Source: Vezdaea acicularis | Lineage: Eukaryota | Direction of reading: 5' to 3' | Assembly (NCBI GenBank): GCA_026025075.1 | Contig: JAPEUI010000001.1 | Coordinates: 62,001-126,000 of the forward strand | Length of the DNA: 64,000 nucleotides | Shown here: one piece after another, positions 1-64,000 of the stretch | Layout: each line of letters starts with the position of its first letter | How positions within the stretch are numbered: position 1 is the stretch's first letter | Notes under the pieces: generated by a model | The model's input: the letters and a program-made list of their open reading frames with translations, nothing else | What the model was told of the DNA's origin: nothing | The model's database searches: none | Position numbers and translations under genes: made by a program

Positions 1-551
1 ATCTTTCAAGCAAATTCACAGGACTCTGCCGATAGAAGAGAGCGTTGTCAAGCTATATGATTGGCCCAAGAGTGCATCCTGGTGCATAGGAAGAGGCCCT
101 TGAGCCGCACCTGACAACACACGACGAGCGAGCGAAACTAACTTTAGTGGGCTCTCAGCCTTACGAGGTACAAGCTGATGTTGGCTATCGACAGACAGAG
201 TTTTTCACAACTTTAGTTGAAAGGGTATTCTAATATCAGTCCCTTTCTGGATCCACTTATTTTGAATAATGCACTCCGCATAATCGGGTGCGCACATGGA
301 GATTCCACTGAAGACGAGCGGTAACTTTTGGCCGCTTTTGAATGTGAATGCACCATACTGACTGCTTACACTTTTCCTAAGTCCACTCAAACCTTCCCTT
401 CTTTGCCACCTATAAGCGTAGATAATGTGCAGAACGCAGTCTTGTCATGCCCCAAAACGCCAGAACTATAATGCAAAGAATCTCATTGATGCAACCCCCT
501 TCCCAAATATGCTTCAATCTCCAAACGCCTGTGTCCCGTATATGATTTCGC

Positions 552-1841
552 TCAATCCCGAGCCATACGCTCCACTAGCCTGAAAACACTGACGCCAAAT
601 GTCAAAATCCACGCAACCAATACAATAAGCAATACTCCGCCTAGAGTCTTTTGCCTGCTACAGAGTTCATTGTTTTTATGGTTTCCAGGAGAATCCAGTG
701 TCTTTTCGTTTGTGCAGCCCCATCTTGTGTCCCATAATGCGTCCATCGCAAGGCTCAAATTTGCAGACATGAATACGATGAAGAACAAGTCGAGAAAAAT
801 AAGCCTCATTTTTGCTCTTGGGGACCGAAGGCCTAGCGGTTTTCCAGAGTATTCATCATAAGTGATGTATATTGTGTAGAAAAGAGTGATGGTGTTGACT
901 ACTATAGCCATCAACGTTGAGGCCCGTTGCGCGTAGAAAAACTTTCGGGAGAGAACCCAGATAGATCCTGCCAACGACATTGCAATGAGAGAAAAGCTCC
1001 AGATGATCGTTCGGAAAAGTAGAGGAACCATGGGATTTCGTAGAAGACCTTGCTATAAGGGCGTCAGAATGGATGACATGCTTGCAAGATTAGCAGAAAG
1101 AACTCACTCGAAATCCTATCCAGCGGCCTTGTGTCCTTGACCTCCTCCCAATATGGTTACCATGCTCATCCAATTCTCGGTCACCACCACGCCAAGGTGC
1201 CTCAAGATCGGCCATGTTATCCTTCAACCATTCCTCATTCACAATTTTATGGGGCTCCCCCGATAGAGTTGGGTTTGCAGTTATTCTTGCAAAATCTTGC
1301 CATTTTGAGACGGAGTCGCCGTATAATTTGCTTGTAATTACCGGTAACCGTTCACGAGCAGCGTCGTGCTTCCTACCAGGCTCTGGCTGCTTCCGTCCCA
1401 ATGACCCAATGGGAAGAAAATTATGCTGCGCGACGTGGGCGTGATCGGGCGTCTCTGGATGGCTATCGGTTGGACTACCACGTAAAACGTCGTCGATTTC
1501 ATACGAGGAGATCCATGCTAGGCAAATGTGAGCTCAAGCGTCCATATTCATTCTCCATGATTGTCCTCACGTGGTAATGTTCTAACCAAAGGTCGAACTG
1601 ATCTGGGTCCTCTCACACCACTCCCTTGAATAGAAGATGATGGCGACAGAAAATCTGACATTCCTGTACTGTGCATGTCTATGGGCGGAAAGTATCCATT
1701 TTGTTGTCCCTCCTCGGATATCTCAGCCTCAGGCACAGGTGGGTGGAATTGTATATGGGGAATTTGTCCTTTCGAGGCTTCCTCATTTTTCGGTGGTGAA
1801 GGGCTTGGAGTATGGCGGCCGATAAGTTCCGTATGTCCCAT
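552..1841 (-). CDS. SRF1: Regulator of phospholipase D Srf1-like membrane protein (3 exons)
   Basis: Manual splicing joins ORFs 1548-1841, 1090-1401 and 552-1031; intron 1 restores VRTLPPWI. The C-terminal 4-TM region contains YDEYSGKPLGLR..AKMRLIFLDLFFIVF.SANLSLA, typical of fungal Srf1. Confidence 0.8.
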
Positions 1842-2234
1842 CTTGAGCGCCGCAGAAGTCGAGCTCCAGGCTCAAATGTTTTTCTAGCACTGCACTTGAC
1901 AGATTGAACATTTTACGATATTCAATCTGTCAACAGATATTAGATGCCTGGAAGTCAGCCTTAAGGCTGTCGGAGAAGGGGGTTTGCCGCGCATGATGTT
2001 CGGAGTAAAGCCGGATTATTTGGAAGTCTGCAAGTCACCGAAACAAGGCTAGCTTCTCCTAGGCGGTGACGTTAGACAAAGATCCCTGTTTAACCAATTG
2101 CAAAAGTGCATAATGCATTGCTTCTTCTGAGAACCCACCGACAACCTCTAGAAGGATGCATTAAAAATCAGACCATCCAGTGGATTCCGATCTCCGCCAC
2201 CAGGGCGCGTGCCATTCTTTCGCCTTGTCCGATA

Positions 2235-3202
2235 ATGCGCCTCTTCTTAGTACCCGTTTCAAAGCATCGTACCCTCATATATTGCCAGAGACTTAAGGTT
2301 TCTTCGGCGGAAAGGGAATCATACGCAAACCGCATAAGCGCTAAGGCGGCGCAGACATGGTTACAATGGGAAAAATCCGAGACAGGGTGGAAGAAGAAGG
2401 TTACAAATTACGGCAATAAGGCCCTGCAGAGGATCGCATTTGAAGAATGGGGCCTGAAATCAATACCGCCTCTTACAGCAAAGCGAAAAGAAGAATATTC
2501 GACGGGAAAGAGGACAGAGGTTCTATTTCCTACATCAAGGATACAGGCAGGTAAGGTCGGAGAAATTCTGAAGCAGCTTGGGACGGAGAGGCAGGCATTA
2601 CATAGGAGATTAATGTGGTGGAGTATTGGCGGAATGCCAATATCGGCGCCTGTGGCCCTTATACCGATGTGAGATATATGCGCGAATGCCTACTGCCACT
2701 TGCTGCGGTTTGAAGACTAACTCCTTGCCCGCTCATAGCATACCCAACCTTCCTTTTTTCTATCTTGTATTTAGAGCATGGTCGCATTGGAGAGGTGTGC
2801 ATCCCTCTATTATTAGCATTTTCCGCGACTGACTTTCCCAAAGCGCTTAGAGGGTCGGAGCATGTAGAATTCCTTGTCAGCAAGAACCTATTAGACCCAA
2901 CGCCATCAGCCTCTTTGGATGTAGTTTATCCAAAGGACCAAAAAACGCAAGGGGGGAAGACTTTACCTGGATCGGTCCAGGCGGACAAAACACCTACCCG
3001 AGATGTCTTGCTTCTCGACCCACAAAGCGGGAAGAAAATTGCAGAGGCGCTGCAAGTACCGGAGCTAGCTGTCGAGATAGAGAGGGCCGTTCATCAAGTA
3101 GAAGCGTCTATTAAAGCGGAGATAGAGCTAAATGATGAGAAGCAGAGCATAGCACGTGCGACGAACTCCGCAGCTGAGCCTGTGGATAAGGGCTCAAAAT
3201 AG
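2235..3202 (+). CDS. Mitochondrial K+/H+ exchange-related (Mit_KHE1 family) protein (3 exons)
   Basis: ATG 2235 begins MRLFLVPVS..RTLIYC. Contains RIAFEEWGLKSIPPL; splicing restores P.IPNLPFFYLVFRAWSHWRAL.GSEH. Two canonical introns. Confidence 0.8.
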
Positions 3203-3338
3203 AGCATTGAGCTAGCACTGACGAAAAGGCTCCCTAGAAGGGTAGCATGTATATTCTAGTGTAATGATATTATCACTACATGCAAAAGCGTATTTGGTCG
3301 TTGGGGACAAGCATCAAGGTGTTTAAATTCCGAGTGTG

Positions 3339-4668
3339 CTATCTTGCCCTCTTTTCATTCTCAATCTCGCGCCGTATGGCTTCCAGCACATCTTCCCTTG
3401 TTCGCAAATGGCCTTCTAGGCCATTTACTTGCTCCCGGACAGTCTCTATCTCTGAAGCTACCTCCTTCAAGCTTGCACCAATCTTGCTCTTTCCTTCTCC
3501 CTGCTCTAGTTCCCTTAGCTCGCGCCTTTTGTAGTCGAGCAATTGCTCTAACTCGCGTTTCACTAATGCCGGCTTCGAGTTATCACTTCGTCTGCCAGAA
3601 CGTTTTGAAGCCGCGGCCTCTACGGTATCTATTTTTGATTCGAGCTCTGCAAGCTGCTTCTTCAACCGCACCTCTTCCCAGTCATCCGTCGTCGTTGTTT
3701 GCGAGAAGTCCGTTCCAGAAGGTCTGTAAGTGCTTCGGCCACCTACGCCAAGCCTGTTCAGATACGTGTCACCGAACTTAGCTTTTCGGCCTGTGCTTGT
3801 GTCATCATCTCGTCGCACACCCCACCTCTCAGCAGGCGAAGCTGATTTGACCCGGTCTACTTGGTAGTCAATCTGGTTGCGCTCAAAGCTTGCACGTAAT
3901 GAGGCAGGCACTGTACGCGGGATGCGGTAGCCTTCATGTCGATTATTTAGGATGTGGAGAAAAGCTAAAGTAGCATCTTTGGAAATTTTGGGGGATGCAT
4001 TGGGGTTTATGAGATTCCAAGCAGAGCGAATATCTGTATCTGGTACATCTAATGAAGCGTAGAGAGGGTCGAGAGAGTCAACTGCGGTGGTCAGCAGCCG
4101 GGTAAACCACCTCATAACGGTATTGAAAGCTTCTCACATCTTATTTCGCCTTGGCCATCTTTATTAGCAGAATAGATCTCTTCATATTTTGACCTATCTC
4201 CTGGCCTCATATACCAATCGAATCCGTCCTTCAGCCCCAATCCATCTGAATCGTCTTCTTCAACTCTTTCAAACTGGGATTCTTTTCCTGAGAGTGCGCG
4301 AGAAGCTTGCACAAGATGTGCTTTCGACTCGGGCACAAGCCAGTCCGGTAATGAGTGAGGAACATCGCTGTATTCCTATCCGTGCAATGTCAATCCTGTT
4401 TCTCGAGACAGTTGGAGGAAGTTCCTACTCCGTTCACAAGATCATATATGAGTCTCATGGCCACGCAGAACTCCTCAAAATCCAAGCTTCCATCATTATC
4501 TACATCGGCCAGATCCCAAACTCTTTCCAATTGATCATCTCGTAGCTGACTGTTTTTCAGCACCAATGCTGCTTGATCGCCAGTGAGATGAGAGGCTCCA
4601 TTTGCCAGAGAAGAGAAGATCTCCCAATATCGCTCTACCTCCCGCTGCTCAATCTTCTTTCCAGACAT
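3339..4668 (-). CDS. END3: Actin cytoskeleton/endocytosis EH-domain protein End3 (3 exons)
   Basis: N-terminal EH domain ([27 protein letters not shown]), then [21 protein letters not shown] and [14 protein letters not shown] coiled coil. Confidence 0.92.
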
Positions 4669-5342
4669 GTTGTAGTGCAGATCAGGTTAAATTTATATTG
4701 AATGCGGGTATGCACAATGATAGAGTTCGGCTTTCGAGGCTCACGCGACGGCAGGTCTGGCCGCTCGAAGCGCGTCCCGCAGCCGTACACTTTGCTGTCG
4801 AATCAACTTTACGCGACGCAATCTGTACGAGCTTTTCCCATGAACAAGCAGTAGGATCAACCTGAGGTTGGCCGCGTTCGCGTGCAGTATCTTTCAAGCT
4901 TCCGACCAATTTCCTCGGCTTGTATGTCGACAAGGTATCGAACAAATAGAAATCACCCACTGTCCGAACGACCCAGGGGGATCCTCTCAGTCGTTCCCTG
5001 CTACTCCAACTATTGAACAGTCGATGTAAAGGGTATCACCTTGTACAGTGAATGGAGCTGCATTCTTGTATGACGACACAGCGCACCTTCTCCGCACGAC
5101 TCCTTGACGGACACCTTTTCAATGGATCCGATCGCTCCAAACTGTGCATTTCGCGGACAATCGCCATGGAAAGACGATCTAAAACTGCACGATATTAAGG
5201 TTTGGGCATGGAGCGACCTAGGTCAATGCTTTCATCGCCGTCTGTCAAGCCAACTCCCTAGAGCGAGCGGGCGGGGTTCTTCTCCACAGCGACATTCGAC
5301 CCCACCTCTCGACGAAACCCGCCTCACTACGTAGATGGGATC

Positions 5343-5349
5343 TATAAAA
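5343..5349 (+). promoter_or_regulatory. Putative TATA box of the carbonic anhydrase gene
   Basis: TATAAAA about 220 nt upstream of ATG 5564, followed by a CT-rich tract. Confidence 0.4.
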
Positions 5350-5563
5350 CCTAGTGATTTGCCCCGAACCCAGGAAAGATTCTTCTCCCATCTCTTTCAC
5401 CAACTGAGATCCTTGCTCTACTTCTTTACTATAAGTCTGCTGTTATCCTTACCGGCCCGATTAGCTATCGATAAGCTGGTGCTCTTTACCTGTTGTAGGA
5501 CGCAACACAACGTAGTTCATCTTGTTATTCCTAAGCATTCGAAAATCCGAAATACAATAGGAG

Positions 5564-6268
5564 ATGGGGTCCACGGTTCCCAAACGTAAGTAATCCTCCT
5601 ACTAAACCAATCCAACTCGCAACATAACACTGGTTTCAGACACGATCTCATCCCTCATTTCCTCCAACGACCAATGGGCGTCCCACACCCATACATCTCA
5701 ACCGGACCTCTTCAAGAGCTGCTCTGAAGGCCAGGCGCCCGAAATTCTGTGGATCGGATGTTCCGACTCGCGAGTCTGCGAAACGCAGCTTCTCCGTCTT
5801 GGACCTGGTGACGTCTTCGTTCATCGTAATATCGCGAATGTACTTTACCCGCAGGACATGAGCGCCAACGCGGTAATTGAATATGCTGTGAAGCACCTGA
5901 AGGTTAAGCGGGTGATAGTTTGCGGGCATGTGTCGTGTGGCGGGGTCGCCGCCGCGCTGGGAAATAGTACTCTGGGAGGCGTATTAGATGGATGGTTGGC
6001 GCCAGTTAGAACTCTGCGAAAGGAGAATTCGAAGCTGCTAGAGGGGTTAGGTGAGAAAGACAGGGCTCTTAGACTGGTCGAGCTGAATGTCAAGAGAAGT
6101 GTGGGCGTCCTGATGGAGAACAAGGCCGTGATTGATGCGATCGCAGATAGGGGACTCGAGGTCCACGGTTGCATTTATGATGTCAGTACAGGGAAGCTCA
6201 GGGATTTGGATATCAAGGAAGAAGAGGAAGAGATGTCGAAGAGAATCAAGGCATTTGAGCTTCGCTAA
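5564..6268 (+). CDS. NCE103: Beta-class carbonic anhydrase, Nce103-like (2 exons)
   Basis: ATG 5564, then intron GTAAGT...TTCAG. The spliced protein has WIGCSDSRV, FVHRNIAN and CGHVSCGG zinc-ligand motifs. Confidence 0.92.
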
Positions 6269-6440
6269 GACACTACTCGCGACAAGATTTGGTAGGAATT
6301 CAAGCAGTTCTCCAAGTTTCTGCTAGAGCGTACATGTCCCATGCTACCCATGCCCATCCCTTACTCGCTAGACTATGTAGATAAGAGTACAATATCGAAT
6401 ACAATGGTATGCAGCGCAGCCACATATAACAGGTTCACGT

Positions 6441-9400
6441 TCATTCATCCTCTCCCTCTGCATCCTCATCGCCCATTTCAACTTCGACCTCAAGTTTTCC
6501 GCTGAGAAACACCTTACCCTTCCCTTTTCCCTTGCCTTTGCCTTTGCCTTTCCCTTTCCCTTTGCCCTTTGCGTCACGTCTGACATCGCCCTCCCATGCA
6601 CTCTCTTCATCTTCCTCCTCATCGTCTCGCTTCATTTTTTGGGCCAGGAGGCTTCGCTTTTTCTCCCGCTCCCGCTCTCGTCTCTCCCGTTCCCGGTCTC
6701 TCTTTCTGATCGACCGGGCCGAAGTGCTCAGACTCCTTTTCGCACCCCCTATTGGCCGGCCCCTATTCCGTCGCGGATTTGCACCTGATAGTAGCGGGAA
6801 TATCTCGAAGCGGGTTGGCGGGATAACGGATTGAGCCTGTGGTGTGTGAAATCCATTGGATTTGGAGGTGTTGCGAGAGTTGGAAGGAGCTTGCATGGGA
6901 GAGGGAGTTTGGACAAATGATGTAAGAAGAGCGAGGTCTTTGGCAGTAGTTGGGAATGGAGAGGCCGCGGGAGTATGGCCTTGAGACCTAACGCCATTCA
7001 TAGCAGCTTCTAAAGGCGAAGGGGTATCTAGAAGGTCGGCAGGCCGCTGGGCTCGTGCTATGGAGAGATCCTTACCACCAGGGCCCTTGGTTAGGACTAC
7101 CTTGCCGCTGCCTTCCTCAGCGCCCCTGCTCTCTCCAAATGTCACTTCATTGCCATTCGTTGACTTTGAGACGACTTTGGTGACATTTTCTTCTTGCTCG
7201 TCTTCCTCTCGAGGCGCAACTGTTGCAAGGGCTGGCGCTTGATTCCAAATCGCAAGGTTCGTCCTACCCATTATGTAAGGAGTCCACACGAGAGCATCTT
7301 CGTCTAGCCTTACGTAGCTTTTCTTCTCCCAGTTGGTGGTGTACTGCTTGAAGAACTCGTAGTCAAGCCGCAAGGCATAGGTGCCGGTGATGGGGTCGCG
7401 CACTAGAGCCCGGAGACCTTCGAGTGCACATACAATGTCGTCAGCGGTCATCCCAGTTTGTGTACTAATATCTGTAATGCTGAGGGGTGTGTGGCGGGGG
7501 TGATTCTGTAGCTGGTAACACATGACGAGGCGCCAGTAGTTTCTATACGAGACAAGGCCCATATCACTTAGCGGCTTTTCCGGGCTACCTGTCTTTTCTT
7601 CCACTCGGGTCAATAAGTATGAGAAGTCTATTAAGAGATTGCCATAGCCTTTTCTCTGGTGGATTGGAAGGGTCAAAATGCAAGAGACATTGTTTTGGCT
7701 GGCGGGCCGTTTCTCTTTTGAGAAATATCCAACAAAGTGGCAGCCAAGTTCATCGTACTCGGTCATCACATAGAAGAGAAAGGGCTCCACGTCGTAATAC
7801 AGCGTTTTGCTCCCAAGGAAGAGTTTTGCGAGAAGACAAAGATTTTGGCAGTAAACTGGGTTTTTCCGTCCATCAACTTCAAAGACCGATATGGAGTTTG
7901 ATCGATAAATCTCGTCGCCAGGTGGATGTTTTGCAGGACATTTGAGCTACGCTTAACGTGAGTATATGATCGATAGGATAAATACTCCGGGAACTTACTT
8001 TATGGCGCCATGCAACATATTCTGAATTCATGTATTTGAGACAGAACTCACAAATATATAGTACTCGGTTGCGGCTATACTCCTCTGGGTAAGGTGCTGC
8101 GTACCAAGTGTCGATTTCGAAGCCGCCAAAATTGATGCATTCAATCTTACTCGCAGGTCCAGCAACTTTACGCGAAGGGGATGCCGTTTGACTGTTTATT
8201 GCTTTCTGCCGCCATTCTTCCTCAGCTTTCTGTCTAGCATCCTCAAATCTCTTGCGATCTATAGCTTGTGGAAGCGTCCTTGATGTGTCCGCATCATGCT
8301 CGTCCAGTATACCGCCATAGGGCTTAGACTTTAGCTCATCATTTTCTCGTTCGTTGAAAGAATAGAAAGGGGTTGCGTAATTAGTAGCTGAATATGGAGT
8401 GGGGAAAAGATGAGTTGATCGTCGCTCTGACGCCCGGTCCCGAGTCTTCTCTTTTCTTCTTTTGGATTCTGATGATAAAATTCTGGTTACACTCGATGGC
8501 TCCAGGCGGAGAATCAATTTCAAGCTCCTACGCCCCTTTTTCTGTACTGATACCAAGGGTTTGTCATCTTCCCCGAGTCGCCGCGGCCGCACAGATCTTG
8601 TAGTAGAATGTGGCGAACTCTCCATTTCACTGACTTTGACTTCTTCGTCCTCGTCCTCGTCCTCATCTTCTAGGGCTTCTGCTTCTTCTTCATTACTACT
8701 GGCATCAGATGGAATAATCGCCTCTGATTCTGAGCTCGTATCCTCCTTCTTGCGAGGTCGTTTCCGCGCTGTGGAGCTAGACACTTGCTCAACTTCTTCA
8801 GTTGATGCCTTGCGTTTGCGTAGTAATCGAGAGCCATCCATAGGATCATCATTGACAATAAGTTGATTAAATACGGAATGGGAGTCTGGCTTCACAGCGC
8901 CTCGCTGAGCAGGAAGCAAATCTCTAGTGAGTTTCGGTGCCGATGATCTCCGACGAGCCGCGGTATCTCCTTCTACATGAGCAGGGTCTTCTTCCAGCCC
9001 ATTCTGGATGCAACCTTGGCATCTCCACTTTCGAGAGTCTGTGCTTTCTGATTAGACTGTATATTGTTTAAGAGCCACAGTTATGGCATTAAGAAGCCGT
9101 ATAAACTCACCTGCCTCCGGCTTGATGGCATTGTTATTCCGGGCGCATTGCCGATGGGCTAGACCGAATGATTTTGTTAGTAATTTTGGTATCTAGAGAC
9201 AAGAAAGCGCCCTTCCCTACCGTTGTCACCGCAGACAGCACACGCTAAATATTCTTCGTACTCCTCGCTTGGATCGTGGTCTTCGTCCTCGCCGCAGAAT
9301 CTAGTTCTACAATTAGCTTTATGCTTCGAAATCCGATTGCTCAACGTACACGCAGCGATTTCGACTTATGTTATCGCCCCCTTCTTCCTCCTCTTCTTCT

Positions 9401-9885
9401 CCCTCTCCACCCTCACTAGCAGCCTCCCATTCTTGTTCTATCTCCGATTCTGCCGAGCCAGAGTTTGAACTGGCACTGCTACCTTCAGCTTCTGATAGAA
9501 CGCCATCGTCTTCGTCTTCGTCATCTTCATCGTCTTCTTCTTCCTCTTCCTCCTCCTCACTGACAGTTGTTTTCCTACCATTAGGGATTTTGACAGGCCC
9601 TACAGGTTCTCCACCATCATCATCATCATCCTCCTCCTCTTCACTGCCAGACTCTTCACTTTCTTCCATGACATCGCGACCTGACTCCTGATCGCTATCA
9701 TCTGCAGTTAGTGGTAAGGTCATATCCACTTCAACTTCCTCACCATCAGCATCTTCATCGGAAAGGCCAATCTTCTCCCTTATTTCATCCTCATTGCCAA
9801 AGACGACATCTTCGTTGAGGATCACAGCCTCTCCCTCTGGTGCTGTGGCAGTACCTTTCCCTCCAAGTTGTTGTTCCAACTCCAT
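6441..9885 (-). CDS. SAS3: MYST-family histone acetyltransferase Sas3 with PHD finger (multi-exon)
   Basis: Acidic N-terminus; PHD-type Cys/His pattern over small exons at about 9000-9370; EIDTWYAAPYPEEYS, YICEFCLKYM, QRKGYG and GSPEKPLSDMG motifs. Start at MELEQQ (9885) is inferred. Confidence 0.88.
6511..6570 (-). repeat. Coding (GK)n hexamer-like repeat in the SAS3 tail
   Basis: CCTTT(G/C/T) units on the + strand encode KGKGKGKGKGKGKGKGKGK. Confidence 0.85.
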
Positions 9886-10560
9886 CTCCGAGGGATAAAA
9901 GTCGACCGCCCCCGCCGCCACCACATGTGCAGTAGTTGTCGCCAGCTTCAAGAAGGCGTTACCAGCCACAACTACACCTGACGCTCCTCCTGGGTGCTTC
10001 CTCTGACCATTAATCGAGATTCAGCAGAGTCGGCTGTTGCCGCTCTCCAAACTTCTACAAATAAGATGTGTATTTCTTTAAATCGGCGCTGTTACGTATT
10101 AAGGCCAGAAGAAGGATTTCAAAGTAGCCTAAAGTGTCCTATGAGGTCTGAAAGTTTAGTAGCTGGGCGAAGGTGGCAGACGCCGCGTGAACTTGGATGA
10201 AAAGCTTGCGCTGACGCTTTGCAGCACACCAAAGGGTGGAATAAGTACAACAATCGAATGAGGTTGTTGATATAAGATGCCCGACGCGTAGAAAACATGT
10301 GAAACACTCTCTTGGTTGCAGGGTGGTTCACCGTTTCGTGTCCCAAACTTTGGGCCCCCTTTGGTGGTGGTTGAGAAATACCGCTTAGTCATCAGCGGTC
10401 AGAGCTCGGCTCGTGATAAACCACGGTTGTCCGTATGTAAAACGCAGAGGCCTTCCTCTTCGAAATATTGGATGGTCATACCTTGTACGTTCGCCAATCG
10501 TTGCACTCAACATGGGCATGGTTGAAATTTTATTGACTTTGTAGACTCACGTTCGTCAAA

Positions 10561-11032
10561 ATGGGAGTTCCCTTTGAAGCACTATTGCCTTATGGGATCA
10601 TGATTGGCGTTCGTCTCTACAGTGCCCATCCCCTTGGAATGATCTATTCACTAACAACAAAAGATGTTTGCCTTTACAGGTGCTGGTCTTTCGGTGGTGA
10701 GGCACATGCAAAATGGGGGGAAACGGGCAAGACATTCCATCGATCAGTGGGATAGAGTAAGCTAAACAGATCACTACGGCGAGAGAGTGCGGACTGACCT
10801 CCAGAGCAGCAAAGTAAGCCCATCTCATTTTTCTCGAAGACATCAACTTAACGGTAGCAGTGATGGACAGAGATCGACGGTTGACAGGATTTCTGAGGGG
10901 TCAAACGGATGATCCAAACCCCCCTGAAGGATTTGAGTTGAACAATCCATGGAGAGTATGTCTAGAAGCCTCCCTCAAACTTCAAAACGCTGTTGCTGAT
11001 GGAAATTCAAGCTTGAGAAGCGGTATTATTAG
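10561..11032 (+). CDS. NDUFA1: Complex I accessory subunit NDUFA1/MWFE (5 exons, including a 4-nt microexon)
   Basis: Spliced product is MGVPFEALLPYGIMIGMFAFTGAGLSVVRHMQNGGKRARHSIDQWDRQMMDRDRRLTGFLRGQTDDPNPPEGFELNNPWRLEKRYY, with canonical introns. Confidence 0.88.
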
Positions 11033-11163
11033 GACGTCAAATAACCTATGTCTGTATGTAGATATTTCAAGGCATTAGAATATGGTATTATTTCCAAACC
11101 CCGATTGTCATTCGGCGACAAATACCCAAAATATAGATCGAAATCTTGAACCATTTATGCAAC

Positions 11164-12938
11164 TCAAGATCCCACACTCTCGACTTCTACAGCAGAATCA
11201 GCTTTCTCCATCCCTCCACCTTCATGAACCTGCTCGAGCCTTATCACAAGCTTGTTCCCTTTAGGGCCGCCCATGTATCCTTGCTCCGGCTCTATGCCTT
11301 CAGCATCTACTATCTCCGTCGTAAATGCTCCATACATAACTGCGATGATCATCTTCATTTCCATCAGCGCAAAATTGCTTCCGATGCACATTCGGCCACC
11401 GCTACCAAAGGTCCATAACCAGCGACTTGCTTCTTCTTTAGTCTTGCCTACGCTCATAGCGAGTTCATTATCAATCCACCGATCAGGCCGGAAGTCATCG
11501 GCAAAAGGCCATACAGATGCCCGGTGAAGGGCGTATGGACTTGCAGATACCCGAGTCTTAGCAGGTATGAAATATTGCCTCTCATCCGGAGGTCCTAGTA
11601 AGCAGCCGTCTGTAGGGGCGATACGAGGTTGAGGACCGGGAATTGGTGGCCTCAGACGGAGTACTTCCATTACTACTGCATTTAGACATGGTAGCTTGTC
11701 CAGGTCACGCAATGCAGGTAAAGAGCTTGTAGGATCAACAGGCAGTGACAAGAGCTCGCGACGAAGGAGGTTCTGAAGAGGAGTCTTCTTTGAGAGGTAG
11801 TAAGTGAGAAAGGTGAGCGCAAACCCTGTCGTCTCATGGCCGGCAGCTGCAGAAGTCAGTCCTAGAAGTCATTCATTCTATTCGGAACGTCATACCAAAT
11901 TGGTCAAGAAGCTCACTAGCGATTACCCTTTGGCGCAACCCCACTCCATCTTTGGTTGTCGATTCAGTAGCTGCCACTCCAACCTGCTTTTCAAGGCCCT
12001 CTCGAAGAGCCCGATACACCACAGGGTTTTGGCCTGGCTCGAGGGAGCGCTTTTCGCCATCATCCATTAATTTAATGGTCTCCTCCGTCCTGTCGCATAT
12101 CTCTAGCGACCATCTCTCAATTTTCGCATTGGCGACATCAACCCAGCGCGGAACAAATCTATATCCAAACCGCCGAGCCCATTTTGTGAGTTTCGGCAAT
12201 TCCTGGGGCCAAAAGGTGAAACGGGGGTTCTTCCGACTTTGATAACGCTTCAGCCAGTTCTTCCGAGTGTCTTCGTCATCAAGAAAATTCGTTGAGTTGT
12301 GTAATCCAAAAATATAAGCCGTAATAAAATCCATAGCTGTCGAATTGAAGATCTCCAATATCTCGAGTGGCTGAGAAGTCCTAGCATGTCTCTGTAAAAT
12401 TGGTAAAAACCGGCCGTATAAGATTTCAGAGCTGATTGCTTGGAAGTCAGCAGAGGAGTGGAGGTATGATTTTGAGTAGACATGGGATTGGAGCCGCTTT
12501 CGCGCAGAATGTGGTTTTGAATGGATTGTAGAGAACATATTCGGAACGCTGTGTAAGGCGTCAGAATCTTAAACTTGTAACGGTCATTATTTATTATATC
12601 TACCCATAATTGTTGAAGATATAAGAATACCAAGGGTGCTTGTCAAAACCCCCACTGTAAACTGTACGTATGCCGCCCTCGATGCAGTTAACGCTGACCT
12701 CCGTCGGGCTTAGTCTGATAACAGGGCCATGTTTTTTATGAGCCCTTTCGATAACGATATTCTCGTCGCCTTTCCAGCGATGCCAGAGTATCCATATTGA
12801 GGAAATGCTAGCTGTGGTATGCGCATTTGGGAGCTCGCGCAAGGGAGATATTATTATGGGATGAATAATGCGAGAGTATATCAACTCTGCCGCTACAAGG
12901 AGTATAGCCCATAGCCAAGGTTTATTGACATTTGACAT
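11164..12938 (-). CDS. Cytochrome P450 monooxygenase (3 exons)
   Basis: N-terminal TM anchor, I-helix AGHETT, EVLR (ExxR), FRPDRW (PERF-like) and heme motif FGSGGRMCIG. Confidence 0.93.
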
Positions 12939-13322
12939 ATTTGGGCTACGGAAAGAAACCAGTAACAATACACACAGACGAGTGGAATAGATAGCGGGAA
13001 CATTGCGCCGAAAAATTCCCAAATCGTTTCAAGCTTCTTGATGATGAACTTGCGATTGATTGGCTTTCTAAATTACGCTGCATAGATCACACCGTCACCA
13101 AAGCTGACGATTCTGCATTCAAATTGTAGCTTACTTTTGGCTGTATTGTTCTCATTTTTATATGGATATTTGTCATGACCGTCGTGCACATGCAACTGCT
13201 TAACATCATGACCCTTAGTGCATCCTCATTCTAGCGAGCATGTCACTGTAAATGCCCAACCTCTCCAAACGAACAAAAGAACACTTGCTTTACACTGCCG
13301 ATCTGCAGCGGATCTGCTATCT

Positions 13323-14762
13323 TCAGTCATCAAACTTGATGCCCTTCCTCCCATTAACATCGATTGCGCCCCCACGATAGCTCCCCCGTTTCTTCTTGTT
13401 TTTTTCCTTTGTGAACCCTTTTCCTCTCGTGATGCTTAGGTCTTGGTACGCGCGTTCTGCATAATCATAAGGAACATAGGCATTTGAGCTGAGCTTAGGA
13501 TTGATAGCAGTTGTGGAAGGGATGCGAGAGAACGCAGTATTCTGCGCCTTCTGTGCTGAAGCTTTCTGCTTCTTAGATATTCCTTCTGATGCTGCAATTG
13601 GCGATTTTGGCCGCTTACGTTTCTTCGTTGATGGAGCATCCGCTTCGGAGGAGTCTGCAGAGGTTGATGTTACTGATGAAGCACTCTCTTGCTCACTTTC
13701 TTTACTTTCGTCGATGGTCGCACTAGAATCCGTAGAGCCTTTGCGACTATTGATAGGCTTTTTCGCTTTAGTCAGTGCCCCTTTAGAGGACCTATCGCTA
13801 TCACTGGTTGGAGGGGACTCCTCCTCTTTGGCCTGCTTGAATGCTTTCGAGGCCGTAACCTTCGATTTGGTATGCTCGCTCTCATCATCGGCGTCACTGT
13901 CTGAGCTTGAGCTTGAGCTTGAACTTGACGAAGCTGATTCTGAGGAACTTTCTTCATCACGGGAAGCGGCTTTCAGTCGTGTCACTGCCTCCACAAATCC
14001 CAGAGTTTTTGATTTTGAAGAATGTGCTTGAGCACTTATGTTTAAGGTACCAAGGGACTTCCCGGACTTTCCACCCTTCAAGGATTTCTTCTTCTTATGG
14101 TTAAGTTTGGTTTCTGCCGCTGATGCCGCTTCCTTCTTCCGTAATTCAGAGTCGTCCTCGCAGTTAGAACTACTGGCGGCACTGGAGGAGGAAAACTCCG
14201 CCAGCTTTTGCTGTGGAGTGTCTTCAATGTTAGTGTCCTCGCCGCTCTCTTCACTCGAGCTTTCATCCACACTGCTACCACCGCTGCTACTAGCCTCGGA
14301 ATCGGCCTTCGGTTCGACTTGCTTTGTTCCCTTCGCAACCGATTCCGCAGCCTTCCTAGCCTTCTTTCTCCTTATACCTGCCTCACTCTGACTGCTGGAA
14401 TCTTTCGTGACATGTTCACTCTCCCATAGTGCATAGAAGTCCTTGAATATACGGGTGAGGGAGGGTAGATCTTTCGGTAGCTTTCGTCCAACTGAATCCT
14501 CCCAACCCTCTATCTTGGCTCGGCCTTGCCGTTCGACAGTAAATAGTCGGCCAGTGCCCGCAAAGTTGTATTCGGTGAGAAAGGCACTAATGAGGTTGAG
14601 TAGAATAGGGGGAGCAGCCACTCTTTCCAATGGCACTGCTATAGGGGGTTTCTTGCCGTCTGCAGTCTTTTCTGCACGTCTCTTCTTCTTCCTGGGTGCG
14701 TTGAGGTCCTGCCCTCCCAGCATTGCAATGTCCCCTGCCAGATTCTTCTTCGACTTTCCCAT
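13323..14762 (-). CDS. SRP40: Nucleolar Srp40/Nopp140-like protein
   Basis: LisH-like N-terminus, alternating Ser/acidic and Lys-rich tracts, and C-terminal SRP40 domain (YAERAYQDLSITRGKGFTKEKNKKKRGSYRGGAID). Confidence 0.92.
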   Translation of the reverse strand: MGKSKKNLAGDIAMLGGQDLNAPRKKKRRAEKTADGKKPPIAVPLERVAAPPILLNLISAFLTEYNFAGTGRLFTVERQGRAKIEGWEDSVGRKLPKDLPSLTRIFKDFYALWESEHVTKDSSSQSEAGIRRKKARKAAESVAKGTKQVEPKADSEASSSGGSSVDESSSEESGEDTNIEDTPQQKLAEFSSSSAASSSNCEDDSELRKKEAASAAETKLNHKKKKSLKGGKSGKSLGTLNISAQAHSSKSKTLGFVEAVTRLKAASRDEESSSESASSSSSSSSSSDSDADDESEHTKSKVTASKAFKQAKEEESPPTSDSDRSSKGALTKAKKPINSRKGSTDSSATIDESKESEQESASSVTSTSADSSEADAPSTKKRKRPKSPIAASEGISKKQKASAQKAQNTAFSRIPSTTAINPKLSSNAYVPYDYAERAYQDLSITRGKGFTKEKNKKKRGSYRGGAIDVNGRKGIKFDD

Positions 14763-15059
14763 CACATGCTATCGAACCAAGATCGCTCAAACTATTAAAG
14801 AATAATACCAGGGAGAGCTTTTGTAGCTCAATCGCGCAAGGGCTGAAAAAATCTTTGAGTGCGTGATTGGGCCAAAGAAGCGCGAACTTTCGCAAAGGCG
14901 GTGAAAATAAAATATTGCACTGTGTGGCAGTCAAACTATTTCAGGCTTAGCCGGGTCTCGGCTAAGTAGAGCACCAGCTCTTTATTCAATTCGCCTCCGA
15001 GAGTGCAATTGTTTGAACAACCTATAAGTCATCACGAATCTAAACAGAGCAGCACGAAG

Positions 15060-18000
15060 ATGTCTGCTCGAAGTCAGGACAATACAGATGAGGCTGGGGG
15101 CTCGGGCTCAGAAAATGAGGTCATCGTCAAGAAGGACGGGTCAATCATAGATCAAACTAGTGGGGCAAATGAGGGTCCGAAACTTAAGACGAAGAAAGAG
15201 AAGGAAAGGGAGAAGAAGGAGCGAGAAAAGCAAAGAAAAAAGGAGCAAGTGAGTTCCTTCAAGTAGAGATTATTCACGCTCTAGTCTTGGGGGTTTTTGG
15301 TCTGACCAGTAATGTCTTCTTTGATATAGGCAAAGAAAAAGGCTGGAGCACCGGCCTCTATAGCACCGGCAAATGTAGAGCCAGTGGAAGCAAAAGTAGA
15401 GCTGAAGGCGGAGACACTTACGTCGTCAGCGTCAGCGGAGTCTGGTGGGAAGAAAAAGAAGTTACCAGCCCACCTCGCGGCACTTCAAAAGAAGCAAGAG
15501 GAGCTTCGCAAACAGGAGGAAGAGAAAGCGAGGTTTGAAGCCGAAGAAAAAGCACGGATAGAAGAGCTTGAAAGGATAGAGGCTGAACAAATAAGGAAAG
15601 CTGAGGAGATCAAGGCAGAAAGGAAAAGGAGGGAAAGAGAGAGGATCGAGCAACAGAAGCGCGAGGGCACGTACATGACCAAGGCTCAGAAAGAAGCTAA
15701 ACTAAAGGCCGAGAGACGCAATCAACAACTCCTTCAAAGTGGAGCAAATGTCAAGGTGGCTGGCCTTGAAGGTGAAACAGAGAAGAAAAAGCCCATTTAC
15801 GACAGAAAGAAGAAGGGCAAAAAGGAGGTAACAGAAGTAAAGGAGAGAGACTTAACCATCCCTGAAGCTGAATTAGAGAAACACTCAGAACCTACCGAAT
15901 TAGATAAGGGAGATCTCAAGGCTCGTCTTGTCTCTGAGGCTACTAAAGAGGAAGACGAGGATGAGGATTGGGAGGCTGCCGCGGACAAGGATGAGGACGA
16001 CATCAAGGATAGCTGGGATGCTCCTTCAGACGACGAAGAAAGGCCTTTGGCAAAGCCCAATGGTAAGTCCCTGAATAACCAGACCCTTCGCGTCCAGCCG
16101 AGTTCAAAGGATGTATCGTCTTCCAACGAGATAAAGCTAAATAAATCAGGTCTCCAAAGAGAAAGTAGGAAGGAAGAGCAGTCAGACTCAGATAGTTATT
16201 CAGAGGAGGAAGACGAGAAGAATCTGAGCTCGGCAGCACGAAAAGCAGCAGCCCAAAAGAAAGCAGAAGCAGCAGAGCGTCGGCAGAAGCAACATGAAGA
16301 AGCTCTTGCTGCACGGTCCAAAGATAATCTCCGGTCACCCATATGCTGTATACTTGGCCATGTCGATACAGGAAAAACAAAGTTACTTGACAAGATTCGG
16401 CAGACAAACGTGCAAGAAGGAGAAGCTGGTGGTATTACTCAGCAGATTGGAGCGACCTACTTTCCCGTTGACGCAATCCGAGAAAAGACTGCTGTGGTAA
16501 ACAAAGATGGAAGTTTTGAGTTTAAAGTTCCAGGCTTACTCGTCATTGACACCCCTGGCCACGAATCTTTCAGTAATCTCAGATCAAGGGGCTCTTCACT
16601 CTGCAACATTGCAATCTTAGTGGTCGATATAATGCATGGACTAGAACCTCAAACTCTTGAATCCATGAAATTGCTTCGGGATCGTCAGACCCCTTTTATT
16701 GTTGCTCTGAACAAGATTGATCGTCTTTATGGATGGAAAACGACACCAAACAACGGCTTTCAAGACAGCTTATCAAGACAAAATAAAAGCGTTCAAAGCG
16801 AATTCAAGACCAGACTAGAGCAGACGAAAGTCGCCTTCGCCGAACAGAGATTCAACGCTGAGCTTTTCTACGAGAACAAAAACATGCGGAAGTACGTCTC
16901 GCTAGTCCCAACCTCAGCCCACACGGGCGAAGGCATACCGGACATGCTCAAACTTCTCATATCCCTGACTCAGGAGCGCATGACGGATAAACTCATGTAT
17001 CTCTCCGAAGTGGAATGCACCGTCCTTGAAGTCAAGATCATAGAAGGTCTTGGTACGACGATCGACGTAATTCTCTCCAATGGCGTCCTCAAAGAAGGAG
17101 ACCGTATTGTGGTTTGCGGCCTTGATGGCGCTATTGTAACCAATATCCGGGCTCTCCTCACACCGGCTCCACTCAAAGAACTTCGTCTTAAGTCCCAATA
17201 TGTACACAACAAAGAAGCCAAAGCATCGCTTGGTATCAAAATTGCAGCGAATGAGCTCGACAACGCAATAGCTGGGTCGCGCCTTCTCGTTGTTGGCCCG
17301 GATGATGATGAAGAAGCCTTAAAAACAGAAGTAATGGCGGACCTCCGCCAGCTCGCCAGCAAGACAACGGCCATGCGTGGCGTTAGCGTACAAGCTTCAA
17401 CCCTCGGCTCTCTTGAAGCGCTGCTTGAATTTCTGCGCACTCAAAAGCCACCTATTCCAGTCGCGACTATCAGCATCGGCCCCGTTTCAAAGCGTGACGT
17501 GATCCAAGCTGGAGCTATGTTGGAGAAAGCTCCCGAATTTGCTATCATGCTTTGCTTTGACGTCAAGGTCGATAAGGAGATCCAGCAATTTGCTGATGAG
17601 CAAGGCATAAAGATCTTCACGGCAAACATCATCTACCATCTCTTCGATGACTTTACAAAACATATGGAAGGCATTGCGGCGAAGCGCAAGGAAGAGAGCA
17701 AACTGAATGCCGTGTTCCCATGCGTGCTCACCCCTATACAGGTCTTCATGAAGAAAGATCCCATTGTCATAGGTGTAGATGTCACGGATGGGAACCTGAG
17801 GCTGCTGACGCCGATTGCAGCAATAAAGACGAACCCTGTCACAGGCGTGAAGGATGTCGTACAGTTGGGCAGAGTGTGCGTGTTTCCCACTTTGCTTTTT
17901 GCACAATTACCGCTACTAACTCATGACAGCACCTCTATCCAACGCGACCACAAAGCACTAGACTCATGCAAGAAGGGAGCCCCATCCATAGCCATCAAGA

Positions 18001-18173
18001 TTGAGGGTCCTAACCAGCCCCTTTATGGGCGCCAGTTAGAGGAGAAGGACATCCTATACAGCCTCATCTCGCGGAACAGCATTGATACCTTGAAGGAGTT
18101 TTATAGAGATGAGGTTAGCAAGCCTGATTGGGCCCTGATCAAGAAGCTGAAGCCTCTCTTTAATATTCCGTGA
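15060..18173 (+). CDS. FUN12: Translation initiation factor eIF5B (3 exons)
   Basis: [25 protein letters not shown] and NKIDRLYGW GTPase motifs. Introns at about 15249-15329 and 17876-17929. Confidence 0.96.
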
Positions 18174-18520
18174 AAATAGTTGGGACAGTGGAAGGCGAAC
18201 GGCATGGGGGATGATCTGGCTTAGCTATCACGCGAGGAGTTTTGCATTGTATCACAAATGTGTACATTCAGTGTTGCCGGGGAGTCTCCAGAAAGCACAA
18301 TTGCAGGGTTTTCCTTCACTTCTACATTTAAAGTAGTCGGGAATATCCTTTTATTAAAATGATAGAGAAGATCAGGATATCTCAACGCCATATCTTGAGC
18401 CTTAGGCCAAACCATTTTGAGAATAGCGAACGCTCCACGCCGCCTATTTACTAGAATAGCCCAAGAGCAAACCTGACTTCATTGAAACAGGTTGCGGTCT
18501 CACATACAGCGCCCGTTTTT

Positions 18521-19798
18521 TCAATGTCCGACAGCTACATCTTCCATCTCCCCAGGTTCGTCTCTTATCCTGTGTCTTATGACGCTTGTGTCGCTCTCTC
18601 CGCTAGTAGTTCTCACCAAACTCTCCCGGCTCTTTCTCGCTTCTCGACGCCCCCAGAAAGGCGAGTGGTTGGTTGCAGCATTCATGGTGCTCTGTCGCCG
18701 AGAGAGGCTAGAAAATCTGCTCATACTATGACGTGATGGGGCTGTCTGGAGAGTGCCTTCACTCTTAACTTCGTCTTCTGAGCCTGTCGATAGAGGGAGC
18801 GGAGATGATGATTCAAAACTTGCGGTTTTTATAGTTGGTATCCTTTCCCTATCACCTTCTTCGCTCTTGTCGTACCTTCCTACTTCCTCTTCAGGCACGG
18901 CGTCGTCATCGGTTGAAGTCATACTTAGTTTGTCCGACGCCGTAGGCGAATATCTGCCCTCCAGTACTTGCGCTGGTACTCGGAAGAGTGGCCTTACTTC
19001 TCCCAGTAAATCTGCGAACCGCTCCATCAGGTCCTCGAATTCCTCTCGTGTGAGTGGGATCCCACTCCATCTCGCCCTTTCGTACCTCTCTACGAACAAC
19101 GCGCCTGCTTCGGCAGGAACCACATTGAGAGATGCAAGTTGTGCAATGTATTCAGGCGCACCTGTGCTTGGTGATCGTTGCAACATAGAGAGTAAGGTTG
19201 GTGGAGGCGGTTGGGGAAGGGCCGCAATGGCGTGCGCCTCAACCAGATGCGGGAGTTCAAGGAGAACCGGCCAGTAGGGGACGTTCGGAAGATTGGGGTC
19301 TGATGGTGGCGAGTAGCCAGGATGGGTGACCCTTATATGATGCCGGTGTGCTGAGGCCGGGTTAGGGCTCCGGTGCGAGAACGACTCTTTATCCTGTTGG
19401 TGCAGCTGTGTTTGCTCTTCCTCTTGGTCGAGAGTACGACTCCTTGGCTTTGCCTCCCACTCAATCTCTGCGCTCCTTTGCATAAACCCCTGGATCATCT
19501 TTCCCACATGGCCCCTCCGCCAACCCTTTTCATGCGTATAATTCCATGAGCGGGGCACCCGACCCAGAACGACGCGCGTGTGGTACAGTCGTTGCGCATA
19601 GATAACTAGAGCAAGAACGAAGGTGATGACATAGGAAGCGCCTAGGATGATGATATTATAGGATTGGTTGTTACGATAGGCTTGATAGATCGTGTCAACT
19701 GGAGTGACTAGAATTAGGATTACTAGGATAATGGCCAGGAAGGTGAAGGTTGTGCTGTAGAATATTAGGAAGAGGGGTATGTGAGGGCGTCGGACCAT
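18521..19798 (-). CDS. DLT1: Defect at low temperature protein 1 homolog
   Basis: Two N-terminal TMs (FYSTTFTFL..LILVTPVDTIYQA; YAQRLYHTRVVL), plus HPGYSPP, ELPHLVEAHA and YERARWSG. Single exon. Confidence 0.78.
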   Translation of the reverse strand: MVRRPHIPLFLIFYSTTFTFLAIILVILILVTPVDTIYQAYRNNQSYNIIILGASYVITFVLALVIYAQRLYHTRVVLGRVPRSWNYTHEKGWRRGHVGKMIQGFMQRSAEIEWEAKPRSRTLDQEEEQTQLHQQDKESFSHRSPNPASAHRHHIRVTHPGYSPPSDPNLPNVPYWPVLLELPHLVEAHAIAALPQPPPPTLLSMLQRSPSTGAPEYIAQLASLNVVPAEAGALFVERYERARWSGIPLTREEFEDLMERFADLLGEVRPLFRVPAQVLEGRYSPTASDKLSMTSTDDDAVPEEEVGRYDKSEEGDRERIPTIKTASFESSSPLPLSTGSEDEVKSEGTLQTAPSRHSMSRFSSLSRRQSTMNAATNHSPFWGRREARKSRESLVRTTSGESDTSVIRHRIRDEPGEMEDVAVGH

Positions 19799-20067
19799 TG
19801 TGGGACATTAAAGGGGTTTTATAGTGGTGTGAAGAGCCATGGTATTAGTTTCAATGGGATAAGAAGATTTGATGGGGGTTTGTGGTAGAGCATATCGTTG
19901 CAGATAAGGAGCTGGAAGAGGTTTCGTTTGTGCTTCGTTTCGCACAACCGAAGGTGTCATATATCGAAACCAAAGATGATGAAGAACAAAATCTCCCCAG
20001 TTGATTATTGAGTTCATTTCAGAGCAGAGTTATCATATGCCAAGAGTATCCCTGCTGTTTCTCATTA

Positions 20068-20115
20068 GTTGTTGCATTGGTTGTTGCATTGGTTGTTGCA
20101 TTGGTTGTTTCATTC
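20068..20115. repeat. 12-bp tandem repeat GTTGTTGCATTG x3 plus a degenerate fourth copy
   Basis: Read directly from the sequence. It lies in the divergent region between DLT1 and the repeat-precursor gene. Confidence 0.9.
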
Positions 20116-20729
20116 CCAAGAAAAGTGCTGACTTACGGAGGTACACGTACAAGTCTTAAAGATTGTTAGCTTGGGCAGAGTGGCAACCCCAGCACCGACG
20201 AAATAGTGCAGGAAACGATTTGTCGGTGCAGGGGTTCCCCCCTGCCCGTGCTAACAATCATTAAGGCCTGTACCTCCGTAGGTCCTAGCTATCGTCGAGT
20301 ATCATATTCTCCCATTTGGGTCTCAGCCTATATATTGACGTTTCGCACCCCCCCAAGCAACCCGCCCGCGAAGGTGATAAACCGAATGTGCCATGTAGGT
20401 TTGAAAGCGTTATCAAACATTCTATGTTTGATAAGGTTACTGGGTCTTCCCTTAATAGAGGTTTTCCTTCTTAGTTAGTATTCTGCCGCACTCTTCAAGT
20501 GTTTCCCGTCGCAGGAATGTTACACCTCCCTCAAATCTTGTTGCTTTCTACCCTTGCCCGCCGAGAATCCATAGTGTAGGACAGGGGTAGGAATAATATC
20601 AAGGATATATATACACACATCTCATTCCCTTTTCATCGGTAGTATCAATTTATCACTCTCCCATCCGAGCATCCTATATCTTCTACAATCCAAACCAATA
20701 CCACAAACGGTCTACCAACTTTCACAAAA

Positions 20730-21160
20730 ATGCGTTACTCATTTGCTTCCACCGTACTCCTTGTGCTGTCAGTAAGACTGGTCTCGGCTGCGCCAGCAGC
20801 TGCCCCAGGTGAAGCGTGCTGGGACGGAGGTGCTCGTTGTGCTGAGTGGAATGATGATGGTAAAGTTATTCTAGAGCAGATGTAATGCGTAAAACCGCTC
20901 ATGTATCCTCAGGAACGTCTGGGGAGGTTGACACAGGAACAACAAATACTAAATGGAATGGCGGTCATGGGAGTGTCTCTGGCTCTTGGGGAAGTAGCAG
21001 CTGGAAGGAGAAACGTGCTGCTGGAGAGGTCGTAACTCCATGGTCGGACACCAAGTGGGATGGTAGGCACGGCAGCGATTCCAACGCATGGGGCACTACT
21101 GAGTGGAAGGAGAAGCGAACTGAGGGAGAAGTCGTGACTTTATATTCAGACACTAAGTAG
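20730..21160 (+). CDS. Secreted Kex2-processed repeat protein (KEP-like peptide precursor, 2 exons)
   Basis: ATG 20730 gives signal peptide MRYSFASTVLLVLSVRLVSA, then APAAAP. Intron 20860-20912 (GTAAAG..GCTCAT..CTCAG). 102-nt repeat units end in KEKR at 21011-21016 and 21113-21118. Stop TAG at 21158-21160. Confidence 0.8.
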
Positions 21161-21316
21161 GATGGTCCACATGGCAGCATTTCCGGCTCATGGGGAAGTA
21201 GTGAATGAAAGAAGAAGCGCTATGAAGGTGCAGTTGACCGGATGTTCGGGTACTAAATGGGTGGTGCACTTGGAAGTCTCTCTGGCACTTGGAGTAGCGC
21301 GGAGTAGAAGAACTAG
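21161..21316 (+). pseudogene. Degenerate third/fourth repeat units of the KEP-like precursor beyond the first stop
   Basis: The frame continues DGPHGSISGSWGSSE*KKKR, with KR again exactly 102 nt later (21215-21220). A fourth unit follows with indels and a TAG at a Trp position. Confidence 0.75.
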
Positions 21317-21517
21317 AGTGGCTGGTTTGCTTGAACCGTTCACAGTTGAGGTATGTGGGGGGCAATACCTTCACAACTTTGTGGAGGATCCTACGTTGGA
21401 GGGCACTCTCTGGTAACATGAAGGGCTTGGGGACCCATGTAGGTAAAGACATACGGCTTTAAGCAATGTATTATTGTAGTTACATCGTGGATCGAAATAA
21501 GTCATTCGGTCCCATCC

Positions 21518-22842
21518 CTAAACGGCATCCGGAAACTGATCATCATAATCAGTTTCACCGTCAAGCAATTTCTTCAAGTTCATCCTCGCACTCCATCTCA
21601 CGAATGAGGTTTCGGCCTTATCTTTCACCTCATCTCCCCAGCTAGAGATATCGCTATACGCGCTCACCTTTCCAGCTGGGCGGTGTTGATTAAATAGTGG
21701 CGGCTGCACCGTCAAGCAATTGAGATACACATAGCCATTTTGGCCCTCACACACAAACCGCAGTAAGATGTCGAATGGATCCTCAAGTTTTTTGATACCT
21801 GCCTCGTACAAAATATGTCGAGCTCCAGCCTGACTAACTGCATAACCGAATGAACAAATATTCTCACGCATGTGGTGGATGAAGCGGGTATGTTGAGGGT
21901 ACAGGGCGCGCGGATCTTCCTCTGCAGGCCCTATGGAGAGGTAACTCATCTCAGGTACTGTCTCATCATTGAGGTGGATAACGCGACCTTTGGAGATTTT
22001 GATGGAGCCCGGCCCCCACTTAGGGTCTTGTGAATCTGGGAATTGAGCCCCGCAGTGGCCAAGCCAGAGGACATCCCAGCCATCCCCATAAGCAGAAATT
22101 GAGGGCGGGATGGTTGAGGGTAAATGATCAAGATAGAAATCGTTAGGTTGGTCTTCAGTACCGGCTGGGGACGGGTAAGTAGGGTCAGCATATCTTAGAG
22201 AGTTTGAGGCCAAAGGTTGGAGCAAAGCACGAGAGGATAGAGCAAAATTATAGAGTTGATGCTTAATCCGTAGGTCCCAATCGACATCGTCCTCGAGAAT
22301 AAGCGCACTGGAAAGGTTCCGCTCGACAACCCTATAAATGAAACCTTGTAAGTGAAGGATAGAGAAGATAAGAGCTATACGCAAGGGGTTTTTTGAGACC
22401 CACGTTTGAAGAGCATTCATATGTGCACGCCAGCTTCCAATATTTCCTTTGGAAAAATCCTCTGGACGGTTCCCTGGTGGAAGTACCTTATCCAACACAT
22501 CGTCCCCCCGCACACCATTCACCCAACTGAGATGAACGTTGCTCAAAGCCGCGGTCAATGTCAATGCATCACGGTGGTCCGTCCGCGAAGGCAGGTTGAT
22601 TACAAATATATCCTCGAACTATCATACTCGGCTTCAGTAGACTCGCGCCTGATGGTGAGTGATCTTACCCCTAATGTTGAATTGAAGATATCATCGTATA
22701 GCTTATTCAAGGTCTTCCTGTAAGGATAAATTGGAGGCCGAAAACTTGAGTGCCTGACATGTTGAGATGCGAGAAACAATAGGACCGAGAATAACACTCC
22801 GCCAATCAGCAGTGTAGTCGTACGAGGCAAAGAGGAGATCAT
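21518..22842 (-). CDS. Glycosyltransferase family 25 protein, type II membrane (3 exons)
   Basis: N-terminal TM (LLIGGVLFSVLLFLA), NSTLG..INLPSRTDHRDA, GNIGSWRAHMNAL, ALILEDDVDWD (DxD-like), WDVLWLGHCG and YAVSQAGARHILY. Confidence 0.88.
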
Positions 22843-24454
22843 TATGCGCGTAACTACTCAGTTACGTCATTGATTCAAAAGCCAAGCTTGCGAAGGGCGA
22901 CTCTATAGACGGTAGAACCGTCAGACATAGAGCGCAAAAACAGATAAGTCGCTATGATGAACGATCATAACAAGGACAAAACAGGGCCGTGAAGGGAGTG
23001 TGCAAGGTAGTTAAGTTTATATGATGAGTCGAATAGGGGAATTTCTCCGGCCATTATGCCATTGTCGAAATGAGAGCGCTACGAGGGAAATCGCGCTCCT
23101 CAATCCTTTTGCTCCCAAACGGGCTCTTAGAATGGTCTAGCCCAAGCATTCCGAAACGTGCAAAGAACGCATAAGTCCTAAATTAGTACGCTAGATTTTG
23201 GTGCTGCGATAAGCTATCAACCATCACACGATGTTTTAGGATGCGTAGGCTATTTGCTTGGCGCGATTCTGCTTTAGACGTGCGCTTTGAAAGTTCTGGT
23301 CCTGCAGCAAGTAAAGGTCGCGATGATACACGGACGTGGCACTAAACGCCTCAAAATGGAAACGCTAGGACTCAGTCTTTCAGCATACGAGACCGCTAAT
23401 AATTGCCAGTCCATGTTCGAGCCTCCGGAATTTCCATCAAAAAGCCATGAGACGTCTATCCTTACATGCATTTGACAAGTCATGGGCCTTGATGGAGGCT
23501 TGCATCAGTTGTGAAGGGTGTGCGTATGAGTAGGCGCAGGCTATGATCATTCGGGTTTGATGCAAGCGTCGCGCAGAGTCAGAGCAGGTGGACCGCGACA
23601 AAGTAACATTTGACAGCAGTCAATTGTGTATGTATACACGAAGGAGATCTATGCTGCAGCGCTTCCTATCTACGAGGAACCACGCGGCTCTAGCCCAGGG
23701 TACCCACAGTCTAAGACATGGACTGAGCGGACTCGTGGTTACTACCTCCCGTTCATACCTACGGTCCTTGCATGGCTGATTGAAGTAATAAATCAATGGA
23801 AGTTCTCTGCACGTCGCTGAAGGCGCACATGCGTAGTGCTACTGTGCCGCAACGGTGAAATATGTAGGTTACTTCCTATAAATTCTTTTGGTTCGATAAA
23901 AGGTAGTTTCACTTTATCTCTTCCCGTTTTATCAGGTATTGCCTGCAGCCGACGTGCATCGCCTTTGTGTACAAAAAGCTTATTTGTCCCTTTCTTCATC
24001 TTGATCTATTGCCTCAACCTCGCCGGCTTAGCGCAGGGGTGGTGCTAGATGGGCGACCAAGATAAATTGTAAAGTAGATAGTGACTTAAGAGTAAAAGCA
24101 CCGCGGACTTGGGAATGCGAGGGCATAACAGTTAGCAGGGAGGACTGCCAGGGAATCTTCCCCCCACTTTGACTCCACAACTTCATACCCCTATTTTTAC
24201 TTATGAAAGGAGGAGTGCTAGCTCCTGCCGCGCTACTCATGCGTAGGTCCTTTGCCCAGCAAAAATGCCGATTGACGAGCCTCACAGTGGTGATCGAGTT
24301 GACAGGTGTAGAGGCCGAGCTCATTACTTTACTTATGATGGTGGCAATGGATGTGTTGATGATGCAAACTTTGCACTCTCTAGCCAGCGTTATATCTGCC
24401 ACTTACACCATTTCTGAGATCCTTAACCTGGAACAAGAAAGGTCCCTGTATACG

Positions 24455-24769
24455 CTAGCGCTTCGCTAGCAGGGTATATAAGGATCTCATTTTTCCTTCG
24501 TCTTCTTCTTCGTCTTCTTCTTCGTCTTCTTCTTCTTCTTCTTCTTCTTCGTCTTCTTCTTCTTCTTCTTCTTCTTCTTCTTCTTCTTCTTCTTCTTCTT
24601 CGTCTTCTTCTTCGTCTTCTTCTTCTCTCATACTTTCTGACACTATTGTGGGTTTCGTGCCTTGTGCAGGCCCCATTATCTTGCTGCTTTCTCCTCCGTT
24701 GGCCTCTAGCTTGCCTCTTTCTACGGTCTTGCGGCCATCTTGGAAGCCTACAATCCGTTCTTCTGGCAT
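24455..24769 (-). CDS. Short ORF with a 43-residue poly-Glu/Asp tract; coding status uncertain
   Basis: ATG-initiated 104-aa ORF with no recognisable domain. It may be open only because of the GAA microsatellite. Confidence 0.25.
   Translation of the reverse strand: MPEERIVGFQDGRKTVERGKLEANGGESSKIMGPAQGTKPTIVSESMREEEDEEEDEEEEEEEEEEEEEEEEDEEEEEEEEDEEEDEEEDEGKMRSLYTLLAKR
24497..24625. repeat. (TTC/GAA)n trinucleotide microsatellite with GTC interruptions
   Basis: 43 triplets, read directly. Confidence 0.95.
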
Positions 24770-24869
24770 TACTATGTTAGGTATTCGACCCCCTCTACTT
24801 CCTTAAGTTTCTTTTAAGGCTGGAGTTGCTCCGATGCACCTGGTGGGGCTACTATAGCTAGTTCGTAGG

Positions 24870-25860
24870 GAAGACCCTGGGTGGTTCAAAAAGCGGGCGA
24901 GAACCCTTTGGCAGTCTGTGGACAAGGCGCTGCTCTGCAAAAGCGCAAGTACTATCAGCACTACACGCACCTCTGCCACAACGTGGTTGACCCCAAGGTT
25001 TCCTCAATCCTAAGCTTGCAACCTGCTATCTTGAAACAAGATCCCCGATCATTCCATTGAAGTTGCAAATCAAATGATAGGATACTCGGACATCTTGTTC
25101 GGCATTGGCGAGTGGATCCTGCAGGTTTTCTGCAAACCCCTTGAGGGACCGTTACTAATTTTGATGATTTGTGAGAGAAACATGACGATTTTCTTCCCTT
25201 TTTGTGGGTCTTCGAAAGCAGGATGAAGCGGCTAGCTGGTAAGATCGAAACCTGGAGAGCGGCCAATACAACAACGCGAAATAGTGATGTAGACTCCGCC
25301 AAGGCTCGAGACAGAGCCTTTAAACGAATTGCCGTAGGGATTGAGGCGCTAGTTGACATACAACGATCTCAGGTAGGTTCTTCTTTACCCTTCCAACATT
25401 TGAGATACGTTATTCTTATAAATTGCTTGCTAATACGTGCTTTTAGGGCAAACTCCTCTTACTTCCTCTTGGCCGCTGGGTTGATCTGGCATCGTATTAT
25501 ATAAATATGTCGAAATATGCTGCCCACCTGTCCCAGTCCAGGGCAAAGCACCGTTCATTACTTCTGTTTCGGTCGAGGGTGAAGGCTCGTCTACCACTTC
25601 CAATCGCGCTAGAGTGGAGCTTCAAGGCCGCAAGGCCCATGCAGGCGTTGCCGGTGACTTTTGAGAGAATGAGCAACAGAGGGATCTGGGTACCGCGTTC
25701 GCAGATGGGAGAAGTTGCTTTGCGCTGAAGAATAGACACCTCTACTTTACTCTTCAAGCAGGAATGCATAACCCCTGATCTCATGGACCTTACGCCATGG
25801 CCGTATGAGACGTACGTATCGCTGGGGCGCCCTCGCATCAGAGATATCCTACTGCCTAGT
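24870..25860 (+). pseudogene. Degenerate coding relic with an intact-looking intron
   Basis: Protein-like frames are broken by TGA stops and frameshifts. An intron-like segment at about 25372-25447 reads GTAGGT..GCTAAT..TTTTAG. Confidence 0.35.
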
Positions 25861-26038
25861 TAGAATTTTAAGAAACCTCATTAGAAAATCAGGGATAGTA
25901 CAGAGGGATACCCTGCGTTGAGGTAGCGGTCCATCCGCATTGTGGTTGCGCGACTGGTGCGCCTCGCGGTGCATGCTTCTGCTCTTCTCTTCGCTCGAAC
26001 CCGACCACAAACTGTACACCTTCCCCCACCATTTCGAC

Positions 26039-26920
26039 CTAGCCAAGCCCAACTCCTGAGAGAGACTGGAGAATCCCAAGCTTTGCATCCGGGCTCTCCC
26101 ATACAAGTCCCTCCCTAGAATCGCAACACGATCGCGATACGTACGTTGCATTACAGGCGCACGGCCCCATACCGATGGACTCGAAGTCTCGTTTCCCCAA
26201 GAAGCCCCCAGAGGCTAGGCCTAAAGTGGTGATCCAGATGTTCAAGCTTTTGGGAGCACAAAGACCGTCCGACGAGTAGAGGCCAGGACCCAGCTCCTTG
26301 ACATTACAGACCCCCCAATCGCAGCCGTGGACGGGAAATGCGCCAGCGCAGTGTTCCATCTTAGAGCAACGCCACTTGCACTTGCCCGCAATGTACTTTC
26401 CCACATCCCTCAGCGTGTAATCAAGCGGGCTCTTCGTTCCTGGATTCTGATGAGAACGTCCTTTCTTCTTTCTTAGGGCTGCGTCTTTAGCAACCAGGTC
26501 CTGATATTTTCCTGAATTCCTCCCATCTCTGTACTGACGGGTATCGGCTTCGTCGCAGACGCAATGGCCAACACATTCATCATACGCAAGGAGGTACTGA
26601 GCCATCCCCCATCCTTCCGGCTGGGAGCAGCTGGTATGAATGAAGTCGCCCTCTCCAGTGCACTTACAATCTAAGCCAGGGGGACTGTTCGTCCCCGGTG
26701 GTAGGCAGAGGCTATTCCTTGTATACGAAAGGAAGTTGGGGGGGCCTCTTTGAGTTACGTATGTCAATTCTGCGCGGGGGGTTTCTGGGTATGCGCCAGG
26801 AGGGTCGAAGAATGTTCTCAGCTGAACATCACCATCTATGCATACAGGCGCATCGTAACGTCTATGGTATACGGCAATGGTTATGGGGATGAAAATGGTG
26901 AATAAGGAAAAGAGGTACAT
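26039..26920 (-). CDS. Secreted cysteine-rich protein (293 aa, 18 Cys, dibasic sites)
   Basis: Signal peptide MYLFSLFTIFIPITIA. Cys clusters of 8, 6 and 4 are separated by RKKKGR and GKR. Single intact ORF. Confidence 0.8.
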   Translation of the reverse strand: MYLFSLFTIFIPITIAVYHRRYDAPVCIDGDVQLRTFFDPPGAYPETPRAELTYVTQRGPPNFLSYTRNSLCLPPGTNSPPGLDCKCTGEGDFIHTSCSQPEGWGMAQYLLAYDECVGHCVCDEADTRQYRDGRNSGKYQDLVAKDAALRKKKGRSHQNPGTKSPLDYTLRDVGKYIAGKCKWRCSKMEHCAGAFPVHGCDWGVCNVKELGPGLYSSDGLCAPKSLNIWITTLGLASGGFLGKRDFESIGMGPCACNATYVSRSCCDSREGLVWESPDAKLGILQSLSGVGLG

Positions 26921-27599
26921 GACGAATAGTCAAAATAGTTTTTCGTGTCTGGTAAGGGTTTAAGCTTCCTCATGAGAACATCTATTTTCGATAAAGAAAA
27001 CCGACGCTGAGCCATAGGGGGGGGATCATAAGTTATTTAATGAAGCAATAAAAGCTTATTGCGCGATTTATGTAGCCCCATTGTACCAATCCAGACTTGT
27101 GGTATGGAATTGAAACACCAACACACCCCTTCCTAGTAAATTTGGTGGTTTCAAACCCTTAGCCTCTCGACGAATAGAAAGTTTCAAATGCCGAGTGCGG
27201 AATGATCACCGAGGGGCCTTTGCGCCGGTAGCTTGGCGAGCGCTATGACAATACTATCGAAACAAGATAATTGATGCTAAAGGTAAGTAGCAGGCCAAAA
27301 CAGAGACATGAGGTCTCGTTGAGCGCTTCGGGAATAGCCTCAATGATAAAGTCTTGAATTAGTAGTGTATGAGTAAATTATAACTTATTTCAAAGCTCCT
27401 TTCAAGCTTTGAATTTGTTATGATCACTGGGGATGGAGCCATTTAAGTTTCTCACCCGCCATATTACAAATTTGAACAGTTGCGAAAGTCATCTTTTGAG
27501 CTGCCGAAAATAATGCAATGTCCAATCACTGGGCCATAGCGCCTCGTTAATGCAGAAACTCAAAGCATCCACGAAAATAGCCGTGGAATCACGCAGAGG

Positions 27600-29856
27600 T
27601 TACCTCTCGTCATCCCAAACATTCCGTTCTTCTTCAACACCTCCGTAGCCTACATTTCGCCGACGCCGCTCATCCGCACCATCAGACTGGCCTGACGCAG
27701 ATATCACAGGCTCATCTTGATGAGCATCAACCGAAACGCCTGAAGGGTCTGGCCTATGTGTGTCATTTGCGTCTTCGAGAGGCGCACTGCTTGGCTCGAA
27801 ACCTGTACGAATTTCTTCTCCCTCATCCGCATCCGGGTATACCCTCCTTATAAAGTGTCTCAGCCTAGTGTTGCAGGAAAAACAGCTGAGTAGTAAAGAG
27901 TGAGTACTCACACATATTGCCTTGGTTCTTCCTCATTCCATTCTGCTCCCCCTTCTTTCCGAGCACGGACTCGCTCTTTATCCTCCGCTGCAGTGTCTTC
28001 AACGACCAAATCTACAAGCTGACTCCGGCTAGATTTTGCAGAGTTCGAAGAGGAGGTCTCATTTCGGAGGAGGCTTGCAGCCACGGGAGCTCGACTGCGG
28101 GTCTTGGAACCTTCGCGGCTGCCAGAACTTCCCGTGTGCTTGCCCTTATCCAAGGTTTTCCGGATGTCACTCTCGCGCCTCGCTCTACCGTCAACGGTAG
28201 GTTGGAGAAGATTACGATTTGTTGATGTAGTGATTATACTGGGTTCATGGTTCATCCATCTTTCCCGAGAAGCCTCGTGGGCAGTTATGACAGGATACTA
28301 GTACTACATCAGGACAAAGTACATCTTTAGAATTGGGTATCTCACATTCCAGTCACCGAATTCAAGAGATCTGGCGTTCTCATAAAGTCTTTCATCGTCT
28401 TGATCAATCTCGACGGACTCGACGTCATCGCTCGACCTTCCAGAATAATTCCAGCGATTTGAAGGATCTGTCGGGCTTGTATCCCGAGTTCGACTTGCGC
28501 CAGCTTCAGCTAATAGTGGCGTATGGCTGTTTGGTTCCCCAGGCTTAGGAATCCAGTATTTTCCCTTTCCTCCTCTTTCATACCTCATACCCTCCATCAT
28601 CCTTTTTACACGCGACCCAGACTCTTCATGAGCAAGCACATTGTCACCTGTGTCAAATAGACGATACTCATAGTTGCCTCCTCCAAATGTCTCTTTCGTG
28701 TCTTGGATTAAGTCAACTACCCCAAAAGCATCGCGGACAGCGTACAAGACCGGCATTCTCGCAGCCGAAATCGTGATATCTGCGTAGTCGTGCCATGAGA
28801 ATGCATACCAATGCGCAATAGCAAATGCAGGCATTTCGAAGCAAATAAGAGCATCTTGAATTGCTGCTGCGATATTATCAGGGGTATAACCTGTAACGTC
28901 TTTATCAGGAAAGGCCCCAAGAAAGACGATTATGGAAAGGAAGAACCCCTGCCAATAAGATGCGAAGATGATAAGCTTGATGCAGAGAAACTTCGGCACC
29001 GGTCTGAAAGGCTGAAGGTCGTGAGACATGCAGACCCAGAACATGCCCAACGAATACAAACTTAATGTCACGCTGATATTGTAAAGAATACCGCTCCAAA
29101 AATACCCCGAAGATAGTCCAATATATCCCTCTTTATATGTTCCGGTAGCCTTCATAATGATGGCAGCAAAGCTCAGGATCGGTTTGAGCCAAGCGTATTG
29201 CAAAATACCTCGCTTGATCGCGAGGAATGTATGAGGATCAGAGATGTCTACTTTCGGGAGACAGTGACTTAAAGGCCAGAGGTGGTTTACAGGAGGTCGA
29301 CCGTGCATCATTATTATGAGTGCACGTTCTCCGCCCAGAAAGTTGATCAGTAACTGGAAGAAGGTATATATTGTAAAAGCCTTATTGAAGTCAGCTGGCC
29401 TAGCCACATTGCTATGATTAGTGACCGATAAGTACCTCGTAGATGTCACGAACAGCGTCAACAAAGAAAGCTGCTTTTAGTGACATAATACTCGTCCATG
29501 ATGCCGCAGAGTAGATTGGCACCCTGTCACAGGTCAGTCAAATATGTGCGACAACAGATCGACCTTCCCACATGAGTAATATGCGAACGACATATCTCTG
29601 GAGCAAAGGTTTACGGTAATTCTTTCTACGAAAGTATCAGCAAAGTGGTTATATGCGATGGTATGACCGAGTTTCCACGTTTGTAGCCATATAGAGCTAT
29701 AAAAATTGATTAGCTATCTCATCCAATGAGTATTTATGCAAAAGGCACCGACACGAAAGATAGTATAGAAGCAGCTAGGGAAGCAACCCCGGCCACAATT
29801 ATGATTGCCCTCGTGAGCTTTTGCCCCGTCCCCCCACTGATATCGTTATACTTCAT
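27600..29856 (-). CDS. HFL1: TMEM184/OST-alpha family vacuolar membrane protein, Hfl1-like (multi-exon)
   Basis: Spliced N-terminus has KNYRKPLLQRYVVRILLMVPIY and DIYEAFTIYTFFQLL; core has PKFLCIKLIIFASYWQGFF; C-terminal EIDQDDERLYENARSLEFGDWNYPVI resembles the Hfl1 Atg8-binding segment. Confidence 0.85.
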
Positions 29857-30260
29857 CCTGTTGTATGAACGCAAGCTTCTTGACGCGTCTCCGCAAGGTG
29901 TAGGCTGCAAAGCCTGAAGCCCAGTTTTTGAGTTAAAGAGTGTGTAGATTCATCGATTGAGGTCTCTCCAAATTAGATAGCCTCTTCACATTTACAAGGG
30001 CTTTAGGGAGCTCTAAAATGGGTTTGGGCTGGAGATTCACTTTGGAAGGCTCCAATGACGTCGGATAGATAGAGCCCGGACTGACGCGAGGAGTTCGCCG
30101 CGATATTACAGTAGCGAACAGCCTGTAGTTTTGACAAGCCATCAAACTACGGGTCTCGGCTGGCAAAAGCATCTAAACTTTAATTTGCATTAAGCATCTC
30201 TAAGCCTCTGAGCTGTGCTTTTCGAGTTCTCTCAAAATTTAGTGTTCGTCGAGCAGTCAT

Positions 30261-30285
30261 GACATGAGAGCGACATGAGAGCGAC
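30261..30285. repeat. 11-bp direct tandem duplication GACATGAGAGC x2
   Basis: Read directly in the HFL1/CSF1 divergent intergenic region. Confidence 0.8.
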
Positions 30286-30458
30286 TAACGACTTGGTTCA
30301 AGCTTTACGGCTATGGTACTCTTATGGTGTATACCTTTGCTACACCAAGCAAACACCCCCAAGCCTTACAGACCCTCTCATGACTCCCCATTGCAATGCA
30401 AAGTCTTGAGAATACCCCGCACATAATACGTGTGCCTCCATATGTGGTCTAACTGTCA

Positions 30459-33400
30459 ATGGCACAATCAGCTGTAGTATCAAGTGAGACTGCGCCGAAA
30501 GACTATTCCTTTAATTGGTAAAGAATCTATCCCTTTCTCTGACTATCTATACTGACTTTGACTTGAGGCCCTTCCTTGTGGAGTTGATAGTCTGCATCAT
30601 ACTGTAAGGTTGTTCCCATACATGAGGGGCAAGGAGACTAATATTTATGCCTAACAGAACGATCTTCTTCCTCTTCTACTTCAATCGACTATTCGCCCAG
30701 ATCATCTCGTATGCTATTCGGGCGTACACCTGGCACCGATACCGAGTATACATCGAAATACGAGCCCTCCAGATTTCCCTTCTAGCAGGAAGAGTTTTCT
30801 TCACCGGCTTGCGCTATCATGGGAACAATGAAACCATTTTCGTCCATGCGGGCTATATCACATGGCGCTATTGGCTGCGAAAGACACGTCACGTCGATCT
30901 AAATAGATTCGGAGCATCCCCGCATTCGCGAGGCCTGGACAAGGATGGGAACAACTCCAAAAAGCGTGCAAAAAGCGTCAATGGAGAGGAAAAGGGAGGT
31001 GTGGAGAAGCCCAGTAACCTTCCATGTCGATTGGTCGTATCACTTCAAGGCCTTGAGTGGTTCATTTACAACCGAAGCATGGCGTATGACTCGATCCTAG
31101 CGTCCATGGCTGATACAGATGCCGCCAATGGGAAATTGAAACCCCATCTATCCAGCAGATCTCAGGAGTCCAATACTATCACGGCAACATCGTCTTTAGG
31201 CTTAGAGCAGAAATCATCGCCGAACAGCCAGTCGGGCATGAAGAAAAGACTCTCTCACCAGGCCAGCCCTTTTACAAGGATAAATAAGGAAGGAGATGGA
31301 GAGGAGACTAGGACAAATGCAGATACAGAATCTATCTCGCTTTCGCCTTCTGAGCTAGCTAATCATGAACAAAAGCAACCTACCTCAATATTATTAGACT
31401 TCCTCCCAGTCCATATTGAGTGCAATAAAGGAGGCATTGTGATGGGAAATGAGAACACGAAGAGCGTAGTCGTGACGAAATTTGATACGGCGAATGGGGA
31501 CATCGATGCAACTGCGGCCAGCTCACTCGATAGCTATAGACAGCTGATAAATTTCGAATTCACTAACCCCGATATTCGCATGCGCCCCAATTCGGACTTT
31601 AAAGAGTCACAGGCCTCGGCGGCAAGGCGAACCGAAAAAGAACCACAGGGTCGAAAGCCAGAAAAGAGCCCACGAGATCCCCTCTTGTTTTACCGAAGAC
31701 AAAAGCACCAGGTGTGGCATAAACTTCAGAATCTTATACCCTACTTACAGAGATCAGTCGAGTCGTTCTCACCGGGGGTTCACAGCACCATCAATAGCAC
31801 AATTGGCCAAGGCAGACAGGAACCAGACCATTGGATCGGACTATCTAGATACCTTGTCGACTCACCACAAGACCAACATGATCGCTGGAACTCTATTGAG
31901 TACGCCCAATGCCAAGACGTCTTCTCTTGTCCACAGCTAAGGATGATTATGTATTGGGATGTCGCTGGCACTGTTCGAAAGATTGATAGTGCACCCCCAG
32001 AAGCGAGTCTTCGTAGCCTTACGTTTATAAATGGGGCACCATCTCCAGAATGGGGTATTGACCTTTTCATTGAAGGCGGTATTGTGAAGTATGGGCCGTG
32101 GACAGACCGCCAACGGGCAGATTTGCAGAACATGTTTTTTCCAGCTGCATACACCGACGCCGTTCCAGCTTCTCAGTTAAAGCCCGGCGAGACTCGCCAG
32201 ACGACCGCATTTAAGCTCTTTATCGCGATAGACAAGATGATTACTATTCATATACCTACTCGTGAACAGTCAAAAGACTCGAAATGGAAAAATCGGGCCC
32301 AAGCATCTGAATTTGCTAAAACAGCATCGGATGGTCGTCGTACGAAGAAAAGAAATAAGACAGCGACCATCCAGAAAGAAACAGACCGCCCATTTGGATG
32401 GTTTGATATAAAGTTGGGGCCACAGTCTACTGTTAATTTTACCTTGGATATGCTCGCTGGGCCAAACGGATACAGAAACAAGCTCGACATTGACCTCCGA
32501 GACTTTGAAATTTCAACAAGCGTCAATCATGGCCTTCTCCTGAGCTCCAGAGAATCGGAGATTGCGTGTGATTTGTCCAATCCGTTGGAGTGGAATCTTC
32601 TCCATAAATGGAAAATTGACCTCACCAGTGACGGGCTAAGGCTTTTCCTGATTCGTGATCATGTCTTCCTTCTGACTGACCTAGTCAACGATTGGACAAC
32701 CGGTCCTCCGCCGGATTACTACACTTTTGTCCCCTTCCAGTACGAGATCAATTTTCGTTTATCGAATTTCCGGATATACATTAATGTGAACGACGCAAAT
32801 ATCATTGATGATCCGTCAAGCATGGACGACAATACCTTTATCTCGATCCATGGTACGGGGCTCAATGGTGATCTTTTCATACCTCTTGACAAGTATCGCC
32901 CGCAGCAAAATGAAATGACCTTTAATGTCACAGCGCACACTGGAGGCCTTGACTTGCATGTCCCACCGTGGAACACACAAGCAACGTTTCTTGATTCAAA
33001 GCATGTAGCGCTATTGAGTGAGATCGCGCTAGATGGTCGATATAACTACTACACGACCACTTCACCTTCCCTAACTGACACCCTAATTCTCGACGTCAAT
33101 GGCCTGAAGCTATCTGTCGAACTCTATGGGTTTTTGATTCGATACTTCCTCAAGATCAAGGACAACTACTTTGGAGACGATGTACATTTCAAGACATTTG
33201 AGGAATACAAGAACCCTAGCTTAAAAGACGCGGAGGTGGCTTCAGAACCTGACCTTCTTGAGGCCAGCCACGCCAAGTCAAATGATTTAGATGTAATCCT
33301 GAGTGTGGAAGCAAACGACGTCAGCATACTTTTGCCAGCGAATCTCTACACTGCTACAGATAACGTTCGACTCGACCTTACTACAGTCGCACTTGATCTA

Positions 33401-36400
33401 AGGTTCACCAGCTATTATATGGACCTTGAGGTTAATTTCAGCCCGCTTTCAGTGCTCGCTGGAAAAACTACTGACGGCCTGGCAACTCCTGTGACCAGCA
33501 GTTTGGGGACGCAAGCATTCGTCAACGGCGTTACTATTCACGGTCACCGGATCTTTGGGCTACCTCCTGCTGAGCCAACATATGTCTGCAACTGGGATTT
33601 CACCGTTGGCTCTGTTACTGGAGAATGTTCTATGGAATTCTTGAAGACGTTGACTCATTCGATCAGAAATCTTGTTTTCTCCTTCGATGACGATGAAAAT
33701 GCACTTCCGGTTGTTCAAGGCACTGTTCTCCACGATGTCACATTCCTTCGCGCCAATGTCAAGTCAATCCGTGTGTGGCTACGTCTCGATGAAATTGCTT
33801 TCCTCGTTAGCACCGGCATGATCAGCTTTAACTTCAATGACTGGGCGGGCCATACCCATTCCGGGCACTTCGATGCGCAGATACCGAACTTGGTACTTGC
33901 TTGCGTTGACGCAGCGTCAGCATCACGGCATAAATCACGAAATCATGTCATAGTTAAAACGCACGGCTATCTTCAGACAGATATATCAGTAGTAATGCTT
34001 GAACGAAAGCTCCACTTCTCGGAGGACAGGAAATTACAACAAGCACACCTAAGGCTTCAAGACCAGAGAACATCTAGAACCCCTTTTCTCTTCCGGGAAT
34101 TTGTTGCTGGTGGCGATATTGGCCAAGAGCGGTTTGTCCCGCGTGCGAACCCTCCAGCTATGCCCTTTCCAGCGTTGCCTCCCCCACTTCAGCGAAGAGG
34201 CGTCATTCGAACTGACTCCTACTCCGATACATCCAGTGTTAACTCTTCTCATTCAAAACTTCAAGATACAAGTCGCAAAAGTTCGTTCATGTCGTTCTCT
34301 CCTTCACATAGTGATAGGAAAGATACCAGCCTCCAACCTAGCGGGATGAGGGTAGCATCTACTCGGTCGATTCCGAGCCTGGTAACGACTCATGATGGCC
34401 GAAGCTTGCCCGAAAGTGAATTTCAAGGCAGCAGTGTACAGGACCTGTCTGATGCTCGGAGTCGACGATCGCACTCTCGCGCGCCTCCCTCTCGATGGGG
34501 AACAGGCCATGAGGTCCAATCATCAAGAGCTTTCCCCTCGAGCCCGTTTGCGCCACCCTATTTCCCCCTTGAGTCGGTTGAGCCTAGCCTTGAGAATGTC
34601 CCAACAGCCCCAAACGATGTTCACGGCCTTGATCTGCCTAGCGATCCGTCGCCTCCAGCTGATTATATCAGAAACCTCTCATTTGACGAAGAAACTACGC
34701 ACAATAGCTTTTTGGTCTCATTGCGTTCTGGTTTGAGGGCATTTGTTGATCCCGTCACCCTTAGGTCGATCGCGAGCTTTCTCATTAACCTGCAGCCCAA
34801 GAAGCCCATCGATATTATAGACGATCTTCAGATTGATACCACAACCAAAATCTTTGAAGAAGCCAAAGAGAGGCGTACAACTGGAAGATCGATAGATCTC
34901 AGTCTGAGAGTTCCCTACGTGCGTGTTCGTATGATAAATTCCGTGGACGCTGTGTCTGAAACCGCTTACGGACGAGAGGATAAGGACGACTATTCCCTCA
35001 GCTTATCTCAGCTTGCTCTAACTGCTAGATCTGGTGTAAGCTCTCAAGGTTATCATACATTTGAGGGAGGGTTGCACAAGTCTTCTCTTCACCTGATCCT
35101 GGATTCCGTTGACCTATTCGTAGGAGAGTATTCAAGCAATACTGATGGTCATGCAGCCATTCGTGCAAGGGCGGATGAGATTGTCTTCTGGGCCATGAGG
35201 CGGACCATCACGGTGGCAGACTTCAAATGTCGACGGACTGAATTGTCAACTGCGAGCAAAAAGATTCACTATCTTGCTGAGCTTATACATCGCACGACCG
35301 ATCTGGCTGAGACTCTGAGAGCGGCCTTCTTAGACCCGGTGGAAGATCAGCAACAGCGTTTAAAGTACTTTGCGTACTTCTTAACCTCTTCTGGTTCCAG
35401 AATCCCAGATCCATCGTTCCTGACAAGACCTTCGTATATCCTAAGATCATCCAATAACCATCTGCGTGGCAATGACTCGTGGAAGATCGTCTCTCGTTTA
35501 CGTCACATATACAACAGCCTTCCAGAAAAAGATCGACATACTATCTCTGATACCTGCACGCAAGGTCCTGCTCACTGCCCTGACAACGCCAAAACAGAGG
35601 TCATAAAGGATTTTGATTGTTGGAGAAATAATGAACTTCTTCACGCAACGCACAGCTATGCTATAGAGAGAATATATGGTCCGGCTCAGGATACCAAGCA
35701 GAGAGAACCCTCTAAACAGCATCCCCTCAGGGTCTCAATAAGTCTTTCCCGGTTGAGGTGCCTCATTGACCCAGGCCCAAAGCAAAATGAGGTTACCGTA
35801 GATGATTTGACCATCGGCCTCGCAATTAACACACCTTTAATGGCCCCAGCGCAGATCCCTGGCCCGATATCATCGAGTGCTAGCACAATGACTGTGCAGG
35901 TACACGCTAGTCGAACTGCCATCCATTTGAATTGGGAGCTCTACGAGCTAGCCGAAGATATCTCGAGATTATACGCCGGAAACACCTCTCCAGAAGGATC
36001 CGTGCACCAGGTTCATAAGAAGGCTTCCAATAAAAGCCCATTTCAAAGCAGTTCTCACTATCACTTCATGGTAGCATGCGATACTGGAAGCGTTATCCTT
36101 GAGACCATCAATCTGAAATGGGTCATGAGCAGCAAGCTACTAGAAGGATCACTTATTGCAACCCAGGGAGCGGCGGAGCTGCATGGTGCCAAACTCCACG
36201 TGCTTCTACATGCTCAAGCTGGAAGCACAGAAGTCTTCAGTCACTCGCAGGTACTATCTTCGTTTAAAATGAGAAGCCCGAGCGTCTATTTTTCCAAAGA
36301 TAGCACTCCTGGTGGAGACGCCCCTGTGCACACAATCAAGCTCGCAAGCTCATGGCATCGAATATCCTTCGATGTTCAGAAAGAAATTCTGGTCCTCATT

Positions 36401-39400
36401 GAGGTTTCTGAGTTGGTCTTGGGTGATGAAATTGCACAAATCTATCGATTGGTCAATCATCTACCAGATGCAACGACTAGACCAGCGGATGCTACTACAG
36501 AGCCAAAGAAAAGCGCCGTATACAATTATCACGTGGCTTTATTCCTTGACGCTTACTCCATCAGTTTCGCTCTTCTACATTCTCTGACGTACGTCATATC
36601 TGGAAAAGGAGCTAGAACTTCTATTGCACAAAAACAGAACTCGGCCTTGGCGCTTGACTTCGACATAAACGAACATACTCATGATGTGAGGACTACCACA
36701 GCCAGTGGTAATCAGAGCATATCTGTCCTTCAGATGCCGCCAATCAATGGCAGGATCATAGGCCGCATGTCTTCAAACGAAAACCTCATAGATTTATCAA
36801 TGTCCGTGGAGAGCATTCTATTAGACGCTACCGCTGTTCATGGCCTAGCAAACGCGCTAAATCGTCCTCAGATTACGCAGGTGGTGAAGGATATACAGTC
36901 TGACTTCACTAGTCTCATGGCACATTCAAAGAGACTTTTCGCTGCTACCCCTGCGAAACCTGAAACAGCGCCATCTGGCTCCGCCAAATTGAAGCCCTTG
37001 ATATACAGCGGCAGTGTTGTGATCGCCGGTCTTGGGGTACATGCTGCTGCACCCGGACTTCTGCCAGGTGCTCAGGGTGCAGACTTGGAATTCAATTTCG
37101 GCAGTGTACAAATGAAGACCGCAAATAGAATATCCGCTGATAGTCCAGTATTGGGATTTCCCGAGATCAGTATCGTACTACACCAGATAAGATTTGAACT
37201 GATGCAAGTCGGTCGAATAGAACGGCGGCCATGTGGCAACCTAGGATTCGGCGCTCACATCAATTGCACATCTAAGCCTAATGCCACGGGGACCCTAGTC
37301 CGTGCCTACCATATCTGGAGCGAGGCACTCGAGATCAACCTCTTTGCAGAGACTGCTTCGACAGTGGTAGATATAATCGGCAATCTGCAAGACAGGCTTA
37401 AGGACATCGACCTTTCAAGGGAAGTGAGATACTTGCAGAAAATTCGACAACGCAGACCAACGATTGCAGTCACCGATACAGACGCCGCCGAGGCTAAACA
37501 TGATGACGCATCTCTTCAACAATTGTTCAGCTCGATGTATTCGCTCGAGATGTTAAACATCCAGATTAGTTGGATCGTCGGAAGCTCCGTCGCTGAATCA
37601 CCAGAGAGAGAGCTTGAAGATCTAGTCTTGTCGTTTAAGAAAATAGACCTTGCAACGAGGAAGGAGAACGCTGCACGCCTCGTGATTGAAGATTTTCAGC
37701 TCCAAATGGTTCCCAGGTCACACGATAAGAAGCAGCGGTCTCCCAATTCTGCCTTGTTACCGGAAGTTGTTTTCAACGTAGCTTACCTATCAACGGAACA
37801 TGATCGCCGCCTCGCCTTTCAGGCTGTGGGAAAGCTTCTGGACCTTCGTTTAACATCTCAATCCATTCTACCGGCAAGTGATCTTAAACGCTCAATCGCC
37901 AGCTCAGCTGAAAGGCTTCGAATTGCTTCTGCTTCTTGGAGCGCTTTACCGACGCAGTCTGGAGGAGAGCGGAAAAAAATACTTGGAAATAAACGACTCT
38001 CATCTCTCCTTGTAGACGCTGACTTTGCTGGAGCTGTGGTATATATCCAAGGGCGGCGAGTCAACGAACCCCAAAACTCGGCGTTCAGTATTCTCCACGG
38101 TGGTAGGGTTCCCCAACATGGCCGCTATGGCCAGTTCACCGCGGAAGATGCCAGCAGCAGTACGACGCTTCGAGCACCAGGCGTAGCTTTCAAAGTTGAG
38201 TACAAAGATAGCAGTAGAGATGATCCTTCATTGAACGCCGAGGTGAAGGTTGACGCCTCGTCTAACATACTTTATCCCACGGTCGTTCCACTTGTCATGG
38301 AGATGTCATCCAGCATCAAAGAAATAGTCGGTGAAGGTGATGGCAGCAAGACGGCCATTGAGCCAAAAGTGTCCCAAAAATTCTTGGAAGAAGACTCGAT
38401 TTTGACAGCAGATCCAACAACGATTCTTGGTAAATGCAGTCTAAATATAGGACTGCGCATCTATAAACAGGAATTCACTCTCAGTTGTCAGCCTGTGGCT
38501 CGGGTCGCAGCAACGGCCAGATTCGACGAGATCTACATCATAGTCAATACGGTCAAGTCTACAGAACACAACAATTTCTTCGCGGTCTCGGCTACTTTCA
38601 GCTCTCTCCAAGCCTCAGTACAGCACGTCTACTCTCGAGAGTCCACGGGTAGCTTTGAAGTAGACTCCGTCGTCCTTTCCTTGATGAACAGCAAGCACAT
38701 TAGTGCCAACAGTGGTGTCTCTGCGATCTTGAAAATCAGTCCTATGAAGGCACAAATCAATGCAAAGCAGTCGCAAGACTTTCTACTCTTCCGCGAAATT
38801 TGGCTCCCGGCCGAGATGCGACAGTCGCCGCCAACGCCTAGCCGTCACCAAGCATCCGAGCCTCCGACATTTTTAGTGCAAAGATATCAGCAAGTTGCCG
38901 CAGCAGGGGCATTCCCGTGGAACGCGACTGTGGCTATCGCTGAACTAGATATACAGCTGGATCTCGGCCAAGCGCTAGGAAAGTCGGCTTTGGTCGTTTC
39001 AAACTTTTGGGTTTCATCGAAGAAAAACTCGGATTGGGAGCAAAATCTATGCCTTGGGTTTGATAAGATAAGAGTTGACAGCAGCGGCCGCATGAGCGGT
39101 CTTATTGACTTGCAAAAGTTCAGAGTTCGAACTTCAATCCAGTGGCCTGAGAGAGTGCAAGCTTTGAGCAAGACCCCTCTCATACAAGCATCCCTAGGTT
39201 TTGGCCAGCTACGGATAAAAGCCGCTTTTGATTATCAGGCATTCATGATTGCAGACATTGCTTCCTTTGAATTTCTGATGTACAACGTCCGGGACCACTT
39301 GTCTACTGTTGGCGACAGGCTCGTCGCCATAGTCAGTGGCGACAAGGTTCAGGCTTTTGCCACTACAGCCACTGCTTCCCAAGGTGTTGCGCTATACCAA

Positions 39401-40369
39401 GCGTTCCAGAGGCTATTTCAAGAGAAAAAGCTTGCGTATGAGAGTTCATTGAAAGATCTCGAGAAATTTCTGAGGAGGCAGTCTTACGCATCAGCAATTG
39501 GACCACGACCTCCCCCGTCGAGGATTCCGGTTGAAGACAATGTGTGGTTCAACACTCCGATATCACTCCACACAGATGTCGTCGTTACTATCAAAGCAAT
39601 AAATGTGGGCGCTTTTCCTCAGACGTTTTTTGATGGCCAAATATTCAAAATTGAAGCTACCGATGCAGAGGTTCGCTTTGCAGTGACCATGTCCGAAGGT
39701 CAAATTCATAGCGGCCTGGGCTTAACACTTGGAGAACTTCGTGAAGCTCTCGCGCCAGTCAAACGACCTAATGTTCCAAAGACACTTGCGGAAGTAGATG
39801 TGGACGAGGTCATTCAAGGCGCTATAAATGCTAAGGGCGGGACTATTTTGAAGGTGCCCAGATTGATAGCGAAGATGCAGACATGGCAGGTGCCAGACTC
39901 AACGCATATCGACTATATCTTCAAAAGTTCCTTCGAGGGAAAAGTTGACGTTGGTTGGAACTACTCGCGGATTAGCTTTATACGGGGCATGTGGGAAAGC
40001 CATACTCGCGCACTAGCCCACCGACTTGGAAAGCCGCTGCCACAGTCCGCAGTTCAGATCACGGGAGGACCGCAGCCGGATATCACAGCCAGCGAAGGAA
40101 AGCGTGCCCCAGCTGAAGGGGAGCAGCCGGAGAAGATTACTGCCGTAGTGAATGTCCCTCAGTCGAAGTATGATTATACTGCGCTAGAACCGCTAATCAT
40201 TGAAACGCCACAACTGCGAGATCTTGGTGAGGCGACACCTCCATTGGAGTGGATCGGATTGCATCGAGAGAGGTTACCAAACCTGACACACCAAATTGTC
40301 ATTGTCACATTGGTGGAGGTTGCGAGGGAGGTCGAGGACGCGTACAAGAAGATTTTAGGCTCGTCTTGA
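30459..40369 (+). CDS. CSF1: Csf1 bridge-like lipid transfer protein (BLTP1/KIAA1109 family), about 3270 aa (3 exons)
   Basis: Two short 5' exons give MAQS..FNWAFLVELIVCIILTIFFLFYFNRLF. Also QISLLAGRVFF, ITWRYWLR, YGPWTDRQR, HGHRIFGLPPAEPTYVCNWDF and C-terminal PQLRDLGEATPPLEWIGL. Confidence 0.93.
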
Positions 40370-40505
40370 CAGAAGTATTAGTATGTTCGTACAGTTCGTA
40401 CACCTGTATTATTGAAATAATTCGGCGTCAGTTTCCATGCATGGCAACGGTTTCTAGGGCGGCTAGGGTATCAGAATATGTTTTCTAATATATCAATACA
40501 TGCGA

Positions 40506-41610
40506 TTACATTCCTCTCCTTCTTGCCCTACTTCTAGGCCCTCCTCTTGTATTCTTTCCACGACCACCTCTTGCACCCTTCGGCCCAGCCCGGGTAGAGC
40601 TTCGCGGCGCTGGAGAGTCTGCAGTCGTGCTTTCGTCCCGCCCCTCTCCCTCGTCATCGTCAACGTCTCTCTCTTCTTCCCCTTGCTCTGTGTCTTCTTC
40701 CTCATCTATAATGGAGGCAGTATGACTTCGTTGCCTATCAGCATTAGACCTCGTGTCCGTCCGCAGGCGAGATCTAGCTCCCCTTCTAATCCCACGCCCG
40801 CCACGGCGAGTTTGCTGAGGCCTGTTTGAAGCAGGGGATGACGGAGATTCTATTGAAGCAAACAATTAGAGTTTCATACCGTTCCAAGGTTTCAAAGGTT
40901 AATCACCTTCTTCGGTATCAGCAGTACTACTCCTTCCACCCATGGCCCTTATAGAACTGTGTTTCAGGTGCGGGAAGGGCGGGTCTTGCAGTGCTGGTGG
41001 AGAGGCTGTGCCGTTCGGTGCAAGTCGCCTCGCAAACATCAGCTCCCCAAACTCCCTTTCTGGCAAGTGAAACGAGTGGAAAGGTTCGTCCCAGGGATCA
41101 TCTCCATCGTCTCGTCCTTCCTCGAGAAAGGCGTCTTCCTATATCTCAAGCTCAGCGTTTCCAGCAAAGGCAATAAAGTTTAGTAAAAAACCAACTCTTT
41201 CATCCAATGCTTCGAGATTATATAATGACTCGAGTTTTCGCCAGATTCCCGGAATCCGAGTGTGTTTATCTTGAGGCGTAGATTGACCATCATCCTTCAT
41301 TTGCTGACTTATCGAGAGCATGCGGAAATGTTTATGTATTCCTATTCTATCATTAGTTCTAATTCGTAGTAACCAGCTTATGGGAAATTTACTGATGCGT
41401 ACCCACGGGTTTGTACTTGATTATACTTTTGAATAGAGATATTTCCTGCTCATCTGTCCATGGGTCGTTCAAATCGATCTTCATAGGTGTCGGCTTTGCT
41501 TGACTAGATGCTTCGGGCTCGCCAGGTGTGGCTAAAGCTGTAGCCTGTAAATCTCTTGAAGGTGTTGAGCCAGCTCTTGAAGGCAATTTAGCCTTCTTTT
41601 TCGGCGGCAT
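40506..41610 (-). CDS. EAF7: NuA4 subunit Eaf7 (CT20 family, multi-exon)
   Basis: WTDEQEISLFKSIIKYKPVG|IHKHFRML, HTRIPGIWRKLESLYNLEALDER, then an acidic/basic low-complexity tail. Confidence 0.88.
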
Positions 41611-41894
41611 GTCGTGGACAGCGTGAAGGCAGCGATGATGCCCTAGACATCAATAGCTTTGAAAAACGAGAAGGAGGAAAAGCCTCAAGCTTTCCATTTC
41701 AATAAGCAAGTGATGCCTAATAACGTTCGCATGTTCAACCGCCTGTAATACGAATAAAACGCGGCCATAATAAAGTTGTTCGCCTACGTTTCCCATTGCA
41801 GTCAAGCGTCAGGCACGGAAAGTAGATCGAGGACCACGCGACGGAGAAAATCAACAATTGCACCGAGACCCCGCATGGAGCAATACAATCTGTC

Positions 41895-44891
41895 ATGGAT
41901 GCGAATGAGGAAACTGGTGATGCTTTTGCCGTCCCAGACCTCTGGAAACCCTCCAGCCTGGGGCAAAACGTCTCAGATGCCTCGAGCTTTCTTCTCTCTT
42001 TCCCTCACTTTGAAGGCAAGTCCCCGATCGCGTTATAAGTGCGACGCCTACGCCTGACACTGCGCAGTAGATTTCCATCAGCTTTTTGAGCTGTCTCAGC
42101 ATCTGAAAGATGTTCCTGATGGCCCCCTGGGACTAAACACACTTTCGCTACCAGTACTTGAGACGTTCGAGTTCTTGGAGGAGTCTACAGTCTCGCTGAA
42201 TACCGAGGTTACGCCTCTCGAGACTGATGAGACTGACATCTGGACGCATGAAAATGATGAGAGCAAGCTTGGTACCAGAAGGCTCCATACCTGGGATGCT
42301 TTCGAAGACCCGGAGGCACCAGATCCGCAGATATTTTATATATCGGAGGCGGGCCCTTCGGTCTTCGATGCTACCATTCACGAGCAGTCGGACTTTAACA
42401 TAGGGGATGGCCGTGGGCCCGTCCTTCGGTCCGATATTTTCGTAAAGAGTCTCTTCGAACTTGGAGTAGGAAGAAGCTCCGTACTTTTCACATGGAATGA
42501 AGAGGACCAATCATTCGAACGAATACTTGATGACTCTCGAATGACTGGCTATAGCATTCAAAGTGTTGCTAGTCTTTGCGATCATTTCATAGAACACGGC
42601 AACAACATTAGAAAACTTAATTCTTTTGTGGAAACGACATACGGGAAATATCACTCGTCCCCAGCGCAAGTAGCGCTTGCAGATGCCGCCTCAAACATCC
42701 TCACAACTTTGCAATTCCGTCTTGATGATGCTCGCAAAAGCATACAGACGGCCCTACAGCTCCAAGACCTATTCCACCATCCCGCATTATTACTAAGTTT
42801 TTTGGAGGAGATCGTGAAGGCGTATAAGTCTACAAAAAGCGATGAAGTATTTCTTTCCACTCTCTACTCTAGCGTTCAAAATATGGAGCACAAGAGCATG
42901 TCTTTCCGGGAGATAATGCTTGAGGTTCTCGCGCGAGTCTCTCGGCCTTGGCTGGAGTTTGTGGGGGGTTGGATAGGGGTGCATCGAGAAATCAGTATCT
43001 CTCCTTCGTCGGAAGAGCGCAGCACAAAGTTTGTCAGAGTGGAAGAGAAATCCTGGGTTGACGATCGAGGCATTCAGGTGCAGGGCATTGACTACGTAAG
43101 TTGATCGACCTTACGAGACTTTCTGGCAGTACATGCTGACTGCGAAACAAGACGCTTGACCAAAGCGCTATACCCAATTTCGTCTCTGCTGAGGACGCCA
43201 AAGTCATATTTGAGACAGGGAGGAGCCTTCGAACTTTAAAGTTGCATCATCCGGAGCATCCTTTGGCAAAGCCAGCTTCAATAGAGGATCCAACTGCTCC
43301 TAAGCTGGACTGGAAGTTCTCTTGGGAAGATGTCAGCAGGATAGAGCAAAAAGTGGAAGCTTACGAGCAAGATCTTCGCCGAGCGATACAGAAGTTTTCG
43401 CATCCCAACGCAGATAAGACCCTGCTCTTGGGTGCTTCCGAGCTAGAGAATCAAAATCACTTTGAGACTTTCGGCGTATCGGAAGAGGACATTCAAGCTC
43501 AAATATCAGCTTCTATCGCTGCTCTCAACAAACCTCTACAGCCCGTTAGCGAGGCGGGATCAGACACTCTCCGCCACTTGGTCATCTCGAGAATGCACGC
43601 CGAAAGCACCAACCATCAGCACGAGTGCATATTTGCACCCCCGATATCCCTCACCCCCCTGCTTTCACTATGCCCCATCATTTCTACACAAGCACGGCTA
43701 GTCAACCTGAGCTGCATACGTTCCTTTTTCAAATCCCATCACCTTCGACACCACCTTCAGATCCAACATCGCTTTCACCTCCTTGGCGACGGTGTCTTCG
43801 CCTCCCGCCTCTCAGACGCGCTTTTCTCACCCTCAACAGAGTCCAGTTCACGCCAGCCCGGCATAGCCCACCATGGGACTGCCATGGGGCTCCACCTCGG
43901 CAGCCGCTCCAGTTGGCCACCAGCAAGCTCCGAGCTCCGTCTGGCTCTGATGGGTATCCTGACTGAGAGTTATCGCCCTTCTGGCCACGAGGGTCAGGGC
44001 GCTCACGATCCACAACCTTCCTCGCTCCCGGGCGACCTCAGCTTCTCCGTCCGTGACATGTCTCCTGAAGAGCTAGATCGCTGTCTAGATCCTGACTCCA
44101 TCACGGCCCTCGACTTCCTGCGACTGCAATACAAACCCCCCGCGCCGCTCGAACAGATCATCACGCCCACGAGCCTAGTCAAATACGATCGCCTATTCAA
44201 GCTTCTCCTTCGCGCGGCCCGCATGCGCTTCGTCGTAAGCCAGCTCTTCCGGGACAGCTGTGACCGTACTTCGTCGTGGCGTGGCGGTAGCCATACCATC
44301 GAACAACGATTCCGGTTCGAGGCGAATCACTTCGTGTCGACCATCTGCGGGTACCTCCTTGAGATCGGCGTCGGGGCGACGTGGAAGCTTTTTGAGGACA
44401 AGCTCGATCAGATCGAGTCCAGGATCAGCCGGGAAGACGGGGAGGCGACGCTGGGGCAGCATGAGGGCATCGACACGCTTCGAACGTATCACGAGCGGGT
44501 CCTAGACCGGATGCTCTTCGCGACGCTCCTCCGGAAGAGGCAGGAGCAAGTCATGGGGCTGCTCGAGGAGATCTTCGCCTCCATCCTGTCGTTCGCGCGA
44601 CAGACGCGAAAGCGGGTCGAGGACCCGTCCGCGTCCGAAGCCGGGGTCGACGAGGACATCCGCGCCCTCTACGGCAAGTTTCGCGCGCGCGCCGGCGTCT
44701 TTGTCGGCGTCTGTCGGGGGCTCGGCGCCAAGCGCGGCTATGGGGAAGGCAAGCGGCGGGAGCGGGGCGGGGGCGCAGCGGACGAGCTCTTCGGCGCGGA
44801 GGAGATGAGCGAGGAGGGCGGCAATAGTATCGGCTTGCTCTCGTTGCGGCTGGAGATGTCGGGGTTTTATACTGATACGGCGCGCGTGTGA
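41895..44891 (+). CDS. Gamma-tubulin complex component, Spc97/Spc98 family, GCP6-like (3 exons)
   Basis: N-terminus DAFAVPDLWKPS; LGVGRSSVLF; FHLLGDGVFASRLSDALF; WPPASSELRLALMGILTE; ALDFLRLQYKPPAPLEQIIT..KYDRLFKLLLR. Confidence 0.87.
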
Positions 44892-46207
44892 GGTTTTGCA
44901 ATGGGATGGGATGGGACGGTTGGCGTATCGGCATCCGGTTGTGTGGGATTGATGAGATGATACCCCCGCGAGGAGGGTGGGAATGGACTTGGCGTTGAAG
45001 TACGGACGACCTTACCGAATGCAGATTCCAAAGCGCGTGCTCTCTGAATATACTTAATACTATTCTGCTCCCGATTCTACGCCTGCAAATTACCCTCTTC
45101 CTCTCACAATGACACGCTCCCTGAGCGAGATTTTCCATATCTGAGTCAGAGCGTCGTTGCATGGACGGTGGAAAGCGAGGGTTGGGGGCAATTTAGAATC
45201 TTACTTCATTGGGCTGAAAATTGGGGGGTGGGCCCCTTAGGGCAATGTGATGGGGGGATCATTGGATTCTTCGTTTGCTCGGAGTGGGTGGTAGAGTTAA
45301 TTTATCAAGCGGCGTCAACCTGTTATGTTTTTTGGCAATATTGCATGGGCAGTATTGGGTCCATTCTGGCGTGTCTGGGCCACTGAGTGGGGGTTTTAGA
45401 CTTCGAAGGGCGGATGTGGTTTCGTAAAATCGATGAAGGATTTACCGAGGAGTTTGCTGTTGCACGAGAGAAATCACCAATACTCCTTCATATAATTAAC
45501 ATATTCGAGAATAGGAAGGGAAAAAGAGAAGAAATCGATAATAAATTTCAATCAAATCAGGATGGGTGAATTCGTATCCTGGATGGGGAGTGGGCCCCAG
45601 GGCATGGTCTCGGCGCCGTTTCCAGCGAGCGGTCCGTGTGGCCTCGGGGGGGCCGAGTGGGGCGGGTGGCCGAGCCGGGCCAGGCACCGCGCCGAATCGG
45701 GACAGGTACGGGGGGGGGGGGTTGGATGGGAGATGGCGGATGGGCGGAATTGGCTGCTCCCGCCGCGGACAGAAAAGCAACATCTGTGGGGGAACAGGAC
45801 TGCTCTTCCGGTGGGGTTTAGTGCATCAATTCCATCTTCAATGAGCGCGTCTGACAACGCTGGCCCATCAGCAGCGTCCACCGTTAACTTAATTGATGAT
45901 TTCGTCTTTCGCGTCTGTCGTCGTCGTTCAGGGTCCCTCCCCCCCCCCCTCCTCCCCCCATGTCTCAGTGGCAGGCGAGGACGCGGTCGCTAAAAAGGAA
46001 AGCACAAAATGCCGCAATAGGGAGTCGCCGCCCTGGGCTGCTCCCTCCCATCTGGGCGAGGGGGCATGGGGCGCGCTCGGGCCGCCGTAGTCGCGTAGTC
46101 AGGAACCGTCGGGGGCGGTACGGGGGCGCAGAGGGCGCAGGGTGGTCCTGGTGCAGCGAGCAGTGGACGAGCAGCAGCAAATGAAGCAGCAATGGAGCAG
46201 CATTTGG

Positions 46208-46276
<69 letters not shown>
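46208..46276. repeat. (GA)n dinucleotide microsatellite
   Basis: About 34 GA units with one CA interruption. Confidence 0.95.
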
Positions 46277-46279
<3 letters not shown>

Positions 46280-47588
46280 GTCCCGGCGGCCGCGCCGTTG
46301 GTGTTTCATCGCGTGCGTGAACGCGCTCCTGGCCCCATCGTGCGTGAAGAGGGAGGGGGAGGGGGGAGAGGGCATGCGGCGGATGGGACGCGGTGCAACG
46401 GTCGAGGGCGTGCGCTATCCAGACCCCGTCGTGGCTGCATAATTGATAAAGTCGCGATATGTCGCCAGGACGCAGCTGCGCTCTGCTTTTTCATCAATGG
46501 CCGCGCGAGTGGACACGCTCTTGGAGTCAACGATGCAGCACTTCCTTTCGCGTGTAATGTGTGTTTGGTGGATGGTACGTCAGAAGGAGGGTCGTTTCCA
46601 CAGCTCTTCGGTGATTCGACGATGGTGATTGTTGATGGGCTGCCGATCAGGAGCAGCGGCTCGGCTGGGACCAGCAGGAGAGCTCGTGGCCAGACGTCTC
46701 GAGGGAGGAGCATCTGCAAACAGTGGATGCCGTGGGTCGGAGACATGAAGCTATCGTTCTGCTCCAATTTTGCTCCCATTCTGCTCCCGTTCTGCTCGCG
46801 TTGCTTTTTGGCTGCCGGCGGAGTATCGACCATCGACTATCGACTGTCGACTGCTGCGTCGTCGAGGCCGCTCCTGAAACGCCAAGGCTGCGCTCCACGT
46901 GTATTGCTTCTGCGGCGGTGCCTGGAACGGCGGCCGCCAACCCCGACCGTGCTGCCTCCGTCCGCTGCTGCCCTCGTTGCTTGCACAAGCAGCAAAGACA
47001 CGCTCGACGATAGATACATCTCCCTCATCATCTCTCCCCCCCTTTCGTCGCAGCCAGAGCGATGGAGGGAACGGACGGTCCTAAAGCTCCGATCACCAGC
47101 TCTTAGTGCGTGCGCCATCGCCGTCGTCCAGTTGCCGTCGCCCTCGCCTACTGTAGCTCCCTGCCCGCCCCGGCGAATGAGCACAACCGAGCCCCCTTCA
47201 GCCCAGACGACGCCAGTCGAACCTGACACTCCCAAAACTGGTCGACTCGAACACCGTCGTCCCTCCACTCCCTCCACTCCCTCCACCGACAACGCCGATT
47301 CGTCTCTGGAGACGTCGGCCGCCCAATTTATCCATTCAACCTCTCCGACACCCATCGATACACTCGCTCGAGTCCGCCCGGATCAGTGCTGGCTGCTGAA
47401 CGACGGGCGCCCCACGATCGAGACCGCTGCCGTCTCGCCTTTTCGAACCCGAGTAGGGAGCAACACGATACCGCCGCTTCTCCTGGACGCCGCAACGAAG
47501 CAATTTGGACCAACCACGCTTCCTGGGGAGACTTCCGGTTTTCTTGGACCGCGATTAAACATCGTGGTCCATCGTTCGACCGGCCGTA

Positions 47589-50500
47589 ATGATGGAATCG
47601 CCAGGCGTCTTCCCCGAATCGCCTATGGACCAGGAGGATGCTGCATATCCGTGCAAAGGCTGCGGCGAGGTGAGCTTGCCCTACCACGATGCAAACGACT
47701 GATGATGGTCAAAAGAGCGCATGGTGCTGTAGAGATGTCCATGGCTAACACCGTATTCCATTGCAGATCCTCGAGGAGGGTAAAGCGTTCGAGTTGGGTG
47801 AGTGCAGCTTTCTCTTTTAGTCGAGCAAAAATGTAGTCGCTCCTCGTGAGTGCCATGAGGAAGAAGGGAGAAAAAAATAACAATTCGCCGTGCGTGGTTG
47901 GAAACCAATATGCTGAGTCCAATATAGCTGGCAACAGATGGCACATCGACTGCTTCCGATGTAACACCTGCAACACTCTTCTCGACTCCGATGCGAACCT
48001 GCTTCTCCTGGGCGACGGCTCCCTCATCTGCAACAACTGCACATACAGTTGTAATGCCTGCGGCAACAAGATCGAAGATTTGGCGATCCTCACCGGCGAC
48101 CAGGCCTTCTGTGCGAGCTGTTTTCGCTGTCGGAACTGCAAGCGGAAGATTGAGAATCTTCGCTATGCACGCACATCACAGGGCATCTTCTGCATGAGCT
48201 GTCATGAATCGCTGATGGCACGACGACGGAAGAAGACGAGAGCAAACCGGGACCAACAGCAGAAGGCGGGCAGCAATTCACAGTCGCCCATGCTGCTGGA
48301 CAAGTCCTTGCCTTCACTTCCTTCGACCTTGCCCGGTCAGAGCGCTACAAATGCACCTCCAATACCAACGTCCGCCACAAGCTCACTTGCTCCCGATCAC
48401 TCGACACCACCTTCCGAGTCTTTGACGGAGACACCAACGGACAACTCGCCACGTCCAAAGCCTTCCAGCCAGCGCAACGAGCTCACTTCTTCGAGGGGTG
48501 CGATACAAGACCGTTCGCAACCGCCCGCGGAGACTGGACACGCTGATGATACCAGTGCGAGAAAAGGTGTGTTTCCCCCGTTCAACCCTGTCAATCGTCA
48601 CATTGTTGCTCATTTAAATTGTACAGAAAACGCCAAAGCTAATATATTACTGCCTTCAACCACCTACGAGAGCAGCCGCACCCCCCCTCCACCCGACTTC
48701 CAGGCCCGTACCTCGGGTGACTCCAACGACCCATTCTCTTCATTCATTCCTCTAGCTCTCGACGATCGGCCCGCATCTGGCCCCTCGCCGCTTGTTCACA
48801 GCCAGAACTTCGCAGAAAGTTCACACGAAAAAGAGGCACCTCCGAGCAAGCCGAAGGAAAGCAAGGGCGATCGAGATTATTTCAACGTCACAAGAACGCC
48901 GTCCGGCCGAAAAGATACCCTTGACAAGACGAACAAGAAGGTCGGCAGCCCGCACGTCGCGTATCAGGAAAAGGGAAGACAGCCGTCTTCGGAGCTCACA
49001 GACATGATACGAAACCGCTCCCGCTCGGAATTTGGTGGGGACGGGCAGAATGCCGCAAACCTCAGGTCGACATCCACTGGTGATAATACAAAGGTGCAAC
49101 ACGTACCAGCGCCAGTCCAGAATGGGAGGACTGCTTCAGGCTCGGGAGATAAATTCAAGCTGCAGGAGGTCCCCAAGAGCAGGAAATCCGGGAGCACGAG
49201 AAGCTCCAAATCAGGGGTACCGTCGCCGAGCCCAGACGGCTCAAAGGAGCAAATAGCTGTCCCCCAGACAGACTCTCCTAAACCGATTGTGGGCTTAGGA
49301 GTGATGGATGGATCGCCACGGATATCACAAGACTCGAGAAATGATTCGGTAAACTCCATGGCTTCGTCACAAATGCAGCATAATCCGAGAAGAGAAGACT
49401 CTCTGGCTGCAGCAATGCCGAAGCAAACGATTGCAAGGAAAGAACTTCCAAGTTCTGGCTCTTCATCAAGTTCTCCCCATGCGCCTGGATTTGGTCCACC
49501 CCAAGGCTCCACTACATCCACCGAGGTATCAACGTCTGCTCTCGCTGCCACCAACGGTAACAAGATGACTCCACCCTCTTCTGGTGACAGCGAGGGTAAG
49601 CAGATACCGCCCAAATCCAAGGGTAGGCCACCCGTCGGTGCCGCAGGCCAGTATGGTGTATCCAGAGGTCCCATGGTTGGTGAAGAGCAACATATGCCCA
49701 CCTCGGCCGGAACGACGCAGACTGATTCCTCTCGAGGCGGCGACGCGCCACTCTCGTCGCCGGCTCTCCCACAGTACCTCGCTGGCGGCGACTTCAACAT
49801 GGAAGAGGACATGGCTCGCATTCTTGGTGGCCAAGACGAGAGCTCAACCTCATTGCTCCGCCGAGTCTCAAATGCTGTTCGACACGGTCGAAGCTTCAGC
49901 GACATGGCAGCGCGGACGAGCTCATCTCCGAAATATGCAAAGTCACCGCCAAACGGTTCCATTGCTCGCGAAATCACGACACCGACGAGCTCGCCGGAGA
50001 CCAAGGAAGAAAATGTCGTGCTCAAGCATGAGCTGAGGCGGTCGGCCCAGAAGATTGCTGAGCTGGAAAGAAGAATCAACGGAACACATGAAATCAAGAG
50101 CCTGGACACCAAGCTGCGGGAAAAGAGATCGACGGTTGCCTTCCTCGACTCGCAAAAGGAGATTGTGGTTCGAGAGTTAGAGGTCTTGACCGATCATGTT
50201 GCTCAGGCGAAGCACAACGATAAGCCAATCAACCTCGATGACCTCTCTAACAGCGTCATTCGCGAGTTCGCAGAGTCACTAGAGAGACTGAAGGATTCGT
50301 ATGCCCCCGAGATCGAGGAGCTAGTACACCAGCGGAATCAGCTCCTCGAAGAGAATGCCAACCTCACCCGTCTTCGCGATCAAGCCATCCAAGAGACTGA
50401 GCAACTAAACCTGAAGAACGCCCAGCTCGCCGACCTGAATAATGAACTCACACAACAGATTCAAGAGCGATACAAGGCCAATCGTGCCTTCCCAGTCGAT

Positions 50501-51692
50501 CACACGATGGACAGCCCCCGTGCAAATGGCCTTGGTATCTACACGCATCATCACAAAGAGCTTTCAACTACCTCCATGGACACCCGTGACATGCGGCCCA
50601 TGACTGCTGCAGGTGCCTCTTCCTCATACTCCACTCTCGTACCCACGCCACAGGAACAGTCTGAAGGCGAGCCTGCTACCGTGTTGACCGCCCCACATGT
50701 CATAAATATCCGGAAAGGGCAAGCAAAGAAGTTCAATTGGAAGAAAGGAGGTCAATCGGTGGCGAAGGGCGTCTCGAAGGGTTTCAAAGGTGCTTTCAGT
50801 TCCACGGACAGACAGAATCAGCCATACTCGCAGCAGGACCGGCCAATGGCTGAAGGCCTTCCCTACGGAATGACCCAAGCGGGCGAGACCCCAACGATGA
50901 TTAAACCTGCAGATATGCAGAATAAGCAGCCGCGTTTCGGTATATTCGCCGCGGCCTCGCGTGGTCAGCCGGGACGAAGTGCATCAAATGGGAATATCAA
51001 CGCCCTGATATCTGAGCCAGGCCTGGGCAATCCCAGCATTCTCTTTGGCTCGGATCTTGGCGAGCGTGCGGAGTTCGAGAGGAGGCAGATCCCTAGCGTC
51101 GTCACCAGGTGCATCGAGGAGGTGGAGCTTAGAGGCATGGACATTGAAGGTATCTACAGGAAAACAGGTGGAAATAGTCTGGTCAAGGTGATCCAGGAGG
51201 GCTTCGAGAAGAGCGAGGATTTTGACATTAGCGATCCTGGTCTGGACATCACAGCCGTCACGAGCGTGCTGAAACAGTACTTCCGAAAACTCCCCAACCC
51301 GCTGCTCACCTTCGATAGCTATGATAGGGTCCTGGAAGTAAATGGTAGACTTTCCTTCAATTTTCAATATTTTTATCTCTTCAAACACGATTGCTAACAC
51401 CACGCTCAAACTAGGTTTGCACGAGCTACATCTCAAGATTGACTCGTTCCGAGCTACCATCAACTCTTTACCTCCCAGGCACCGCGACTGCCTTGAATTT
51501 CTCATCTTCCATCTTGCACGTGTCGCGACAAGGGAAAAGGAGAATCTGATGACACCCAAGAACCTAGCGGTTGTCTTTGCTCCCACAATCATGCGCGACA
51601 CCAGCCTTGAGCGAGAGATGACCGATATGCATTCGAAGAACCAGGCTGTGCAGTTTCTGATCGAGAACAACAAGAGCATCTTCGCAACATGA
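47589..51692 (+). CDS. RGA1: LIM-domain Rho GTPase-activating protein, Rga1/Rga2-like (5 exons)
   Basis: Spliced N-terminus YPCKGCGE|ILEEGKAFEL|AGNRWHIDCFRC starts two LIM domains. A coiled coil follows, then the RhoGAP domain (EGIYRKTGG, KQYFRKLPNPL, NLMTPKNLAVVFAPT). Confidence 0.9.
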
Positions 51693-52348
51693 TCGGGGTT
51701 TACGAACGAATGACGACTGGGGTGGCATCTCCCTTGACTTGAACCACTAAAAAAAACGGGTTGGTTTCCTTGTGGTGGCATTGTGACTAAAGATGCTCGA
51801 CTGGCCATGTGTGTAGGGGCCCCATCTTGCATTGATCTGGGTTCATTCGCGTTTTTCAGCGTGCGACTTTGATTTGCGGCATAGGACCCTCGGCAGAGGT
51901 GCCGGGTATGCGTTTGTGGTTGTTTTTTGTGATTTTCTGTTGTTGGAAGGATGGATCGCGACTTGAATCAAGATACTCCGACCCGATGGGCATTCTGTTA
52001 CTTTGAGCTAATTTGGGCCGATTGGGTGTGTGTGGGTTCGATGCTACTCCCGCTTCCGCCTGCGACTCTTGGTGCGCACGTAGGCATAGAGTCGGGCCTT
52101 TCGTTAGCCCGCCAGGATTTTTTGTGTACAGTGAGGTTTTTGCGAACGGATAGGGGTGGAGATGGGAATGGAAAGGCATGATCATTACTTTTGTATTGAG
52201 TATCTTGGAGGCGGAGAATTTGAGTTTATGACGAGTTTACCCATGATTACATGACTCTTCGGTTTGAGGGAGTGACAGTGGTGATACGATGGTGGCTCCT
52301 CAAGAGTTCACTAGAGTGAATCATCACATAAAAACCGAGAGTGAAAGA

Positions 52349-53611
52349 TCAAGGTTGATCCTCTCTATTCACTTCCGCCGCATCACGCTTCCCATACACA
52401 AATCCCTTCCAATTCTGCCCCAGCTGCCTGACCCCGCTCTCCAGACTCCAGCCCCTGACTTCGCAAATACATTCCACCATCTCCCTCAACAACGCGTCCA
52501 TCTCGTCCCCAGCTTTGTGGAGGTCGCTCTCCACCAGCAACCTGTTCTCAGGCACCGCCTTGATGACCTCAACCGCCTTCGCGCTCGCCGAGGTAGAGAA
52601 ATTGATGACCGTAGAAAAGGATAGGTAGACCTCGCACGGCACCGACGGGTGGAAGTACTGCTTCAGCCCCTCCGGCGGCCCAGAGTACGAGTGCAGACAT
52701 ATCCTGGGCGGGAACGGCCTCGGGCCCTCCGCAGCAGAAATCTGTGATCCCTCCTCATCGTCCCAAGGGTCGGGCGTACCGGTGGTCCCATGCGCCTCCG
52801 CGACGCTCCCTCGCCGCTTCCGCGTCCGCCGACTGACCACCTCCCTCTCCCATCCTTTCCACGTCGCGCGCAGCGTCTCAAAGAGCACTCCATGCGCCTG
52901 CACGCCATGCACGGATACCGCGCGGCCCAGCTCGCCCGCGAGCTTCAGTTGCGCGGTCAACACTTTCTGCTGGTGGGCCAGGGAGACACGGTGCGGGGAG
53001 AGCCGGCGACCTTCGCGCCCGCCAGGGGTGAGCGTGGAGTCCTGCTGCTCGGGCGCGTCAGCGGACTCCGCGGTCGAGGGTTCGGGCAGGCGGAAGGAGC
53101 GGTCGAGTCCGATTTCGCCGACGAGCGCGAGCGGGTGCCGGGTTAGGTAGGAGCGTGTCTGGGCGATGTAGGCGGAGAGGGAGGAGGGGGCGGGGAGGGC
53201 GGAGAGGAAAGAGGCGGAGGGCGGGGGGGTGATTGCGGCGTGGTAGTGCGTTGCGGCAAAGGAGGCGGAGGTGGGGTCGGGAGAGGCGGCGGCGGAGATG
53301 TCGTCGTAGAGCTGATGCGAGAACCATGGGTGCCAGCCGAAGCAGGGGATCACTTTCCCGCTGGAGGGTTCGTTTGGGTCAACGCCCAGTTCGTCCGCGA
53401 CGGAAGATACGAGGTGTTGGTCTTGTGAGCGCGTAGCCATCACGGTGAGGGTGGCGGCTTTCATGTGGGGGATGGAGGGGATGGAGGACATGGTGTCGGT
53501 GGGGTGGCAGTGTGCGTCGTGCACGCCCAGATGCCATGGGAACTGAGCGGTTCCTTCTCCCGCACCCCCAGTCTCCATGTCTGTAGATTCCTTCCGGGAG
53601 TCCTCCGCCAT
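52349..53611 (-). CDS. SCN1: TatD-family metallo-hydrolase, Cut9-interacting Scn1-like
   Basis: [43 protein letters not shown] and LLVESDLH motifs. Confidence 0.85.
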
Positions 53612-53918
53612 GTTTAGTTGAAGTCGAATATCAAAAACGCGGATGTTCATGTGAAGATGGTTCCTCTCGGCAAATCCCCCGCCGCAAGCGACGGCGACAG
53701 CCGTTGCCAAGCCGCAAGCATGGATTTTCACATGCTTCCGTCGACATGATGCAACCGGCTACCGCAGCCGTCCCCAATCCCGGGGTCCTTTAATGCGAAC
53801 CGGTTCTAGCAGCAAAATCCTGACCTTTGCAAAACCCTCCCTACCACGCCAAGATGTCTTTCTCCTCCTCCACCACAGCCACGATGTTCCAGCGCTTCCC
53901 TCCGCTGTGCCGGTGACC

Positions 53919-54755
53919 ATGTTCTCACTGCTGAAGATGCTCCTCTGCTACCCCACCTCGGCGGCGCTGTCGACCTGCGCCGTCCTCTTCTGCCTCCCCA
54001 TCGCCCTCTTCGCCCTCTTCACCTCCTCAATCGCCTTTTCCACGCTGGCCATCCGAGTCCTGGTCGTCTACATCGAGCTCGGCATGGCCGTCACACACGA
54101 ATACTTCTTCATCTCGCCCTCCCCCCCACCCTACCAACCCACACGACCCCACCGATCCAGCTCATCCCCAACCGCAGGCCCGGACACAGCGCGGTGGACA
54201 AAGCGGAGAAGCAGCGCCGGCAGCTCCCGCTCAGACATCGTACCCGGACAGCAGCAGCAGCCGCCACGCCCGGCGCCGCAGCGCTCGCAGAGCGGCTTCT
54301 TCGGGCTCGGAGCAGTCGGGCTGGAGCGGGACTTCGAAGGTGTGGGCGGGTGGCGGTTCGCCGGGTCCGGAGGGGAAGACGACGAGATACAGTGGTCGTC
54401 GATGAACTCGCGGCTGAAGACGCCGTCCGCGCACGACCAGGACCGGAGGAGGAAACACCATCGCCGCTCCCTCACTTCCGGGAGCTTTCCCGCGGCTTTG
54501 ATGACGAGTAGCAGCAACACCTGGGCGACGCGCCATAGCCGGGCGAGGAGTCATCCCAAGACTCCGCCGGCGCATGTGACGTATAAGGAGGACGGAGAGA
54601 GCTACTTCCAGGACGAAAAAGCGAGGGCAACGGCGGATGTGGAGAAGGCGGTGGAGACCCTGGACAGCCAGATGAATGGCTCGAGTTCGACGATCAGCAG
54701 CGCTGCGAGCAGTACGAGGGGCTCGAGGTTGAATCTTACGATGAAGCTGAGGTGA
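53919..54755 (+). CDS. Uncharacterised fungal protein with N-terminal TM segment(s)
   Basis: Hydrophobic N-terminus (LPIALFALFTSSIAFSTLAIRVLVVYIELG), ERDFEGVGGWR motif and GC3-biased codons. Confidence 0.7.
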   Translation: MFSLLKMLLCYPTSAALSTCAVLFCLPIALFALFTSSIAFSTLAIRVLVVYIELGMAVTHEYFFISPSPPPYQPTRPHRSSSSPTAGPDTARWTKRRSSAGSSRSDIVPGQQQQPPRPAPQRSQSGFFGLGAVGLERDFEGVGGWRFAGSGGEDDEIQWSSMNSRLKTPSAHDQDRRRKHHRRSLTSGSFPAALMTSSSNTWATRHSRARSHPKTPPAHVTYKEDGESYFQDEKARATADVEKAVETLDSQMNGSSSTISSAASSTRGSRLNLTMKLR

Positions 54756-55099
54756 TGGGATGATGGATCGCTTGGCTGGGACCTTTCTTTTGACTAGGGG
54801 GGATCTTCGGAGCTTCGATAACGTTCTTTTCGATTGTCTAAATACTACTCTTGCCAATATCAGGTGGCGGCGGTATGAATTGGAACGGAGTTTGCGGCGC
54901 CTAGCTTTACATGGGTGGATGTATCCCAAGAATTGCATGAAGTCTTGGGTATTCACTTTTATCACAGACTTGCGAATACACGGATTTCAAGTTCTAGTAC
55001 TCCCTACTGATGGTCCTAATACTATACAACCGCCCCGTTTCAAAAGAAAATAACGAAAGCATCTCCCTCATAAATCCCATCAACAAACGCCTAATCAAG

Positions 55100-56801
55100 T
55101 CACGACATCAACGACTTGGAGTGGCGCGACACATCCGCCATCTCCTCGCGCATCACCTGATTGAACTCTTCCCATCCATCCAGATACACGTGATGGCCAG
55201 CTTTCTTGATCACCAGCACCTTTGCCGATCCGTTCTCAAGCTTACGCTCCTCCGGCGACGCGGATTTAAGAACCTTCTCTTGCTCTTCTTTCAGCTTTTG
55301 CTCTGCTGCATATCCACCAGCAATATCCATCCAGTCGTTCTCTCCGTACATGAAGACGATTGGTATGCCATGCTCTTTCAGGGTGGCTGATGGAGGTGAT
55401 ATATCACTCGTGGAGCCATCCGTCGCTGGGGGCGAGATAATCTGCCGCCCTACATTTTGTATACGCCGTATCAGGGGGCTCCTTGCGAACGCTCCCGGAG
55501 CCAGGATATACGATAGGGCGTATTCGCCGCTACCTCGTTGCCGGAACAGGGTATATGAATAATGATGAAGCGCTTGTGATTCTTCAGCAGGAAGGAAGGA
55601 GAAGCGCCGAGTAGTCCAGCCGGAAACGAAACGAGGCCCCAGCGGACCACCCCATCGGATTATGCTAAAGGGAGAAATGTTTGCGTCCCAGAGGTATGTC
55701 AACCATTTGGGGAGAGGCTTCCGCCGTGGGCCCGAACCGCCATCGTCAGCTGTTGCTTTCTTCGCTGCATCTTGCTCCGCTTTCGCCCTCGCATTAAAGA
55801 GTCTATTGTTGTCGCCACTACTTCGTGACCCATCGAGGCTTGTATGTCCAGCTGTTTCTTCTTGGGACTGGGTAAATTCATTACCCATCGTCGAGGACTC
55901 CGGCTCTGGCATAGCCTCGTTGACAGCATATGGGTCTTCAGGAATTCCGACAGGGGATGCAAGAATCAGTTTCTTCAAATGTCCCGGGTACTTCAAGGCG
56001 TACGCTACAGCCATATAGCCACCAAGACTATGGCCCAGGAGTGTGAATTTGTCGATCTTCCTTGCTATCCGCCACTCTTCGAGCGAATCGACGAACCAGC
56101 TCTCGGCCTCTGCGATCTTGCCCTCCCGATCCTTGGCGTGGATTCGGAAAGGCGGCCGGCTACTGCGACCCATTCCAAGCATATCCAGAGCCCAGAGTTT
56201 CCAGCCTTTCGGTCTACTGAGCCCTTCGAAGTTTCTGTAGAAGAAGCCAAGGCCAGCTCCATAACCGTGAACCATGACTAGATTCTCCTCAACGGTTTCA
56301 CCCACTCGCTCAATGGAGAACTCGTTCAATGCACGCTCTTTGCCAGGGAGCTTCACCAAATTGGAATGCCACCTTCTTGGCCCATAAGGGTCAGTAATAG
56401 AATTCGTTGTTACCGTGTGTACTGTATCGGGCTTATCCTCTCCAATTGACAAGCTCGAAGGCGATGTAGAAACAGGAGCGGAGCCGGTTTCCATTTGTGT
56501 CGGTGGTTGTTGTAGGTAAGGCACGAATGAGATGACCTTATGCTCTGCAGCGGCAGGGCTGATATTTGCCCACTTTGACTTATGTCAGCGTTTGTTTGAA
56601 TGTCGCATAAGTGTGTGAGAATACCCATTGAGAGAATCCGTCTTTGTAGCCTAGAGGGAACCAGCCTCCCGCCCTTCCCATCCTCTGCTCTTCGGTCGGG
56701 TGTGACATCTGCTGCTCTTTAGATCTATGGCGCGCGAGCATAGGTTGTTGCTTCCGGGCTCTGGCATCGTCGCCGGATCCGGACACTGAAGCAGTAGACA
56801 T
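55100..56801 (-). CDS. Alpha/beta-hydrolase, Cld1/Ict1 (ABHD4/5)-like lipid deacylase/acyltransferase (2 exons)
   Basis: VMVHGYGAGLGFF, DMLGMGRSSRP, GHSLGG nucleophile elbow and HHVYLD (HX4D). Splicing restores GFSQWWANISP. An upstream in-frame start is possible. Confidence 0.88.
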
Positions 56802-57694
56802 TACGTGGTTAGATCTTCTAGAAATATCCAAGGACGAGCCTGGATTCCTCAAAATGGCTGAAGGTGAAAATGATGAGGCGATGCGTGGCAAGGTTTTATA
56901 CTTTATAGAAGCACGCTGAGAGAAGAGTGAGAGGCGCAAAAGAATTGGCTCCAGATGCAATACAGCGCAGCAATTCTGTGGTAATGCCAGAGCTGACAAC
57001 CAAATGGCTTGGTCCCTGACTTTATACTTCACGAAAGGGAGGATGAGGATAAGGAGGGCCGGAGATTCCACAAGGCTGTCTATATTTCGGAGGGTGACGC
57101 GCAGGAACGATTGGTCCGGTGCAGGGGTAAAGCTCCGTAGATGGCTGGCTGGGCTGGCGAGTGACGATGCAATAGCACTGCCTGCGGAATGAGTTTGTCC
57201 GACCCGGCGATGTGGCGTCGTCACCACCTTAACTCCGACTGGCCTCCCATTGGGAGCGCATGTCCCACGGACCGGAGGACGGAGTCGGATGTTGCAAGTC
57301 CGCATATGGCGGGACACATTGAAATCATTGATATTTTCGCGTCCCAGCCACAATTGAATTGGCGTTCAAGTCATTGAGCTTACAATTCGAACCCTGTCCT
57401 TATTCGAATTGCAAGTCGCGACTGCCGACCTACGCGAAGGTGGAAATCCGCACTAAAGAACATCCCACCCTGTGACGACGCCAGCCACCTGTCAACAGTC
57501 GAAGCTGAGCTGCGACGGATGCCGTACGACACTTATCTGGAGATCCGCAGACTTTCCAGCTCACGATGTACTATGGCCAGCCATGAGCGGCGAACGCCCT
57601 TGGCTCTTGATCTTCTCAACCAAAGTATGAGCATCCCGACCATCATGTGAAGTTCGGCGCGCTCGCTTTGTGACTTTACTACAACAACCAGACC

Positions 57695-58966
57695 ATGGCA
57701 GAATCCAAACTCGACCAGATCGTCAAGGGCGCTCCACCTCCAAATGCCAAGCCGCCCATACCCAGCATCACGGCTTTTGTTCAACCACCCGAGGCACAAG
57801 CTGTCGTTGATCCTATATCGACCCTTCCTTCTTCGCCGCCGCAGATATATCTCAATCTGCTTATCCTCGAGGCCTCTCTTCGTTCGCAATTCCTAACCTT
57901 GCGGGCTCGCCGCAGACAGTACACTTTCTTCCTCTTCCTTCTCACGGCATGGATTGCCTTTTTCGCATACGCCTTATTCCTTCGGCCTCGGGAAGATGGG
58001 CGGGGCGTGGGTGGTTCGGTTTACTGGGTTATTGAGATGGGAGAAAGGGTTGCCCTTATGGGCGGCGTAGTGACCGCCGTGTTAATCTGGGGCACAGGTC
58101 AACTAGAAAGAGGAGTACGATGGCCTCGAAGATGGCTCGGCACTGCCAACCGAGGACTCCGGGGCATCAATTCAAAGCTCATTGTTGTGAAGGGGCCTTG
58201 GTGGAGGGAAATTCTATCATCCACACTCTCATTGTTCTTTCCCTACTCGTCGTTCTTTCCGACTCAAGGATCTTCGTACCATTACGTCGACCACTTGTCT
58301 GAGAAGAAGAGATATTCAGGGGACGCTTCCCTCCTTGGTGTTGAGGGACATGGCTATGACGAGGAGGATGTGCCATATGAAGAAGATTTGGCGCCTGGTG
58401 GGGATTACGTGAAATTGCTTCTGCTACCAAAGCCGTTTTCTCCAGCATTCCGTGAGAATTGGGAGGCCTTCCGCTCCGAATACTGGGAGAATGAAAACGA
58501 GCGTCGGGCAAAGCTGAGACATAGGCTTCAAGAGCGAGAGAGAGAGATTGCACGCCAAGAAGGTGGGTGGCTCTGGTGGACAGGGTGGAGCAGCTGGAGG
58601 CAAGCACGAGGAGCTAGTGGCAGGCATGATCTCGAAAAGACGCATCCACACCGTCATCACCATCACCTAGATCCTAAGAGTAGGCAGCAAAAAGACCACA
58701 GTCGATCTGGGTCTCATTCGCGGGGTTCCTCCCGTACCACGACCCCAACCCACGAGTTCGATGAGAAAACTCTGACGGAACGGGCACGTCGGGGCAGTAC
58801 CGCTAGTAATGCGAGCGAGAGGAGGAGAAAGGCTAAGCATGGCACTGGGAGTACCAGAGTATCACGCATGACGCCAGCCAATTCCAGGCCAACAACGCCT
58901 AGCGAAACAGACGGGATTTCGAGGGAGTCAAGTTTTAGGAGTACTTCTTCGGAGGGCGGGAGGTGA
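57695..58966 (+). CDS. SPO7: Nem1-Spo7 phosphatase regulatory subunit Spo7
   Basis: SSPPQIYLNLLILEASLRSQ, RARRRQYTFFL, two TMs and KLLLLPKPFSPAFRENWE. Confidence 0.92.
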   Translation: MAESKLDQIVKGAPPPNAKPPIPSITAFVQPPEAQAVVDPISTLPSSPPQIYLNLLILEASLRSQFLTLRARRRQYTFFLFLLTAWIAFFAYALFLRPREDGRGVGGSVYWVIEMGERVALMGGVVTAVLIWGTGQLERGVRWPRRWLGTANRGLRGINSKLIVVKGPWWREILSSTLSLFFPYSSFFPTQGSSYHYVDHLSEKKRYSGDASLLGVEGHGYDEEDVPYEEDLAPGGDYVKLLLLPKPFSPAFRENWEAFRSEYWENENERRAKLRHRLQEREREIARQEGGWLWWTGWSSWRQARGASGRHDLEKTHPHRHHHHLDPKSRQQKDHSRSGSHSRGSSRTTTPTHEFDEKTLTERARRGSTASNASERRRKAKHGTGSTRVSRMTPANSRPTTPSETDGISRESSFRSTSSEGGR

Positions 58967-59199
58967 TATCAGATCACAAAGCTTTGAATTTTTTAGCTAT
59001 TTGTCCTGTCGCTACCAGGGTGATCAAATCTACCTATTATATACGTTCACCTCCAAGTACAAATCCCCCGCTCGCGTTGCTCAATGTTCATGCTATTGCA
59101 TATGCCACATTGAGAAGCATATTTAGCTGTGAAGTCACTAAGATCCCATGGCCAGAAAATAGTCCCACATAGGGGGGCAGTAGCAAAATGTTGTCTTCC

Positions 59200-61330
59200 C
59201 AAACACAAGTGGATACCTTGTACGTAGAGAAACTGGGTCATTTTAATTTTCCGTGACCGTTCCCGGAGTTTTCTCACACCCATGATGTTAGGGATGTTCA
59301 GACCAATTTTGAAAATTATAACAGAAAAGTTAAAGTTTTACGATATTTTGTGATTTGGGTCAATACATCCCCACTAAATGTGGTGATTATGATAAATATT
59401 GTGGGGATCTTTTGATATTCACCAGGAATCCTCCGCTTTGGAGCACAGAATTTTAGTTTTTTTTGAAGTTTCATCCAATATATCTCTTGAGATTTTTCCC
59501 AATAGTGCGCAGATTCTGAACACCCATAATCCATGTTGGATATAATGAATATGCTGATATATTTATATTAGTTTAAGGTGAATATATTTATATATCTATA
59601 TTAAAATAGAATAAATATATATGATATACTTATTTATATATAAATAGCATCTTAACATTTAATATTTAATATCTAATATTTGAGTACTCAGATCTCCTAT
59701 CCATCTTCAGATACACTTAAAAAATGAGGCAATTCCTTAAATATGATATTTGCAGAATTGGAGATACCCAAATGCAACACACGTTGTGCCTTGAACATCA
59801 TAAGCGCTGCATGCAAAGGGAAAATACATATCTCAACCGGTCGGATGGACAAAAATGCATTTTGTTCCATCAAATTAATTTGTGAAATCTCATCAACCCA
59901 AAAATTTTAACCTAACCTTTGATTATTTTATTCTTTGGACAGCAATCTTGGCGTGGAGAGGAGCTTTTGATGTTAAGGTTGGCGCAGATGATTTTGTTTT
60001 CTAGGAATGTTCCATTGTCAAGGCAAAATACAACATTGGGCATTGGATGACAAAAGATCCGCTATCTCATGTCAAAGTTGTATCACAAGCTCATTGCTAT
60101 CAAGATTTTGCACCCATACATTTGAATATTCTGCTTTTACATTTTCTAATACTTTTAATTTAAAACTTATATTGTTCTGTCTTTAGAGATTTTTTGTTTA
60201 AAAAAAATCTTCTAATATATTTTTTATCTATAAAAAAAAACATTTTTAGAGGAGAATCTGCTTATTCTGCTTGCATATAAAATGGCTCAAGTGAGGTACA
60301 GAGACTCTTTAAAAATTGATCTTGTTATACTCAATATCTTCTGAAAGCATTGTATGCAAAAAGAAAGTACTGGAGACTATTAACCAAGATTTGTATTTCA
60401 ACATAAAATAAGATCTTCTGACAGCATGTTTTGAGCCTTTTGCCAACCATCTGAAAGGTAAAAGAATAAATTGATATAATGTTACATTAATATATATCCC
60501 GAGCGCCAATTCTACTATAAAGGTGAGCACAAGCTCTGCCTCTTTTCTGAGAGCGTGGCAGGCGTACAGCGTCTGCGTCCTGCCTGCGGTAGGGACATAT
60601 GCTTAGCGAGGCGTACGCAGGCTACGGTAGCTAGATATAATGATATGCTGCGGATATAATGATAATCACCCGATTAAATGGGGCGATATATAGACAATGA
60701 AGTCATATAGATATAATGAAGTCTTGTAGGATCTAGCTATAGCATATAGTAGGAAACTATCCGATGATAAGTCATCAAAGTAGTGCCATTGGCATATATA
60801 GGTAAGGGGCTTGATCAGCGCTGCCCCTGGGCTAGGCCCTAAGCGGCGCTCATCTTGCTTAGCTCGCCATAGCTCCGCTGGCAGGCCATCAAGAAAGCCA
60901 CCGCGGCGTCTCACATCTACCATGAAATATATTTCAAGTGATTATATGATTTCCCCAAAACTCATACTGCCCTCTCAAACCAGGGATCTGTCCCTAATTT
61001 ACATTACCTGAATTAATCGATTAATTAATATAAAACTTTAATTAATAAAGAATATATTGTTTAATATTAAGTCAATTATTTATATGAATTATTTTTATTA
61101 TCTGATTAAATAAATGATTTAAATGTCTAATTGCCCAGATATACATATATATGAGCGCTTACAACCGCTAGTTGTGAAAATTCAGGTTATCATTATATTA
61201 TTGTTTTGAGGTTTAATCATTGATTATTATATTAAATGATATCTACTCTTTAAATATTCACTGGGATTGACTTGAGGTTGAACGAACGACTGGTTGTTGA
61301 TGCCTGGTAGAGAGTATATGTACATTTCTG
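59200..61330. mobile_element. AT/TpA-rich degenerate island, probable RIP-eroded repeat or transposon relic
   Basis: Abrupt AT enrichment, TATATA runs, stop-riddled frames and no intact gene. Element family not identifiable; boundaries approximate. Confidence 0.4.
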
Positions 61331-61727
61331 GTGGTTCGTGGATTGATGGTCGCGTGAGCCATATAATTCTATCCTGACCGCTTCGGCCGATGCCGCGTAG
61401 GACCGACCTTGAAGATATTCATTTTACACCACGCCGCATCAATTCTTGTTTCTAGGCGGATGCCTGTCTTCCTCCAAAAAGCTTCTAATTGCAGGGCTGT
61501 TTTTTTTCAAAGCGGATATATTAATCCAGGATGACCTCAAAGTCCCCCCGCGGCATATGCAAGCTCTGAAACACTTTATCTTGAAATATTTATGTGTTGA
61601 AATGCCGATTAAATCGGCTGCTTGACCTCGAGTATTTCACTCACCCTCGGTACCGAAAGGTTCCAAGAAAAACCAATGTACCAACGCCATGGGTGCTAAG
61701 AGCTGTCGGGCAAACCCGAATCGAGCT

Positions 61728-63662
61728 CTACCTCCTCCATAATATCCCTCTATATTTAGCACCCAAGACCTTTGATCTGGCCTTGTCGGGAACGGCTTGT
61801 ATGACAGACTGGACGGTATTGAAGTGAAATATGTTCCTCCAAGCCCTCACTCTTCTCAGACCTCTCATAGCCTTTTCATAGTCTTCTGTGGTCAAGAAGC
61901 TCTGCACACACCATTGATATACCACAGCCAACATAGCCAACAGAGGCACTAAGCCAAGTGCAGTGCCCGCAATCCAAAATACAGAGATCATGTAATCTTC
62001 CCTGTATACGGCCGTATTTGAGAAATCCGAATAGCCACCCCTTCCAGCCCAGGTGGATGATTTGCAAGCACACGAGTTGTAGATGCCAAAGGTCTGGGCA
62101 ATGATAACATATGTGAGCCAGCAGGTATTGCTGACCTCCAAGATGACGAGGAAGCCACGAAGCGCATAAAATGCCCTGCGTCGGCGTGGGGAGCTATGAA
62201 GCTCGTTGGGCCTAGTTGCAGTCCACCCAACAAGCTCGAAGATGAAGGCTGTCCCCGAGAGTATGCCAAATATCATGTAACCGCCAGAGCGACATCCCAG
62301 ACCCACTGTCGGCGTATTGTAGGAGATGACCACGGCTCCCATGGTGGAAGCACCAACAATGCCAAAAGCGAGAAGGATCTGCCAAAACTCCGTTGGGGCG
62401 AAGATCCAGAGGGGAAAACCCGGTTTGTTCTTGGGATTCGCCATCGAACCGTTCTGATAGTATTTGAGAAGACCGCGTTCCCTCGACCCCAGATTAAATT
62501 GGAGATCAGTTAATAGCGAGTATGCAATACCGTAGTGCCATTTTTTGCGAGCTTGTCCACAGAAATCAGTCAGAATTGCGTTGCTACGTTGGCTTGGCTC
62601 AGGGCATATATCGTCTGCCTGATCTAAAAACTTCTGTAACTGCTCTTTCGTATGGTCGCTGTGCGTTGGGCTCTGGTCTACGAGAGAGGCTGATATCAGA
62701 ACCGGTAACCAGCTCACTAGTAAGCCAAGAGCAAGGTTGTGTGCCGTTGACTCGTCCCCTATTTGGCCGAAAGCTTTCTGGATTGACAAGACTAGTGCGA
62801 CAAGAAACCAGAAGAGCGAGACCAGGACCTGCACAACGCCATGTTTTCGTCCGCGGCGAAGAGAAGCCCCAAGCTTGCGACGGCGCGCAATCATGAAGTC
62901 ATTTCTTGAGAAGAGTGCAAACTGTAGAAGGAACTTGACAGCCTCCGGTCGATGATGTTGGAAGTTGTACTGGTTGAGGACACAGAGGATGTAGAGAGAG
63001 TCTCGTAATTCGGCAAATGCGTTAACTTCCTCCATCTCTTCCGGCGTCATCCCTCTTATATCAGGCCACTCTTTAGACTCTCCTGGCCGCCTCCCAGTGA
63101 TGGACTCATCTAGTATTCGCCTTCCTTCACCCTTGAGCTGCTTCCATAATCCGCGTTTGTGATAGCCTGGTAACTCATGTCGTGGCACGGACATGTCGAC
63201 TATCAATGAGCATTTCTTCGTTATCTTCATGTTCCAGAATGAGATTGTCAGCGTGGCGACAGGATTTCCGACCCATCGGCAGAGCACTAGAAGAGTGGAG
63301 AAGACCTGAGTGCTCTCAAAGGGAGCCTGAAGGATCAGACCGCCGCATATTGGAAGCACCCACGTAGTGATGGTGTCTGAAGCAGTGCTCCAGGAATATA
63401 TCTGCGGTCCCGAGCCACAAAAGGCTTTGCAGCCTTCAGTCGTGATCAACAATGGAGGGGTGTGCCCTGGACGAAGGCCATCGGGACGTTTTTTGTAGAT
63501 GTACTTAAGGGCTGTCGAGTTCCCACTGTTGACAGCCGCCACGAAGTCGGCGCCGCACTGGTCGAAACTGACGCTGGCCGCTATAAGATCTGGCCATAAT
63601 GCTAAGAACAGAACAAGAAGTAAGAGAGCGCTTGAAAGTCTCAAAGAGCCACCAGAAGCCAT
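61728..63662 (-). CDS. Uncharacterised multi-pass membrane protein with signal peptide (644 aa)
   Basis: Signal peptide, Cys-containing ectodomain (GCKAFCG), DTITTWVLP..LILQAPFES, TPTVGLGCRSGGYMIF and about 8 hydrophobic segments. Single exon. Confidence 0.8.
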   Translation of the reverse strand: MASGGSLRLSSALLLLVLFLALWPDLIAASVSFDQCGADFVAAVNSGNSTALKYIYKKRPDGLRPGHTPPLLITTEGCKAFCGSGPQIYSWSTASDTITTWVLPICGGLILQAPFESTQVFSTLLVLCRWVGNPVATLTISFWNMKITKKCSLIVDMSVPRHELPGYHKRGLWKQLKGEGRRILDESITGRRPGESKEWPDIRGMTPEEMEEVNAFAELRDSLYILCVLNQYNFQHHRPEAVKFLLQFALFSRNDFMIARRRKLGASLRRGRKHGVVQVLVSLFWFLVALVLSIQKAFGQIGDESTAHNLALGLLVSWLPVLISASLVDQSPTHSDHTKEQLQKFLDQADDICPEPSQRSNAILTDFCGQARKKWHYGIAYSLLTDLQFNLGSRERGLLKYYQNGSMANPKNKPGFPLWIFAPTEFWQILLAFGIVGASTMGAVVISYNTPTVGLGCRSGGYMIFGILSGTAFIFELVGWTATRPNELHSSPRRRRAFYALRGFLVILEVSNTCWLTYVIIAQTFGIYNSCACKSSTWAGRGGYSDFSNTAVYREDYMISVFWIAGTALGLVPLLAMLAVVYQWCVQSFLTTEDYEKAMRGLRRVRAWRNIFHFNTVQSVIQAVPDKARSKVLGAKYRGILWRR

Positions 63663-64000
63663 AGGAATAGGGCGAGAGGGTTTGCTAGCCCAACTGGACA
63701 GCCAGTCGCTCCACGCTGAAGAGAGAGATAATATACAATCTCAGAAAAGAGCCGTAGCCCAGCTATAGCTCGTAACATCTTCAACTACGAACGCCAGTGT
63801 CGACAGCTTCTCTTAAGAGAAAGTGAGCGCGTGTGATACGCTAAGTCTCCAAGGATGCGAGGGGGCGTGAAACTCAATGGTGTTCCCAGGATGTCCTATC
63901 AAGATTCTGCCTGTAGCGACGCTACACGTGTCTGTGCTCTATGAAGATAGGGTTTGACTGTAGGCAGGTTGAGGGGAGGCAGTCCGACATTTCACGACTG

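Follow-up and report, generated by a model that had tools for sequence, protein, structure and literature searches.

A candidate Kex2-processed repeat protein gene with eroding 3′ units in the lichen-type fungus Vezdaea acicularis

The window, the whole stretch of 64,000 nucleotides that was analysed, is fungal nuclear DNA of Vezdaea acicularis (Pezizomycotina, order Vezdaeales), a lichen-type fungus living on mosses with algae. A two-exon gene lies on its forward strand and its features are collected in Table 1. The reading frame opened by the ATG at 20730, interrupted by the intron at 20860-20912 and continued in exon 2, specifies a spliced protein of 125 aa as read from the sequence. The initial annotation had proposed that splicing of a short first exon reveals a signal-peptide-like start, the dipeptides AP-AA-AP, a Cys-looped lead segment and repeats of 102 nt, and all of these elements were found in place. 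The gene is however not hidden, as had been claimed, because NCBI already annotates exactly this two-exon model as a hypothetical protein, with an identical intron and the same 125-aa product at 100% identity ('MAG: hypothetical protein M1824_000025 [Vezdaea acicularis]').

Table 1. Positions of the peptide gene, its predicted parts and its flanking features in the window.
Feature	Position	Strand	Description
428-aa ORF	18521-19807	-	upstream of the peptide gene
TATA-like element	20604..20615	+	~115 nt 5′ of the ATG; read from sequence
Exon 1	20730-20859	+	MRYSFASTVLLVLSVRLVSA / AP-AA-AP / GEACWDGGARCAEWNDD
Signal-peptide-like N-terminus, codons 1-20 (MRYSFASTVLLVLSVRLVSA)	20730..20789	+	predicted cleavage after V-S-A
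Three X-Pro/X-Ala dipeptides AP-AA-AP	20790..20807	+	Ste13/DPAP-type signature; from the protein sequence
Lead segment GEACWDGGARCAEWNDD(G) with C-x6-C pair	20808..20859	+	no dibasic site before repeat 1
Intron	20860-20912	+	53 nt, GT..AG: GTAAAG...CTCAT-N10-(C)AG, phase 1
Exon 2	20913-21160	+	starts in phase; TAG stop 21158-21160 included
Repeat 1 (GEVDTGTTNTKWNGGHGSVSGSWGSSSWKEKRAA)	20921..21022	+	KR at 21011-21016
Repeat 2 (GEVVTPWSDTKWDGRHGSDSNAWGTTEWKEKRTE)	21023..21124	+	KR at 21113-21118; 19/34 residues identical to repeat 1
Repeat 3	21125..21226	+	in register, without indels; TGG>TAG 21158, TGG>TGA 21206; first 11 codons translated
Repeat 4, decayed relic in the 3′ untranslated region	21227..21316	+	five small indels, three stops in the old frame
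GT25-like protein	21518-22618	convergent to the peptide gene	Pfam

In the housekeeping genes of the window, continuity of frame and of Pfam domains suggests five introns, which measure 52-70 nt, display GTAAGT, GTAGGA, GTGAGA and GTAGAC as 5′ sites and carry the branch-like elements CTGAC, CTCAC and CTAAC. The 53-nt intron of the peptide gene resembles them in both length and signals and thus appears typical for the V. acicularis genome. Its retention would yield a 51-aa product terminated by the TAA at 20883. On the 3′ side of the TATA-like element a pyrimidine-rich stretch is followed by the start context CACAAAA-ATG, and we infer a putative promoter role for this element.

The genomic neighbourhood was defined by comparing 221 stop-to-stop ORF translations across the whole 64 kb with Pfam, using a cut-off of at least 70 aa for ~9.3-31 kb (plus the 51-aa exon-1 ORF) and of at least 80 aa elsewhere. 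The neighbours identified include a MYST acetyltransferase, a P450, Srp40, eIF5B, the GT25-like protein, an Ost-alpha transporter and Csf1, together with a gamma-tubulin complex protein, a LIM-RhoGAP, TatD, an alpha/beta hydrolase, Spo7, End3 and a carbonic anhydrase. DUF3328, tyrosinase and methyltransferase were found in none of the 221 translations of the 64 kb, a set from which intron-split genes present in smaller pieces could escape. Judged by these matches, the neighbours are housekeeping genes and the 64-kb window holds no RiPP cluster. The window displays some further features. A 12-nt tandem repeat (20063-20114; 4.3 copies, 95% matches) is located between the 428-aa ORF and the peptide gene. 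The G+C content is 0.56-0.60 over ~44-56 kb (44001-56000), with 0.516 in the 50-52 kb bin, and 0.46-0.50 elsewhere, falling to 0.39 at 60-62 kb (60001-62000), while many ORFs overlap on both strands in the ~44-56 kb segment. Four ORFs of 115-117 aa also overlap on both strands within ~380 nt at 24423-24806, where the sole Pfam match is a weak acidic low-complexity one, and this segment probably represents simple-sequence coding or repeat DNA.

The N-terminus of the protein contains an Arg in the n-region, a hydrophobic core spanning residues 5-15 and V-S-A at positions -3 to -1. The Kyte-Doolittle means of 11 residues reach 1.7-1.95 across residues 6-21 and the sole helix of the AF2 model is located at residues 5-16. 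The mature part that would follow VSA|AP comprises 105 residues and is dominated by 16 Gly, 12 Thr, 11 Ser and 9 Trp, with 6 Val, a single Leu and neither Ile, Phe nor Met. Its hydropathy is negative in all windows from residue 26 on, the window starting at residue 21 scoring +0.32, and the pieces between the KR sites, of 56, 32 and 13 aa, have pI values of 4.1-4.7 and GRAVY values of -0.5 to -1.2. The AF2 model displays a mean pLDDT of 46.9 and no secondary structure besides the signal helix, although as a single-sequence model computed with no alignment it constitutes weak evidence. Together the composition and the model probably fit a disordered secreted protein or peptide precursor rather than a folded repeat domain. 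The similarity of the lead segment to the repeats is marginal at the DNA level, and the proposal that the lead is a shortened repeat was rejected because its score was equalled in 14 of 300 shuffles and is not significant.

The units of 34 aa begin at 20921, 21023 and 21125, and are thus spaced by exactly 102 nt with no gap. Units 1 to 3 share 60, 63 and 74 of 102 bases in the pairwise comparisons, where chance would give ~26% (binomial P <= 3e-12). Among 22,500 other ungapped 102-mers nearby, the highest match was 46/102. Similarly, TRF reported a period of 102 with 0% indels and a score of 233. The fourth unit, although decayed, is recognised by a local score of 44 against a null maximum of 30, a value reached by none of 300 shuffles. 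The conserved unit motif is G-E-V-x-T-x4-T-K-W-x-G-x-H-G-S-x-S-x2-W-G-x3-W-K-E-K-R. The units end in KEKR and the Arg of the K-R pair is encoded by cgt, cga and cgc in units 1, 2 and 3, respectively. The junction between the lead and repeat 1 has no KR, leaving two KR sites only in the intact ORF. The first KR is followed by AA, a Ste13-type XA dipeptide, while the second is followed by T-E, which is neither X-A nor X-P.

Comparison of repeats 1 and 2 identified differences at the three codon positions in a 10:9:23 ratio (chi-square p = 0.013), and the Nei-Gojobori estimates are 0.27 for pN and 0.95, hence saturated, for pS. With the synonymous sites saturated and 19 of 34 residues kept, the two repeats are old copies held by selection on the peptide. 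Different codons are used at 13 of the 16 conserved non-Trp residues, 10.6 being expected at saturation (P = 0.15). This comparison points firmly to past purifying selection on the peptide sequence of repeats 1 and 2, with the K-R pair among the residues kept. In addition, the codon-usage log-likelihood is +13.2 bits for the sense frame and ranges from -4.3 to -37.4 bits for the other five frames. Judged from its sequence, the gene is a real protein-coding gene read in the sense frame. An antisense ORF of 84 aa (20965-21219, minus strand) is open across repeats 2-3 and also displays a third-position bias. It was rejected as coding on account of its stop in repeat 1, its score of -8.8 bits and its weaker pN/pS contrast. 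Its openness is explained by the third codon positions that it shares with the sense frame. This ORF appears to be a by-product able to mislead ORF-based annotation.

Repeat 3 carries two in-frame stops, TAG at 21158-21160 and TGA at 21206-21208. Logan contigs of four sequencing runs, representing four samples and two studies, were compared with the window over 20500-21600. Both stops are covered by contigs of X1, possibly the source of the window, and of X2, in which G>A at 20924 is the sole departure from the window. A contig of X3 (21155-21535) and one of X4, from the second study (21182-21332), display zero differences. The stops in repeat 3 are not assembly errors: both recur in contigs from other samples, and the two interruptions marked in this repeat by the initial annotation are thus real. 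The same result removes the third peptide that it had listed, which cannot be made because the open frame ends at the TAG. The change at 20924, where X4 has G, puts Lys in place of the conserved Glu in the 'GE' that starts repeat 1. No other difference is listed for the four runs across 20500-21600; an X4 contig covering 20897-21119 has a single additional, unlisted one.

Two ways of reading through the stops were examined and rejected. Reassignment of TAG or TGA to Trp is contradicted by six large ORFs of the window, whose 5827 codons contain 69 TGG and zero internal stops; the genetic code is therefore standard and the stops of repeat 3 are stops. Intron-like signals are present in repeat 3, where GTAGGA at 21156 is the hexamer of the inferred End3 intron and a CTCAT-N10-AG ending at 21201 is arranged as in the real intron. 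A second intron skipping the stops would nevertheless fail at either acceptor, since with the AG at 21201 the frame meets a TGA after two codons and with the AG at 21211 it enters a frame that bears no resemblance to the repeats and scores -3.5 bits in codon usage. With repeat 1 as outgroup, the repeat-3 lineage has accumulated 7 changes, 1 synonymous and 6 non-synonymous, and the repeat-2 lineage 10, 4 synonymous and 6 non-synonymous. Five of the 7 changes in repeat 3 are G>A on the plus strand and these include both Trp-to-stop changes. RIP as the cause of the stops is not supported, a TpG/CpA context being present in 1 of the 5 G>A changes, numbers that are too small. Of the 19 conserved residues, 16 are retained in repeat 3. 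Compared with the age of the units, the truncation is therefore recent, and repeat 4 died earlier.

Relatives of the protein were sought at several levels. An exhaustive phmmer search of 1.84 billion cluster representatives returned at E <= 0.001 only the protein itself, a word-index search with exon 2 gave only the self-match among 30 candidates, and among longer proteins 5342 candidates were scored with zero at E <= 1. Pattern matching against JGI metagenome contigs produced 140 candidates, of which 0 were confirmed. At E <= 10 Pfam returned only PF25687, with an E value of 0.19, and no family was assigned to the 125-aa protein. Similarly, no relative was found among the PDB sequences, where the best match, a T-cell receptor chain at E 0.16, is noise. 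The best look-alike in the ESM Atlas has a score of 0.86 and a recognition of 1757, both under the levels stated for the tool. Thus, the earlier statement that the repeats match no recognised family stands for Pfam, the PDB and the 1.84 billion representatives. A tblastn search for paralogues within the 64-kb window led back only to the peptide gene and its repeat 3/4 region, all further matches having E >= 1.6. The old age of the units suggests that orthologues should exist in other Vezdaea species, and these may possibly be present but unannotated.

Kex2-processed repeat proteins (KEPs) are found in nearly all fungi (PMC6339444). In the screen of Le Marquer et al. 2019, as described there, a KEP has a signal peptide by SignalP, no membrane segment and repeats over at least 15% of its length, and is split by cuts after KR/RR (or KK) into at least four fragments of which at least three are similar; XA or XP defines the Ste13 signature (PMC6339444). 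The screen of Umemura 2020 is described as relying on a SignalP signal peptide and on three or more repeats, each 8 aa or longer, lying between KR/KK/RK/RR sites (PMC7329392). The two 34-aa units of the V. acicularis protein cover 68 of 125 residues (54%) and hydropathy reveals no transmembrane segment. Its two KR sites, with no RR, KK or RK, generate three fragments, namely two full units and the 13-aa stub. Before the nonsense change the gene, then carrying three sites, would have passed both KEP screens.

We favour, with our confidence evenly balanced, the view that this is a lineage-restricted, KEP-like gene, eroding from its 3′ end, for a small secreted, acidic protein that is probably disordered, has abundant Trp, Gly, Ser and Thr and is made up of 34-aa units. 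From the sequence we infer its expression, splicing, secretion and cleavage as well as an extracellular signal or surface role. Signal peptidase would cut after VSA and a Ste13-type dipeptidyl aminopeptidase would then be expected to trim AP-AA-AP. A Golgi kexin would cut after both K-E-K-R sites and Kex1 would subsequently remove K-R. Three products would result, namely the lead joined to repeat 1 (~50 aa), which would hold one disulfide loop, a peptide of ~30 aa from repeat 2 (GEVV...WKE) and a stub of 13 aa. The initial annotation had expected a series of ~30-aa peptides starting at GE, but the two KR sites predict a single piece of ~30-32 aa next to one of ~50-56 aa and the stub. It had also read the protein as having the Kex2/Kex1/Ste13 layout, which is borne out by the signal-peptide-like start, the X-P/X-A dipeptides and the KEKR ends of the repeats. 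This layout is nevertheless incomplete, as the lack of a KR before repeat 1 and the T-E after the second KR imply that unit-by-unit release is not consistently encoded. The gene formerly carried at least four units and is losing them from the 3′ end, repeat 4 having been broken by indels and repeat 3 recently truncated by a Trp-to-stop change.

The same incomplete sites would be expected if the protein were secreted uncut, as a single disordered acidic Trp/Gly/Ser/Thr-rich protein acting, for example, at the cell wall or the surface or in polysaccharide binding, with K-E-K-R representing a charged unit end. Under this possibility, which is unlikely but deserves weight, the lead/repeat-1 junction could do without a dibasic site and the second KR without a Ste13 substrate behind it, and conservation would extend, as found, across the whole 34-aa unit (19/34) beyond a short core beside KR. 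The 23 Ser and Thr among the 105 mature residues would also allow O-mannosylation. In contrast, K-x-K-R occupies the same place in three units and is encoded with three Arg codons, which has the look of a selected kexin site. A protein that depends on its full set of units should scarcely tolerate a cut within one, and no fold or domain was detected by AF2 or in the PDB and Pfam.

The loss of repeats 3 and 4 could also herald the disappearance of the entire gene. It would then be dying or dead, inactivated by the nonsense change in repeat 3 and left as a functionless annotated ORF, which we regard as improbable. Consistent with such a fate, two of the four units have been lost by now, the repeat-3 lineage displays the 6 non-synonymous changes against 1 synonymous, and 2 of the 3 runs covering base 20924 carry a non-synonymous polymorphism at a conserved repeat-1 residue. 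In addition, no homologues were found in the searches above and 0 of the 6 listed sequencing runs are recorded as RNA. The region upstream of repeat 3 argues otherwise, because its 114 codons contain no stop and no frameshift and all of their 9 Trp codons are intact, whereas 2 of the 3 in repeat 3 are lost (Fisher p = 0.045). This provides weak evidence that the shortened gene may still be kept by selection. The lineage-specific changes, fewer in repeat 3 (7) than in repeat 2 (10), also suggest that the truncation is recent and has left little time for decay either way. Furthermore, multi-copy peptide precursors would be able to lose copies and keep their function.

The signal-peptide-like start, the Ste13-type dipeptides and the KR sites recommend in turn an alpha-type mating pheromone precursor with the Cys-loop lead as the pheromone, a highly improbable identity for this protein. 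Alpha-type pheromone peptides of Pezizomycotina usually have two conserved Cys, and C-x6-C with a central Gly matches the two-Cys motif of Xylona heveae, RFCHLPGQGCSK, as given in the KEP survey (PMC6339444). Apart from the two Cys and the one Gly, however, the lead has no alignment to this motif. The Cys loop is present in one copy only with no KR after it, while the repeated units have no Cys and would yield peptides of ~30 aa, outside the 9-24 aa of the alpha-pheromone class, so that several 9-24-aa copies flanked by KR and XA/XP are not present. The MF_alpha cluster appeared at rank 6 in the ESM Atlas with a score of 0.77, under the level counted as a lead, and Pfam gave no MF_alpha or MF_alpha_N match at E <= 10.

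A dikaritin-type (ustiloxin-like) RiPP precursor with units cyclised by DUF3328 oxidases is scarcely credible, since its signal-peptide-like start and KR-delimited repeats, and the existence of Trp-containing KEP types accompanied by DUF3328 genes (PMC7329392), are set against intact units that have no Tyr, housekeeping neighbours and the 221 ORF translations devoid of DUF3328, tyrosinase and methyltransferase. [quoted passage not shown] The UstYa-type DUF3328 gene is sought by Umemura 2020 within 15 genes, the average distance being 3 genes (PMC7329392), and no such gene was found near the peptide gene in the 64-kb window.

The unit motif might define a new class of secreted acidic Trp-rich fungal peptides of ~30 aa acting on the algal or moss partner, either as a symbiosis signal or as a Trp-mediated wall binder, with a copy number governed by birth and death. 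This proposal is quite improbable at present. The synonymous saturation between units, which implies that the peptide and not the DNA has long been preserved, would argue for a specific molecular target of this kind. To our knowledge, functions are known for few KEP-derived peptides, among them pheromones, repellents, toxins and candidalysin, and lichen-forming and alga-associated fungi are almost unexplored for such peptides. In a survey of lichen RiPPs, as far as it was available to us, none of the clusters is described with a repeated precursor and Vezdaea goes unmentioned (PMC12048977). The V. acicularis gene adds a clean case in which purifying selection at the peptide level appears between units, and a visible record of the apparent loss of units from the 3′ end, one at a time. 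In practice it would serve as a peptidomics candidate, a KEP-like orphan predicted from sequence.

Several known systems share parts of this organisation. Ece1p of Candida albicans is a secreted polyprotein that Kex2 cleaves at Lys-Arg, yielding peptides of ~30 aa, and candidalysin is one of 31 aa (PMC5784256). The likeness to Ece1p lies in the putative Kex2 processing, but the predicted V. acicularis peptides are acidic and rich in Gly, Ser and Trp rather than hydrophobic, making a lytic role unlikely. Rep1 of Ustilago maydis is a secreted pre-pro-protein giving, once cleaved within the secretory pathway, 11 amphipathic amyloid-forming peptides that act at the hyphal surface (PMC3133707). Only the presumed processing is analogous, since the V. 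acicularis units are two, hydrophilic and acidic (GRAVY ~-1, pI ~4.5), and no similarity to any other protein was found at E <= 0.001 in the 1.84 billion representatives. With dikaritin precursors the protein shares KR-delimited repeats and would share a signal peptide, but its units are long and Tyr-free and no DUF3328 gene is nearby. Known dikaritin cores are far shorter than 30-aa units. The proposed route through signal peptidase, Kex2, Kex1 and Ste13 is that of alpha-factor precursors such as yeast MFalpha1. In contrast to the two-Cys pheromones of Pezizomycotina, the repeated unit of ~30 aa is Cys-free and the single Cys loop has no KR flanks. The closest resemblance is to the KEPs, from which the gene departs in having two KR sites where at least three repeats are required, no site separating unit 1 from the lead, and two additional units that are pseudogenised. 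It would share a signal peptide with KEPs and, in common with them, displays no membrane segment, tandem units each ending in KR, a Ste13-type XA/XP signature and a unit length within the 25-50 aa class. Most KEP types are reported as unique at the genus level, and 2560 of 7878 KEPs are stand-alone and lack a homologue (PMC7329392). As orphan KEPs are thus common, the V. acicularis gene, similarly devoid of a homologue outside its species, would be one more KEP-like orphan.
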